Origin: Mobula hypostoma
Taxonomy: Eukaryota
Assembly: GCF_963921235.1 (NCBI RefSeq)
Contig: NC_086097.1
Coordinates: forward strand, 160,582,001-160,646,000
Reading direction: 5' to 3'
Length of the DNA: 64,000 nucleotides
In this document: in pieces, positions 1 through 64,000 of the stretch
Layout of the letters: each line of letters begins with the position of its first letter
How positions within the stretch are numbered: the stretch's first letter is position 1
Position numbers and translations under genes: made by a program
Notes under the pieces: generated by a model
What the model was told of the DNA's origin: nothing
Database searches by the model: none
What the model saw: only the letters and a program-made list of their open reading frames with translations

Positions 1-39
1 TCTCCCTCTCCACTTCCCCCACACCCCCCCCCGAATAGT

Positions 40-810
40 CAAAGCACTCAAAAGAGATCTAACCTTGGAATGGGCATTGACCATAGCAATATCGTTAGAG
101 ACTGCAGCAAAGGATGCCGCAGAGCTACAGAAAAGGTTAGAATGTGAAATGCCCAAAATATCCCTGAATGGTGCAAAAATCCAAAAATGTTATCAATGTG
201 TCAAATCCTCCCATGTTGCAAATGATTGTTGGTTCAAAGACCAGGTCTGCAGAAAGTGTCAGAGTGTGCAAGGCAGACAAAAAGCACAACCGAGTGAAAA
301 GTCTCAAACACAAAACTAAGCAAATCCATAAAGTTACCGAGCATAAAACAGAATCAGACAACATAGTCCGACAAAGGTGAACTGTCAAGGCTAGAACTGC
401 ATGATATAACTGAAGCAGATCACAAAATTGTCTGGATCACTATAGACATTCCTGGTGTAAAACTGAAAATGAATCTGGATTACAGGGTCAGCTTGGTCCA
501 TAATTCCAGAAGCTGACTACAACAGACTGTTTCCTAAGATATCAAGAGAACATCTCAGTGATTCTAAAGACCTGTGCAGGTAAAAATGTGTCTCCCAAAG
601 GCAACTTGAAAGTAAAGGTGACATATGGAGGCCAAGCAGTTAGAGCTTCATGTATTGAAAAGTGGAGGACCAGAACTTTTTGAACATGAATGGTTGAGAA
701 AAATCCTACTAGACTGGCACTCAATCAAAGTCTCAGTGTGACATCAACAGGCAATGGCAGACCAAATAGTAGCACTAACCAGAAACTGGTAAAGCTGCTT
801 AATGCTTGAG
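40..810 (+). mobile_element. Ty3/Gypsy LTR retrotransposon remnant (gag zinc knuckle plus aspartic protease, degenerate)
   Basis: ORF 65..319 has CYQCVKSSHVANDCWFKDQVCRKC (CCHC knuckle). ~460-640 reads LKMNLD/TGSAWSIIPEADYNRLF...LKTCAGKNVSPKGNLKVKVTYGG across a frameshift, a retropepsin-like D-T-G region. Confidence 0.8.
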
Positions 811-849
811 AAGAGAAGAGAAACATTGAATTTCTTGAGTGGTGTTGGT

Positions 850-1570
850 ATTGCAATCGTCCAAACAAGTAACCTATGACTCATTCTGGCATGTGAAAGA
901 TGAAACCAAGGGATGAATCGCTCGTGGTAAGAACATTAAGTATTTATGCGGTCGATCTAATTGAGTTTCAGACAATAGTGATCCCCAGAAGGATGATAGT
1001 AGGAAACCCAAAAGTACAGTAATACCATAAAATGTCAAGAGAAGGTGGTTAGACGCTCTCTTGTTAGCACTTTATAGTAAGAATATTACTTACCATTTAG
1101 TAGCCCATGCTAGAATATCATCCATGCTGGTATGGGCTGTTTCACTTACTGATGATTTTCAACTGGAGTTGCTTCCAGTCTCATTTTATCAGCTGAAAAT
1201 GATTGTGCTCCAAAAAAAATCTTGCGGTAATGGCCTGAGACTGGGTTGATTGATCTCCAAATGCCACGAGTATCTTCTTGTTTAGAGAGGAACACCTAAA
1301 GCCATTAGAAGATTCCATCTGAGAACTCAGACTTCATCTTCACCAGGACGTTTTGATGCCATGCTTAGTCAATTGGCAACCATGATACCATTGTCAGTCA
1401 TTTTCATCTTTTTTCTGCTTGGACCTATATAACTGAAATGCAAAATACATTGTCAGAGAGACAGCAGTGTGGCAATTGAACTGGGACAGTTTGGCTACTT
1501 GTAGAATTGAATTATTCTCTTCTACTCCCCCCTCCCACCCCCCGCAAATGCTGGTGAATGTCCACGAATC
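850..1570 (-). mobile_element. Highly degenerate LINE fragment
   Basis: Segment 'aatgtcaagagaaggtggttagacgctctcttgttag' resembles the reverse strand of elasmobranch LINE RT regions as I recall them. No ORF remains. Confidence 0.35.
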
Positions 1571-1809
1571 TCATGAAAATGAATGACTTACTCACTGAAT
1601 TCTTCTCCTCTGGTTCAAGAGGTTCCACAGTGTGAATAAAAAGATTAACCCTTGTTTTAGTCAATAGGTAGTATTTTATGCATTTTTAGTATCTTTGTTA
1701 ACCACATCTAAGTTTTGTCATTTTCTTTATTTTAGTTTGCTGAACTCTATATGATGGAACAAAACTCTTTGAAGTATTCCAAGCTGAAACTTAGCATCAT
1801 TTTATACCA

Positions 1810-1900
1810 TAAGACATAGGAGCAGATTTAGGTCATTTGACCCATTGAGTCTGCTCCACCATTCAGTCATGGCTGATCCTTTTTTCCCTCCTCAGCTCCA
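1810..1900 (-). mobile_element. CR1/HER1 LINE 3' tail fragment
   Basis: 'taagacataggagcagatttaggtcatttgacccattgagtctgctccaccattcagtcatggctgatc' is the reverse complement of the CR1 3' end seen at 12465-12558. Confidence 0.7.
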
Positions 1901-2971
1901 CTTACTTCATTTCTGGGAGATAACTGAGGTCCCTAAAAACCTAAAGGATGGGTACCTATTAAAGGATCTGAATCTTCTTTGGCATTCTCAGAAATGTACT
2001 TGCCTCTTCTTCTCCAATGAAACAATAACAGTGAAGAGAATAAGCACAGGAGAAAATGTTTACAACCTGCTAAATGTTAGAGTAAATCCCTAGACTTATT
2101 GGTTTACTAAATGAAGTTAACTATGTTTTGGCATAAAGAAAACAAGTCAAAGTTCTGAATCTCTATCTAATAGAACTATTTATTTAGAAAAATATGTCTT
2201 CAGGATCTCAGCATTCTTCATCTCTCTGTTCTGTTGTACTACCTCTGTTCTTGTGCCACATATTAAATCAATGGATTCTTAGGCACTAATGACACTGATC
2301 TCACATAATTACTTTATCATTCAAAACATTAAACAATATATATAATTAATTGAAACATTGCAACTTGTTTTATTCTTATTATTCTACCTTTTATCCATTC
2401 CTAATGATTTAAATACAGAAACTTGAACTTTTATGCCAGAGTTAAGTGGGGAGATTCTCCAGTTTAATTGCTGCTTAACACTGGTTCAGCAAGACCACTT
2501 GACCCCCACACAGAGATACCATGATAAAGCTGCAGTCAAGAAAATATTGGAGAAACTTGGCCATTTGGTTGTTCTGTATTTATGTAGTAATCCCAAAATG
2601 TTGGCAGTAAATGTCAATAGTTCTATGTTGTATTACAGTTAATATCCTCACCCACAGATTATTAGTTTCAGTGATGTGAAAAATCATAAAAAGACCTGTA
2701 ATATAATGATCAGTCAAAAGTATAGAAGTTGGGCTTTGATGGTCGGTCTCCACAGTTACTACTAGGGTCAGATTAATTCTCAGAGGTTTTAGGAATGCCA
2801 CGTTTTTGGTTGCCAGAAACACCATATGTAAGGAAGATATTTTGTAAGAAACTAAAAACTCCTTCTTCCACTAGATTTATTCCTGACCACTGGTGCTGTC
2901 TGTGTGGAGCTTGAATCATCAGTTGATGTGCTCTGGTTTCCTCTCATCCCAAAAATGTGCTAATTGGTAGA

Positions 2972-3883
2972 ATTCCTGTTGTTTTCATGCCATCAGGTTG
3001 GAGACTGCCCAGACGGAATGTAGGGTGATGTTCCTCCAACCTGAGTGTGGCTCCATCAGGAGCTGAACAGAACAAGTGCTACACCTGCCCTTACACTTCC
3101 TCCCTCACCACCATTCAAGGCCCCAGACCGTCCTTCCAGGTGAGGCAACACTTCACCTGTGAGTCTGCTGGGGGGATATACTGTGTCCGATGCTCCCAGT
3201 GTGGCCTTCTATATATTGGCGAGACCCAACCGTAGACTGGGAGACCGTTTCACTGAACACCTACGCTCTGTCTGCCACAGAAAACAGGACCTCCCAGTAG
3301 CCACATATTTTAATTCCACGTCCCATTCCCATTCCAATATGTCAATCCATGGCCTCCTCTACTGTCGAGATGTAGCCACACTCGGGTTGGAGGAACAGCA
3401 CCTTGTGTTCCGTCTGGGTGGCCTCCAACCTGATGGCATGAACATTGATTTCTCTAACTTCCGTTAATGCCTCTCCTCCCCTTCTTACCCCATCCCTAAT
3501 GTTTTTTCCTTTTTTTTTCCCTCTCACAATAACTCCTTGCCTGTTCTCCATCTTCCTCTGGTGCTCTCCTCCGTCTTTCTTTCTTCTAAGGCCTTCCGTC
3601 CCATGATACTCCCCCTTCTCCAGCCTTGTATCCCTTTTGCCAATCACCTGTCCAGCTCTTGGCTCCATCCCTCCCCCTGCTGTCTTCTCCTATCATTTCG
3701 GATCTCCCCCTCCCCCTCCCACTTTCAAATCTCTTATTATCTCTTCTTTCAGTTAGTCCTGACGAAGGGTCTCGGCCTGAAACGTCGACTGCGCCTCTTC
3801 CTATAGATGCTGCCTGGCCTGCTGCGTTCACCAGCAACTTTGATGTGTGTTGCTTGAATTTCCAGCATCTGCAGAATTCCTGT
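2972..3883 (+). mobile_element. Penelope-like element (Neptune-like), 5'-truncated: GIY-YIG endonuclease plus terminal repeat, with a short inverted 5' piece (~2983-3058)
   Basis: KCYTCPYT...FQVRQHFTCESAGGIYCVRCSQCGLLYIGET / RRLGDRFTEHLRSV...LQPDGMNIDFSNFR is a GIY-YIG domain. ~2983-3058 is the reverse complement of ~3370-3443. Confidence 0.9.
3750..3791 (+). ncRNA. Minimal type I hammerhead ribozyme motif, core intact
   Basis: AGTC(3755-58)-CTGACGA(3759-65)-AGGGTCTCGGCCT(stem II)-GAAA(3779-82)-C-GTC(3784-86)-GACT(3787-90). Stem I is AGTC/GACT and stem III is the palindrome ACGT. Confidence 0.85.
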
Positions 3884-4420
3884 TAATTGGTAGATTAGTT
3901 GGTCGCTGTAAATTGCAGCAGGTGAGTGGTAGAATCAGGGAGAGTTGATTGGGGTATGGTGAAAATAGAACAGGATTACTGTAGGAATTTCAAAATTGGG
4001 TGAGCTTTATAATTGGTGGTGACTCAGTGGACTAAAGGGACTTCTGTGTGCTGTGATTCTTTAAGTTGATTCTCCTTGGTGTTAATGTTGTGGTTGCATT
4101 ATGTTCTGTTCTGTTGTTCAGCATTCCCTGGGACTATTGTACAACTCTTGAAAGAATAGTGTGGGATCTGAGAATAAATGGCAAAAGTAGGCTGAATATG
4201 AACTATTTTTCACATTCTGCTTGTTTTCTTTTGGGAGGGGGATAGTTTTGGCACCATTGAGGATGGTTTTGAAATTTCCGATGCAAAGGTGGAAACTATG
4301 GAATGTGTTCTCTAGTTAATTAAAAGTAACTTTTATAACCTATCTGAGAAATCTGAAAAACTTTGTTAAAGCCTAATGATGTAATAAATGTTGAGCATTT
4401 CTAAAAGGGCTCTCTAAAAC

Positions 4421-4587
4421 AAATACAAAAAAATGCAGGAAATACTCAGCTAATCAGGCAGCATTATTATTGTTGCATATCAATAATTTTTCATCTCCTC
4501 TGTAGATGATGCCTGACCTGTTAAGTTCCTCCAGCAATTTGTGTATGTTGCTCTGGATCTACAGCATCTGCAGAATCTCTTGTGTTC
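4421..4587. repeat. Inverted pair of degenerate Penelope-related terminal fragments
   Basis: 'aaatgcaggaaatactcagctaatcaggcagcat' is inverted relative to 'atgatgcctgacctgttaagttcctccagcaatttgtgt...cagcatctgcagaatctcttgtgtt'; both match the PLE terminus at 3805-3883. Confidence 0.6.
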
Positions 4588-4669
4588 ATCAAGTGAATAA
4601 TTTTCTTGAAGACCTAGCTGTCCAGCAGTTGATACTTATGCCTCAAAACTTTAAGGACTTGTTTGATCC

Positions 4670-4950
4670 TGACCTTCTGCTTGTTAGTTTGCATGTTTTC
4701 CCCATGACTGCATGGACATCTGTTTCCCCTCACATCCTACAGATGTGGTAGTTTGTATGTACGTTAATTGATCTCTGAAGTTCTTTTTTTGGGAGGGTTG
4801 TAGAAAATTTAGTGAGGAGTTAGTGGGCATGAGAGAAAAGTGGACAGAATTAAGTAAGTAGGGCCATAGAATTCATTGGATTCCTTTATGGGCTAGTGTA
4901 GACTCAATGAGCCATATGACCTGTGTGTTGTGATAAAATATGGAAAATAT
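4670..4950 (+). mobile_element. HE1-like SINE, degenerate
   Basis: 'gtttgcatgttttccccatgactgcatggacatctgtttcccctcacatcctacagatgtg...' followed by a CR1-like tail. Confidence 0.55.
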
Positions 4951-5659
4951 GTTATTCATGCTATTCCTGATAGATAACTTGCTATTCAATTGCAAATTTC
5001 TAAGTTCACATATACCCTACCGGTTTTGATATGATCTTTTTTGTGGTTTGAAAAACCCTTTTTTATCAGCTCCATCTTCAATGGCTGATAATTTTCAAAT
5101 TGAATTTCAATTGTGTATTCCCATTGACCTTAAACTGGCTTAGCTGAACCTGATTCCTCTGCCATGTTAGAATAATGCAGTGCATTAACACAGCATCTTC
5201 TCATGCCTTGGGCTGTGTTAAAGTAGTCTTGGCTGGTAGAATTAACATCCGTCCTTGCCAACTACAGGAATGGGAACAATATCAAGTTTGGGTGGTGCTT
5301 CTGATATGTGCTTATAATTAAATTAGTCCAATTTGGATTCTCACAACCCATTTGCAAATTTTACAGGAGTTGGCTTTGCCCCAGAATGAAAGCCAATGAA
5401 AATGTTCGTGAATATAAAATTGATAGCTTTTAGCTACACAGATGGTTAGTTTGCCAGCCAACACATTGCCAAAGAAGGCAGCAGGCAGCAGAAGCTTTGA
5501 AAGGCATCGTGTCTGAAACTGAAACATTATGTTGGAACATAGAACGTAGCAGAGCATAGAACAGGGACTTTGGCCCACAATGTTGTGCCAAACTAATTAA
5601 TCTAGTAACTAAGTGCCTAACTAAACTGATCCACAGACTTAAAAGATAAACTAGTCCTT

Positions 5660-7157
5660 CCCTGTTCGCTACATCAATGACTGCATTGGCACTGCTTCCT
5701 GCACTAGCGCTACTTCCTGTATGCTAACTGAGCTTGTTGACTCCAACTTCCACCCTGCCCTCAAATTTACCTGGTCCATTTCCGACACCTCCCTCCCCTT
5801 GATCTCTCTGTCTCTGGAGACAGCCGATCGACTGATGTCTACCATAAGCCCACGGACTCCCACGGCTACCTGGACTATTCCTCTTCCCACCGTTACTTGT
5901 AAAAATGCCATCCCCTTCTCTCAATTTCTCCGTCTCCACTGCATCTGCTCTCAGAATAAGGCTTTTCATTCCAGGACGAGGGAGATGTCCTCCTTTTTTA
6001 AAGAAAGGGGCTTCCCTTCCTCCACCAACAACTCTGCCCTCAAACGCATCTCTCCCATTTCACACACATCTGCTCTCACCCCATCTTCCCGCCATCCCAC
6101 TACGGATAGGGTGCCCCTCATCCTCACCTACCACCCCACCAGCCTCAGTGTCCAACATATAATTCTCCGTAACTTCAGCCATTTCCAACGGGATCCCACC
6201 ACCAAGCACACCTTTCCCTCTCCCCCCCACCCCCCCCCCCCCACACACACACACACACACACACACGGATCGCTCCCTACATGACTCCCTTGTCCAATCG
6301 TCCCCCCGCCCCCATCCCTTCTCACAGATCTCCCTCCAGGCACTTATCCTTGTAAGCGGAGCAAGTGCTCCACCTGCCCTTACACTTCCTCCTTCACCAC
6401 CATTCAGGGCCCCAGATAGTCCTTCTAGGTGAGGCAACACTTTACCTCTGAGTCTGCTGGTGTGATATACTGTGTCCACTGCTCCTGGTGTGGCCTTCGA
6501 CATATTGGTGAGACCCGACGCAGACTGGGAGACCGTTTTGCTGAACACCTACGCTCTGTCCGGCAGAGGAAGCAGGATCTCCCAGTGGCCACACATTTTA
6601 ATTCCATGTCCCATTCCCATTCTGATATGTCAATCCATGGCCTCCTCTACTGTCGAGATGACGCCACACTCAGGTTGGAGGAATAATACCCTGTATTCCG
6701 TCTGGGTAGCCTCCAACCTGATGGCATGAACATTGACTTCTCAAACTTCTGCTAATGCCCCACCTCCCCCTCGTACCCCATCTGTTATTTATTTATATAC
6801 ACACATTTTTTCTCTCCCTCCTTTTTCTCCCTCTGTCCCTCTCACTATACCCCTTGCCCATCCTCTGGGTTTTTTATTCCCCCCCACCCTTTTCCTTCTC
6901 CCTAGGCCTCCTGTCCCATGATCCTCTCATATCCCTTTTGCCAATCAACTGTCCAGCTCTTGGCTCCATCCCTCCCCCTCCTGTCTTCTCCTATCATTTT
7001 GGATCTCCCCCTCCCCCTCCCACTTTCAAATCTCTTACTAGCTCTTCCTTCAGGTAGTGCTGACAAAGAGTCTTGACCTGAAACGTCGACTGTACTTCTT
7101 CCTATAGATGCTGCCTGGCCTGCTGCGTTCATCAGCATTTTGTGTGTTGCTTCCTTC
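5660..7157 (+). mobile_element. Penelope-like element (Neptune-like), 5'-truncated: RT C-terminal half, Cys-rich linker, GIY-YIG, terminal repeat
   Basis: RYINDCIG at 5667 (degenerate YxDD), FHPALKFTWSISDTSLP, AIPFSQFLRLHCICSQ, FKERGFP, VPLILTYHP, YPCKRSKCSTCPYT, GVIYCVHCSWCGLRHIGETRRRLGDRFAEH. Multiple frameshifts and stops; (C)n/(CA)n tract at 6222-6266. Confidence 0.92.
7051..7092 (+). ncRNA. Hammerhead ribozyme motif, core-mutated
   Basis: CTGACAA (7060-66, G>A in CUGANGA) ... GAAACGTC-GACTG, at the same position in the PLE terminus as 3750-3791. Confidence 0.6.
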
Positions 7158-8109
7158 CCTGTTTGTCACTTTTATGTTCCTTATGGTTATCATTTTCAAG
7201 CCTGATGGATATTGTCCATGCAAAATTAGATATTTGAGGAAAGTCAGGCAAGCACCCAGAAGAATAGTGACTTTATATGGAGCAGGCAGTAGCTGGAACA
7301 CCAAGGCAAATGAAAGGTCTTTTGTTAAATTTGGCTTTGCCAAGATTTATAAATTAAATCTAAGGTTCCTTTCAACTTCTGATGAATGTATAGTGCAGGT
7401 GAGATGGGCTGATAGAATCTATTGTTGGATGCAATTTATTCTATGTCCACAGGCAGAGAAGGGTCTGATTTGCAGTTATGAATCAAGTGGCCACATTTCT
7501 CATATCCCATCCAAATCCCATGTGAAAGGGAAATAACCTTAAATCCATAGAGAATTAAACAAGTAAAATAGCATCCTAGAAAGAACTGCTTCCATTGATA
7601 TTCATTTAAAATGCTGTTCCTGTGTGATAACTTTTTGATGAGAAACATGAAAACAGCTTGAAACAGGACCTCATTGACAATACTGACATTTTTCTGGCAG
7701 CTACACTTACTGATAGAGCACAGAATCCACTGCAGCTACAATAGTTCACCAAGGCATACAGCCAGCTACTTGTGAGGCATTCCCATCAACTACAGATTGA
7801 AATCCATCGTTTTGTTTCAGAAGTACTCAGTGAGCTTTCCAGGTGCGTGATTGAATACCTCCCTCTCTAGACCCATCACCTTCAGAGCAGTTTTTCACTA
7901 CAAAAGCTCAGTAGTGGCTGTGAGAAGCATATAAATATTTCCAATAAAGAATGATTTGCGTTTTCTTCTTTCCAGAACAATGATTATTGCTTTACAGCCA
8001 GTGAATTACGTTTGAAATATACTGTAGTCACTGTTGTTCTGAAAGAAATGAGTGGTCCAATTTGCATGCAGCAAATTTCCTCAGACAGCAAGGTAATATA
8101 AATCAGACC

Positions 8110-8895
8110 ACACCATCCTGGCTTGCAAATATATTGCCAATCCTTCACTGGTTTTGAATCAATATCCTGGAACTGGTCCCCAATACTACAGTGGTAATAT
8201 TAGATTATGAAGACATGCAGCCCTCTTTTATTGTCATTTAGTAATGCATGCATTAAGAAATGATACAATATTTCCTCCGGTGTGATATCACAAAACACAG
8301 GACAGACCAAGACTAAAAAACTAACAAAACCACATAACTATAACATATAGTTACAACAGCGCAACAATACCATAACTTGATGAAGAACAGTCCATGAGCA
8401 CAGTAAAAAGTTCAAAGTCTCTCAAATGTCCCACATCTCACGCAGATGGGAGAAGGAAGAAAAACTCTCCCTGCCATGCCCGACCACAGTCCGACTCTGA
8501 GTCGTCCGAAAACTTCGAGCCTCCGATCAGCTCTCCGACACAGAGTACCGAGCACCATCTCTATCCGAACGATTCGACCTCAATCTTGCTTGCCAACAGC
8601 AGGCTAAGCCGGGGATTTTGAGGCCTTCCCTCCGGAAGATTCTCCACCACGCAGTAACAACAGCAGCGAACAGGCATTTCAGAAATTTCTCCAGATGTTC
8701 CTTTCTGCTTTCACATCTGTCTCCACCAAATCAGAATTGTCCACGGCCCCTATTTAACGGATACGATATCATTTTCACCGGAGGGCTCTGCATGCGCAGC
8801 ACACTGCTATCTCTCCTCCCGCCTTTTCACAAAATGAATGAAGTTGCTCTCCATCACGTTCTCAAGGGCAATTAAGGATGGACAATGAATGCAGG
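8110..8895 (+). mobile_element. Old LINE 3' end (L2-like), interrupted by the 8201-8823 repeat
   Basis: 'catcctggcttgcaaatatattgcc...tcctggaactggtcccc' and 'ccatcacgttctcaagggcaattaaggatggacaatgaatgc' flank the insertion. Confidence 0.45.
8201..8823 (-). mobile_element. ~620-bp non-coding interspersed repeat (non-autonomous retroposon-like), copy 1
   Basis: Aligns end to end, inverted, with 60130-60762. On the minus strand it ends AATAAAAAGAGGGCTGCATGTCTTCATAATCTA. Confidence 0.85.
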
Positions 8896-8944
8896 AATGG
8901 ACTCCTAAAGGCTGAAAATGAAATTTAAAGATCTTAATTTTTAG

Positions 8945-9175
8945 GACTGTTGAATGAGGAATAAATCTTGACCATTATGACTCTCCTTCAAAACAATACA
9001 ATCAGATCTTTTTTTCCAAACTGAAAGGCAAACAGTGTCACTTCAATGTCCCATCTGATTCAGTGCAGCCCTTCCTTAGTACTGACTGTGACTGGAGTCT
9101 AAATCATTTTGTTTCTCCAACTGCTTCAGTGGATCTTTCTGAATCAGTCACAAGAATGATCCATCTGAGAGAGCC
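8945..9175 (-). mobile_element. Degenerate DeuSINE-like (SacSINE/AmnSINE-type) fragment
   Basis: Loose reverse-complement similarity to 51437-51830, judged by eye. Confidence 0.35.
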
Positions 9176-9819
9176 AATATTATCACTTTCCAATTTGAAG
9201 CTTAGTTGAAGTACCAATATGTCTCAATTTCTGACATCTCTTTTCCTCCTGTCATTTACTAGAAATGAGACAACTACAGGTCTATCTTTGTATTTTCCCT
9301 GGCCATTTAGTGAGATGGGGAAACACGAGGTCATTCCAGATCTCACATAGGTATGAGTTAACTAAAGAAAAAGAGTTGATACATTTATACCATTGGTACT
9401 CAACCATTGGGCTGAGATTGATTTAACTTTAATGCAACCCCCCCCCCACACACAGAAAATGGGAATAGATGGAGTCGTGGCAGAATTTCAGCTACAGTCT
9501 GATTGAAAGACAGAGCAGGCTTGTAGTCTACTTCAATTCCTTGCATAAAAATAACATGGTAAGAAATTGCTTAGGACTTTTTCTGTCACTGTTCGTCCCA
9601 GCTACATTGAAGAAAATGAAGAAGATAATGATGAAAAAGAATGATGTATAATGTGTGAAGAGCTGAAATAGAAAAGGAAAGTGTTGTAGATACTCAGCAG
9701 GTTGGGCAGCATCAGCATAGAGAGCAAAAGAGGCAATGTTTCAAGTCACTAATGCTTATTGATGGTTGTTTAATTCCAGCCTCGGCAGAAAGGGAGAGAT
9801 TATCTTAACTGATTTTCAT

Positions 9820-10240
9820 CGAATGAACCTCTATCAGTCAGGGTTGATCCTGGATATTGCATCCTAGCTGTTTAGATACGCAAGTCTGGACAGTTCAATA
9901 TGCAGAGCAAGCTGTTGCCCATGCAGCAAACTCTCCCTCACCGCACATCTAATGAACACAAAAGAAAAGCAGAGACTGGTAAGTGGTAACAGCAGCATCG
10001 CAGGAGTTTCTAGTCAGCGTTAAACTCAATGTAGGACTGCCTTAGGGACTCAAGCTCCGGATATTCCTTCCTAGGGTTTACTCCCAAAGCCTTCCCCATA
10101 AGTGGGTATAGCCTCAAGGCTGCGGAGGTTTGAGATCAGAGTTTTCCTTCTCCTAGTTGAGCTGCGAACCATGGCTGACAAGCCAACTTCTGCCCGAAGC
10201 GACGAGTTTTAAGGCGCCAGTAACCCGGCTTTGCCACCCC
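9820..10240 (-). mobile_element. RTE-type LINE 5'-region-derived non-coding repeat
   Basis: Minus strand has 'ggcttgtcagccatggttcgcagctcaactaggagaaggaaaactctgatctcaaacc', a motif I recognise from RTE/Expander 5' UTRs. GC and CpG content is higher than in the flanks. Confidence 0.5.
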
Positions 10241-11259
10241 CAGCTAAAACAAACTTAAGGAACCAGATCTTCATCAATCCCAATAAAAAACAAGTTAAGT
10301 GCACAGTGGGGTCTATTAACTATCAGCACCTCTTGTTGACTATTAATGTAAATGAAACCACAGAGATGGCTTCCAGGAGTTCTACACTATCCGATAAAAG
10401 GAGAAAAAATGGGAAGTGAAGGTGAAAGGAAAACCTGGAAGGATTTTTTTTTTGGCTTATGCATATAAAGAGCAAACACTTAAATGGTTGAGACTGGAGA
10501 AAAAGCGAATATTCTCCTGATTCTTCTCATCATTGACCTATAGTCCCTTTTGTCCCAAGAGTCACTGCTGAGTGACATAAAAATGCTCTGTATGTTTATT
10601 GAGTTTTACCCTTGGGGTCCAAAGCAAAAACAAAATTCTGGCAGCTGTATAAAGAGTTATGATCTCTAAAGTAAAGAACATTCTCTGTTCAGTGCCCGGT
10701 CATGGCACAGTATTAGGCACCCCTGGGTCAGTGACAAATTAGAATAAGCCAGTGGGAATGGCAATGGTTCAAAAAGCAACAATGTGTAAATAACAGAATA
10801 TTTTCAGCAGCAACCCCAGCCATAGCAGAGCGCTAAGCATCACTGATTTTCAACTACGTGGGTCCAGTACAAATGCTAGCCACATTTAAGTTGGAGCAAT
10901 CCTCAACTGGTTAATCCTAGATAGTTTCTAATTGGAGTTAACATGCAGATTTGCTCTTTGCCTACTTTGTTCTCATTAACTCCATAGAAGTACCGTTTCT
11001 CTGCGGATCCTGTGAATAATAGTAAGTCTGTTTTGAGAATGAAACTAAGGAACTATTTGGATAAATCCTAGTCCAATATTGCATTATCCTATGATTTCAT
11101 ACCTAAATCTGTTATGACTTAATCAATTTCCTCTCATCATATGTTGCTTTCTTTTTACGTCATTTACTGATTTAGGTTTGAGTGCAGTTCAGTAGCTAGC
11201 CGTAAATTTCTTCATTGATTTTATTGGAAAAGTTGCCAATCAGGGCTGAGATCAGAGGC

Positions 11260-11400
11260 CAGGTGGGGTGACACAGAGGAGCAGCTAGGAAAGCTGCTGC
11301 TTCATAACTCCAGTTCAATCATGTAGTCTGCTGTCTATGTTGAGTTCAGGCATTCTCCCGGTGACCACGTGCCTTTCTCCAATGTCTTCTGCATGTCTTC
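11260..11400 (+). mobile_element. HE1-like SINE 5' fragment
   Basis: tRNA-like head 'gcagctaggaaagctgctgcttcataactccagttcaatc' followed by 'ctgctgtctatgttgagttcaggcattctcccggtgaccacgtg'. Confidence 0.55.
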
Positions 11401-11789
11401 TGATGTTCATAATAAACAAATTATTGAGTTTCATGGGAAGAGCCTATTCCTGCAGCAGTTTCATGTGCAAAGCTCTCCTGCAATAAGGATTTCATCATTA
11501 CGTTATCTAAAGTGACTGCAGCAAGGTCATTATCTGAATAGGAAATTGGTGCAATTAACGAGGATCTTTGCAGTGTGTGCACTGCATAAAGAGGACTCAT
11601 CGTGGTTATATATGTTATTTTGCACAGAATTTTCAAACTTTTCAGAAAATGAAAATACTAACTAGGATTGGCCTGATAAACAACCTGATATTTTTTGTTC
11701 ACTTAAGTGCCATTAAATAACTATCTCTATCAAAAGAGAATCACTCCATATGCTTTTGATATTCAATATTACTTTGGTCAAATGGTTAG

Positions 11790-13270
11790 TGGCCTTTATT
11801 GAGTACAGCTCAGCATTGAATACTATCATCCCCTCAAAAGTAATCAATAAGCTTCACGTCCTAGGCCTCATTACCTCCTTATGTAATTGGATCCACGATT
11901 TCCTCACTTGCAGACCCTAGTCACTTCAGATTGGCAACAACATCTCCTCCACAATCTTCTTCAGCACATGTGCACCACAAGGCTGTGTGCTTAGCTCCCT
12001 ACTCTACTCAGTTTTGGTCTCCTAATCTGAGGGAAGACATTCTTGCCATAGAGGGAGTACAAAGAAGGTTCATCAGATTGATTCCTGGGATGGCAGGTCT
12101 TTCATATGATGAAAGACTGGATCGACTAAGCTTATACTTGCTGGAATTTAGAAGATTGAGGGGGGATCTTATTGAAATGTATAAAATTCTAAATGGGTTG
12201 GACAGGCTAGATGTAGGAAGATTGTTCCGGATGTTGGGGAAGTCCAGAACGAGGGGTCACAGTCTGAGGATAAAGGGGAAGCCTTTTAGGACCGAGATGA
12301 GGAAAAACTTCTTCACACAGAGAGTGGTGAATCTGTGGAATTCTCTGCCACAGGAAACAGTTGAGGCCAGTTCATTGGCTATATTTAAGAGGGAATTAGA
12401 TATGGCCCTTGTGCCTAAAGGTATCAGGGGGTATGGAGAGAGGGCAGGTACAGGGTTCTGAGTTGGATGATCAGCCATGATCATACTGAATGGCGGTGCA
12501 GGCTCGAAGGACCGAATGGCCTACTCCTGCACCTATTTTCTATGTTTCTATGTTTCTATACCAATGACAGTGAGGCTAAGCACAGCTCCAATGCCATATT
12601 TATGTTTGCCACTAACACTACTGTCATTGGCCGAATCAAAGGGGGTGATAAATCAGCATTTTGATTGAAAATCTGGCTTAGGGTGCCACAACAACAACCT
12701 CTCACTAATGTCAGCAAGACCAGCGATAATTATTGACTTCAGAAGGAGGAAATCAGAGGCCCATGAGCCAGATATCATTAGGAGATCAGAGGTGGGGAGG
12801 GGCAGCAAATTTAAATTCCTCAATGTTAACCCTTAAGAGGATCTGTCCTGAATCCAGCACATAAGTACTATTACAAAGAAAGCACGTGAGCATCTCTAAT
12901 TCCTTAGAAGTTTGTGAAGATCTGGTATGACATCTAAAACTTTGACAAACTTCTATAAATAGACGGTGGAGAGTATATTGTATGGTTGCATCACGGCCTG
13001 ATATGGAAACAGTCAATACCCTTGAATGGAAAAGCCTGCAAAAAGTACCCAATTCATTATGGGTAAGACACTTCCTGCCATTCAGCATATCTGCACAGAG
13101 TGCTGTCACAGGAGAGCAACATCCATCAAGGACCGCCCCCCCCACCATCCACACCATGGCCCCTTCTTACTGGTGCCATCAGGAAGAAGGCACAGGAGCT
13201 TCAGGACATTCACCACCAGCATCAGAGACAGTTATTACCCCTCAGCCATCAGGCTCTTGAACCAGGAAAC
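11790..13270 (+). mobile_element. Rex1/Babar LINE 3' portion (RT), degenerate, interrupted by CR1 at 12009-12558
   Basis: [20 protein letters not shown]...[13 protein letters not shown]...[14 protein letters not shown], resuming YTNDSEAKHSSNAIFMFATNTTVIGRI...LVPSGRRHRSFRTFTTSIRDSYYPSAIRLLN. Confidence 0.85.
12009..12558 (+). mobile_element. CR1 LINE 3' fragment
   Basis: QFWSPNLREDILAIEGVQRRFIRLIPGMAGLSYDERL...RRLRGDLIEMYKIL...FFTQRVVNLWNSLP, ending in a (TTTCTATG)n tail. Confidence 0.93.
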
Positions 13271-13399
13271 CATTAGCAGACCTTGAAAATAGTTGAGTGC
13301 ATCAGCTGTAAGAGGAAATGCACCTGAGCTGAAGTCCAGAAAGCTATTGTTACACAACAAAAGAATTACTGTTCTCTTGAATGTACATAAAACCCACTA

Positions 13400-13596
13400 T
13401 GTTTTGTAACACCTAACTAAATGAAAGAAAAACACAGAAGCCAGGGAAAACATGTTAACTTAGTGTTATTTTAGTGAGGCATTCAAATATGATGTGGTGG
13501 CGTAATGACTAAGGCCATTCACGTACTTTTAAATATAACCCGTAATCAGACATATTTACATTACTCAAATATTACTTAAGTATTAAATACACAACA
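13400..13596 (-). repeat. 3' LTR of the Gypsy element
   Basis: TG...CA-bounded ('tgttttgtaacacc...aatacacaaca') and homologous to 21373-21601. Adjacent 'ctcctccctgctt' is the polypurine tract AAGCAGGGAGGAG on the minus strand. Confidence 0.88.
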
Positions 13597-14311
13597 CTCC
13601 TCCCTGCTTCACTATAAACTCCAACTCAATATAGATGCATCTCAGATTATTTATGAAACATATTGCTTAGTGATATCTGTAGTCCCTAGCCCTGGACTAC
13701 TTGTCAAGGAGTGAAACAGTGAACCTGTTTGTCTGAGGACCTCTCAATTTGTCTCAGCTGTTTCTCCTGCATGCTACTTGTGAAATTGGGATGAGGAAAT
13801 CCCAGTGTGAGCTTAAGGGAAGACCCAGGAAGAACACAGATGGCTATGGAATGTGCTCCACTGTGAGATACAAAGAAGGAAATTAGCAATCTTCTGATTC
13901 AGTGTTAATGTAGTGTGTTCTGCTGACATTGCTTGCAATGCACTCTTTAGAACCAGGACAAATTTTCCACCTATAGCTAGGTAATCCGGTGCAGATGTGT
14001 TATTCCATTTATTTTCAGGAATGACAGAAACTGTTCTGCAATACACTGCGGTCTATAGTCACTGACTAAGTGCTCTGGAATAACAGTCCTGGAGAAGAGA
14101 TATCTCAGCATATCAACAGTGTGCAAGGCTGTAAAGGAGGCTATTGGGAACACGACTTTCCACTTTGTCGCTGCGTCCACTACAACCAATAAAATTGTGC
14201 CTATGAATGATCCAGAAAAATCCATATGATACCTCTGCCAGGGAGTGATCTACCTGTTGAATTACCCCAAGCCACCAAAGCTTCAAACCAACACTTTCAT
14301 TGTGACCATAC

Positions 14312-17300
14312 ATAGAAACACAGAAAACCTACAGACCCTTCGGCCCACAATGCTGTGCCTAACATGTACTTACTTTAGAAATTACCTAGGGTTACCCATA
14401 GCCCGCTATTTTTCTAAGCTCCATGTACCTATCCAGGAGTCTCTTAAAAGACCCTATAGTATCCACCTCCAACAACGTTGCCAGCAGCCCATTTCACACA
14501 CTCACCCCTCCGCGTAAAAAAAACTTATGCCTGACATCTCTTCTGTACCTGCTTCCAAACACCTTAAAACTATGCCCACTCGTGTTAGCCATTTCAGCCC
14601 TGGGAAAAAGCCTCTGACTATCCACACGATCAATGCCTCTCATCATCTTATACACCTCCAACAGGTCACTTCTCATCCTCCGCCGCTCCAAGGAGAAAAG
14701 GCCAAGTTCACTTAACCTATTCTCATAAGGCATGCTCCCTAATCCAGGCAACATCCTTGTAAATCTCCTCTAACACCCTTTCTATAGTTTCCATATCCTT
14801 TCTGTACTGAGGCGACCAGAACTGAGCACAGTACTTCAAGTGGGGTCCGACCAGGGTCCTATATACCTGTAACATTAACCTCTCGGCTCTTAAACTCAAT
14901 CCCACGGTTGATGAAGGCCAATGCATCATATGCCTTCTTAACCACACAGTCAACTGCCAAGAGTCTTACTATTAATACTATATTCTGCCATCATATTTGA
15001 CCTATCAAAATGAACCACCTCATACTAATTTGGGTTCAACTCCATTTGCCACTTCTCAGCCCAGTTTTGCATCCTATCGATGTCCCACTGTAACCTCTGA
15101 CAGCCCTCCACAGTATCCACAACGCCCCCAACCTTTGTTTCATCAGCAAATATACTAACCGATCCTTCTGCTTCCTCATCCAGGTCATTTATAAAAATCA
15201 CAAAGAGAAAAGGTCCCAGAACAGATCCCCAAGGCACACCACTGGTCACCAACCTCCATGCAGATATGACCCATCTACAACTATTATCTTCTGTGAGCAA
15301 GCCAGTTCTGGTTCCACAAAGCAATGCCCCCTGGAACCCATGCCTCCTTATTGTCTCAATATGCCTTGTATGGGGTACCTTATCAAATGCCTTGCTGAAA
15401 TCCACATACACCTCATCTACTGCTCTACCTTCATCAATGTGTTTAGTCACATCTTCAAAAAATTCAATCATGCTTGTAAGGCATGTCCTGTCTTTGACAA
15501 AGCTATGCTGACTATTCCTCATCATATTATGCCTCTTCAGATGTTCATAAATCCTGCCTTTCAGGATCTTTCCCATCAACTTACCAACCACTGAAGTAAG
15601 ACGCACTGGTCTATAATTTTCTGGGCTATATCTACTCCCTTTCATGAATAAGGGAACAACATCTGCAACCTTCCAATCCTCCAGAACCTCTCCTGTCCCC
15701 ACTGACGATGCAAAGATCATTGCCACAGGCAATCTCCTCCCTTGCCTTTCACTGTAGCCTGGGGTACATCTCATTCGGTTCCACAGACATCCAACTTGAT
15801 GCTTTCCAAAAGCTCCAGCAAATCCTCTTTCTTAATATCCATATGCTCAAGCTTTTCTGTCCGCTGTAAGGCATCCCTACAATCACCAAGGTCCTTTTCC
15901 GTAGTGAATACTGAAGCGAAGTATTCATTAAGTACCTCTGTTATCTCCTCCGGTTCCATAAATACTTTTCCACTGTCACACTTGATTGGTCCTATTCTCT
16001 CACATCCTATCCTCATGCTCTTCAGATACTTGTGAATGCCTTGGGGTTTTCCTTAATCCTTTTCGCCAAGGCCTTCTCATGGCCCCTCTGGCTCTCCTAA
16101 TTTCATTCTTAAGCTCTTTCCTGCTAGCCTTATAATCTTATAGATCTCTATCATTACCTAGTTTTTTGAACCTTCCGTAAGTTTTTCTTTTCTTCTTGAC
16201 TAGATTTTCAACACCCTTTGTACACCATGGTTCCTGTACCCTACCATCCTTTGCCTGTCTCATTGGAACGTACATATGCAGAACTCCACGCAAATATCCC
16301 CTGAACATATGCCACATTTCTGCCGTACATTTCCCTGAGAACATCTCTTTCCAATTTATGCTTCCAAGTTCTTGCCTGATAGCTTCATACAGTATTTCCC
16401 CTTACTCCAATCAAACACTTTCGTAACTTGTCTGTTCCTATTTCTCTCCAGTGCTATGGTAAAGGAGATAGAATTGTGATCACTATCTCCAAAATGCTCT
16501 CCCATTGAGACTTGACACCTGACCAGGTTAATTTCCCAATACCAGATCAAGTACAGCCTCTCCTCTTGTCGGCTTATCTACATATTGTGTCAAGAAACCT
16601 TCTTGAACACACCTAACAAACTCCACCCCATCTAAACCCATTGCTCTAGGGATATGCGAATCGATATTTGGGAAATTAAAATCTCCCACCACTACAACCC
16701 TGTTATTATTACACCTTTCCAGAATCTGTCTCCCTTTCCGCTCCTCGATGTCATTGTTACTATTGGGTGGTCTATAAAAACACCCAGTTTTGTACTGACT
16801 CCTTCCTGTTCCTAACTTCCACCCACAGACTCCGTAGACAACCCCTCCATGTCTTCCTCCTTTTCTACGGCCATGACAGTATCTCTGATCAACAGCGCCA
16901 AGCTTCCACCTCTTTTGCCTCCCTCCCTGTCCTTTCTGAAACATCTAAAACCCAGCATTCAAAGTAACCATTCCTGCCCCTGAACCATCCAATTCTCTGT
17001 AATGGCCACAACATCATAAGTCCAAGTACCGATTCACGCTCTAAACTCATCTGCCTTGTTCATAATACTCCTTGCATTAAAATAGATACATCTCAAACCA
17101 TCCATCTGAGTGCGTCCCTTCTCGATCACCTGCCTATCCTCCCTCTCGCGCTGTCTCCAAGCTTTCTCTATTTGTCAGCCAACAGCCCCTTCCTCCGTCT
17201 CTTCGGTTCGGTTCACACCCCCCAGCAATTCTAGTTTAAACTCTCCCCAATAGCATTAGCAAACCTCTTTGCTAGGATATTGGTCCCCCTCAGATTCAAG

Positions 17301-18019
17301 TGCAACCCATCCTTTTTGTACAGGTCATGCCTGCCCCAAAAGAGGTCCAAACGATCCACAAAATCTGAATCTCTGCCACCTGCTCCAATCCCTCAGCCAC
17401 ACATTTATCTTCCACCTCACTCTATTCCTATATTCACTGTCACGTGGCACAAGCAGTAATTCCAGGATAACTATCTTTGAGGTCCTGCTTCACAACTTTC
17501 TTCCTAACTCCCTGTAGTCTGTTTTTAGGACCTCCTCCCTTTTCCTACCTATGTCGTTGGTACTAATATGAACCACGACCTCTGGCTGTTCCCCTTCCCA
17601 CTTAAGGATATCGTGGACGCAATCAGAAACATCCCGACCCTGGCACCTAGGAGGCAAACTACCATCTGTGTTTCTTTTCTGTGTCCACAGAATTGCCTGT
17701 CTGACCCCCTAACTATAGAGTCCCCTATCACTGCTGCCACCCTCTTCCTTTCCCTACCCTTCTGAGCCACAGGGCCGAACTCTATGCCAGAGGCGCGGCC
17801 ACTGTTGCTTCTCCCAGGTAGGCCGTCCCCACCAACAGTAAAGGGGGACAGCCACAGGGGTACTCTCTAGTATCTGACCCTTGCCCTTCCTCTTCCTGAC
17901 TGTTACCCACTTATCTGTCTCCTGAAGCCCCGGTGTGACTATTTACCTATAGCTCCTCTCTATCACCTCCTCACTTTCCCTGACCAGACGGTCATCGAGC
18001 TGCAGCTCCAGTTGCCTAA
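14312..18019 (-). mobile_element. CR1 LINE, long copy (ORF1 esterase region, APE endonuclease, RT), inserted in the Gypsy integrase
   Basis: AAVIGDSIVRGSDRQFCG (SGNH/GDSL esterase), GCFYRPPNS, VVVGDFNFPNID, PTRGEAVLDLVLGN, GDSDHNSISF, YRPVRLTS, DFSKAFDKV, SGVPWGSVLGP, FADETK. Tail 'catagaaacacagaaaac' at 14311. The Gypsy frame is continuous across the insertion. Confidence 0.95.
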
Positions 18020-19338
18020 CTAGATGACCAGCATGCAGCTCCTACAACACTTTAGTTCTTAGCTTGGATAGTAGAACAACTCTCAATCCCTACAATAGGC
18101 AACCATCATCAAGGGCAAATTCATCCCAGTGCTGGTAAAAATAGGGGAACTGATTCCTGTTGCACATTCCAGCCATTTTGGGTGGCCACGTAGACCTGAG
18201 GCAGTGTGGGGTTTTTTTTTTTTGGTTTTTCTTTGGATCATCTCTACCATAACAGGGAGACTTTTGATTTGGTTTAGAGAGAATACTTCAAGAGGAATGT
18301 CCACTTTTGTAAATGTTTAAGGTTATTTCTTTTAACAAGGGTAAACAGAATAATCGATCAGCATTTCTATGATTAGATGACCTCTTGAATTCAATCTTGT
18401 AACTGTGTCTACCAAGAAACAGAGTCCCTCTCTGTATTAGTGTAATGGATTCAAGTGATTGGTGATCAGTAAGAGGGAAAACCCTTTTCCATACAGGTAC
18501 TGGTTGAAACGTTTTACACCCAATAGCAGATCCAAGCCCTCTCTGTCAACCAGTGCATAATTTTTCTCTGCAGCAGTAAGGGAACATGATGCAATGGCTA
18601 TGGGTTCATTCACTTCCATCACTTATAACATATGACGACTGCAATATACTATAACGCATCATAGGCAAACTTTACTGGACAATATGGATCATAATTCATG
18701 AGTTCAAGGTCTAATGTCACCATTGCCTTTGCCTTTGGAAAGCCACCTCACACTGCTTTGTCCATTGCCATTTCTTCCTGATCTGCAGTAATGAGTCAAG
18801 CGGTGGAGCAGTGGCCATGTTTGACAGGAAATTGACAAATAGTAATTGCAAAATCCTAAAAAGGACCACAGCTGTGTAACAACCCTCGGCCTTGGGGCAT
18901 CCGCCACTGCTTGAAATTTCTCGGCACACTTGTGTAATGCTTGTGCATTAATTGTGTGAACACAGTGAGTGATGTTTGGTTTAATTAATTTACTCTTCTC
19001 ACAATGTGCACGGAGCCCATGAACTTCTAATCTTTTTAACACTGTATTGAGATTTTGGAGATGTTCTTGGTCATCCTGACAAGTAACAGTAATGTCATCC
19101 AGGTAACACTAAGTGCCTGGGCAGCCTTGCAGCACCTGGTCCATAACTTTCTGCAAAAGTGCAGGTGCAGATGCTACTCCAAAAATAAGCCTACTATAGC
19201 GATAAAGCCCTTTGTGAGTGCTCATGGTGAGAAACATTTTGGACACTTCTTCCATTTTCATCTGTAGGTAGGCTTCAGCTAAGTCTACTTTACTAAGTAT
19301 TTCCCTCCAGAAAGGTTTGCAAAGATATCTTTTATCCT

Positions 19339-20326
19339 TGGGAGGAGCGAGGAAAGACGGTGCCAGTGGTTTTTGCAGACCAAGGTGACTTCTTTCAGTT
19401 CACCCATAAAACAGCTTATTCCTCTTCTCTTTCCTTTCTAGGTGGGTTGGGGTTCTGTCAGAGTCCAAAATCTACAGTATAAACTACAGTTCTTCACAAG
19501 CAGTGGTTTTTTGGACCAGCTGTGTGGTCTAGCACTTCACTATCTCCACGAACAGCCTGGAAGACGTGCCCTTGGGGAACAGCCCTGTAGGCAACCTGGT
19601 TCCTTGACAATTCTCCACCTGAAGCATTGTGGGAGACTGAAACATCGAGACAGTAGGTGGTGTGTTTGCTAATCACCAACTGCTGTCAAAAGAAGGTCCA
19701 TGTACTCAAATGATCCTTCTCTCTCTCTTTCAGTGGAGAGTAAGAGTATGTTGGTCTTTGAGACAGGAGGCTTGGAGAAGCGACATGGAAGATTGTAACG
19801 TGGAAACAGCGAGTTGCTGGTCTCCACTCTCGTTCTTGCAGACCCTTCCCCTCCCTCACTAGAGAGCCTGTCTGAGATACTGAAGCAATGGTTAATGTAT
19901 TGTTGTTTTGATGGACTCTGGATCAAGGTCTTTTTGGGGCCTGGTGGAGTGTGGAGGGCTGGTGCTTCTGCAGGCAGGGGGGGGGTGTTTGCTGTTGCTT
20001 GTGGGAACGTTGGGGGAGGGGGTTGTTGGGGTTTCAAAGTTTCCATCTTTCCATCTGTGCGGGGTTAAGAGCTGGTGATTTCTTTGAAAAAAAAACACTC
20101 ACCCGGCAGAAGGCAATGGCAAATCACTGCCGTAACTTGCCTCGTACGCGAATTCCAATTACGTCAGAACGGTGTGGAAGTTGTCCGCTACCTGGAAAAA
20201 TTCCGGATGCGACCTACATTATTATTATTAATATCGTTCTATGGGATTTCTTGTTTCAGTGATGTCTGTGAAGAGTATGAATTTTAGATTGTATACATTC
20301 TCTGATATAAAATGAACCTTTGAACC
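19339..20326 (+). mobile_element. ~990-bp non-coding retroposon inserted in the Gypsy RT
   Basis: TSD 'tatcct' at 19333-19338 and 20327-20332. It ends 'tataaaatgaacctttgaacc', a short tandem tail. The Gypsy frame YPLRRI/IKDIFANLSGG rejoins across it. Confidence 0.8.
20045..20232 (+). mobile_element. RTE-related SINE fragment nested in the 19339-20326 element
   Basis: 'ggcagaaggcaatggcaaatcactgcc' resembles the BovB/RTE-derived motif GAAGGCAATGGCAAnCCACT. It ends in (ATT)n. Confidence 0.55.
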
Positions 20327-20655
20327 TATCCTGCGGAGAGGGTATTTATCTATTTTCAGTACTGGGTTGATAGAGACCTTAAAATCACCACAGACTCTGA
20401 AAGTCCCCATCCTTCTTGGCTGCTGGGACCACTGGCATTGCCCATAGCCTCCACTTAACCTTGGAAAGAATTCCTTTGGCTTCCACGCAATCTAGTTCAC
20501 TGGCTACTTTATCAAAGATGGTATAAGTAACTGGACAGGCATTGTAAAAGTTGGGTGTGGCATTTTCATTTAATACTATCTTAGCCTTGGTATGTTTGAG
20601 CTTTTCAACACTATTCTTAAATATTGCTGTGGCATCATCCAGCACCTCTCTTAAT

Positions 20656-20826
20656 GCATTGCCTGAGCCAGTGGTGCAGGCAGATACACTAGTGAAGTTT
20701 AAGAGACTACTAGACAGGTATATGGAGGAATTTAAGGTGGGGGCTTATATGGGAGGCAGTGTTTGAGGGTCGGTACAACATTGTGGGCCGAAGGGCCTGT
20801 ACTGTGCTGTACTATTCTATGTTCTA
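20656..20826 (+). mobile_element. CR1 LINE 3' end fragment nested in the Gypsy element
   Basis: NALPEPVVQADTLVKFKRLLDRYM, then 'gggccgaagggcctgtactgtgctgtactattctatgttctat'. Possible TSD 'ttaat'. Confidence 0.85.
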
Positions 20827-21372
20827 TTAATTCACTTTCAGTTGACCCCACCGCAGGGGATGAGGCATGCAAATACTGGATGGATCTCCATTCATAGCCC
20901 AACAATGCTGGCTCTCCTGTTTTTACCACATACAAGCCCAATGTGGCTCACTGGTTGTTGTATTTCACTGTTTATGAATGTCATCCCCACAGGGGTTATC
21001 TTTTCTCCAGAAGTTCCTATTTTGAATTCTGCAAGCTTCAGTGCAGTATCTTGAAATGCTGTTAAACTCATTTTGTGGAAATCGCTGATCTAGTATCTAA
21101 TTCCATTTTAATAAATTTGCCATTCACTTCTGCTGTAAGTCATATTGTTTGTCTACTGTTAGTTTTCACATTATCACCTGGTACTCACTGTTTATAAACC
21201 AGTAAATTCCATCTATTTTCTGCCTTTGTTTAAACCTGACCATCTTTTTCCCTTTGCAAAGAACCACCTGCAGCACTTTTTTAAAACTCAATTGTCTCCT
21301 CATCCAAAGAAAAACAAAACAGGTAGGTAGTTGTCATGGGTTTGTTTTAAAACTCCTTTGTCATTACTGCTA

Positions 21373-21601
21373 TGTTTTGTAACACCAAACAAAATGAAAG
21401 AAAAACCCAGGAACCAGGAAAAACATATCTACTTTGTTGTACTTTAGTGAGGTGTTCAAATATGACATGGTGCCATAATGATGTATGCCTCTGTGTACTT
21501 TTAAATACAACTAGCAATGAATTATGTAAACAAAGAATGCTTAATCAAACAATATGTTTACAATGTTACTCAAATATTATTGAAATATTAAATACAAAAC
21601 A
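21373..21601 (-). repeat. 5' LTR of the Gypsy element
   Basis: 'tgttttgtaacacc...aatacaaaaca', homologous to 13400-13596. A degenerate PBS-like sequence is adjacent at ~21355-21372. Confidence 0.88.
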
Positions 21602-21893
21602 CTTCTGGGAATGGTTAGTTTATTCCTTCAGTGAGATAACTGTAAACAAAATGAAGTCAGCCTACCTAAGTGCATAAAAGGTTTAAGCATTTCGATTAAT
21701 AGGTTCCGATTTGCTAGGATCACATTTAGAGCTAAGAATAAAGTTCACTGACCTCAAAGCTCAAGTTTCAGTCATGCATTTATCCATCATTCATGCCAAC
21801 ACTCTCAGTCAAAGGGCTTTAGATTTGTTCTTATGTACTGATTGTGGTAATTGATTAGTTACTAACAAATATATCAGCAGTTCCATAAATCTC

Positions 21894-22103
21894 GATGGGC
21901 TGGTGGCCTCAGCGCCGGACTTCGGAGTAAAGGCTCCCGAGTTCGAATGCAGACCGCTCCCTTGCACGCTTTCCATCCGTGCTGGGTTGAGCGTCGAGCT
22001 AGCAACCCGGCCTCGTAAAAATAAGAAAGCCTGCTAAAAAAAACACCGTCATGATGGTGTCCCAATGACTCCACCTGGAGTTAAGGGCTTTCTTCTTTTC
22101 TTC
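21894..22103 (+). mobile_element. tRNA-derived SINE with an RTE-like body and (TTC)n tail
   Basis: B-box-like 'gagttcgaatgc'; RTE-5'UTR-like 'gggttgagcgtcgagctagcaacccggcctcgtaaaaa'; 13-bp TSD ttccataaatctc (21881-93) / ttccatgaatctc (22104-16). Confidence 0.85.
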
Positions 22104-22119
22104 TTCCATGAATCTCAGA

Positions 22120-22450
22120 CGAGTCCAAAGTAAACCATTTTGGGTAGTTAAACTAGGGGAGGGCATACATAGTGAATGACAAGTGTGTCATTGAACAGAT
22201 GATCTTTGGGAGACAAGTACATAGTTTCCTGATATTGGTGACATAGGTAGACAAAGGTTAAAAATGACATATAGCATGCTTGTTTCCATCAGTTTGGGCA
22301 CTGAGTACAAGAGCTGAGACATCATGCTACAGCTGTTGATGTTGTTGAGACAGCAGTTATAAAGTGATTGGGAGGGAAATAATTTGTAGGGGATATAATG
22401 AGCAAATTTTTCACTGATGGTGGTGGGCAGGTATAGTGAACCTATGGCAT
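22120..22450 (+). mobile_element. Degenerate CR1 RT 3' fragment
   Basis: 'ccattttgggtagttaaactaggg...gatctttgggagacaagtacatagtttcctga...gcactgagtacaagagctgagacatcatgctacagctgt' parallels the CR1 copies elsewhere in the window. Confidence 0.6.
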
Positions 22451-22944
22451 GTGTGCCAAAGATGGCAAATGTAGTACTTACATTGGCACAGCATGCAGTG
22501 CTGCCCTTAACCCACAATTAATTAAAAAAAGATACATAATGATTATCCTTACTGTCAAATGAAGCTGTGAATGAGTTTTTATAACCCCAAAGCAGTGAAA
22601 AGTTTTCATAGGAAATGTCTTATGCTGGCTTTGCACCAGTTAGACGGTCACAAGAACACATAAGAATGGATGATATGATTTGAAATCCTTTCAGAAATGA
22701 TGTTATTTTTCAAGTCTTTAAATTCTTTAATCTTTTTAGTGTTAATAATATTTGAACAGATTTTCTAAAATATTTTATTTATTTCAGTGTTTCTCTCATA
22801 GTATTTTTCCTTAAAAAAGTCCATAATTACCGTTGCTAGTTCATTAATCAATGATAATCTCTGCTCAAAATTGCCATGACACACAAGAAAACTTTTTAGA
22901 AGGTTATCGCAAATTTAGGCACATTCTCTCAGTAAGGTTCACCG

Positions 22945-23135
22945 AGCCTGGTGGTGGCTATATAGAACAATCTGCCAAAGGAAGTGGTAGAAGAAGGTAT
23001 AATTATAGCATTCAAAAGACATTTGGACAAGAAAGGTTTAGTGGGATATAGGACAAATGAAGGTAAATGGGACTAGTTTCAGTAAGCACTTAGGTCGACA
23101 TGGGCAAATATGGAGGTGTAAGGTCCATAGCATGA
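22945..23135 (+). mobile_element. Degenerate CR1 3' end
   Basis: 'ctgccaaaggaagtggtagaagaagg...cattcaaaagacatttggacaag'. Confidence 0.6.
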
Positions 23136-24254
23136 CGAAATTAGCAAAAAAAAAGGAAGATATAATACATATTCATACAGATCCATTCATGCACCAGAAT
23201 GTTGTAAGTACAAGGAAATAGCTACACAGGATAATGACCAAATAACATTTTAGAGTCTTTGGTTTATGTCCTCCTATGTTCTCCTTCAAATAACTCAATA
23301 TACACCCTAGTTTATTTATTTCATTCAAACTGCATGATTTTTAACTTATAATTCTATGAGTTATCGTGCATCGACGTTTGAACCCTTTGATCCTTTCCTC
23401 CAGAATGCATACTGATGAGTAAACTTCAGTCATTCAATCTGCCAATAAACTTACAACGAATGAGTGTACCTGCATAATAACAATGTATGCTGACAACTGG
23501 ATCATTATTTCAACCATAAACTCCAGGTAAATTTGTTTCTGTCCCAAGTGATGCAGGTGTAAACAATATGTGTTCAATCTCTAATAAAGCCCAATGTAGA
23601 ATGTGCGGAATGACAATAAACAGACACAAAGAGTTCAAACAAGATATGGTAGTTTATTCATGGGTTTATCACAGACTCATTCTGGAACATAATAAACTTT
23701 GCTACAGCTAACATAGTATTTGATCATGCCTAGAAATGACCAGATCTCAGTTATGCTTTTGGGATTTCTGGCTACTATGATGGCCTTAGCTGCAGCTGGT
23801 TTTCATCTATTCACAGACCAAAATAAATCACTTCCTTCTGGACAAGGGCATTTTTGTTTTTTTTAAGCTAGATATATTGATAAAGTCTTCTGAATACTAC
23901 TTTTACAATGACTGTTAGAAAGGGAATATCATACAAACTCCACAATCAACCTTGATTTCTGAAACTTAGAATAATTTTAGTCAATATTTTACCACCTAAC
24001 AGCTTCGTACACCCTAATGTCAAGTAAAGTTATGCTTCTTTGTCAATATTAACCTGGGAATATGCATGAGACGCATCTACTTTAATGAAAGTCTTTGCAC
24101 TTGCCTATTTAACTTACACATCTTGAGATGCAGATATATTTCCCCATCTATTGACTGCACTGTTAAAAGTCACTTCTGAATTATCCCAAAGGAAAATGGT
24201 CTTATACGTTTCGACCATCTCCATGATGGTGTTGCTCAGTTATTCTGTGACACT

Positions 24255-24960
24255 TTTATTCCCAGTCCTACAGTAATTCAGACCACCAGGTTGTGCTCCT
24301 TCTCCCTGTGTATGAACACAAGCTGAAATTTGAGGATTCAGTACAGAAAATTGTACAGTGCTGGTCTGAGGAATTAGATGAGCTTATGTGTGACTGCTTT
24401 GAGTTAATAGACTGGTCAATGCTCAAATATTCAGCAGCCAGCCTAGATGAATATGTCATCACTGTCATGAACTTTATTATCAAGTGTGTCGAGGACAATC
24501 TGGGTAATCCCAAACTTGAAACAACTGATGAACCGGGAAATCCATTTCCTACTGAAGTCCAGGACTGTAGCATTAAAATGAAGTGACCCTGACTTATACA
24601 ATAAATCAAGATACAGCTCCCTGAGACTATCAGTGATACCAGATGACAATACTAGTTCAAAATCAAGTACGAAGTCAGCTCTCAGTTTTGGCAGGGCTTA
24701 CATGCTAAAAAAGGGGGCATCTCAGAACTTCCCCATGAGCTTAACACATGCTATTCACAGAAGGAGTCTGGAGTATCATCACCTGACCCGACTACCTCCA
24801 ATGTACATGAAACCACAGTCACCACTGTAGACGTAAGATCAATTTTCTGGAGAATGAACCCACAGAAACACCTGGCCAAAAGGGTGTTCTGGCAATTCTT
24901 AGATTCTGCACAGACTATCTGGCGTGGTTATTTGCAGACTTGTTCATCCACTTCCTGTTT
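24255..24960 (+). mobile_element. Degenerate Rex1/Babar LINE fragment (endonuclease end and linker)
   Basis: SDHQVVLLLPVYEHKLK...VQCWSEE...CFELIDWSMLK...LDEYVITVMNFIIKCVED, homologous to 32220-32450 and 44200-44450. Confidence 0.75.
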
Positions 24961-26086
24961 GGATGGTGTGCAAGTTTGTCACTCTAGATGTGACAATAAT
25001 AAACCAATTTAACATTTTGTCAATAATCCATGTCACTCCTATTTATTTAATTCTTCTTTGTACATGAGGTGGTGGTAAATAGTTTGGTTTGACATCTGTA
25101 GCTATGTTGCATGCTATTTGAATATTAAATCTAGGACTATAAATGCTCCATCACCTTTCAACATTTGATCTAAAAACAGAGCAAAATTTCCAAAACTTTA
25201 GCTCATAATCCGACATCATTGGGTCTATATGATTTTTCAGTTTTTCTGTCAATTTATACAATAGATTGTATAAATCTAGACAACGTTTACTGATGTTGCC
25301 TATCTATCTGATCCTATTGATATTAATGAGACCACCTTCTTGCTTTTTCATATGGCCTCAACCCACTTATGCATGTCAATTTCCTAAATATTACTTTACA
25401 CCCCTTTGTTGTAAAAATAGGTTTCCCAAAGTTTGCACTATCAATACTTTCATTGTATCAAGTCTGAGAATGGGACTGGACTGCCAATTTGTACTCTTTT
25501 TCACTTCAACCACTGTTATGCACAATGAATTGACAAGTAATACTTTTTCCATGTTTATGTTTACACCTCAGACTTACCACAATTAATGAGCTTCTTAGAC
25601 CCACGTAATCATGTCTTCAATGTCCTCAATAATATATTATTTAATGTCCATAATCCTTCACCATTCAAACCCAATGCAAAGTTTGTGTGTCTAATGGTTT
25701 TCAGCCTCTAATGAATCCATTAAAAATCGTGCAGATTTATGTTTTATGTATAAAAGACGCAACATGTTCAAAAAATTATGTGCAGTTTATTCAAGGGCTC
25801 TTCAGGATCTTTTTATAAATGATTTAAGCCAGAGTCACACGACACAACTCTTAAAGGAGTGCCTGCATTAAAGCAACAATTATTTTTTGCAAGCAATATT
25901 GATTAACAGGTTGAACAAGAAAAAGATTCAGATAGCTTGAAAGGCTCCTTGAAAAAAATATTCCTATTGACTCATGGGAATCTCTGAGTCATGACTACTC
26001 TAAAATTGGGATTACATTGGGAATCTTGAGCTCTTTCAGGAGCACACAGAAATAAACCCAGTGTAAACACTTCCCAAACTACTCAC

Positions 26087-26155
26087 CTGCCTACCCTCTA
26101 ATGCATTTCCTGCTCCATCAGTGATCCGGTCTGCCAGCATTGGATGCCTCTGAAC
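26087..26155 (-). CDS. Weak candidate exon (69 nt, phase 0-0; VQRHPMLADRITDGAGNALEGRQ), possibly non-coding
   Basis: Minus strand: acceptor 'cttccactccacttctgcag|G', donor 'CAG|gtgagt'. Alternative acceptor 'ttgcccttccag' ~36 nt upstream. Lies in non-repeat sequence; no homology recognised. Confidence 0.25.
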
Positions 26156-27072
26156 CTGCAGAAGTGGAGTGGAAGCAAGACATCACCAACCTGGAAGGGC
26201 AAACTATAAGGAAGATTTACAATAATTATGTTTATGGTCAAGGTCTCCAGTTAAAAAATGACACTAATTACAGCACTAAATAAAATAAATAACATTGTTG
26301 CATTATTTAATCAATGAAGAAAGCAGTGTAATTACTAACTAGTTAGTGCAAAGAAAGAGGATATATTGACTGTTCGCAAGTTAGTTTATACAGAGACAAA
26401 TTTTGCAGAGGATGCATTTTTAAGTCTACTTAATTAAGGAAAACACAAATGTTCTGATATATTTTAAGCCACTCAGGAGCCAAATGATGAACGTGTTACT
26501 ATCTAACTGATGTTAATTTATGAATAGTTTTACAATGTGTCATGTGTGCTCTGGTACTGTTATACTAATTATTTTGAAGTAATTATGAAAGGACACTGCT
26601 TCTTTGGAGCTAAATTCGATCAACCTGCATAGATCCTAATGCAATATTATCCTTCACCAGTTCAGCTCAATATAGGGAATTCACCCAATGCATGCTGTTT
26701 GCTCATTATAATGCTCTCAGTGTTAAGACATTCTTGGCATACTGCTGAGCAACTTATTGCCTCAGTAGTGCAGTATACTAGACAACACAGTTGTGCAGTT
26801 AGTGGGGCTACTGTCTCACAGACCTCAATGCTCAAATTTAGTACTATCTCCAAGGAATATGCACATTCCCTCTGTGACGATGTAGAGGGAGGATTTGTTC
26901 AGAAAGTGAGCAGAATAAAAAAGTCTCAGATAAGTGTACGATTAGTGTAGTTCGATACTGTAATTGGGTTCTTTGGCTTTGTTGGCCAAAGGGACATGGT
27001 TTCTTACTGTATTTCTAAGTGCTAGCCTACATTGCTTAAAACCAATCTGCACCTGCAATTATGGTATAAATG

Positions 27073-27567
27073 AACATTCAATTGCCACTTCATTAGGTTC
27101 TTCCTGTACCTAATAAAGTGGCCACTGAGTGTATATTCATGGTCTTCTGCTACTACAGACCACTCTTATAATGCTTGACTTACTGTCACCTTCCTGTCTG
27201 CTTGAAGCAGTCTGGCCATTTTCATCTGACCTTTTTGCCCACAGAACTACCGTTCACTGGATGTTTCTTTGTTTTTCGCACTGCTCTCTATAAGCTCTAG
27301 AGAGACTTGTGCATGAAAATCCCAGGGGATCCACAGTTTCTCAGCTACTCAGACCACCCGATCTGGCACCAACAATCATTCCACAGTCAAAATCAATTAG
27401 ATCACATTTCTTCCCTGTTCTGATGTTTGGTCTGACAACAACCAAACTTCATGGAACATGCTTGCATGCTTTTATGCACTGAGTTGTTATCAAATAATTG
27501 GTTGATAAGATATTTACATTAATGAGCAGGGGTGCAGATGTACCTAATAAAGTGGCCACTCAGTGTA
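27073..27567. mobile_element. Tc1/mariner-type non-autonomous element (MITE)
   Basis: Degenerate left TIR 'cattcaattgccacttcattaggt'. 'acctaataaagtggccact(g/c)agtgta' occurs at ~27108 and ~27542-27568, ending in TA. Confidence 0.7.
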
Positions 27568-27654
27568 TACAGTTACAGCACAGAAAGGGACCATTTCATC
27601 CATTAAGTCTCTGCTCGCTTTGTTTACAACAATCCTATCATTCCCAGTCTCATA

Positions 27655-29855
27655 AAGGAATAGAGGGATCAGAAGTGGAGAGAGTATCTGCTCCTCAGTG
27701 TCTGTCAATATCGCTGAGGATCTAACCTGGTCCCAACATATCGATGCAGCTACAAAGAAGACAAGAGAGCAGCTATGTTTCATCAGGAGTTTGAGGAGAT
27801 TTGATTTGTCATCTAAAACACTCAAAAATTTCTACAGATGTATCATGGAGAGCATTTTGACAGGCTGCATCACTGTCTGGTATGGGGGGAAGCTACAGAA
27901 AGTTATAAAATTAGTCAGCTCCATCATAAGTACTAGCCTCCATTGTATTCAAGACATCTTCAAGGAGCAGTGCCTCAGAAATACCGGGTCCATTATTAAG
28001 GACCACCATCAAGACATGCCCTCTTCTCATTGTTACCATCAGGAAGGAGGTACAGAAGACTGAAGGCTCACACTCAGCAATTCAGGAACAGCTTCTTCCC
28101 CTCTGCCTTCTCATCTCTAAATGTACATTTACAGGTTTCCCCCGCCATCTGAAGGTACAGCGTTCCTATGAAACGGTTCATAAGCCGGAATGTTGTAAAG
28201 CGATGAAGCAATTACCATTTATTTATACGGGAAAATTTTGTAAGCGTTCACAGACCCAAAAATAACCTACCAAATCATGCCAAAGAACACATAAAACCTA
28301 AAATAATAGTAACATGTAGTAAAAGCAGGAATGATATGATAAATACACAGCTTATATAAAGTAGAAATACTTTTCCACAATCATTGCCTGAACTGCTCAC
28401 CGTAGCGAAAATCTCACACAAGCGCCATCGGCAAAAACACGGCGCAAACGCTCTTCAGTAACCTTTAAGCTATGAAGCTGCCAAATCATACCAAATAACA
28501 CGTAAAAACACACAGCCGATATAAAGTAGAAATAATGTGTGTACAGAGTAGTATCACTTACCGGAATTGGGAAAGCGCGGAGCACACTGATGGTGGTGTG
28601 TTAGACTGAGTCGTCGCAGGTTGGGGTGGTGCAGTGGCCCCCACCCTCCGGGCAGCGACCTGATACATTGCCGCGAAGCATGCAGGGGTACAGCGGTAGC
28701 CGGGACGCATCCAGTGCATCTTTAAGAAAAAAGCCGAAATAAACATACTAATTAACTAGGTGCCGCCCGGCACGTAATTGGCGGCCCAGATCAGTGCCGA
28801 TTGCGTCGCCTCTGATCTGGGCCAACAATTACGTGTCGGGCGGCACCTAATTAATTAGCATGTTTATTTCGGCTTTTTTCTTAAAGATGTGCTGTGTGTC
28901 TCCCGGCTACTGCTGCATTCTCCGCGAATCGATATCTGTCCGCGGCCTGGGTGTTGGGGTGGTGGGACATTGGGGTGTCATCTCGTCATCTATTGCCATC
29001 AGGCAGGCAGCTCACCTTCTCCTGTGACTGCCCGCCTCGAAGTCGAAGGTCGAGGTTCGGCGTCTGCTGTGGCTGATGTGTAAGGCTTGCTTGACTGCTG
29101 AGCCTCGCGCATTTTTCTATCATACAGTTCTTTGAAAGCACTCAAACCATCCTGCAAATATCCCCTAAACCGACGTACCCTTTCAAGATTAAAGTCGTAC
29201 TTTATCATTACTCATTTGGTTTCGATTGTTATCCTTTCCTCTTTCAATTGCATAAGCTCTTCATCTATCAGTTCTTTGTCATGGGATGCCAAAACCTCTT
29301 CAACATCATCTTCGTCAACTTCCGCAAGCCAAACTCACGTTGTCCTTACTTTGTTCACCACGATCAAAACACTTAATTATGTCTAGTTTTACGTTAAGCT
29401 TAACACACTTACGAGCTCTTTTAGGCTTTTCCAATACCTTAGAACTCATCTTGCAAACGGCTACTCACAGGCACGTGTTTAAGCAATGCCGGCGAAAATG
29501 CAGTTCCGAATCCAGGGGAGGACCGCTGCTCGGGGCGCGCGCTGCCTTCTTTGTAACAGTGAAAACACCTTCTGTTAGCAAAAACAGGGAACTAATGTAG
29601 GTCTTTCATAACAGTGAGGTTTCGTAAAGTGAACGTTCAAAATGTGGGGGCCACCTGTAACCTATAAACACTACCTCATTTTTTAAAATTATTTGTTTTT
29701 GCACTATTTGTAAATTAAAAATTTAATATACATATATACTGTAAATGTACTGTAATTCATTTTTTCCTATTTTTATCATGTATTGCATTGTACTGCTGCC
29801 ACTAAGTTAAATTTCACAACATATACCAGTGATATTTAACCTGATTCTGATTCTG
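27655..29855 (+). mobile_element. Rex1/Babar LINE 3' end (27655-28130 and 29660-29855), split by a Tigger element
   Basis: VNIAEDLTWSQHIDAATKKTREQLCFIRSLRRFDLSSKTLKNFYRCIMESILTGCITVWYG. The 3' UTR ends 'aacctgattctgattctg'. Confidence 0.85.
28132..29657 (-). mobile_element. Tigger/pogo DNA transposon, internally deleted (no DDE core), with an internal palindrome
   Basis: TA-flanked TIRs 'caggtttcccccgcc' / 'tgtgggggccacctg'. Minus strand from ~29448 reads MSSKVLEKPKRARKCVKLNVKLDIIKCFDRGEQSKD (CENP-B/psq HTH), joined out of frame to an acidic C-terminus EVDEDDVEEVLASHDKELIDEELMQL. Confidence 0.88.
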
Positions 29856-30057
29856 CCCCCTCAGTGTTGCTCTGCAAATCATTTTCAAACCACTGCCTTT
29901 TTCACTTCCTTTTGATTGGCTGTTTCTTGCATCACTAAAGCAGTGAATGCCAGACCTTAACCACGCTCTATTTGAAAAAGTTTTCACTCACCCCTCCTTA
30001 AAACACAAATGTTTGAATCTGTGCCCCTAAAAAATAAAAAATATCTTACCTCTGGAG

Positions 30058-30137
30058 CAGGGTTTCCCAACCTGGGGTCCACAGACCACTCGGTTAATGA
30101 TAGGGGTCCATGGCATAAAAAAGGCTGGAAACCCTTG
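30058..30137. mobile_element. 80-bp hAT (Charlie-like) MITE
   Basis: TIRs 'cagggtttcccaacct' / 'aggctggaaacccttg'. 8-bp flanks ctctggag (30050-57) / ctcgagag (30138-45). Confidence 0.75.
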
Positions 30138-30177
30138 CTCGAGAGGAAGGTACAGTACATTATGACTGCAGCAGTTG

Positions 30178-30232
30178 TTTTAAGTTATCCATTGGTTTAA
30201 GTTATCCGTTGGTTTAAGTTGGTTTAAGTTAT
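30178..30232. repeat. Short tandem repeat (GTTTAAGTTATCC(A/G)TTG, ~3 units)
   Basis: Direct reading of the sequence. Confidence 0.8.
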
Positions 30233-30299
30233 AACTGTCATCCTGCAGTTTATGCTCCTTTATTGTTCTCAGGACAGTGTGAGAACAAAGAGGCCCGTG

Positions 30300-30750
30300 G
30301 CTGGAGCCACACAACTCCTTGATGCAGGCAGAATAAGTTGAGAAAGTTGTTAAAAAGCATATGGATTTCTTGATTGTACAAAAGCAATAAAGTTAATATG
30401 TTTTAGATCTCAGATGGAGGATTGCATTCATCTTTAAGCGTGACACTTTTGGAAGGAACGTTGCAAATGAAGTGTCAGAGAGTTTGTGGAAGAGATTCCC
30501 TAAAATGTCACCAGTTATATGAAGAAATTAGATAAGCTAGAGTTGTTTTCATCAGAACAGGCGCATTTAAGAAGGGACTTGATGGGGGTGTTCAAAACCA
30601 TAAACAATTTTAGCAGTGTAAATAAGGTGTAACTTTTTCCAATAGTATTAGAAACCAGAAGATTCAGATTGAAAATGATTGGCAAAAGAATCTAAGACAG
30701 TATCCAGAAACAATTCTTCCTTTGACTATGGCATTTGCCCATGTTTGTCT
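30300..30750 (+). mobile_element. Old degenerate CR1 3' fragment
   Basis: 'gaagaaattagataagctagagttgttttcatcagaacaggcgcatttaagaagggacttgatgggggtgttcaaaaccataaac' = EKLDKLELFSSEQAHLRRDLMGVFKTI-like. Confidence 0.6.
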
Positions 30751-31188
30751 AACAGTGTTTTGAGTAGTCCATAAATAGTAGAATCCATATTCAGAAGCAA
30801 TTGGTTCCTAATGATGATCTTTCTCTTAATCAGAATCCTTACAAACCTATTTTAAGTTATAGATTCCATGTGGCCATTTATTGTAAAGTGATTATCAAAA
30901 TGTTCAAAATCTCCCAAAACGTTTTATTTCACAGCCAAGTTATGACCAGAAAGCCCAGCCTTCTGAATTTTAGAACAGATAAGCCCCTCAGAAACCTTAG
31001 GGGAATAAAACCAAAGGAATTAATTGACTGTCTCACTGCTGTTAAGAATAAGTACTACTGGGTGTTCCCTCAGTCTGGTTCTTATAGTGGTTCATGGGGG
31101 AGAAGAGGCTGTGATGGTCCTCCCTGCTCCCCATTGTGCAATATGTTGTGAAATGGGTGCTAGAGATCTGCTTTACATTTATCCTCTT

Positions 31189-34100
31189 GCGCATGCGCTG
31201 GTCGTGCATGCAGCCGGTTACAGTTGCTCCGTAATTTCTTACTTTTAAACTTTGTAACTTAAGTTATTTGTTGTGTTTTTTTTCTCACGGTAACACGTTG
31301 AAGCTGCACCCTCTCTAACATGCTGGTGGAGAGAGTTTTATTTGTTTTTTTAGCACTGGAATTAGTTACTTTCGGACACGTCTCGATAGCATGGCAGCAG
31401 GATGGTCGCATTGTGTATTCAAGGGACCAATTGATTGCACTCATGCCCGCTAGTTTAGCGAACAGAGCAGCGGACATCCTGGCTGAAATCTGGAGGAAAA
31501 CACACAGAGGATGCTGAGGGGGAACAAAAAGGCGAGGGAAGAGGACTGGGTCGAGACAACGGAGGCTTATGGAGAAGTTATAAGCCATGTCTCCCCTCTC
31601 TCATCATGGGAAATGTGAGATCGCTGGGGAATAAATCGACGAATTGACTGTGCTTGTCAGGAGTCACAGAACATTTCGGGAGAGCAGTGTCATGTGCTTC
31701 ACTGAGTCGCGGCTGCACGAGGACATACCCGATCAAAGCGTTTCCATAGAGGGCTTCCAGACCGTTCGAGCTGACCGGAATTGCACTGAGACTGGTAAGC
31801 GCAAAGGAGGGGGGGCTGGCGGTTCTGGTCAGTAACAGATGGCGCAATCCTGGGCATATTACGATTAAGGAACGTGTCTGTAGCCCAGATATTGAACTTT
31901 TTGCTGTTGGACTGCGGCCATATTATTTGCCAAGGGAAATCTTGCATGCAATTGTGGTTGTTGTGTACATCCCTTCCTCTGCCAACCCGACGTCGGCGTG
32001 TAACATCATTTACACCGTCATAGCCAGTTTACAAACCCAGCACCCGAGTGCCCTCATTACCATCTCGGGTGACTTCAACCAGGTTACCATGGCTAGAACA
32101 CTGCCCAACTTCACGCAGTATGTGAGCTGTACAACCAGAGGGGAAAGGACTCTGGATTTGATGTACGCTAACGTTAAGGATGCATACAGCTCCTCTCCCC
32201 TCCCCCCACTGGGAAGGTCAAATCACAACCTGGTGCATCTAAAACCCTGCTACGTGCCTCTGGTGAAGAGTAAACCTGCAACCTCGAGGACAGTGAGGAA
32301 ATAGTCGGAGAAGGCTTATGAGGCGCTCCAGGGTTGTTTTGAGGTGACAGACTGGCAGGCACTCTGTGAACCACATGGAGAGGATATTGATGGGCTCACA
32401 GAATGTATCACTGATTACATTAACTTCCGTGTGCACTGCAATGTTCCGACAAGAACTGTCCTTTGTTATTCAAATAACAAGCCATGGGTGACAAAGGACA
32501 TTAAGGACATCCTGAACGCTAAAAAGAGGGCAATTAGGGATGGAAATAGGGAGGAGCTGAGGGCAATATAGAGGGACCTGAAAGCCAGGATCAGGGAGGC
32601 TAAAAGACAGGTACAGGAGGAATCTTGAGTGGAAACTCCATTAGAACAACATGAGAGAGGTCTGGAGGAGGATGAGGACCATCACTGGGTTTCGGCAAAC
32701 TTGCAACAGAGGAGCTGAAGGCAGTGTGGACAGGGCCAACGAACTTAACCTGTTCTTTAACAGATTTGACATTGTGACCCCTGCCCATCCCCCACGAGCC
32801 ATCTGTTGTCAGCCACCAAGCAACACATATTCCACTCTCCCCTCCTCACAGTCCCCCACCCTGCTCTTATGACTATACCCCTTCCCCACACGAAACCACC
32901 ACGGTGGGCTTCACGTCTGAACAGGTGAGAAGACAGCTGAAACGTCTCAACCCAAGCAAGGCTGCAGGACCGGATGGTATCAGTACCAGGGTGCTCAAAG
33001 CCTGTGCCCCTCAGCTATGTGGAGTACTTCGCCATGTGTTCAACATGAGCCTGAGGCTCCGGAGGGTTCCTGTACTGTGTAAGACGCCGCGCCCCAGTGG
33101 CCTCAATGACTACAGACCGGTGGCATTGACCTCCCACATCATGAAGACCTTGGAGAGACTTGTTCTGAAGCTGCTCCGGCCTATGGTCAGGCCACACTTA
33201 GATCCCCTCCAGGTCGCCTACCAGCCCCGACTAGGAGTTGAGGATGCCATCGCCTACCTGCTGAACCGTGTCTACGCCCACCTGGACAAGCCAGCGAGCA
33301 CTGTGAGGGTCATGTTTTTTGACTTCCCCAGTGCGTTCAACACCATCCGCCCTGCTCTGCTGGGGGAGAAGCTGACAGCAATGCAGGTGGATGCTTCCCT
33401 GGTATCATGGATTCTTGATTACCTGACCGGCAGACCACTGTACATGTGCTTGCAACACTGTGTGTCTGACAGAGTGATCAGCAGCACTGGGGCTCCACAG
33501 GGGACTGTCTTGTATCCCTTTCTCTTCACCATTTACACCTCGGACTTCAACTACTGCACAGAGTCTTGTCATCTTCAGAAGTTTTCGGATGACTCATCAG
33601 TTGGATGCATCAGCAAGGGAGATGAGGCTGAGTACAGGGCTATGGTAGGAAACTCTGTCACATGGTGTGAGCAGAATTATCTGCAGCTCAATGTGAAAAA
33701 GACTAAGGAGCTGGTGTTAGACCTGAGGAGAGCTAAGGTACCGGTGACCCCTGTTTCCATCCAGGGGGTCAGTGTAGACATGGTGGAGGATTACAAATAC
33801 CTGGGGATACGAATTGACAATAAACTGGACTGGTCTAAGAACTCTGAGGCTGTCTACAAGAAGGGTCAGAGCTGTCTCTATTTCCTGAGGAGACTGAGGT
33901 CCTTTAACATCTACCAGACAATGCTGAGGATGTTCTACGAGTCTGTGGTGGCCAGTGCTATCATGTTTGCTGTTGTGTGCTGGGGCAGCAGGCTGAGGGT
34001 AGCAGACACCAACAGAATCAACAAACTCATTCGTATGGCCAGTGATGTTGTGGGGATGGAACTGGACTCTCTCACGGTGGTGTCTGAAAAGAGGATGCTG

Positions 34101-34520
34101 TCTAAGTTGCATGCCATCTTGGTCAATGTCTCCCATCCACTACATAATGTACTGGGTGGGCACAGGAGTACATTCAACCAGAGACTCATTCCTCCAAGAT
34201 GCAGCACAGAGCAACATAGGAAATCATTCCTGCCTGTGGCCATCAAACTTTACAACTCCTCCCTTGAGGGTCAGACACCCTGAACCGACAGTCTGGTCCT
34301 GGATTTATTTCATAATTTACTGGCATAATTTACATATTACTATTTAACTATTTATTACTATTTTCTATTACTATTCTATTACTATTTATTATTTCTATGA
34401 CTATTACTATTTACTAATAGTAATATTACTATTACTATTTCTATTACTATTTATTATTTATGGTGCAACTGTAACAAAAAACAATTTCCCCCGGGATCAA
34501 TAAAGTATGACTATGACTAT
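31189..34520 (+). mobile_element. Near full-length Rex1/Babar LINE (APE endonuclease plus RT), disabled by stops and frameshifts
   Basis: MGNVRSLGNK, VMCFTESRL, VVVYIP, ISGDFNQ, TRGERTLDL, LGRSNHNLV, NNKPWVT, then RT. Ends 'caataaagtatgactatgactat'. CpG-rich 5' start. Confidence 0.95.
32904..34283 (+). pseudogene. Rex1/Babar reverse transcriptase open frame (459 aa)
   Basis: KAAGPDGI, DYRPVALTSHIMKTLERL, FFDFPSAFNTI, TGAPQGTVL, KFSDDS, LNVKKTKEL, YKYLG. Small in-frame deletions are apparent near VPVLCKTP and FSDDSSVG. Confidence 0.9.
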
Positions 34521-35979
34521 TTCTTTATTCACATCAAAGGTTTACTTATAGAACCATATTTGAACACTTTTATGTACTGTATGCTGACTGACACAAGCAC
34601 ACATTTACTTGTCTTTCCAGCATTAGAATTCCTGTTAACTTTCAGATCCCTATGGACTCACCCCAGTACTTTAATCTTCCAGTCCTACTTCCTATCTACC
34701 ATATGTGTGTGAGTGTAATAAGCAGGTAACAGTTCAGCTGTCTACCAGTGTGGGTGGGCCTATCTGTTAGTCAACAGAGAGAGTCTAACTTCACAGTTAT
34801 AAGATTTGACATTTTGAGAGAACCTAAAGCAGTTCAAATGGCTTAGATGATGAGAAAATCCAACAGCAATTTTTTCAACTGAGGTATAAGGTTTTTATTA
34901 ATCCTTAACCAAGATTTTACAGAAATCTGGTTCTACCTAAACATGTTGTAACACATTTTCTTTAAATAGTGCCAAAATATTTTATGTGCTTCCTTGCCTT
35001 TTGGTAAGTTGGCTGAAGATTGTATGCATTGAATTTTCTCCTCTAATATATATTTGGGGAAACCATGTGCATGAACATTCCACAGTGCTTGTTTAACAAG
35101 TAATTGGTACATTTGTTTTCTTGGCTCTTTTGTGTATACTTTGGCAGCAGTGCAGGTTTAAGGTTTGAAGCAATTCATTTAATCTTGGTCCCTGAGGTTT
35201 AGTTGGGTCGATGGGAACAAATGGTTCTGCCTACGTTAAACTGAGGTCATGTTTATTTGGGTCACTGCTCTTGCCTGACTTCAGGCGGGTCACTGTTGTT
35301 AGTTTATTTCCCATTCTGCATTGAACTAAATCCTCTTTCTTTGAGGTGGCTTGTTGGCTCTGGAAGAATGTACTAAAACTTCCAAATGATCTTCCTAACT
35401 TTATTTTAAAGCTTAATTTGATACATCAAAGAAAACTATTTTCATAGCAATCGGAGTGCAAATGGAATAGTTCATCTCTGAAAATTCATGAAGGCAAGGC
35501 TGGCTAAATGCATGGAACAGAACATTCTTACATACATGTTCAATAAGGGAAGGAAGCTCTAACATTGCGTTGGGCACTTTTGGTATAGAGCTTTCAGAAT
35601 CAAGTACGTGGAGGTCCATTAAATGTAATGTCAACATTTTAAAAGTTTCAGTCTGTTCTGTTTATTCGTTTCAGTAAGCTGAGAAAGTTTAACTTGAGGA
35701 CAAGGGTTAGCTACTGGCTCTGGTTCTCAAGAAAAGAAACCAAAGAGGATTTGAAGTAGAAACAAATTGTTGGGTATTATAAGGGGAGACTTTCAACTGC
35801 TGAGGCAGGTGTTCTGTTATCAGAGGACCTTGATAGAGACATGCTTTGTTCAGCAGAGAAATGAGCAAATCAAGTTATTTATATAACACTGCAGAACAAC
35901 CTCATTGCTTGTAGCCCTCTTTGGACACTGTGATCACACCACAGCCTTTCACTGAAAACATTTTGATGGAGGTGAAACA

Positions 35980-36285
35980 TCATAGCACATATAGCAGAGC
36001 TGCTATCTTACACTTCCAGTGACCCAGAATTCAATCCTGGCCTCGGGTGCTGTGTGGAATTTTTTTCATTGACAGTTTTTGCTCTGGGTATGCCTGTTCC
36101 CTCCCACATTACACAGGAATGCAGGTCAGATTAACTGGCCATCATCAATTGCTCCTGGTGTGTACTGAGTATACAGGGGACTCTGAGAAGAAAATGGAAT
36201 CAGTGTAGGGCGAGAATATATGTGATAGTTTGTATGGTCTTTGAGAGCTAAAGGCCCTGTTTCCATGCCACATGGCTCTGTAATT
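35980..36285 (+). mobile_element. HE1-like SINE, near full length and degenerate
   Basis: tRNA-like head 'gcagagctgct...ccagtgacccagaattcaatcctggcctcgggtgctgtgtggaa'; CR1-like tail 'gagctaaaggccctgtttccatgc'. Confidence 0.7.
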
Positions 36286-36853
36286 TTATAAAGTTCAGGC
36301 ATAATTTCCAAACAATGGATCTGAAAATACTGTGCTCTGTACTGTAGTCAGTCTAATCCACATTTAACATCCAAATAAGTCAAACCCAGGTAAGGTTAAT
36401 TCAAGGCATAGTGTTACTGGTGAGCAATCTGTTTCTACACATGAACCCTTGGAATGCTTAGAAAGGAATGCCATAGACTATTTTAAGTAATAAATTTAGC
36501 ATAAGCATATGAGTCTATTACAAGATAGAAATGTTGTGTCAGATGTGGAAGTTTGGTGATAACAACTTGATTCCGGAGAAACACAATTTGAGGTGTTTTA
36601 CCTCAGAGTTGTTGATTATCATGGAAAAGGCCAAAGACCTGAAATTGTTAATTAAGTGGGCAATCATACCTTTGCAGATATCAAAAGTATTTTATTTACT
36701 TAACAGTCAGATAAAAGAGATTCTGACTGTGCCTGTGGCTCAGACAGTAAGGAATCATAGAGGAGGAGACTCAAATACCACAGTGAAACCATTTCAATCA
36801 CTTTTGCTGCTAGCATCACATCTTTGAGAAGCTAGACATTTACCCACTTTAAT

Positions 36854-38708
36854 TAGTGGTTCCTAGAGTGGGCGATATCATTCCCCCCCCCACCTACCTG
36901 GGGGCAGCGGAAGTTTCTAAGAGGGTGATAAAGTTAAGAGGTGTGGTGGGAAGGTGCTCAGTAGCAAGAATACAAGAAATAAATTACTTATAAACATTTG
37001 ATCCTCAACTAGTTACAATGATCACATAATCACATCGTCTCTTGCTAACCCACTGTTCTCTTAGACTTTGATTGAAGCTGTTGAAAAGCAGTGACACTTC
37101 TGTATTTGGGATATCATGAGAAATCTGGACTGAAGAAATCGTGTCATTTCATTGCCTGGCTTACACATTATTAACATTCACTATTGTATAGTGTTGGCTA
37201 GTATGATTTCCATACTCTAATCACACAGTGATACAATTCCTATGAATTAGGGTATGGCATTCAATGGGGTAAAGTTCAGAATCAGCCCTATTGAATGATC
37301 TTGTCCACATTTCTCTCGCTCACCCAACTGAGATATCATTGCCCCACTTTATATACTTTCATGCCTGAGTTACGATGACATATCTTTCCCCTTTATTGCT
37401 CAGTCCTAGAGGTTAGACTTAAACAATAAGTGATTGACCATGATCAGCAATCCATAATGAAAGTAACAGAAGCAGACCAAATGAAAAAGTGTAGACAGCG
37501 TAGGGTGGAGTATTTAAAATATGGATTTATAGCAGTATCAAGCAACCAACAGCGGCCAATGTGTCTCTTGTGTGAAAAAGTTTTTTTTTCCCAAATGAGG
37601 CAATTAAACCATCCAGGTTCCAGGAACATTTGAAGAGAATATACACTGATAAAGCAAACAAGAATTCGGCTTATTTTCAATCACTTTGTGAAAACTTGAA
37701 GAAACAGATAATACTTCAAAACATGTTTGCCACCACTTCATAGTGTTGTGTGCTTCATACAACATTTCATTGCTCATTGCTAAATCTGGAAACTCCTATA
37801 CAATTGGAGAAGAACTGATTCTATCATTAGTAAGGTAGATTCTGAGTACAGTTTTGCAAAAGTCACCAGACCAAATAACTAAATCAATTCTGCTCAGCAA
37901 CAAGTCTGCTGCAAATCGATGAAATGTCTGAAAATATGAAAGACACGTTGTGCAATATACAATACTTAGGACAACAGAATTTGCTCTGCAGTAGGATGAG
38001 CCAACTTTGCCAGGCAACGAATCTTTGCTTCTTATTTATGTTCACTTCATAAAAGCATGGTTCAAGAAGCACATTCCACTCATCAACATTCTTGCTTGTG
38101 CAACTGATGGAACACCATTGTTAAATTATTACTTTCTTGCAAAAGAGTTCTGCCTAACAAATTTACTATTCACTGTATAATTCACAGTCAGCTTGCCCCA
38201 AAGAGTCCAAGTGTTCATCTGCACAAATCATACTGTTATCACAGCAGTAAATAAAATAAAGTTCCATGCTCTCAATTCTCAACTATTTTGAGAGTTTCGT
38301 ATTGAGAATAATGAACAGTTTGAACACTTGCTGTTGTACACAGACGTCAAAGGCTCTCAAAGGGAAACTGCCCATGATACTTTTATGTGCCTTTTGAAAC
38401 TGTGAAAATTCTTTGACTCAAATGCTTCATTAGGCAATCAGCTCAAGAATATTAGGCATGACCTTACCTATTTGTCAGAATTTTTGCAAAGTTTAATAAA
38501 ACCAATCTTCAATTGCAAGGAAATGATCTGAATCTTATCAAAGTCAAATTAGTCATCTCCACATTTCTATCCAGGTCATACTTATTAAAGTACAGTACAA
38601 CATTGGCTGTCATGACGTTTTCCAATTTCTGAACTTCTCTGAGCTGGAAGAGATAGAATGCCAGATGATAATGCTTAACGATACAGTATCCACCTGGGTG
38701 AGCTGCAT
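36854..38708 (+). mobile_element. hAT (Charlie/Buster-like) transposon remnant with BED zinc finger, truncated by Penelope
   Basis: KKCRQRRVEYLKYGFIAVSSNQQRPMCLLCEKVF/SNEAIKPSRFQEHLKRI, LIAKSGNSYTIGEELIL, ILACATDGTP, FTIHCIIHSQL, NLQLQGNDLNLIKVK. TIR-like 'tagtggttcctagagtgggc'. Confidence 0.85.
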
Positions 38709-38804
38709 AAACACGAGGGATTCTGCAGATGCTAAAAATCCAGAACAAGACACACAAAGTGCTGGCGGAACTCAGTTCAGGAATCATCTATGGAAATGAA
38801 CAAA

Positions 38805-38842
38805 CAGTTGATGTTTCATGCCGAGAACCTTCTTCAGGACTG
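38805..38842 (-). ncRNA. Hammerhead ribozyme motif, partly decayed
   Basis: Minus strand: CAGTC-CTGAAGA-AGGTTCTCGGCAT-GAAA-CATC-AACTG. Confidence 0.6.
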
Positions 38843-39214
38843 GAAAGGAAGGGGAAAGACACCAGAATAAAAATGTAGGGGGTAGGGAAGGAGGACTATC
38901 TAGAAGGTGATAGGTGATGCCAGATGGGTGGGAAAGCTAAAGGGCTAGAGAAGATGGAATCCGATAGGAAAGGAGAGTGGACCATGGCAAAAAGGGAAGG
39001 AGGAATGGCATGAGGCAGGAGAGAAGAAAAGTTAAGAGGCATGAGTGGGGAATAGAGGCGGGGGGGGGGGTGAAAAAAATTACCAAAAGGAGAAACCAAT
39101 GTTCATGCCATCAACGCAAACACGAGGAATTCTGCAGATGCTGGAAATTCAAGCAACACACATCAAAGTTGCTGGTGAACGCAGCAGGCCAGGCAGCATC
39201 TCTAGGAAGAGGTA

Positions 39215-39256
39215 CAGTCGATGTTTCAGGCCGAGACCCTTCGTCAGGACTAACTG
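39215..39256 (-). ncRNA. Hammerhead ribozyme motif (AUC triplet variant)
   Basis: Minus strand: CAGTTAGTC-CTGACGA-AGGGTCTCGGCCT-GAAA-CATC-GACTG; a single G>A in stem III relative to 3750-3791. Confidence 0.75.
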
Positions 39257-40951
39257 AAGGAAGAGCTAGTAAGAGATTTAAAAGGGGGATGGGGAGGGGG
39301 ATCTCCAAAATGATAGGAGAAGACAGGAGGGGGAGGGATGGAGCCAAGAGCTGGACAGGTGATTGACAAAAGGGATATGAGAGGATCTTGCAACAGGAGG
39401 CCCAGGGAGAAGGAAAAGGGGGGGGGGGTGGAACCCAGAGGATGGGCAAGGGGTATAGTCAGAGGGACAGAGGGAGAAAAAGGGAGAGAGAAAGAATGTG
39501 TGTATATAAATAACAGATGGGGTACGAGGGGGAGGTGGGGCATTAGCGGAAGTTAGAGAAGTCAATGTTCACGCCATCAGATTGGAGACTACCCAGACGG
39601 AATATAAGGTGTTGTTCCTCCAACCTGAGTGTGGCTTCATCTTTACAGTAGAGGAGGCCGTGGATAGACATGTCAGAATGGGAATGGGATGTGGAATTAA
39701 AATGTGTGGCCACTGGGAGATCCTGCTTTCTCTGGCGGACAGAGCGTAGGTGTTCAGCAAAACGATCTCCCAGTCTGCGTCAGGTCTCGCCAATATATAG
39801 AAGGCCACATCAGGAGCACCGGACGCAGTATATCACCCCAGCTGACTCACAGGTGAAGTGTCGCCTCACCTGGAAGGACTGTCTGGGGCCCTGAATAGTG
39901 GTAAGGGTATGTGTAGCACTTGTTCCGCTTACACGGATAAGTGCCAGAAGGGAGATCAGTGGGGAGGGATGGGGGGCGGGGGAACAAATGGACAAGGGAG
40001 TCGCGTAGGGAGCGATCTTTGCAGAAAGCGGGGGGGGGAGGGGGAGGGAAAGATGTGCTCAGTGGTGGGATCCCGTTGGAGGTGGCGGAAGTTACAGAGA
40101 ATAATATGTTGGACCCGGAGGCTGGTGGGGTGGTAGGTGAGGACCAGAGGAACCCTATTCCTAGTGGGGTGGCAGGAGGATGGAGTGAGAGCAGATGTGC
40201 GTGAAATGGGGGAAATGCGTTTGAGAGCAGAGTTGACGGTGGAGGAAGGGAAGCCCCTTTCTTTAAAAAAGGAGAACATCTCCCTCGTCCTGGAATGAAA
40301 AGCCTCATCCTGAGAGCAGATGCGGTGGAGACGGAGGAATTGTGAGAAGGGGATGGCATTTTTTCAAGAGACAGGGTGAGAAGAGGAATAGTCCAGATAG
40401 CTGTGAGAGTCAGTAGGCTTATAGTAGACATCAGTAGATAAGCTGTCTCCAGAGACAGAAAGATCTAGAAAGGGGAGGGAGGTGTCGGAAATGGACCAGG
40501 TAAACTTGAGGGCAGGGTGAAAGTTGGAGGCAAAGTTAATAAAGTCAACGAGCTTAGCATGCGTGCCGGAAGCAGCGCCAATGCAATGTTGGAGGAACAA
40601 CACCTTATATTCCGTCTGGGTAGCCTCCAACCTGATGGCATGAACATTGACTTCTCTAACTTCCGCTAATGCCCCACCTCCCCCTCGTACCCCATCCGTT
40701 ATTTATTTATATACACACATTCTTTCTCTCTCCTTTTTCTCCCTCTGTCCCTCTGACTATACCCCTTGCCCATCCTCTGGGCTTCCCTCCCCATCCTTTT
40801 CCTTCTCCCTGGGCCTCCTGTCCCATGATCCTCTCAGACTCCTTTTGCCAATCACCTGTCCAGCTCTTGGTTGCATCCCTCCCCCTCCTGTCTTCTCCTA
40901 TCATTTTGGATCTCCCCCTCCCCCTCTTAAATCTCTTACTAGCTCTTTCTT

Positions 40952-40993
40952 CAGTTAGTCCTGACGAAGGGTCTCGGCCTGAAACGTCGACTG
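40952..40993 (+). ncRNA. Minimal type I hammerhead ribozyme motif, core intact
   Basis: CAGTTAGTC-CTGACGA(40961-67)-AGGGTCTCGGCCT-GAAA(40981-84)-CGTC-GACTG, identical to 3750-3791. Confidence 0.85.
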
Positions 40994-41082
40994 TACCTCT
41001 TCCTAGAGATGCTGCCTGGCCTGCTGCGTTCACCAGCAACTTTGATGTGTGTTTCATGCCATCAACTTGGAGACGGCCTATA

Positions 41083-42222
41083 CAGTGGCATGCAAAAGTT
41101 TGGGCACCCTGGTCAAAATTTCTGTTACTGTGAATAGCTAAGCGAGTAAAAGACGACCTGATTTCCAAAAGGCATAAAGTTAAAGATGACACATTTCTTT
41201 AATATTCTAAGAAAACTTTTATTTCCATCTTTTACAGTTTCAAAATAACAAAAAAGAAAAAGGGCCTGAAGCAAAAGTTTGGGCACCCTGCATGGCAGTA
41301 CTTAGTAACACCCCCTCTGGCAAGTATCACAACTTGTAAACACTTTATTAGCCAGCTAAGAATCTAAATTCTATTTTAACTTCATCAGTCCACAGGACTT
41401 GTTTCCAAAATGCATCAGGCTTGTGTAGATGTTTCCTTTGAACCTTCTGAATAGAACTTTTTGGCCACAATGAGCAAACACATGTTTGGAGAAAAAAGGG
41501 TACAGAATTTGATGAAAAGAACCCCTCTCCAACTGTTAAGTACGGGGGTGGGGGGGGGTGGATCAATCATGCTTTGGGCTTGTGTTGCAGCCAGTGGCAC
41601 GGGGAACATTTACTGGTAGAGGGAAGAATGAATTCAATTAAATACCAGCAAATTCTGGAAGCAAACATCACACCGTCTGTAAAAAAGCTGAAGATGAAAA
41701 GAGGATGGCTTCTACAACAGGATAATGAACCTAAACACACTTCAAAATCCACAATGGACTACCTCAAGAGGTGCAAGCTGAAGGTTTTGCCATGGCCCTC
41801 TCAGTCCCCTCACCTAAACATCATGGAGAATCTGTGGATAGACCTCAAAAGAGCAGTGCATGCAAGACGGCCCAAGAATCTCACAGAACTAGAAGCCTTT
41901 TGCAAGGAAGAATGGATGAAAATCCCCCAAACAAGAATTGAAAGACTCTTAGCTGGCTAGAAAAAGTGTTTATATGATACTTGCCAAAGCGGGTGTTACT
42001 AAGCACTGCCACGCAGGGTGCCCAAACTTTTGCTCCGGGCCCTTTTCCTTTTTTGTTATTTTGAAACTGTAAAAGATGAAAATAGAAAAGTTTTCCTGCT
42101 TAGAGTATTAAAGAAATGTGTCATCTCTAACTTTATGCCTTTTGGAAATCAGTTCATCTTTTACTCGCTTAGCTATTCACAGTAACAGAAATTTTGACCG
42201 GGGGTGCCCAAACTCTTGCATG
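41083..42222 (+). mobile_element. Tc1-family (IR/DR type, DD34E) transposon, internally deleted and rearranged
   Basis: TA-flanked. Long inverted ends contain the repeated 'gcaaaagtttgggcaccc' DR (41092 and 41271). QQDNEPKH...WPSQSPHLNIMENLW has 34 residues between D and E. The WTDE segment lies on the minus strand at ~41367-41450. Confidence 0.93.
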
Positions 42223-43112
42223 TAATATGAAGTGTTGCTGCTTCACTCTCAGAGTGGCCTCATCATGGCAGAAGAGAAGGCCATGGACCGACATGTTGTA
42301 ACGAGAATGGGGATAGGAATTAAAAAGGTTGGCCACTGGGAAATTCCACTTTTGGTGGATGGAGTGGAGGTGCTCGACAAAGGGGTCCTCCAGTTTATTT
42401 TGGTTCTCACCAATGCAGAGGAGGCTGCATCAAGAGCACTGGATACAATAAACACCATCAGATTCACAGGTGAAATGTTGCCTCACCTGGAAGAACTGTT
42501 TGGAACCCTGAATGGAGGTAACAGAGGAGGTAAATGGGCAAGTGTAGCATTTCTGTCACCTACAGGGATATGTGTCAGGAGGGAGATTAGTGGGGAAGGG
42601 TGAATCGGCAAGGGAATCCAGAGAAATCTCTGTGGAAGGTGGAGATGAGGAGGACATAAAGATGTATTTGGTGGTAGGATCCTGCTGAAGGTGGCAGAAG
42701 TTGCAGAGAATGACGTATTGGATGCAGAAGTTCATGAGGTGGTAGGTGAGATAAGAGGAACTCTATCCCTGTTAAGGTGGCAGGAAGACAGGATGAGGCA
42801 GATGTCCTAGAAATGGAGGAGATGCAGGTGAGGGTAGCATCAATAATGGAGGAAGGGGAACTCCATTCTTTGAAGAAAGAGGACATCTCTGATTTCCTGG
42901 AAAGGAAAGCCTCATCCTGGGAACAGAAGCAGTTGAGACAAAGGAACTGAGAAAAAGGAATTACAGGAGACAGTGTGGGAAGAGGTATTGTCAAGGTAAC
43001 CGTGGGAATCGTAAGTTTACAAAGGATGTCAGCAGACAGATCATCTTCAGAGATAGAAAGATTGAGAAAGGAAAGGGAGGTGTCAGAAATGAATCAAGTA
43101 AGTTTAAGGGCA

Positions 43113-44480
43113 GTGTGGAAGAACATCATCAGTGAGGTTCTACCAACAATGGTTGTAACATCAGCAAATTTATAGATGGTATTTGAGCAATGCCTAGCCA
43201 CACAATCATGAGTATATAGAGAGTAGAGCAGTGAACTAAGCACACACCCCTGAAGTGCACCAGTGTTGATCGTCAGTGAGGAGGAGATGTTATCACCAAT
43301 CTGCACAGACTGTGGTCTTCTGGTTAGGAAGACGAGGATCCAAATGCAGAGGGAAGTACAGAGGCCCAGGTTCTGCAACTTCTCAAGCAAGGTTATGGGG
43401 ATGATAGTATTAAATGCTGAGCTATAGTCCATGAACAGCATCCTGACATAGGTATTTGTGTTGTTCAGGTGGTCTAAAGCCGTATGAAGAGCCACTGTGA
43501 TTGCATCTGCCACTGACCTATTGTGGTGATAGGCAAATTGTAATGGTTCCAGGTCCTTGCTGGAGGCAGGAGTTCAGTTTAGTCATGACCAACCTCTCAA
43601 AGCATTTCATCACTGTAGATGTGAGTGCTACAGTGATTAAGGCAGCTCACATTATTCTTCTTAGGTACTGGTATAATTGTTGCCTTGTTGAAACAAGTGG
43701 GAACTTCTGCCCATAGCAGTGAGAGGTTGAAAATGTCCTTGAATACTCCCTCCAGTTGGTTGGCACAGGTTTTCAGAGCCTTACCAGGTACTCCATCAGG
43801 ACCTTCCACCTTGCAAGGGTTCACTCTCTTTAAAGACAGCTTAACATTGGCCTCTGAGACAGAGATCACAGGGTCTTCAGGTGTAGCAGGGGTCTTCACA
43901 GCTGTAGTTATATTCTCCCTTTCCAAGCAGGCATAGAAGGCATTGAGTTCATCTGGTAGTGAAGCATCACTGCTATTCATGCTATTGGGTTTCACTTTGT
44001 AGGAAGTAATGCCTTGCAAACTCTGCCAGAGTTGTCGTACATCCAACTGTGCCTCCAACCTCCTTCGAAATTGTCTCTTTGCTCTTGAAATAGCCCTCCG
44101 CAAATCATACCTGGTTTTCTGGTACGAGCCTGGGTCACCAGACTCGAATGCCACAGATCTAGCCTTCAGCAGGCGATGTACTTCCTGTCATCCACGGCTT
44201 TTGGTTTGGGGAAGTATAGTAGGTCTCTATAGACACACACACATCCACATAGTTTTTAATGAAGCTGGTAACAACTGCTACATACTCATCCAGGTTCGAA
44301 GATGAATCCCTGAATACAGTCCAGTCCACTGATTCAAAGCAGTCCTGTAGGCACACCTGTGCTTTCCTTGTCCATACCTTCTTGGTCCACACTACAGTCT
44401 TCAGTCTCTGCCTGTACTCAGGGAGTGGAAGTACAGCCAGGTAATCAGACTTCCAGAAGTGAAGGCATGGAATAGCCTCC
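43113..44480 (-). mobile_element. Rex1/Babar LINE internal fragment
   Basis: [89 protein letters not shown]. Confidence 0.9.
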
Positions 44481-44811
44481 CCTCGGCAGCCCGTATCATA
44501 TAAGTAGAAATATATGATCTGGTTATTGCTGATGATATAAAATAGAATATGGGAGCAAATTGGTAAGTATAAATAACATTGTAGGTGACTAGGAAAATGA
44601 GATTAGCAAGATTGTAATCATATAAATCTGGCATACGGTACACAGATCACAAATTCTCTGGTAATGCAAGTGGTAAAGAAGATAAATATTAAAATCCAGA
44701 TTAGCAAAGTAGTAAATTGGTTTATTATTGTTAAATTTAATGAGGTACAGAGGAAAATTCGTTTTGCATACAATTCAAACAGATCAATTCTTGTAACAGT
44801 GCATTGACGTA

Positions 44812-44885
44812 CAGTACTGTGCAAAAGTCTTAACACACACACAATTATATATAGCTACAGTGTCTAGAACTTTTGCACAGTAATA
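44812..44885. mobile_element. Tiny Tc1-type MITE
   Basis: Inverted ends 'cagtactgtgcaaaagtctt' / 'acttttgcacagtaata'; same TIR family as at 58950. Confidence 0.7.
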
Positions 44886-45704
44886 CAAAGCAAAGCAATA
44901 ACAGAATGCAGAATAAATTATTAAAGCTACAAAGAAAGTGCAGTAAGAAAAGACAGTAAGAGGCAAAGTCACAATGAGGTAGATTTTGAGAATAGATGTC
45001 CATTTCTTTTTACTAGGGAACTGTTCAATAATCCTATCTCAGTGACAGATGTCCTTCAACCTAGTGTAACATGCTTTCAGACCTTTGTAACTTCTGCCTG
45101 ATTTGGGGGGGGGCGGGTGGAGATGGAGGAGAATAGAGAATGTCTAGGGTGGTTGATTATGTTAGCTGCCTTACTGAGGCAGCAAAAAGTGTGAACAGAG
45201 CCCATGAAGAAATTAGTTTCCATATGTGCTAAGCTGTATTTACAACTCTCTGTAGTTTCTTGTAGCCACAGGCCAAGCAGCTACCATAAGAGGAGGTGCA
45301 TCTGGATAGGATGCTTTCTATGGTGCACTGATGAAAATTGGTGATGGTTAAAGGGGGACGTGCCAAATTGCTTTATCCTCCAGAAGAAGTAAAGGTGCTG
45401 GTTGAGTTTTATTTTTGTCCATGACATCTATGTGATTGGACTAGGATAGGCTACTGGTGTTGATCACGCCTAGGAACCTGAAGCTCTCGACTTCAACACC
45501 ATTGATGTAAACAGCAGCATGTGCACCACACTCCCTTCCTGAAGTCACTAACCAGCTCTTGAGATTTGCTGACATTAAGAAAGGGTTGTTGTCATGACAC
45601 CATGTCACTGGGCTCTCTGTATCCTTCCTATAATCTGAATCATTCATATTTGCAACGTGGTCCACTACAGTGATATCATTTTCAAACTTTTAGATGCAGT
45701 TAGA

Positions 45705-48158
45705 AACATAGAAAACCAACAGCACAATATAGGCCCTTCGTCTCATAATGCTGTGCCAAACATGTACTTTTTCAGAAAATGCCTAGGGGTTACCCATAGG
45801 CCTCTATTTTTCTAAGCTCCATGTACTGATCCAAGAATCACTTAAAAGACCCTACTATATCCGACTCCAACACCGTCGCCAGCAGCCCATTCCATGCACT
45901 CACCACTCTCTGCAACTTACCCCGGACATCTCATCTGTACCTACTTCCAAGCACCTGAACACAGTGCCCTCGTGCTAACCATTTCAGTCCTGGGAAAAAG
46001 CTTCTGACTATACACATGATCAATGCCTCTTATCATCTTATACACCTGTCAGGTCACCTCTCATCCTCCGTCACTCCAAGGAGAAAAGGTCAAGTTCACT
46101 CATAAGGTATGCTCCCCAATCCAGGCAACATCCTTGTAAATCTCCGCTGCACCCCTTCTATAGTTTCCACATCCTTCCTGTAGTGAGGCAACCAGAACTG
46201 AGCACAGTACTCCAAGTGGGGTCTGACCAGGATCCTATATAGCTGCAACATTACCCCTTGGCTCTTAAACTCAATCCTATGGTTGATGAAGGCCAACACA
46301 CCATATGCCTTCTTACCACAGAGTTAACCTGCGCAGCAGCTTTGAGTGTCCTACTGACTCGGACCCCAAGATCCCTCTGATCCTCCACACTGCCAACAGT
46401 CTTACCATTAATGCTATATTCTGCCATGATATTTGACCTACCAAAATGAACCACCTCACACTTATCTGGGTTGAACTCCATCTGCCACTTCTCAGCCCAG
46501 TTTTGCATCCTATCAATGTCCCGCTGAAACCTCTGTCAGCCCTTCACACTATCCACAACACCCCCAATCTTTGTGTCATCAGCAAATTTACTAACCCATC
46601 CCTCTACTTCCTCATCCAGGTCACTTATAAAAATCACGAAGAGAAGGGGTCCCAGAACAGATCCCTGACGCATTCCACTGGTCACCAACAGCCATGCAAA
46701 ATATGACCCATCTACAACCACTCTTTGCCTTCTGTGGGCAAGCCAATTTTGGATCCACAAAGCAAAGTCCCCTTGATCCCATGCCTCCTTACTTTCTCAA
46801 TAAACCTTGCATGGGGTACCTTTATCAAATGCCTTGCTGAAATCCATATACACTACATCTGCTGCTGTACCTTCATCAATATGTTTAGTCATATTGATGA
46901 CTAAAAAATTCAATCAGGCTCATAAGGCACGACTTACCTTTGACAAAGCCATGCTGACTATTCCTAATCATATTATGCCTCTCCAAATGTTCATAAATTC
47001 TGCCTCTCAGGTTCTTCTCCATCAAATTACCAATCACTGAAGTAAGACTCTCAGGTCTATAATTTCCTGGGCTATCACTACTCCCTTTCTTGAATAAGGG
47101 AACAACATCCGTAACCCTCCAATCCTCCGGAACCTCCCCCTTCCCCATTGATGATGCAAAGATCATTGTCGGAGGCTCAGCAATCTCCTCCCTCACCTCC
47201 CACAGTAGCCTGGGGTACATCTCGTCTGGTCTCGGTGACTTATCCAACTTGATGCGACCCAAAAAGCTCCAGCACATCCTCTTTCTTAATGTCTATATGC
47301 TCAAGCTTTTCAGTTCACTGTAAGTCATTCCCTACAATCAACAAGGTCCTTTTCCATAGTGAATATTGAAGCAAAATATTCATTAAGTACCTCCACTACC
47401 TCCTCCGGTTCCATACACACTTTTCCACTGTCGCACTTGATTGGTCCTATTCTCTCACGTCTTATCCTTTTGCTCTATTGTAGAATGCCTTGGGATTTTC
47501 TTTAATCCTGCTTGCCAAGGCCTTCTCATGGCCCCTTCTGGCTCTCCTAATTTCACTCTTAAGCTCCTTCCTGCTAGCCTTATAGTCTTCTATATCTCTA
47601 TCATTACCTTGTTTTTTTGAATCTTTCGTAAGCTTTCTTTTTCTTCTTGACTAGATTTTCAACAGGCTTTGTACACCATGGTTCCTGTACCCTACCATCC
47701 TTTCTCTGTCTCATTGGAACTTATCTATGCAGAATTCCATGCAAATATCTCCTGAACATTTGCTACATGCTGTAGATTTCCCTAAGAACATCTGCTCCCA
47801 ATTTATACTTCCAGGTTCCTGCCTGATAACTTCATATTTCTTCTTACTCCAATCAAACAATTTCCTAACTTGTCCGTTCCTGTCCCTCTCCAATGCTATG
47901 GTAAAGGAGTAAGAATTGTGAGCACTATCTCCAAAATGCTCTCCTACTGAGAGACCTGACACCTGACCAGGTTCATTTCCCAATACCAGTTCAAGTATAG
48001 CCTCCACTCTTGTAGGTTTATCCACATATTGTGTCAGGAAACCTTCCTGAACACGCCTAACAAACTCCACCCCATCTAAACTCCTTACTTTAGGGAGATG
48101 CCAATCAATATTGGGGAAATTAAAGTCTCCCATCACGACAACTCTGTTATTATTGCAC
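45705..48158 (-). mobile_element. CR1 LINE, 5'-truncated, same family as 14312-18019
   Basis: VVMGDFNFPNIDW, NYRPESLTS, SQHGFVKGKSC, QGSVLGPLLF, SKFADDTKIGG, VRPHLEYCAQFW. 8-bp TSD 'cagttaga' at 45697-45704 and 48159-48166. Confidence 0.95.
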
Positions 48159-49164
48159 CAGTTAGAGCAAAATTGCACCATGCAGCCTTGTGGGGCACCA
48201 GTGTTGAGAATAATCATGGCAGAGGTGCTGCTGCCTTTCCATACTGATTGTGGTCTGTTGGTCAGGAAGCCAAAGATCCAGTTACAAAGGGAGGTGTTGA
48301 GTCCCAGGTCAAGGAGCTTGGAAATGAGTTTGCTTGGAATTATGTTATTGAAGGTGAACCTGCAGTCAATAAATATTCGTCTAATATAGATGCCTTCACT
48401 GTCTGATACTCCAGTGATGAGTATCGGTGCAGGGAGATGGCGTCAGCCCTAAGCAGACCTGTTTTGACGTTAGATAAATTGTTGGGTCACGGTTGTCTGG
48501 GATGCTGGAGATAATGTGCGTCATGACGAGCCTCTCGAAGCACCTCATGATGGTGGATGTCAGAGCCACTGGTAGTAGTCATTAAGGAACTTTACACTGC
48601 TTTTCCTGTGTAGCAGAATAATGATGATTTTCTTGATGTAAGTGGAAACCTTAGATCGAAGCAGGGAGAAATTAAAAATGTCCAAAAGTAACCACATTAG
48701 CTGATCTGCACAGGATCTAAGGGCACACTCAGTGACACCATCCGGGCCAGATACTTTGTGTAGGTTCACTCACCAGATCATTGATCTTACATCCACGACA
48801 ATACAATGAATTCAATTGCATTAGACACTGTCCAGTGGGTGGTGACATGTCCATTCCCTTCCGCTCAAAATGTGCATAGAATGCAATAAGCTTATCAGGA
48901 TTGGATGTGTTGTTGTCAGCGATCTGGCCTAACTTTGTTTTGTAGCTTGTTATGGAATGTAAGCCTTGCTACAACTTTCAGATGAATTGGACTCTATTTT
49001 GGACTGGCATTGTCTCTTGCCATCCCTGATTGCTTTATAAAGGTCATATCTTAATTTCCTGTAAACGTCAGGGTTCCTGATTTGAATTCCAGATTTGAAT
49101 TTCAGATTTGCAATCAAAGTAGAAGATTGTGACATTATTGAAATATGAAACAAACCTTATTAAG

Positions 49165-49745
49165 GGTCATGTCTCTAGAAGTGGATTAGTTTTCAAGTCC
49201 GGATAAAATGCACCCAGTCTCTCAAGTAAGGGAGGAAACAGAGAAGACTGAATATTCTTTCGCATTTATTGTGGATATAGGCAAGACACCAGTTAACTGG
49301 GAGATGGTTAGGCTGTTCAGCAAAGAGGAGAGGTACAGACTGAGTAATTACAGCACAGTCAGTCTCTCATCAGTGGCATATAATTTTTGAAAAAGTTCTG
49401 AGGATAACATGATTAAAAATTCAAAGAAGTACACTTAATTAACTTCAATCAGAATTAATTTGATAAGGGAAGATAGCACTTGACCAATTTGCATTTTTGA
49501 TAATGTTACAAGAAGAGTTCATTGATGCTGAAGCATTGAAGTAGTGTGCATGGATTTCCACAAAGCGTTTAACAGATCCTTAAATAGTAAATTGCTCAAG
49601 AAAATGAGAGTTCGTGGGATCCAAGAGAAAGTGACTAATTAGATTCAAACTGGTAATGGAAGAAAACAAAGAACAATGATAAAAATCTTAGAAACAGCAA
49701 ATTAGTCAGCTTCAGAATCAGATATCTAGGACCCAGCGTTTTTTA
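49165..49745 (+). mobile_element. Old degenerate CR1 RT fragment
   Basis: PDKMHP, SNYSTVSLSSV and 'gtgtgcatggatttccacaaagcgtttaacag' (CMDFHKAFN). Confidence 0.65.
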
Positions 49746-49929
49746 CATCAATATGAACCTCTGCACAACAACTCCCTCCCAAAATGGTACTGAAGCCTAA
49801 AGCATGCCCTTCACTGCAATGCATCAAAACATCAGTTCTAAATCCCAAAGCTGACAACTCCAGAACCTCTTTACCCACTGCCACAACAGGTTTACAGCAG
49901 ATGGAAGTCTCACTTAACTGACTCTCCTT

Positions 49930-50145
49930 TTCAGCACCTAGATAACAACTAAACATATGCCAGGCTGCTATTTATTAATTACAGCTCAGCATTCAACACC
50001 ATCACCCCCTCAATATTAATCACCAACCTTCTAAACCTGGGCCTCTTACCTCTGTCTGCAACTTTATCCTCGACTTCCACAAGGGAGACCAGTCAGTACT
50101 GATTGGTTATAACATCTCTTCCTTGTTGATAATTAAACACAGGCA
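49930..50145 (+). mobile_element. Rex1/Babar RT fragment
   Basis: [27 protein letters not shown]. Confidence 0.75.
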
Positions 50146-50374
50146 TGTTGTGGGGGTATCCTGCCCAAATTAGAACAGTCCCCTAATTTGTGATGGAGTA
50201 CTGGTATTCCAATCTTGCTACATAAATGCGTATATAGGAGAGGTAACAAATATCAATTGACTCAAGTGACAGCAAAAACCATTCAAAAGTAAAGTCAACA
50301 GCATATCTTTTCAAAAGTTGAAAATCTAGAACTGGTCTAAAAAAACTGCTAGAAATATGAAATAAAAATATCTC

Positions 50375-50608
50375 ACCATCTGTAAAATGTGCTCCAGCAT
50401 TTTAGAGAGGCTTCATTAATAGGACCTGCAGTCTCTATCATCCAGAAGAATAATGGGTTTTGACAATGCTACAAATTTCAAATTCCCTGCTTTGGAAGGA
50501 AACTTGAAAGTTGCAGCATTGTCAAAACACATAATTTTTCTCGATGATAGAGACTGCAGGTCCTGTCAAAGTAGCATTTCCAAAATGCCTTAGCATATTT
50601 TAGATGGT
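50375..50608. repeat. 234-bp imperfect palindrome (hairpin)
   Basis: Ends 'accatct' / 'agatggt'. Perfect 22-bp pairing of 50421-50442 with 50543-50564; pairing continues to a small loop near 50490. Confidence 0.9.
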
Positions 50609-51331
50609 ACACAATGAACCTGCACTTCCCACAGTTAAGCAAGAGAAACAGAGTGCAGTCAGGTAGGCTGCTTTCTTCTAGCTGGCTAAGTATCGTTATG
50701 AAGAGATAGCATCCACTTTCTCTTGCTGTTCTATATTCAAGTGAAGTACATCATTATTTGAATTGGTTGAAGTTAAGTTTAGATATAACTTCACATGAAA
50801 CTTAATTATGAAGAAAGGTACCTTAACAGAATATAGAATACATGAACAGGAGTAGGCAGCCAATCAGGTAGTTGAGTTCATGCCAAGTTTTTCGTTACTC
50901 CACAAAAGCAATGCCCACTTCATAAACGAAAAAGAGAAGGCACAGTAAAGTGAATGTGAAGAACTAATAAAAGGAGCAAAGACTAAAGATGAATAAATTC
51001 ACAGCTAAGGAAAATATGGAATGTAGTTTAAAGTAATTAATTAACTTGAACAGGAACATGACAGGTAACTGGATTTTCATTGTGCCATCAAAGTTCTAAG
51101 AAATATTGCAACAGACTTGAAAGAGAAACTCAAATTAGATAGACATCTCATGCACTGCATTTATTTTCGTTTGATGTCAAGTCTTGAATCTTTGAGACAT
51201 AACTGTGCTTGTTATTTGTATCTACAAATTTGCTTCCTGAATGTGATTTTGTCTTGCACCCTTTACAGAAGCAGCTCTTCTATGCACACAGCTTTTCTCG
51301 GTTCCCTTTCCAGATTGAGTCCCATTGTTTT

Positions 51332-51388
51332 CTACTCCTCTTCGTAATCTGTACCACACGCACTTAAGTTTACCTTTCCTTGTACAGT
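51332..51388 (-). CDS. Speculative terminal coding exon (TVQGKVNLSACGTDYEEE*)
   Basis: In phase with the 54382-54543 candidate. The acceptor ('aaaaaaatag') is weak. AATAAA at 51160-65 on the minus strand. Confidence 0.15.
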   Translation of the reverse strand, partial: TVQGKVNLSACGTDYEEE

Positions 51389-51436
51389 CTATTTTTTTTA
51401 AATAAAGTAAATGCCATACAGTTTTCTTTTGGTTTT

Positions 51437-51830
51437 CTAGCTCAGTTGGTAGGATTTTTGCCACTAAATAGGATGTTGTGATTCAAACCCCACTCTGATT
51501 TAAACACATGGCTATTAATTTGGATTGAAGTTCCAATACAGTGCAAAGAGAATGTTGATAAATTGGACAACTCATCTCATAGATGAGCTGTAAAATCAAG
51601 GTCTGTTTTCTATTCCTATATTGAACTTCCTACAGCCTTATTCAAAGGAGTACTGCGGTCTCTTGATGTGCTAACCATTATTCCTCCTGCTACTAACCAA
51701 CTCCTTGGGGAAAAAAGAGCAACTACAGTCACCCCCTTAACAATAGCTGCTGTTATAAAATGTAATTTAATCTATGTGAAGAATTTTGAGACATTCTCAC
51801 AAATAAGGAAATTTTCTTATTCCTTATAGT
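51437..51830 (+). mobile_element. tRNA-headed DeuSINE-like element (SacSINE/AmnSINE-type), degenerate
   Basis: A-box 'tagctcagttgg', B-box-like 'gattcaaacccc', body 'gatgagctgtaaaatcaaggtctg', tail 'tgtgaagaattttgagacattct'. Confidence 0.55.
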
Positions 51831-52029
51831 TGTGCTCCAATATATCATGTCTGGAATTAGAAGCAAACCAATAAGAAGTTTTAAAATTGAATTTGAAGTT
51901 AATACACTCTGGAAAAAAAACCTTTTCAGCGGTTCCGAGATAAGGAAGGCTTATTGCACTGCTGATCTAACGATTTAGCTGTGTTATAGTTTCAGCATAA
52001 TTACCATGTACTGTATAACTTTATGATAC

Positions 52030-52340
52030 CTGTACTGATACCGCTTGCATTCAGCAGAACACAATGTTTGCTAAACTCACAAAACAGACATCTTACTCGA
52101 AGAACTTTCACAGGAAGAGATCACATGGAAAGAAAATTCAAGAATATGCTTAAAAACCTCCGTGCACAATGTAACATCCCCAATGACTCCAGAGGATGTA
52201 TGACCAATCAAAATGGAGAAAGAAATTTCAGGATGGCACTAACAACCTAAAATCCATATATTGGGAGAACACAGATCCTATGTAAGTTGTGGAAGGAATG
52301 CATCACTTCATAAATCAAGCAAAGCAAATGATCCTTAATC
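52030..52340 (+). mobile_element. Degenerate RTE LINE 3' fragment
   Basis: RKFKNMLKNLRAQCNIP resembles the RTE C-terminal KRFKDxLKxxLKxCNIP motif. Confidence 0.5.
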
Positions 52341-52914
52341 CTGAGCGTGCTTAAAATGAAAATGCCTAATGTAGCATACTCTCTACTGAAACCTCAAAAG
52401 AGCGCAAGTCTCTTTCTCTCCTCCTACAATAGGACCCATGAAGGTGGTACCATCAAACCACTTTCTAACTTTACCTTAACTTTTATCCTTTCATCACCAC
52501 ATTACCTTGACCTAGCACCTAAACAATGAAGAAAAAGGGCAAGATCCTTCTTTCTTAGATTTGTTGTTTGTAAAATATAAGGATGTAAAAAGTAGCAATA
52601 TGCAGGATAATGGAAATTCAATACTATCTCCACCAGAAGAAAATACAAATTAGCCCACATGCCCTAATGCAGTCAAACGTTTACCTATGTGGAGTAATTA
52701 ATCCATTTGAAAAGGTAGGAGCCTGGAAAGATCCTATGAAAGGAAAATGGGAAGTTTTCAAACCAGACATATATATCATTCAAAGAGCTTGACATCTGCA
52801 TATGACATAAGATCTACCACTGTGAATGACAGAATCAAATTCAAAATTATTTACTGTTACCCATTCTATTGACATATGTATTCAGAAGACCAAATGAGAT
52901 TGAAAGCAACGGGG

Positions 52915-54190
52915 AGACTGGTGTATGTAGTGGTTACACAATTTGGCTTGTAACGCTGGCTTGAATAATCAATCCAAAGGTTTTGAGCTCAAATGCCATC
53001 TTGATCATTCATGGATTTTAATTATATTTGATAAATTATGACATCAGCTTTTCTTTTAAATATTACCAAGTGATTTGTGAAGCTTCTGTACATCTGGTAA
53101 TTGTTGAACAAATCCCAACAGTTGAAATATTCAAGGCAATCAAGCCAAATCAACATGGTTCTGTGAAAGGAACATCCAATTTGTACCAATAAATTGCCAT
53201 TATTTGAAGAAGTATTGTTTGAAGCATGAAAAATGTCTTACACTTAGCTTCAGTGCAGACATTTGACATTTGCAGAAAATTTTCATCACGTAAGAGGTAA
53301 CATGTATAGAGAATTGGTTGGCTAACAAATAATACAGAAAAGGCCCAAACGGGTCTTTTACAACTTTCAGATGCAGAGGGACCTGGATGACCCAGTGAGC
53401 AATTCACAAAAAGCCGACAGAGCGGAATTCGGTAACACTAAGAATATTTTTTGTGTATCATGGGGGAAATTGAGTATGAAAGTAGGGTAGTTGCACTTCA
53501 GTTATTCAGGGTATTGGGAATACCACATCGGGAGCACTGTGTACAATATTGATTTCCCTGTTTCAAGAAGAACATTGGAAGCAGTTCAGAGATGGTTTAC
53601 TAGACTGACACATGGGATGGATGTGTTGTCACCTGAGGATAGGTTTGTATTCACTAGAATTTAGAAGAGCAAGAAAATGATTTGAGGGGACCTGTTATAA
53701 CGAATGTGGGGAGAATGCTCCTGTGGGATGATCTAGAATGTAGGATCACTGTTTAAGTAAGGTTTTAACCATTTAGCACAAAGATGAGGAGTTTTCCATT
53801 AATAGGTTATGAGTCCTTGAAACTCTCTCTCAATGGACAATCCAAGCAGAGTTGAGTACTCAATACTGAGTATTTAATAAGCAAGAGGATGAGAAAGTTA
53901 TTGTACGTAGTCACATTAAATATAACATTAAACACACAAATACACAGCCAACTTGAGAAGCTGAGTGGCCTACTCTTCTTTTGGTATATTTATTCACTTC
54001 AGAGAATGAAACCCAATATTCTTACAATGCCTACCTTTACATGACTCCATCTCACACTGACATTATTAATTGTAAATTTTCTCTAGTGGCTTTATAAGTT
54101 CTATCAACCCACAACAAATAGCAGCACATCATTCAAATAAGCATAATGCTTTGTGCTGGGCAACAAATGTCAGCCTTTCCAACAACAGTC
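52915..54190 (+). mobile_element. Degenerate tRNA-SINE interrupted by an old CR1 fragment (~53130-53990)
   Basis: tRNA-like head 'tggtgtatgtagtggttac'. CR1 parts: SQHGSVKG, 'ataccacatcgggagcactgtgtacaat', 'ctagaatttagaagagcaaga', tail 'gagtggcctactcttct'. Confidence 0.55.
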
Positions 54191-54381
54191 ACAAGCTTAG
54201 TGTGGATTAAAGTAAAATGATAATACTTGCATTGCATTATGAATATATCATTTTTAACAGAATGGAGAAGTAATTCACAGGTATATTGACAAATATGCAT
54301 TGGCGAATAAAATACAATTTGTGACAACAGAACTATTAAAAAGATACATTTTTGTTCTAATATGACCCTTGCACTACTAAC

Positions 54382-54543
54382 ATCCATCTTCTCCACACAC
54401 TCCCTTGCTGCCCACGTCAGTTTGATTGTGGGTCCTGGAAAGGTATCACAGACCTCCCTCAAAATAAAAGTGAAGAACCCGTTCAGAGATTTGGCAATGG
54501 TCTGATATGCAAGGTTTAATTTGCAGAATTCACATGGGACCAT
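54382..54543 (-). CDS. Candidate internal coding exon, 162 nt, phase 0-0 (MVPCEFCKLNLAYQTIAKSLNGFFTFILREVCDTFPGPTIKLTWAARECVEKMD), product unknown
   Basis: Acceptor 'ctactgtacatgacag|' and donor '|gttagt'. Open frame, length divisible by 3, higher GC than flanks, protein-like composition, no repeat similarity. Confidence 0.5.
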
Positions 54544-55581
54544 CTGTCATGTACAGTAGACTTGAAAAGCAGCCAAATCAGATAAATCCAGAGAAATACT
54601 GCAGCTGGTGCACAGTTAAAGACAGGGATAATGTATCTTGAAGCTTTAGAGCTTGTGCCACCCCATTAGACCCTAACAACATTACCATTTAAAACTCAAG
54701 GGATTAGAAAAAATACTCCATAATTAAATTATAAATCCCCTGGGGCATCATATACAGCATATGGTCTGCAATGGTTACACTAGTGTGGTGAGCTCCAGAA
54801 GGATTACTGTATGCAACTCTTCTTTTATTGAAATATCATCTCATATCCATGGCCTGAAAAAAACTTACTTTTTTTGTTCAGAAGCTGTTTTCTGCTATTA
54901 TTATTCAGCTTAAAAGATAAAATTTGCTAATCAAAACTAAATTGGCAAGAACAAATGCTAATGCTTAGAAAACACTCAATGAGTTCTTACCATTAAAGTC
55001 CACGAAAGAGTATACAATCCAGTAAGTGAAGAGTCAACGATAAAAAAAAGCAGAAAATTCAGGAAATGGAGGTGTCAGTTGAGTGAGAAATGGATTTAAT
55101 ATTTAAGATCATTGACCTTTAGTTAAAAGTTGGAAAACAAGCATCTTTAATTTGTAGAGTAGGAGAGTAGAAGAACAGCTTTTATCTCATTATCAGAGTT
55201 TCAAAGACTTCTTTATGTGATTGTCAGGGGCTTAAAAAAGACACTCATAGATGAGTGTGCCCCACAAAATCATTCAGAATCTCCCCCAACCAGAAGCACT
55301 GAATGAACCAAAAGATCCACAATCTGCTGACAGCTAGATAGATGATGTTCAGGTCTGGTCTGATGACCAAGGAAATTACAACAGGTTCAGGTGTAACATC
55401 TGAAGTGGCAATTCTGGATCAAACTTGAATCACAGAAGGATGTTCAACTGCTGTGGAAGGGATTAAGTGCTATCACCAAGCAACATATGTGACAGCAAGA
55501 TTTCACTCCCAGATGAGCTCAATGTCTTTTATGCTTGCTTTGGCCAGCAGAATATGATCACACCATCACAAACTCCCACAG

Positions 55582-58500
55582 GTAAAACCTGCCTACAGGC
55601 AGAAATTGAAACAGGAAGCGACCATAGTGAAAACCATCCACTGCTGGTCCAACCAATCAGACTCACTGACAAAAGACTACTTTGATAGTGTCACCTGGGA
55701 GATATTTTGAGCTAACACCTCTGAATACACGGAAGTGGTCATAAGCTTCATTTCGAAGTTCATTGAAAACAATGTACCCCAAAAATCAGTCGGGGTCTAC
55801 CCAAACCAGAAGCCTTGGATAAATAGTTTAGTGCGTGTTGCTCTCACCGCAAAGAATAAAGCCTTCGACTCCAGAAACCAACGGGAGCTCAAGAGATGTC
55901 ACTATGATTTACGTAGAGCCACCAAGGTGGCAAAATGGCAACACAGGGACAAAATCCAGACACAACTCTGCAACAATGACACATGTAGCATAAGGCAAAG
56001 ACTGCACACCATCATGTACTTCAAGAGGAAACGCAGCAATACAGCCAACATTGCCGCTTCGCTCCTGGACGAGCTAAATTTTTTTTATGTTCGATTTGAG
56101 TTTGATAAGACTGAACCCCTGAGGAGAGTCACTGATGAGACCTGCTCCCTGGTCATCTCCAAGGCTAAGGTACATAGAATTTCCCAATGTGTCAACATTC
56201 GCAAGGCAGCAGGGCCGGATAGCATCCCAGGGCAGGTCCTCAAAGCGTGTGCAGAACAGCTGTCTGGTGTGTTTACAGACATTTTTAACCTCTTCCTCTC
56301 CCAATGTGTAGTGCCTCCTCCTCCAGTTTCAAATCGTCTATCATTGTCCCTGTACCTAAGAAAACCAAGCAGCATGCCCGAACGACTGGTGCCCTCTCAC
56401 CTCAATTATAAGCAAATGCTTTGAGGGGCTGGTTAAAGGCTACATCTGCAGCATGCTACCACCCATACTGGACCCCCTACAACTCACCTATTAACAGAAC
56501 CAGTCTACCGAAAATATATAGCCACAGCACTACATACCATCCTCACTCACTTGGAGAAGAGGGACGCATACGTTAGAACGCTGCTCCTGGACTACAGTTC
56601 ATCATTCAACACATAATTCCCTCCAGTCATGACAGGAAGCTCAGAGACCTTGGCCTGCACCCCACCCCATGCAGCTGGATCCTGGACTTCCTATCGGAAC
56701 GCCAACAGGTGGTAAGGATGGGCTCCCTCATCTCTGCCCCTCTGATGCTCAACACAGGTGCCCCCCAGGGTTGTGTCTTGAGTCCTTTCCTCTATTTCCT
56801 TTACACCCACGTCTATGCTGCCACACTCAGCTGCAATCTGCTGATCAAATTCGCAGATGACACGACATTGATCGGCCTTATTTCTAGCAGTGACGAGATA
56901 GCCTAGAGGATTAACACCCTGACATAGTTGTGCCACGATAACAACCTCTCCCTTAATGTCCAAAAAACCAGAAGAGCTGATTGTAGATTACAGGAGGAAT
57001 GGAGACAGGCTCACCCCAATCAACATCAATAGGACTGCAGCTGAGAGGGTGAGTAGTTTCAAGTTCCTCCATATACACATCACTGAAGATCTCACCTGGA
57101 CTGTACACACTGATTGTGTGGCAAAAAAAAAAGCACAACAGAGTCTCTTCCATTTCAGGCGCTGACGAAGTCTGGCACAAGCCCCCAAATCCCCAAAACC
57201 TTCTACAGGGGCACCACTGAGAGCATTCTGACTGGCTGTATCACCACCTGGTACAGAAACTGCACCAACCTTGACCACTGGACACTGCAGACAGCACATC
57301 TGTGGACATGAACTTCCCTCCATTGAGGACATGTACAGCAGCAAGTGCATAAAGGAGGACTGGAAGATCAGAGGACATCAGTCACCTCAACCATAAACTA
57401 TTTCAGCTACTTCCAATATGACAAACAGTACCGCAGCATTAAAGCCAGGACCAACAGGCTATGGGACAGCTTCTTTCTACAAGCCATTAAATTTATAAAT
57501 TCACTAGACAACGGGGTGACCCATTGGGGCACCCTTTGAGAGAAGGGTAGTGCAGCCTGATGTGACCAGAATGAACATCAAATTTTCCTGAATGCTATTG
57601 GTATCGCTTTGCTTTGGAAACTGAAGTAGAAAACCTCAGTTTATTAAAGAAGAACGACACATAGCAAAGCAAATATAGCTCCTCCTCGTTGAACAAAGGA
57701 CACTTTTGATGGCAACATTTCTGGTTTATCTGCCACCCTTGTGCCTCTCGTTGTCATTCTGGAGGCATGCAGTCCTCTCATCCCCCATCTCTTCATCTCT
57801 TCTGTTGTTTGTTGTTTGTCTCTGATCTTGGAGACATGCATGCCTCTCTTCTGTCTCTTCTTCTCTGATCTATTTTTGTCCTGACTCTCTGATCCTGGAG
57901 TCGTGCGGCCCTGGCCTCATCCGATCCTTGTTCTCTCCCTCTCCTTGCCGCTTCCTGACAACGTTTGGCGTCATCTCTTGACCATAATGTCCCACTTCCC
58001 TTTTCACGCAGCATAATTAGGCTGACTGTTTTTTTTTAACCCTAATGCTGGATAGAAGTTATGAAGCACTAACACCAAAGGATGCTGATTATTCTTCATG
58101 ATGTGGCTGGTGCTCTCCTAAATGGACGTGATATAGTCACTGCTGTCCTTTGACGGCAGCAAAGGGTTTTATAGGTATCTCGAAGTACGTCATTACAATA
58201 AGATTTAATTATCTCTTATTGATGTGTGGCAGTTAGATCTGTCCCAATCCTGCACATGCTGATGGTGATTAGCAGAATGTGACCCCTCGAAATAGAGCTG
58301 CCGTGCCCTTTTGCTCTGGTCGGTGTCACTGCTGAGGCTGGCCATGCGCATGCATCGGGCTGTCATGTCTCGACTTCCATGATGGCTGGTCGGCTCTCAG
58401 GTGAAAGCCAGCCTGTTGATTTTTGGCAAATGAGCAATTTTATACAAAAATATAACCCTGAACTTTGCCTGCATTCTGTAAGTTAGCGCATTTTAATACA

Positions 58501-58684
58501 ATTTAGCCAAAAAAAGTGCCGCTGTAATGCACTGTTTGCGCTAATTGGAGGTCACAAACAGACAGACAGAGCATGAGAGTTTTATTGGTATAGAGATGTC
58601 TGTACGTTATGATGGAGTCATAACGCAAAGATTTTTACTTCCTCATGTTGTGGGATGGACGCATGATTTAAATAAGTTCAAATT
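55582..58684 (+). mobile_element. Rex1/Babar LINE, 5'-truncated, with a Helitron inserted in its 3' UTR
   Basis: YPNQKPWINS, KAAGPDSIPG, NTGAPQGCVLSP, IKFADDTTLIGLI, FKFLHIHITEDLTW. The 3' UTR resumes at 58597 and ends 'aataagttcaaattca'. Confidence 0.9.
57504..58596 (-). mobile_element. Non-autonomous Helitron (~1.09 kb)
   Basis: Minus strand starts TCTCTATACCAATAAAA and ends with hairpin GGGTGCCCCAATGGGTCACCC, 6 nt, then CTAG. Inserted in an A|T target with no TSD (host rejoins as aattca|tgtctg). Confidence 0.9.
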
Positions 58685-58944
58685 CAGCCCCTGATGACCC
58701 TGTGATTTCAGTTCTGAGGCCTATATCAGAACATTCTTCAGAAGGGTGAACCCATAAAAAGCATCTGGCCTAGACAGTCTACCTGGCCAAGTCCTGAAGA
58801 CCTGTCCTAACCAACGGCTGGGGTGTTTAGTGACATCTTTAGCATCTCACTTCGGCAGTCTAAGGTACCCACCTGCTTCAAGCAGGCCTCAAATCATACA
58901 GATGCCCAAGAAGAAAGTGGTAACTTGCCTCAGCATCCAAAAGC

Positions 58945-59100
58945 ACACTCAGTACTCTGCAAAAGTCTTAGGCACCCGAGATTTTTATATGCTTTCAGAT
59001 GGTATGGCCTCCACAGAGCCCTGATCTCAGCATCATCGAGGTTGTTTGGGATTATATGGAGAGACAGAAGCAAGCAAGTCATCAACATCTGCAGAAGAAC
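58945..59100 (+). mobile_element. Tc1 fragment (one TIR plus the DDE third-motif region)
   Basis: 'cagtactctgcaaaagtcttaggcacc' followed by VWPPQSPDLSIIEVVWDYMERQKQ. Confidence 0.75.
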
Positions 59101-60129
59101 CATGGCAAATCTTCATTCAGCCCTAGAACATTTGGACAGTGAAGATGCATACATCAGAAAGTTCTTCATTGACTATAGCTCCTCATTCAACATTATCATC
59201 CCCTAAGCTCCAGCACCTAGGCCTAAGTACTTCCTTGTGCAACTGGATTCTTGATTTCCTCACTTGCAGACCCTAGACGGTTTGCACTGGCAATAACATC
59301 TCCTCCACAATCACCATCAACACAGGGGAATCAAAAGGTTGCATGCTTAGCCACCTGCTCTACTCACTTCACACCTGAGACTGCGAGGCTAAGTACACTT
59401 TCATTGCCATATTCAAGTTTGCTGACAACACCATTGTTGTTGGCCAATTCAAAGATGGTGAAGTGTCAGCATATAGGAGGGAGATTGAAATTCCAGCTGA
59501 ATGGTGCCTGTTTTTGCCTCTAGAGGTGCAGTTCACTTTGAATGTTCACCACTTTCAATATGTAAACTGCTTTTTATGTCAATTCCTGTGCAGGTTAATT
59601 TTGATCCGATTTGAAGCACACAGTAATAGACATTCATCTTCACCCATTCTTTAGTTGTCCTTGAAAGAGCAATATATTTTCACAAGAGATCTCATTAAAA
59701 ACCCTGAAGAAAGCTTCTATCTGGGGTGATTTTTGGGAAGTAGTTTAACTTACTGCATAGCTGTGTAGATACATACTGCAAGGGCAGTAGAATGAAAAGA
59801 CATTGCTTGTCTTCAAGGGCATCGCCCATGTTCTAGAGATGCATCTTGAACTGCATAGGTGATAATGTTGGCTTCTGAGTTGAACAACATCGGTCACCAG
59901 GAACTGGAAGTCAGGTCAGAATGTGGCTCATCAATTGCATCTTCACGACACTTGAATGCAATCACAATGAGCATAGCTGCAGCACAAGCCCACACCAAAG
60001 CTGAAACAACAAGAACGAGAGCAGCTAATACAAAATGTGAAGTTGAGATGCAAATAGAGAAAGAACATATAGGAATGGAGAGTACGTGTAGAGGCTACAT
60101 TAAGTGCGTTCAAGGAAGAGTGTAAAAAT

Positions 60130-60762
60130 GGCAGGAGGAGAGAGAGAGCAGCGCGCCGCGTGTGCCCAACCCTCCAGTGAAAAATGATATCGTATCCGTT
60201 ATATAGGGGCCGTGGACCCTGATTTGGACTCTGATTTGATGAAGATGGATGTGAAAGCACAGAGGAACATCTGGAAAAATTTCTGAAACGCCAGTTCGCT
60301 GCTGTTTTTACTGCGTGATCGGGAATCTTTCGGAGGGAAGGCCTCAAAATCCCCGGCTTTGCCTGCAGTTGGCGACCGAGATGGAGATCGAATCGTTCGG
60401 ATAGAAATGGCGTTCAGTACTCGGTGTTGGACAGCTGATCAGAGCTCGACGTTTTCGGATGCCTCAGAGTCAGACCGTGGTCAGGTATGGCAGGGAGAGT
60501 TTTTCTTCCTTCTCCCCTCTGCGTGAGATGTGGGACATTTGAGAGACTTTGAACTTCTTACTGTGCTCATGGATTTCTTCATCAAGTTATGGTATTGTTG
60601 CACTGTTGTAACTATATGTTATAATTATGTGGTTTTGTGAATTTTTTCAGTCTTGGTCTATCCTGTGTTTTGTGATATTACACCGGAGGAAATATTGTAT
60701 CATCTCTTAATGCATGCATTACTAAATGACAATAAAAGAGGACTGCATGTCTTCATAATCTA
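60130..60762 (+). mobile_element. ~620-bp non-coding interspersed repeat, copy 2, inserted in the BEL gag
   Basis: Inverted homologue of 8201-8823. Ends 'aataaaagaggactgcatgtcttcataatcta' followed by an A-run. Confidence 0.85.
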
Positions 60763-63201
60763 AAAAAAAAAGCTCAGACTGCCTTAGCAGAGGCAAAGAT
60801 ATATGAAGAAGCACTGATTTACACAGTGGTGAATCTATGACCAGCGCCCAGTCATGCTCTGCCATCACAACAGCCAATGTGTCTTACCAATGAATCTGCC
60901 CAAATGCACTTTGGCTATAAAAAAGACAATGCATCAGTTCTAGAAGGAGAAGCTGTCCACACCACTCGGCCAGCATGTTGTTCACATAGCCCACGTATTG
61001 ATAGTCAAGGTCTAAAGCTGCAAAGAGCCACAACACTCCCTTCCACAGTTTGACCACAGTAAAAGACATTAATCAAAAATTATTACTGATACCAAACCTA
61101 TCTTCACAGACATGGACAAACTGAGCTTTCTTCCATCGCAGGACACACATTTTCCAAGCCAGTCTCCAGAATTCTTTAATTCAGGAGCTGCAGGTGCAGA
61201 GCTCTGGCTTGTTATTTGGCTTGTTGAAATTTAGTTGCAGCAGGAATAAAAGTGTTCAACAGCCATCCTAACAGTTATCTGTACTGGAAGTCAAGCTTTC
61301 GCAATGCCATGGAAGGATTAAATCTCAAACCTAGTGAGGAACTAGACCTTCTCTATAAGTGGCTTGATGGAGAGGCACTGCAACATGCAAGAGTTAGAGC
61401 AGTTCACATTAATAATCCAGCTACAGGTTTACAAATGCTGTAGTAGAGGCTGGACAAATACTATGGCTCTCCAGAGGCAATTGAAGAATCTCTTTTCAGC
61501 AGACTTGATAATTTTCCAAAGCTCTCACACAAAGAACTGCAGAAGTTATAGACAATTGCAGATTTGTTGCTGGAACTGCAAACCACACAAAAAAAAGAGG
61601 GTTACTTACTAGGACTCAGTTTCTTGGATACAGCAAGAGGAATAAACTCTACAGTGAAGAAGCTAATGAACAATACCAAGAACAGTAGATAACTGAAAGG
61701 TTCAAGTATAAAATGAAGCATCATGCCCGTATCCACCATTTTCATTCTTTGGTGAATCTGCCACCACGCAGAAATGCGAAATTACCCCAGTTTTTTGCTC
61801 TCAACTTATGGTAACACATCATTCAAAGAAAGGTCTCCAGCAAAAGCATGGAAAATCAGAACCCCTATCACAGTCAGCAAATAATGAAGTAAAAAACTAT
61901 ATTGAACCCCGATAGAAAATGCTCTGTCCGGAAGAAACCTCACCATTTAAGGAAATGCAGAGGATTCAGAGCGGGAAAAAAAACGCTTGCAGAACAGGGG
62001 TGCTTTCTAAAAGAACACTCAATATGTTTCAAGTATTGTGCTTCAACAGCACACCAAGCAAAAGAGTATAAAGCTATCCTACACTGCACTGAATGTAACA
62101 GTGACCAGCACATATCAGCATTTCACTGAGGACCAGCACTTTGGGCTGGTACTGGTTCCAGTAAACCCACAGCAGAGCACAGTGGGCAGCCAGTCGAGCA
62201 TCCATCGGATGCAGCTACTTCCTCACGCACAGAGGTATGCAGGGAAGGCTTCCCAGGCAAATCCTGCTCTAAAATACGTCTAGCCAACATCTACCTGAAA
62301 GGACATCCTGAGCCAAAAACAAAAGCATATGTGATATACGATGACCAGCGCAATTTGTTCTTGGCAAAATCAACATTCTTTCATATATTCAGTATTCAAA
62401 GTTCTGCTTCCCCATACACTCTAAAGACATGTTCTAAAGCATCATAGATTGCTGGAAGAAGAGACAGTGGATATATTATGGAGTCAATAGGAGGGGACCT
62501 TTGCTTACCCTTGCCAATCCTCTGAGTGCAACTGTATTCCTAGCAACAGGGATGAAATCCCAACTCCTGAAGCTGCATGCGATCATTCACATCTTAAGGC
62601 CATAGTTTACAATATTTCCCCATTTATCACCATCCGTGCACACTATGCACATGAACAGCACAATGGTTAGCACAATACACCTTACGCCAACAACTGGACC
62701 TATGTTGGGTCGTACTGGGTGACGTCTGCCTCAATGGTGCTCATCAGCAGATTTAAGACTAACATACTGGAAAACTGCAACTAAGTCATTTCAGACCCTG
62801 TGAGAGTAGAATCTGTATGAAGAAAAGATTACAGGTAAGCAAACCAAGCACCTGACATATTTACCTCTGCTTAACCAGATTTAGGGAAGCTGGTATTTTG
62901 TCCCTCAGAAGATGATTTGAAGCTGGCACCTTCCACCAAAGATGAGTTCTTTCTTTGAATTATGGACAAAGAATTTAGCAAAGATGAGCCAGTCAGTAGC
63001 TCCCCTTCCTTTCCACTCTTCTTGACAACTCATACCAAACAATAGAGCAGGCCCTTAGTCGACTCATGTCCATCAGCTGCACATTGAGAAGGAAACCAAA
63101 AATGAAAAATCATTACATGGAGTTAATGGAGAAATTCTTCAAGAACAATCACAGTGAGTTAGGTCCTCCACCATATCCCAACAAAGAAAACTAGTATTTG
63201 T

Positions 63202-63332
63202 CAGTTCTGATGAAGGGTCTCAGCCCAAAACATCAACTGTACTCTTTTCCATAGATGCTGCCTGGCCTACTGAGTTCCTCCAGCATTTTGTGTGTGTTGT
63301 TTAGATTTCCAGCATCTGCAGAATTTCTCATC
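63202..63332 (+). mobile_element. ~130-bp Penelope-terminus mini-element headed by a decayed hammerhead
   Basis: CAGTT-CTGATGA-AGGGTCTCAGCCC-AAAA-CATC-AACTG, then 'gatgctgcctggcc...ccagcatctgcagaatttctc'. TSD agtatttgtc (63193-202) / agtacttgtc (63333-342). Confidence 0.8.
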
Positions 63333-63399
63333 AGTACTTGTCCAACTTTAGTGCTTACCATCCCTAGAAACCTGCACAAATACAGACTGTCTTTGATTG

Positions 63400-63610
63400 A
63401 AGTTCGCAGTTCAAAGTTAAATACCCCAGTTTTTTTTTTGTATTTGTACAGTTCGTCTTCTTTTGAACATTGGTTGTTTCTCCATCATTGTTGTGTATAG
63501 TTTTTCACTGATTCTGTTGTGTTCCTTTGTATCAACTTTGAATACCCAAAAGAAAATTAATTAAGGAACATATACATACTTTGATAAAAAAAATCACATT
63601 GAACTTTGAT
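63400..63610 (+). mobile_element. Retroposon 3' tail fragment
   Basis: Ends 'tactttgataaaaaaaatcacattgaactttga', similar in style to the tail at 20300-20326. Confidence 0.4.
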
Positions 63611-64000
63611 CAAGATGAACTCTTGACCTAGCAGGAATGTACCAAAAACAAAGACAGGGCTTCAGGTTTTATGACTTTAACTGATTATAATGGATAAATG
63701 AAACACTGAAAAACCTATTCAGAAAAAATAGTTTCCATTTGCTCAGGAAGCCAAAATATTGTGCCAAAATAAAGAATAATGTTCATCATTTGTTCAGCAG
63801 GTAAATCAATCATAATGACAACAGGACTGCCCAGTCATTAATCTTACTTGTACTCTAACTCAGACAGCACACCAAACTCAAATGAAAACTTGCATTTAAC
63901 CATTCTTCACAAGAATAAATAGAACCATTGTACTCCAGCTAAATTTTGATCTTCTTAAAAGTTGGTCTTTGCCTTGATTTTGGCATCTCTAATTTCCTCA

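Follow-up and report, generated by a model that had tools for sequence, protein, structure and literature searches.

A minimal hammerhead ribozyme in the terminal repeats of an abundant Neptune-type Penelope-like element of Mobula hypostoma

Results and discussion

A minimal type I hammerhead with a palindrome for helix III

Does a hammerhead ribozyme carried by a mobile element cut the RNA that is copied back into the genome, or is that RNA copied whole? The question is raised by a 64,000-nucleotide stretch of the Mobula hypostoma genome (contig NC_086097.1, positions 160,582,001 to 160,646,000; hereafter the window), in which a first-pass annotation had recognised a hammerhead in a Penelope terminal repeat and had proposed that it processes the element transcript and could also cut host pre-mRNA. 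We number the motif from A3755 (+1), so that the predicted cut lies between +32 and +33 (3786/3787). Its parts and immediate surroundings, all on the forward strand, are as follows.

3755..3790, forward: minimal type I hammerhead motif (+1..+36), from direct sequence reading and a minimal type I descriptor
3755..3758, forward: stem I 5' strand AGUC; the family's copies show their 5'-end peak at A3755
3759..3765, forward: core CUGACGA (C3 to A9), from the sequence
3766..3778, forward: extra A and stem II (G.U, G-C, G-C, U.G) with a CUCG loop, or in an alternative register A-U, G-C, G-C; from folding and older copies
3779..3786, forward: GAAA, palindrome ACGU and C17, from the sequence; stem III forms only in a dimer
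3787..3790, forward: stem I 3' strand GACU, from the sequence
3753..3759, forward: TTAGTCC, candidate transcription start at A3755, from the sequence and 5'-end counts
3820..3867, forward: predicted tail hairpin, from folding; its loop and surroundings hold the first cluster of 3' ends (+91..+106)

The bases of a minimal type I hammerhead are those first described: CUGANGA, GAAA and NUH occur in the correct order, with GAAA at 3779-3782, C-GTC at 3783-3786 and GACT at 3787-3790. An open helix I and a closed helix II can both form, at 4 bp each, and the 15.1-16.1 segment, in place of helix III, holds the palindrome ACGU (3782-3785) as its sole stem III, an arrangement known from the published class (PMC4209133). 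The predicted cut falls after C3786, as annotated. The descriptor gave two identical matches in the window (3759 and 40961), far above chance (mean 0.0 in 200 Markov-1 shuffles), and the core with a 13-nucleotide spacer occurred 22 times in 600 kb of genome chosen by position, compared with 0.2 in shuffles. Rfam hammerhead models expect a helix III; a search with them, which had been suggested as a check, returned no hammerhead at the gathering score across the window and none at E<=10 within 3000-4600. Judged by its sequence, the motif is a real minimal type I hammerhead.

Energies were computed with a nearest-neighbour model that omits Mg2+ and tertiary terms. The 36-mer has an ordinary folding energy (z -0.37); its most stable predicted fold is a rod over exactly +1..+36 that pairs the core GACG with CGUC (-10.0 kcal/mol). 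The open junction reaches -6.0 kcal/mol with an extra A and a G.U closing pair, versus -4.6 in the A-U register; because of this difference, and of the C found at 11.1 in older copies, the extra-A register is preferred. The annotated short stem II is thus retained in refined form: in the model it most likely reads as an extra A3766, then G.U/G-C/G-C/U.G with the CUCG loop, which leaves G.U (or A-U) at position 10.1-11.1 of the window copy, versus the usual G10.1-C11.1. A double hammerhead is valued at -9.5 kcal/mol versus -20.0 for two rods, so that the active dimer would be about 10 kcal/mol less stable. The monomer is accordingly predicted by the model to be an inactive rod hiding the core, and low unaided cleavage would be expected, as published for the class and for an anole element. 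In the cDNA, the corresponding hairpin has no stem I and reaches a weak -2.6 kcal/mol.

The host element

The motif lies near the 3' end of a truncated insertion bounded by a target-site duplication:

3070..3884, forward: 5'-truncated Neptune-type Penelope-like element (PLE) copy, with the GIY-YIG end (stop 3465-3467), a pyrimidine-rich 3' UTR, the ribozyme and a tail to about +130; 706 of 804 aligned bases are identical to an intact copy, L101
2984..3057, reverse: inverted endonuclease fragment at the 5' joint of this insertion, from sequence comparison
2961..2971, forward: left target-site duplication TAATTGGTAGA (11 nt), read directly
3884..3894, forward: right target-site duplication TAATTGGTAGA (11 nt), read directly

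A short direct piece of tail end (about +124..+139) lies between the left duplication and the inverted arm (2969-2984).

The intact copy L101, elsewhere in the genome, carries the identical 36 bases at both ends (2506 and 6021, 3515 apart), which bears out the annotated location in a Penelope terminal repeat (pLTR). Its single ORF (2676-5723, 1016 amino acids) encodes a reverse transcriptase (RT) and, at the C terminus, a GIY-YIG endonuclease; the Pfam matches, RVT_1 (E 3.8e-5) and GIY-YIG (E 0.004), are both below the curated cut-off, and a PDB sequence search with the ORF returned nothing significant. The protein has the motifs DKG, YIDD and GVIY..YIG, and its linker CKRNKCYTC at residue 883 (CX4CxxC) fits the Neptune CX2-5CxxC before the endonuclease. 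As in the Neptune clade described by Craig et al. 2021 (PMC8557442), RT precedes a C-terminal GIY-YIG with CCHH, the CX2-5CxxC linker and DKG, and the copies show partial tandems, inverted 5' arms and a 30-40-bp tail; unlike in that clade, the target sites seen here are mostly not microsatellites. pLTRs, partial tandems, inverted 5' arms and an optional tail were all seen, as in EN+ Penelope-like elements. By the criteria set out in PMC8557442, the linker and motifs point to a Neptune-type PLE, with Nematis, which shares the linker motif, as a formal alternative.

The first shared ATG is at +171, downstream of the ribozyme. In the youngest copies (L101, 2597-2676) an A at +93 creates an in-frame ATG at +92 and an ORF of 1042 amino acids, which would put both RT start sites (see below) inside the coding sequence; the window copy has GTG there. 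At 3795-3809, CTCTTCCTATAG followed by ATG resembles a splice acceptor, in which +50 varies among subfamilies (T/G/C) and AG is kept.

The 40 best matches to the 5' part of L101 are 99-100% identical, and in one tandem locus, which has an intact ORF, successive motifs (three in all) lie 3516 and 3514 apart, so the family is young and was likely active recently. Full-length copies are about 99% uniform, and one of them (L134) begins exactly at +1. The ORF 5' end is present in 25 young copies, of which 17 continue upstream through the ribozyme and only two start at +1..+3.

Exact copies of the 36-mer number 32,886 genome-wide, and those of a 30-nucleotide tail word 64,745, with no match to the backward-sequence control of either. 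A tail profile matched 106 times in 600 kb of genome, a density that would correspond to roughly 600,000 pieces, counting all ages. With about 33,000 like it, the copy at 3755 is ordinary, and the window also holds these further copies of the motif:

40957..40992, forward: second identical ribozyme, in another PLE fragment, from the descriptor and comparison
39216..39251, reverse: third copy, one change in the ACGU palindrome, from the tail profile and alignment
7056..7091, forward: decayed copy, core G8 and stem I changed, from alignment
63203..63238, forward: older-subfamily copy, GAAA changed to AAAA, from alignment
38806..38841, reverse: older-subfamily copy, decayed, from alignment

Where copies begin and end

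The 3' ends of copies are bimodal, 64 of 135 falling at +91..+106, in and beside the loop of the predicted tail hairpin, and 58 at +126..+145. The two clusters correspond to the PLE tail, which is bounded by two RT start sites. Among 60 stretches of 10 kb chosen by position, one contained a copy whose tail continued.

For 5' ends we counted, genome-wide, sites at which 8 bases from a given position and the anchor +61..+80 matched and the three preceding bases mismatched; every such count reflects a single pattern and carries a microhomology bias of its own. Apparent ends (with approximate values corrected for the filter pass rate in brackets) numbered 499 (1250) at -4, 2235 (5600) at +1, 655 (1480) at +5, 334 (680) at +16, 261 (720) at +29, 411 (930) at the cut site +33 and 201 (500) at +37, while the counts at -10, 261 (650), and +45, 125 (310), include shifted intact copies. 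The positions counted closest to +1 were -4 and +5. After correction the cut site reaches 1.3-1.8 times the level of its neighbours. When copies were chosen by tail only, 11 of 50 began at -1..+7, two at +30..+36, and 17 extended past the 400-nucleotide test; in the old subfamily, where upstream divergence can mimic a start, the figures were 24 of 86 at -3..+7 and three at +30..+36. Differences in the pyrimidine tract from one subfamily to another can also make old-copy ends stop at +1.

The joints at the two positions differ in kind. At +1, the first 30 loci comprise 10 joints to non-element DNA, 18 to an inverted arm and two to direct element sequence; six of the 10 non-element joints have a duplication of at least 7 nucleotides, and one of the 10 (L176) is doubtful, as it resembles older-type upstream sequence. 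At +33, a single locus out of 30 joins non-element DNA, 25 are inverted joints, with the stem I word itself as the overlap in six, and four are intact copies with point changes. A recurrent head-to-head joint (L255-L273, junction at 1500), in which the inverted arm ends at +7 in 16 of 20 loci, followed by CT and then +33, suggests template switching within the ribozyme hairpin; this CT is complementary to the AG that the plain stem I joint shows.

The annotation's proposal that the ribozyme routinely processes the copied transcript is not supported: 5' ends peak at the first base of the motif and not at the cut site, and the window copy reads through. Since copies often begin at that first base and rarely at the predicted cut site, they were likely made from mostly uncut RNA, and processing by the ribozyme is at best partial. 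Some cleavage is possible, +33 being slightly above its neighbours, and cut RNAs may be poor templates that leave no copies.

What the peak at the first base may mean

Because 5' ends peak at its first base, the ribozyme likely marks the 5' end of the element RNA, probably the transcription start. YYANWYY is the initiator pattern, and TTAGTCC at 3753..3759 matches it. The explanation that we favour, with somewhat better than even confidence, is that the motif is a minimal hammerhead of the pLTR of a young, hugely amplified Neptune-type element, likely situated at the 5' end of the element RNA and predicted to stay mostly uncut. Transcription would start at A+1 inside the pLTR and continue through tandem units, and the RNA would fold into the GACG/CGUC rod that conceals the core. 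RT would prime at two internal sites: priming in the first repeat, with run-off at +1, would give ribozyme-plus-tail inserts of 100-140 nucleotides, often head to head, and priming in a downstream repeat would read through an uncut or religated ribozyme, as in the window copy. Cleavage after C17 would be slow, would need the element protein or a second ribozyme and would affect a minority of RNAs; the copy at 3755 would be a passive genomic by-product.

The presence of the motif at both ends of intact 3.5-kb units and 3' ends about 100 and 135 bases past +1 argue for this explanation, and PLE start sites have been placed within the pLTR (PMC2377424, PMC8557442). Against it, in Drosophila virilis an intron separates the ribozyme from a start that lies far upstream of it (PMC2377424, PMC4209133), the G that a copied cap would leave before +1 is not in excess, and longer-than-unit templates are common, as 17 of the 25 copies with an ORF 5' end show; a cut and religated circle would equally produce these.

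Such circles belong to a different explanation, which we consider unlikely: dimer-activated self-cleavage would cut tandem read-through RNA to units, possibly circular templates, and read-through copies would come from religated circles, as in the model of Cervera and de la Pena. The full core and the palindromic ACGU are kept in all subfamilies, tandem units and the longer-than-unit copies exist, weak dimer cleavage in vitro has been published for the class (PMC4209133), and +33 is slightly raised. However, the main end is +1, where a circle would have none, and the joints at +33 join non-element DNA only once in 30 loci. A jump across the cut site was considered as a trace of cleavage and rejected, as it is rare and near its control (41 versus 24) and 19 of 20 loci are inverted joints. 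The roughly 10 kcal/mol penalty on the dimer also disfavours this scheme.

It is also rather improbable that the peak at +1 is no RNA 5' end at all, and stems from structure or repair, for example from RT letting go at the foot of the hairpin formed by +1..+36, from trimming by a nuclease there, or from splicing that uses the AG and pyrimidine tract preceding stem I. The RNA rod does span exactly +1..+36, and inverted joints employ its complementary words; an extra G before +1, the trace of a copied cap, shows no excess (8 of 30 loci). RT, however, would reach the RNA rod at +36 and not at +1, and the hairpin in the cDNA is the weak one that lacks stem I. For splicing, an intron of D. virilis ends at helix I (PMC4209133), but the sequence upstream of +1 is duplicated target DNA or an inverted arm, with no shared exon. 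Contigs of four runs that we guess to be RNA cover the element and show no RNA ends; in one run two joints fall at +1, which is a weak hint, and no GT..AG joint was found among the 15 joints listed of 194.

A more speculative addition to the favoured explanation, to which we give little credence, makes the hammerhead the first 36 transcript nucleotides and a fate switch (compare PMC13725137): uncut RNA would be the transposition template, and protein-triggered cutting would remove the capped leader and divert the RNA to cap-independent translation or decay. If so, the tens of thousands of ribozyme-plus-tail inserts would be 'strong-stop' products of uncut RNA, and the genome would be the largest known vertebrate stock of latent hammerheads, switchable by the element's own protein.

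Conservation of the motif

The comparison drew on 94 copies that span the region and had been selected by their tail, their ORF or their position. Among the younger ones, read by eye, the sole shared non-CpG change in the motif is C/T at 11.1. Majority bases of the old subfamily (52 of 86 copies, those reaching -6) depart from the young copy at two of 36 motif positions (N7 and 11.1, both tolerated) versus 15 of 85 flanking positions (p=0.09); the linker +38..+48 is mixed, and the tail +49..+82 is conserved as strongly as the core. The core is kept from one subfamily to another. At 11.1, older copies have C at least as commonly as T. A search for cores with a 14-nucleotide spacer gave 198 matches versus 23 in the control and revealed an oldest group. 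In 19 hand-picked decayed copies, the hammerhead structure pairs 73% of cells versus 20-51% for slid partners; the stem covariation score is not above shuffles (293 of 500), and one C-G/U-A double change in stem I separates groups. Conservation fits a maintained ribozyme and is no proof of one.

A motif that has lost its catalytic activity and persists as a promoter or binding element is very improbable: the G.U of the youngest subfamilies in place of the usual G10.1-C11.1 pair, the equally conserved tail and the covariation score would suit it, but the catalytic positions are the majority base throughout the young, old and oldest groups, and the two changes of the oldest group, U-A for C-G at the inner stem I pair and U for C17, are both allowed.

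Comparison with known ribozyme-bearing elements

Minimal hammerheads in the pLTRs of PLEs have already been published (PMC4209133), and the present motif resembles them in being type I with a 4-bp helix I and only a palindrome for helix III, in the extra base between A9 and 10.1, in its presence in both pLTRs, and in occurring mostly as solo copies in truncated elements; Neptune elements of fish are among those reported. It differs in helix II (4 bp here versus 6-8) and in the G.U at 10.1-11.1 of young copies, and the 32,886 exact copies compare with about 2,000-9,000 motifs reported for schistosome, coelacanth and Xenopus. The text and supplement of that paper, as far as examined, name no cartilaginous fish. 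Dimer cleavage of PLE hammerheads was reported by Lunse et al. (as cited in PMC6765202).

The closest experimental counterpart is the Poseidon element of Anolis carolinensis, PAc (Frangieh et al. 2024, PMC11167929), whose hammerhead cuts only with protein and is dispensable for insertion in vitro, with no RNA reads ending at the cut site. As in PAc, the tail is set by two internal RT start sites, priming involves both strands, the hammerhead lies near the ORF start, and uncut RNA is, here by the copy ends, the likely main template. Unlike PAc, whose ORF starts inside stem II, the present element has a Neptune-type linker and an ATG past the ribozyme (+171, or +92 in the youngest copies), and a 5'-end peak at the ribozyme, of which the PAc account seen describes none.

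Animal non-LTR retrozymes (bioRxiv 10.64898/2026.07.22.740005), also found in one chondrichthyan, are likewise non-coding PLE-derived repeats with type I hammerheads, but form head-to-tail tandem arrays, whereas the short copies here are solo or head-to-head. We rejected a retrozyme identity, as the focal copy is a solo truncated PLE and the tandem seen is coding, with 3.5-kb units. Like the 5' HDV-like ribozymes of R2 and L1Tc (PMC6765202), the hammerhead would sit at the 5' end of a retroelement RNA; unlike in those, where the cut makes the 5' end of the copy, copies here start 32 bases upstream of the cut.

The arrangement is thus known, and what is added is the copy number and a genome-wide end profile. 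In a literature search whose scope excluded most subscription journals and Repbase, we found no report of the present family or of a 5'-end peak at the ribozyme. The abundance of an intact, uniform family lets genomic ends be counted; the resulting profile lends genomic support to the in vitro finding that the template is uncut RNA. The family also supplies a Neptune-type protein and RNA for direct tests.

Genomic setting and other repeats in the window

The suggested cutting of host pre-mRNA has nothing here in its favour: a Pfam scan of the 69 longer frames of the window found transposon domains only and no host exon, a result compatible with an intron. The nearest same-strand partner of this 5'-truncated solo copy is the core-broken copy 3.3 kb away, so that in a pre-mRNA it would be a lone minimal ribozyme without a close partner and, in most cells, probably without element protein.

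The window holds further repeats. An old head-to-head tail pair with no ribozyme left lies at 4428-4576, with a weak Rfam UnaL2 match (E 0.069, 24.9 bits versus 55). On the reverse strand, a more divergent PLE copy (about 70% identity) occupies 42224-44187; it has RT frames, and no tail or ribozyme was found adjoining. A Tc1/mariner-like element (41107-42203), beside a PLE copy, has inverted ends and a DDE_3 frame. Frames for RT or endonuclease, one of them open for 501 amino acids, mark LINE fragments at 14330-16715, 45728-48442, 32778-34283, 18707-19399 and 56577-56903. Decayed LTR-retrotransposon pieces lie at 2-800 and 13980-14249 (zinc-knuckle-like and protease-like by eye, integrase core by Pfam), and two hairpin-like palindromes with arms of about 110 nucleotides at 28691-28915 and 50383-50602. 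Finally, 8200-8735 and 60230-60763 are inverted copies, 87-96% alike, of a repeat of about 550 nucleotides, the start word of which also follows a PLE tail in another genomic locus (L055).

What the first reader, a model, noticed from the sequence alone, without database searches (positions are those of the whole stretch)
31320..31517. Rex1/Babar N-terminus has a 4E-BP-like eIF4E-binding motif after a hydrophobic leader
Seen: MLVERVLFVFLALELVTFGHVSIA-WQQDG-RIVYSRDQLIAL (31407-31442), then a basic RGC(*)GGTKRRGKR stretch; the TGA is plausibly a decayed CGA. Known: the canonical eIF4E-binding motif is YxxxxL-phi, e.g. RIIYDRKFL in 4E-BP1. Inference: this LINE protein might bind eIF4E to capture its own capped RNA or alter translation. 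I am not aware of this being described. The motif is short and could be chance.
Basis: partly seen in the sequence, partly recalled or inferred. Interest (0 to 1): 0.7.

Follow-up and report, generated by a model that had tools for sequence, protein, structure and literature searches.

The report
LINE protein mimics host 4E-BPs
The single protein of a widespread group of jumping genes (Rex1-type LINEs) begins with a conserved peptide that matches the docking motif of the cell's own translation brakes and is predicted to bind the mRNA cap-binding factor eIF4E, which would let a newly made protein silence and hold its own RNA; binding has not been measured, and the copy in this window is dead.

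Summary
The motif is real and not chance. The window holds a decayed, full-length Rex1 LINE (about 31188-34519). The stop at 31515 is AGA, not CGA, in 29 of 30 aligned copies. Three sibling copies carry leader, motif, basic tract, endonuclease and reverse transcriptase in one ORF of about 1000 residues. Among relatives picked on the endonuclease alone, Y-x-R/K-x-x-L-hydrophobic lies upstream of it in 39 of 80 protein clusters (shuffles 1.1; 1 of 295 downstream windows) and in 18 of 33 DNA clusters (shuffles 0.5). The flanks diverge, the spacing varies, and Arg and Leu use all six codons. A model with a chondrichthyan eIF4E scored 0.88 against 0.00 for controls, with the motif on the dorsal face and a second patch on the lateral pocket, as in 4E-BPs; the score may come from memory of solved complexes. 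The hydrophobic leader is frame-specific and signal-peptide-like but not universal, and it poses an unsolved topology problem. Best reading: a 4E-BP-like clamp that switches the element's own mRNA from translation to template. Six targeted paper searches found no description. Earlier AI notes in this scan report similar motifs in other genomes.

The parts
31188..34519 (+). Full-length, decayed Rex1-clade LINE (single ORF: leader, motif, basic tract, APE endonuclease, reverse transcriptase), ending in a (TATGAC)n tail
   Evidence: The 5' edge is shared with sibling copies. The tail is seen in siblings. 182 mismatches over 3342 aligned bases and 14 listed gaps (two of them at the alignment ends) against intact copy L031.
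31188..31319 (+). 5' UTR, with a 13-codon upstream ORF (31193-31234) starting 5 bases from the element's edge
   Evidence: The uORF is closed by a stop within 20 codons in 23 of the 28 copies matched by the pattern (28 of 30 aligned).
31320..31391 (+). Hydrophobic leader (residues 1-24), signal-peptide-like; cleavage after residue 24 is inferred by eye
   Evidence: Best 12-residue hydropathy 2.58. Across 25 families mean hydropathy is 2.19 in frame against 1.12 and 1.01 in the other frames.
31407..31445 (+). Canonical eIF4E-binding-type motif, residues 30-42 (Y33, R35, L38, I39)
   Evidence: Y, S, R, L38 and L41 are invariant in 30 of 30 copies. Enriched in distant relatives. Docks on the dorsal face of eIF4E in the model.
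31476..31502 (+). Candidate non-canonical motif, residues 53-61 (I-P-x-E-I in most copies; the window has Leu for the Pro)
   Evidence: Pro in 20, Leu in 6 and Arg in 1 of the 27 copies still in frame there (read). [ILVF]Px[ED]-hydrophobic in 16 of 39 motif-bearing representatives. Residues 53-54 and 56-61 are in the modelled interface, which includes the lateral pocket of eIF4E.
31494..31590 (+). Arg/Lys-rich tract (RNA-binding or NLS-like, inferred), interrupted here by a stop and a 5-nt deletion
   Evidence: Mean net charge +12 over the last 45 residues before the endonuclease in 39 relatives.
31515..31517 (+). Premature TGA private to this copy
   Evidence: AGA in the 29 other aligned copies.
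31606..32300 (+). APE endonuclease region, broken by frameshifts
   Evidence: (weak Exo_endo_phos_2, E 0.072); relatives hit Exo_endo_phos.
33102..33953 (+). Reverse transcriptase and the following ALKBH8_N-type domain
   Evidence: Pfam RVT_1 E 4.6e-23 and ALKBH8_N E 4.1e-9.

Best explanation
Rex1 LINE proteins carry a conserved N-terminal peptide that matches the two-part eIF4E-binding site of 4E-BPs, is predicted to dock on eIF4E, and likely lets the newly made protein clamp the cap-bound eIF4E of its own mRNA and shut off further translation. Steps: (1) Shown: leader, motif, basic tract and EN-RT form one ORF, and the motif is under protein-level constraint. (2) Predicted: the motif lies in a disordered tail (residues 17-89). 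Its canonical helix binds the dorsal face of eIF4E (H39-P40-L41, V71, W75, E134, L137 in the protein modelled), and residues 53-61 join an interface that includes the lateral pocket (F49, I65, I81). I put binding to some eIF4E-family protein at about 0.75. (3) Inferred: because the motif leaves the ribosome first, it meets the eIF4E on its own message, displaces eIF4G, stops new initiation and shields the cap. The basic tract adds RNA grip or nuclear import. The mRNA thus becomes a quiet RNP template in an element that has no ORF1 (about 0.6 given binding). (4) Weakly inferred: the leader takes the translating mRNA to the ER through SRP. It is then either cleaved with translocation aborted or kept as an anchor, so the motif stays cytosolic.
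For: One ORF of 999-1005 residues in 3 of the 5 copies followed to their end. EN-only selection gives Y.[RK]..L-phi in 39 of 80 clusters (shuffle mean 1.09; 1 of 295 downstream windows) and the published extended motif YX(R/K)X2L-phi-X2(R/K/Q) in 24 of 80 (shuffle 0.23; 0 of 295) (motif from PMC8558276 section 6). In the DNA set the counts are 18 of 33 and 10 of 33. With position 0 left free it is Tyr in 36 of 37 matches, while a generic helix-cap pattern in the EN-RT bodies has Tyr in 2 of 48. Arg(+2) and Leu(+5) use all six codons across 25 families. The distance to the endonuclease varies from about 50 to 142 residues. AlphaFold2 gives pLDDT under 50 for residues 17-89, with short helices at 35-40 and 55-61. 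Complex model: 0.88 against a best control of 0.00, runs agreeing in at least 81% of contacts, partner pLDDT at least 66; the mark was reached by 51 of 78 solved and 2 of 108 mismatched microbial pairs, and by 71 of 105 and 2 of 126 eukaryotic pairs. The second patch starts 14 residues after the end of the 7-residue core, close to the 15-29 residues described for non-canonical motifs (PMC4164784 passages).
Against: No binding was measured. The complex score may reflect memory of solved 4E-BP complexes; peptides and disordered chains were untested in the tool's calibration; no scrambled or Tyr-to-Ala control was run; alignments were not used; and the peptide was from sibling L031, not the window. 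This family has Met, not R/K/Q, at the last position of the extended motif. 21 of 60 representatives with a native-looking basic tract lack the core motif, and Gly fills +9 in 8 of 39. Phe replaces Tyr in 3 of 19 DNA-cluster matches. Pfam gave one weak eIF4G1-like hit (E 0.19, below cut-off) among 25 peptides. The PDB sequence search and both Atlas searches returned no eIF4E binder. A working signal peptide would normally send the motif into the ER lumen. Holding the cap has not made copies full-length: 1 of 39 copies chosen by their 3' end reaches the 5' end. The clusters share ancestry, so the counts are not independent origins.
Confidence: 0.5

Rival explanations
1. The motif binds an eIF4E-family protein for another purpose: docking on 4EHP or germline eIF4E1B to enter repressive or storage granules, riding with eIF4E into the nucleus as 4E-T is recalled to do, or holding eIF4E as an activator.
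For: The tool states that a pass does not tell which family member binds. 4E-BP1-3 and 4E-T bind both eIF4E and 4EHP, and GIGYF lacks R/K/Q at position +9, as this family does (PMC5538437 passages). Cup and 4E-T repress mRNAs while blocking decapping (PMC7358283 passages). A basic tract follows the motif.
Against: R or K at +9, which favours eIF4E over 4EHP, is the commonest state (23 of 39). Tyr at -2 occurs in 1 of 39, though that paper doubts its role. No eIF4A- or eIF3-binding domain was detected, which argues against an eIF4G-like activator.
Confidence: 0.25
2. The peptide is a conserved helix with another partner (the element's own EN-RT, RNA, a membrane or the translocon) and only resembles the 4E motif; the signal-like leader sends most of the protein into the ER as a disposal or sorting route.
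For: S/T/D/N at +1 and E/Q at +4 fit an ordinary helix cap (recalled rule). Distant families have degenerate versions with R, K or H at the hydrophobic position. A hydrophobic leader is present in 27 of 36 representatives with at least 20 upstream residues.
Against: Tyr is selected over other hydrophobic residues (36 of 37), and R/K at +2 and +9 match the extended eIF4E consensus. The tail shows no confident packing on EN-RT. Leaderless families keep the motif.
Confidence: 0.22
3. Chance match, or a by-product of a conserved DNA or RNA element (internal promoter, T-rich tract) in the 5' region.
For: 108 core matches in the window's six frames; the 5' UTR is T-rich.
Against: Enrichment of 35-fold and more over shuffles. 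Synonymous codons are fully used. Leader hydropathy is frame-specific, and stops number 11 in frame against 46 and 28 out of frame.
Confidence: 0.03

Closest known systems
4E-binding proteins (4E-BP1-3, Thor, Cup, 4E-T) and eIF4G
   Same: Canonical YX4L-phi motif with R/K at +2 and often +9, a hydrophobic patch downstream, a disordered context, and modelled contacts on the dorsal and lateral faces of eIF4E.
   Different: Fused to a retrotransposon EN-RT, usually preceded by a signal-like leader. No Pfam family above cut-off. No binding data.
Rex1 clade APE-type non-LTR retrotransposons (e.g. REX-15_XT)
   Same: APE plus RT with the ALKBH8_N domain and an oligonucleotide tail. The RT shares long identical stretches with REX-15_XT as printed in the supplement of PMC3708506, compared by eye only.
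   Different: The passages seen of the Rex review (PMC6274825) and the main text of PMC3708506 (0 hits for eIF4, signal or hydrophobic) describe no leader or eIF4E motif.
2A-bearing single-ORF non-LTR elements (PMC3708506; PMC3894237)
   Same: A translation-control device in the N-terminal region of a single-ORF element, argued to limit ORF2 protein where ORF1 is absent.
   Different: 2A acts on the elongating ribosome. No 2A-like sequence was seen in this family's N-terminus; the motif here points to initiation.
Ty1 Gag targeting by SRP (PMC3945221) and HBV precore signal peptide (PMC2114996)
   Same: Precedents for ER targeting of a retroelement mRNA and for signal cleavage followed by release to the cytosol (abstracts).
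   Different: Other element classes. Neither mechanism was tested for the Rex1 leader, and Ty1's route removes cis preference rather than creating it.
GIGYF1/2-4EHP repressors (PMC5538437)
   Same: Same canonical core, and some relatives read Y-G-R-E.
   Different: Tyr at -2 is rare (1 of 39), and R/K at +9 is common.

Membership tests
Rex1 clade LINE | APE endonuclease upstream of RT in one ORF | tested here: met
Rex1 clade LINE | RT groups with named Rex1 elements | tested here: inconclusive
   By-eye likeness to REX-15_XT is strong, but no named reference was in the tree, which was the quick version.
Rex1 clade LINE | 3' UTR followed by an oligonucleotide tail; frequent 5' truncation | tested here: met
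   (TATGAC)n tails; 38 of 39 copies chosen by the 3' end are truncated (feature).
eIF4E-binding proteins | Canonical YXXXXL-phi motif | tested here: met
   YSRDQLI; conserved and enriched.
eIF4E-binding proteins | Extended motif, R/K at +2 | tested here: met
   R in 30 of 30 copies; R/K in 36 of 39 when the position is left free.
eIF4E-binding proteins | Extended motif, R/K/Q at +9 (common, not required) | tested here: not met
   Met in this family; R/K/Q in 24 of 39 relatives.
eIF4E-binding proteins | Motif in a disordered, accessible region | tested here: met
   Predicted only: pLDDT under 50 for residues 17-89.
eIF4E-binding proteins | Non-canonical motif on the lateral surface | tested here: inconclusive
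   Modelled interface includes residues 53-61 and F49, I65, I81, but the pairs with least error are all canonical; the pattern is in only 16 of 39 relatives.
eIF4E-binding proteins | Measured binding and competition with eIF4G | not testable with these tools
   Needs pull-down or ITC.
eIF4E-binding proteins | Cytosolic or nuclear exposure of the motif | not testable with these tools
   The signal-like leader leaves this open.
Cleavable ER signal peptide | Short hydrophobic core near the start Met | tested here: met
   20 of 24 Met-initiated leaders of 20-55 residues have hydropathy of 2 or more; median uncharged run 13.
Cleavable ER signal peptide | SRP dependence and cleavage site | not testable with these tools
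   No signal-peptide predictor was on hand. 11 of 24 leaders could also span a membrane by a rough 19-residue sum.

The most novel reading that the evidence does not exclude
A whole LINE clade has replaced ORF1 with a 90-residue module (ER-targeting leader, 4E-BP mimic, basic tract). The module lets one newly made RT molecule seize the cap-bound eIF4E of its own mRNA at the ER membrane, stop translation and carry the capped RNP to the nucleus. This would be a cap-based route to cis preference, unlike L1's poly(A)-based one (recalled).
Probability: 0.3. Interest if true: 0.9.

Novelty: new variant of a known kind. Interest (0 to 1): 0.72.

Why it matters
How single-ORF LINEs select their own RNA, limit their protein output and switch the RNA from message to template is open (discussed in PMC3894237). 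A conserved eIF4E-binding site gives a direct point-mutant test of that question. It would also be a host-translation-factor mimic encoded by thousands of copies in fish genomes, likely acting in the germ line, where eIF4E-partner complexes control mRNA fate. A signal-like leader on a nuclear-acting EN-RT protein is unexpected on its own.

Tried and rejected
Decayed CGA: rejected, the codon is AGA. DNA or RNA element instead of peptide, and T-rich by-product for the leader: rejected. Generic helix cap: disfavoured. Excess of full-length copies: first-look candidate counts were similar for the 5' and 3' ends (3411 and 2971), but the direct check gave 1 of 39 full-length, so the idea was dropped. 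PDB sequence search: only an unrelated hit, E 0.078. Pfam on the N-terminus: nothing; on 25 motif peptides: three weak hits, one relevant. ESM Atlas: only unnamed clusters under 0.9 and a 0.78 transposase-linked cluster. Viral contigs: no relative. Expression: no RNA holder listed; the three runs laid are contigs whose RNA status is a guess, so they say nothing on expression or start site. No target-site duplication was evident by eye in the four copies printed. The tree is the quick version, with long branches meeting among the distant rows, so the place of the distant motif-like families is unsure. The 4E-T import paper was not held, so that point is recalled. One supplementary file of PMC3708506 could not be searched; bioRxiv supplements are closed, and subscription journals and Repbase reports were not searched.

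Full report
What is there. Positions 31188 to about 34519 are one full-length LINE. Pfam finds RVT_1 (E 4.6e-23) and ALKBH8_N. Its RT shares long identical stretches with REX-15_XT, labelled Rex1 in the supplement of PMC3708506 (compared by eye). The closest named protein hits are teleost and Mobula ray gene models. A search of the own genome with the 5' region gave 3411 first-look candidates, 40 scored and 30 fetched. The window copy is dead: it has a private stop at 31515 (AGA in the other 29 copies) and several frameshifts. Of the 30 copies, 4 were open over the whole stretch fetched. Those 4 and one more were followed to their ends, and 3 of the 5 encode one ORF of 999-1005 residues from the same ATG through leader, motif, basic tract, endonuclease and RT. 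The motif is therefore part of the EN-RT protein, and no ORF1 lies in the 132-base 5' UTR.

Is the motif chance? Alone it would be: the bare pattern occurs 108 times in the window's six frames. The first homologue searches included the motif in the query and are biased; the alignment of 27 rows (one own copy plus 26 of 53 hits, chosen for intact N-termini) has Y33 and L38 invariant. Two sets were therefore selected on the endonuclease only. (a) Metagenome loci found with two endonuclease peptide patterns: 80 kept, 74 with a located EN start, 47 with at least 75 open codons upstream, 33 clusters at 70% identity. Y.[RK]..L-phi is in 18 of 33 (shuffle mean 0.47, maximum 3 in 1000; 2 of 95 downstream windows) and the extended motif in 10 of 33 (0.07). 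(b) The best 150 representatives of 50%-identity clusters for an EN-only query: 109 with a located EN start, 80 with at least 60 residues upstream. The core motif is in 42 of 80 (shuffle 5.76), Y.[RK]..L-phi in 39 of 80 (1.09; 1 of 295 downstream) and the extended motif in 24 of 80 (0.23; 0 of 295). Many misses look like fused gene models; among the 60 with a native-looking basic tract, 39 carry the core and 21 do not. The patterns come from the literature (PMC8558276, section 6 part 1 and passages). The clusters share ancestry. On the quick tree the motif appears in all three subclades of the main group, which suggests it is ancestral there.

Peptide, not nucleic acid. Over 25 families Arg(+2) and Leu(+5) use all six codons, and the flanking codons do not agree. 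The spacing to the endonuclease varies from about 50 to 142 residues. With each position freed in turn, position 0 is Tyr in 36 of 37, +5 is Leu in 36 of 37, +2 is R/K in 36 of 39 and +6 is L/M/F/I in 36 of 37. A generic helix-cap pattern in the EN-RT bodies has Tyr in 2 of 48. These are the residues that contact eIF4E in solved complexes.

Structure. AlphaFold2 folds EN and RT confidently (mean pLDDT 80.5) but leaves residues 17-89 under 50, with short helices at 35-40 and 55-61. ESMFold2 with residues 26-66 of an intact sibling and a chondrichthyan eIF4E (P0056, 100% identical over 98% of the 45-residue own-genome exon used as query) scored 0.88 in three runs; the best of three controls scored 0.00; contacts agreed in at least 81% and partner pLDDT was at least 66. 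The mark was reached by 51 of 78 solved and 2 of 108 mismatched microbial pairs, and by 71 of 105 and 2 of 126 eukaryotic pairs. The interface lists H39-P40-L41, V71, W75, E134 and L137 (dorsal) and F49, I65 and I81 (lateral) on eIF4E, and residues 30-42, 44-49 and 53-61 on the peptide. These correspond to the human residues named. Many like complexes are solved, so the pass shows likeness and not binding, and no mutant control was run.

The leader. Upstream of the motif, hydropathy is specific to the coding frame (2.19 against 1.12 and 1.01; stops 11 against 46 and 28). 27 of 36 representatives with at least 20 upstream residues have a hydrophobic core. Among 39 motif-bearing proteins that start with Met, the Tyr lies 2-9 residues from the Met in 8, 16-24 in 4, 28-45 in 22 and further in 5. 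Some short ones may be truncated gene models, but a few DNA loci have a stop just upstream, so leaderless families exist, and several others have only a weakly hydrophobic leader. By eye, plausible cleavage sites often fall a few residues before the Tyr, so both arrangements would leave the motif near the mature N-terminus; this is inference. A signal peptide on a protein that must act on RNA and nuclear DNA is a puzzle. Precedents exist for SRP-coupled retroelement mRNA (Ty1, PMC3945221, abstract) and for cleavage followed by release to the cytosol (HBV precore, PMC2114996, abstract). A bound eIF4E could itself block translocation. None of this was tested.

Mechanism. I commit to a cis-acting 4E-BP mimic. 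The motif emerges first and binds eIF4E on the same mRNA. The second patch would let it displace eIF4G, since non-canonical motifs are needed for competition (PMC4164784, passages). Initiation then stops and the cap is shielded, as for Cup and 4E-T (PMC7358283, passages). This fits the argument that single-ORF elements need to limit their protein (PMC3894237, parts 1 and 2 of 3 read). My odds are about 0.75 for binding to some eIF4E-family protein and about 0.5 for this mechanism. Against it: Met at +9 in this family, degenerate or missing motifs in about a third of relatives, no support from Pfam, PDB or Atlas searches, normal 5' truncation (1 of 39 full-length) and the leader problem.

Novelty. 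Six searches aimed at a prior description returned 0, 38, 0, 3, 1 and 4 papers. None of the listed titles or abstract starts (20 of the 38 were listed) describes an eIF4E motif or signal leader in a LINE. PMC3708506 (abstract, passages, supplement passages) has no hit for eIF4, signal or hydrophobic in its main text. PMC6274825 and PMC5538437 were seen as passages. Subscription journals and Repbase were not searched. Three earlier AI notes of this scan report similar motifs in Rex1- and L2-type LINEs of other genomes. They were seen after my main tests and are not independent evidence, but they mean the idea is a repeat within the scan. Verdict: a real, conserved, likely eIF4E-binding module of a known element family; new variant of a known kind; interest 0.72.

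Noticed in passing
window 31188-31199: The element starts with TGCGCATGCG, which resembles the NRF1 binding site (recalled consensus); it may be part of an internal promoter.
   Followed up: no
window 31193-31234: A 13-codon uORF begins 5 bases from the 5' edge and is present in most sibling copies; it could damp translation of the main ORF.
   Followed up: partly
L124 and L127, upstream of the endonuclease: Two distant elements without the motif have 2A-like NPGP sequences in the N-terminal region.
   Followed up: no
L095, L098, L105, L113, L117, L125: Elements only 23-28% identical to this family carry motif-like peptides upstream of the endonuclease, some degenerate, some right after the start Met, one family behind a strong hydrophobic leader. 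Their clade is undetermined.
   Followed up: partly
P0014, P0018, P0039: Database gene models of a calcium channel, JAZF1b and an NLR protein contain pieces of the Rex1 N-terminus: annotation chimeras or exonisation.
   Followed up: no
window about 42986-44470, 46344-47262, 48089-48790, 55567-57129, 58707-59537: Other, more distant LINE fragments (25-37% identity to this ORF).
   Followed up: no
L031 ORF residues 488-531: A proline-rich, predicted disordered linker between the endonuclease region and RT.
   Followed up: no
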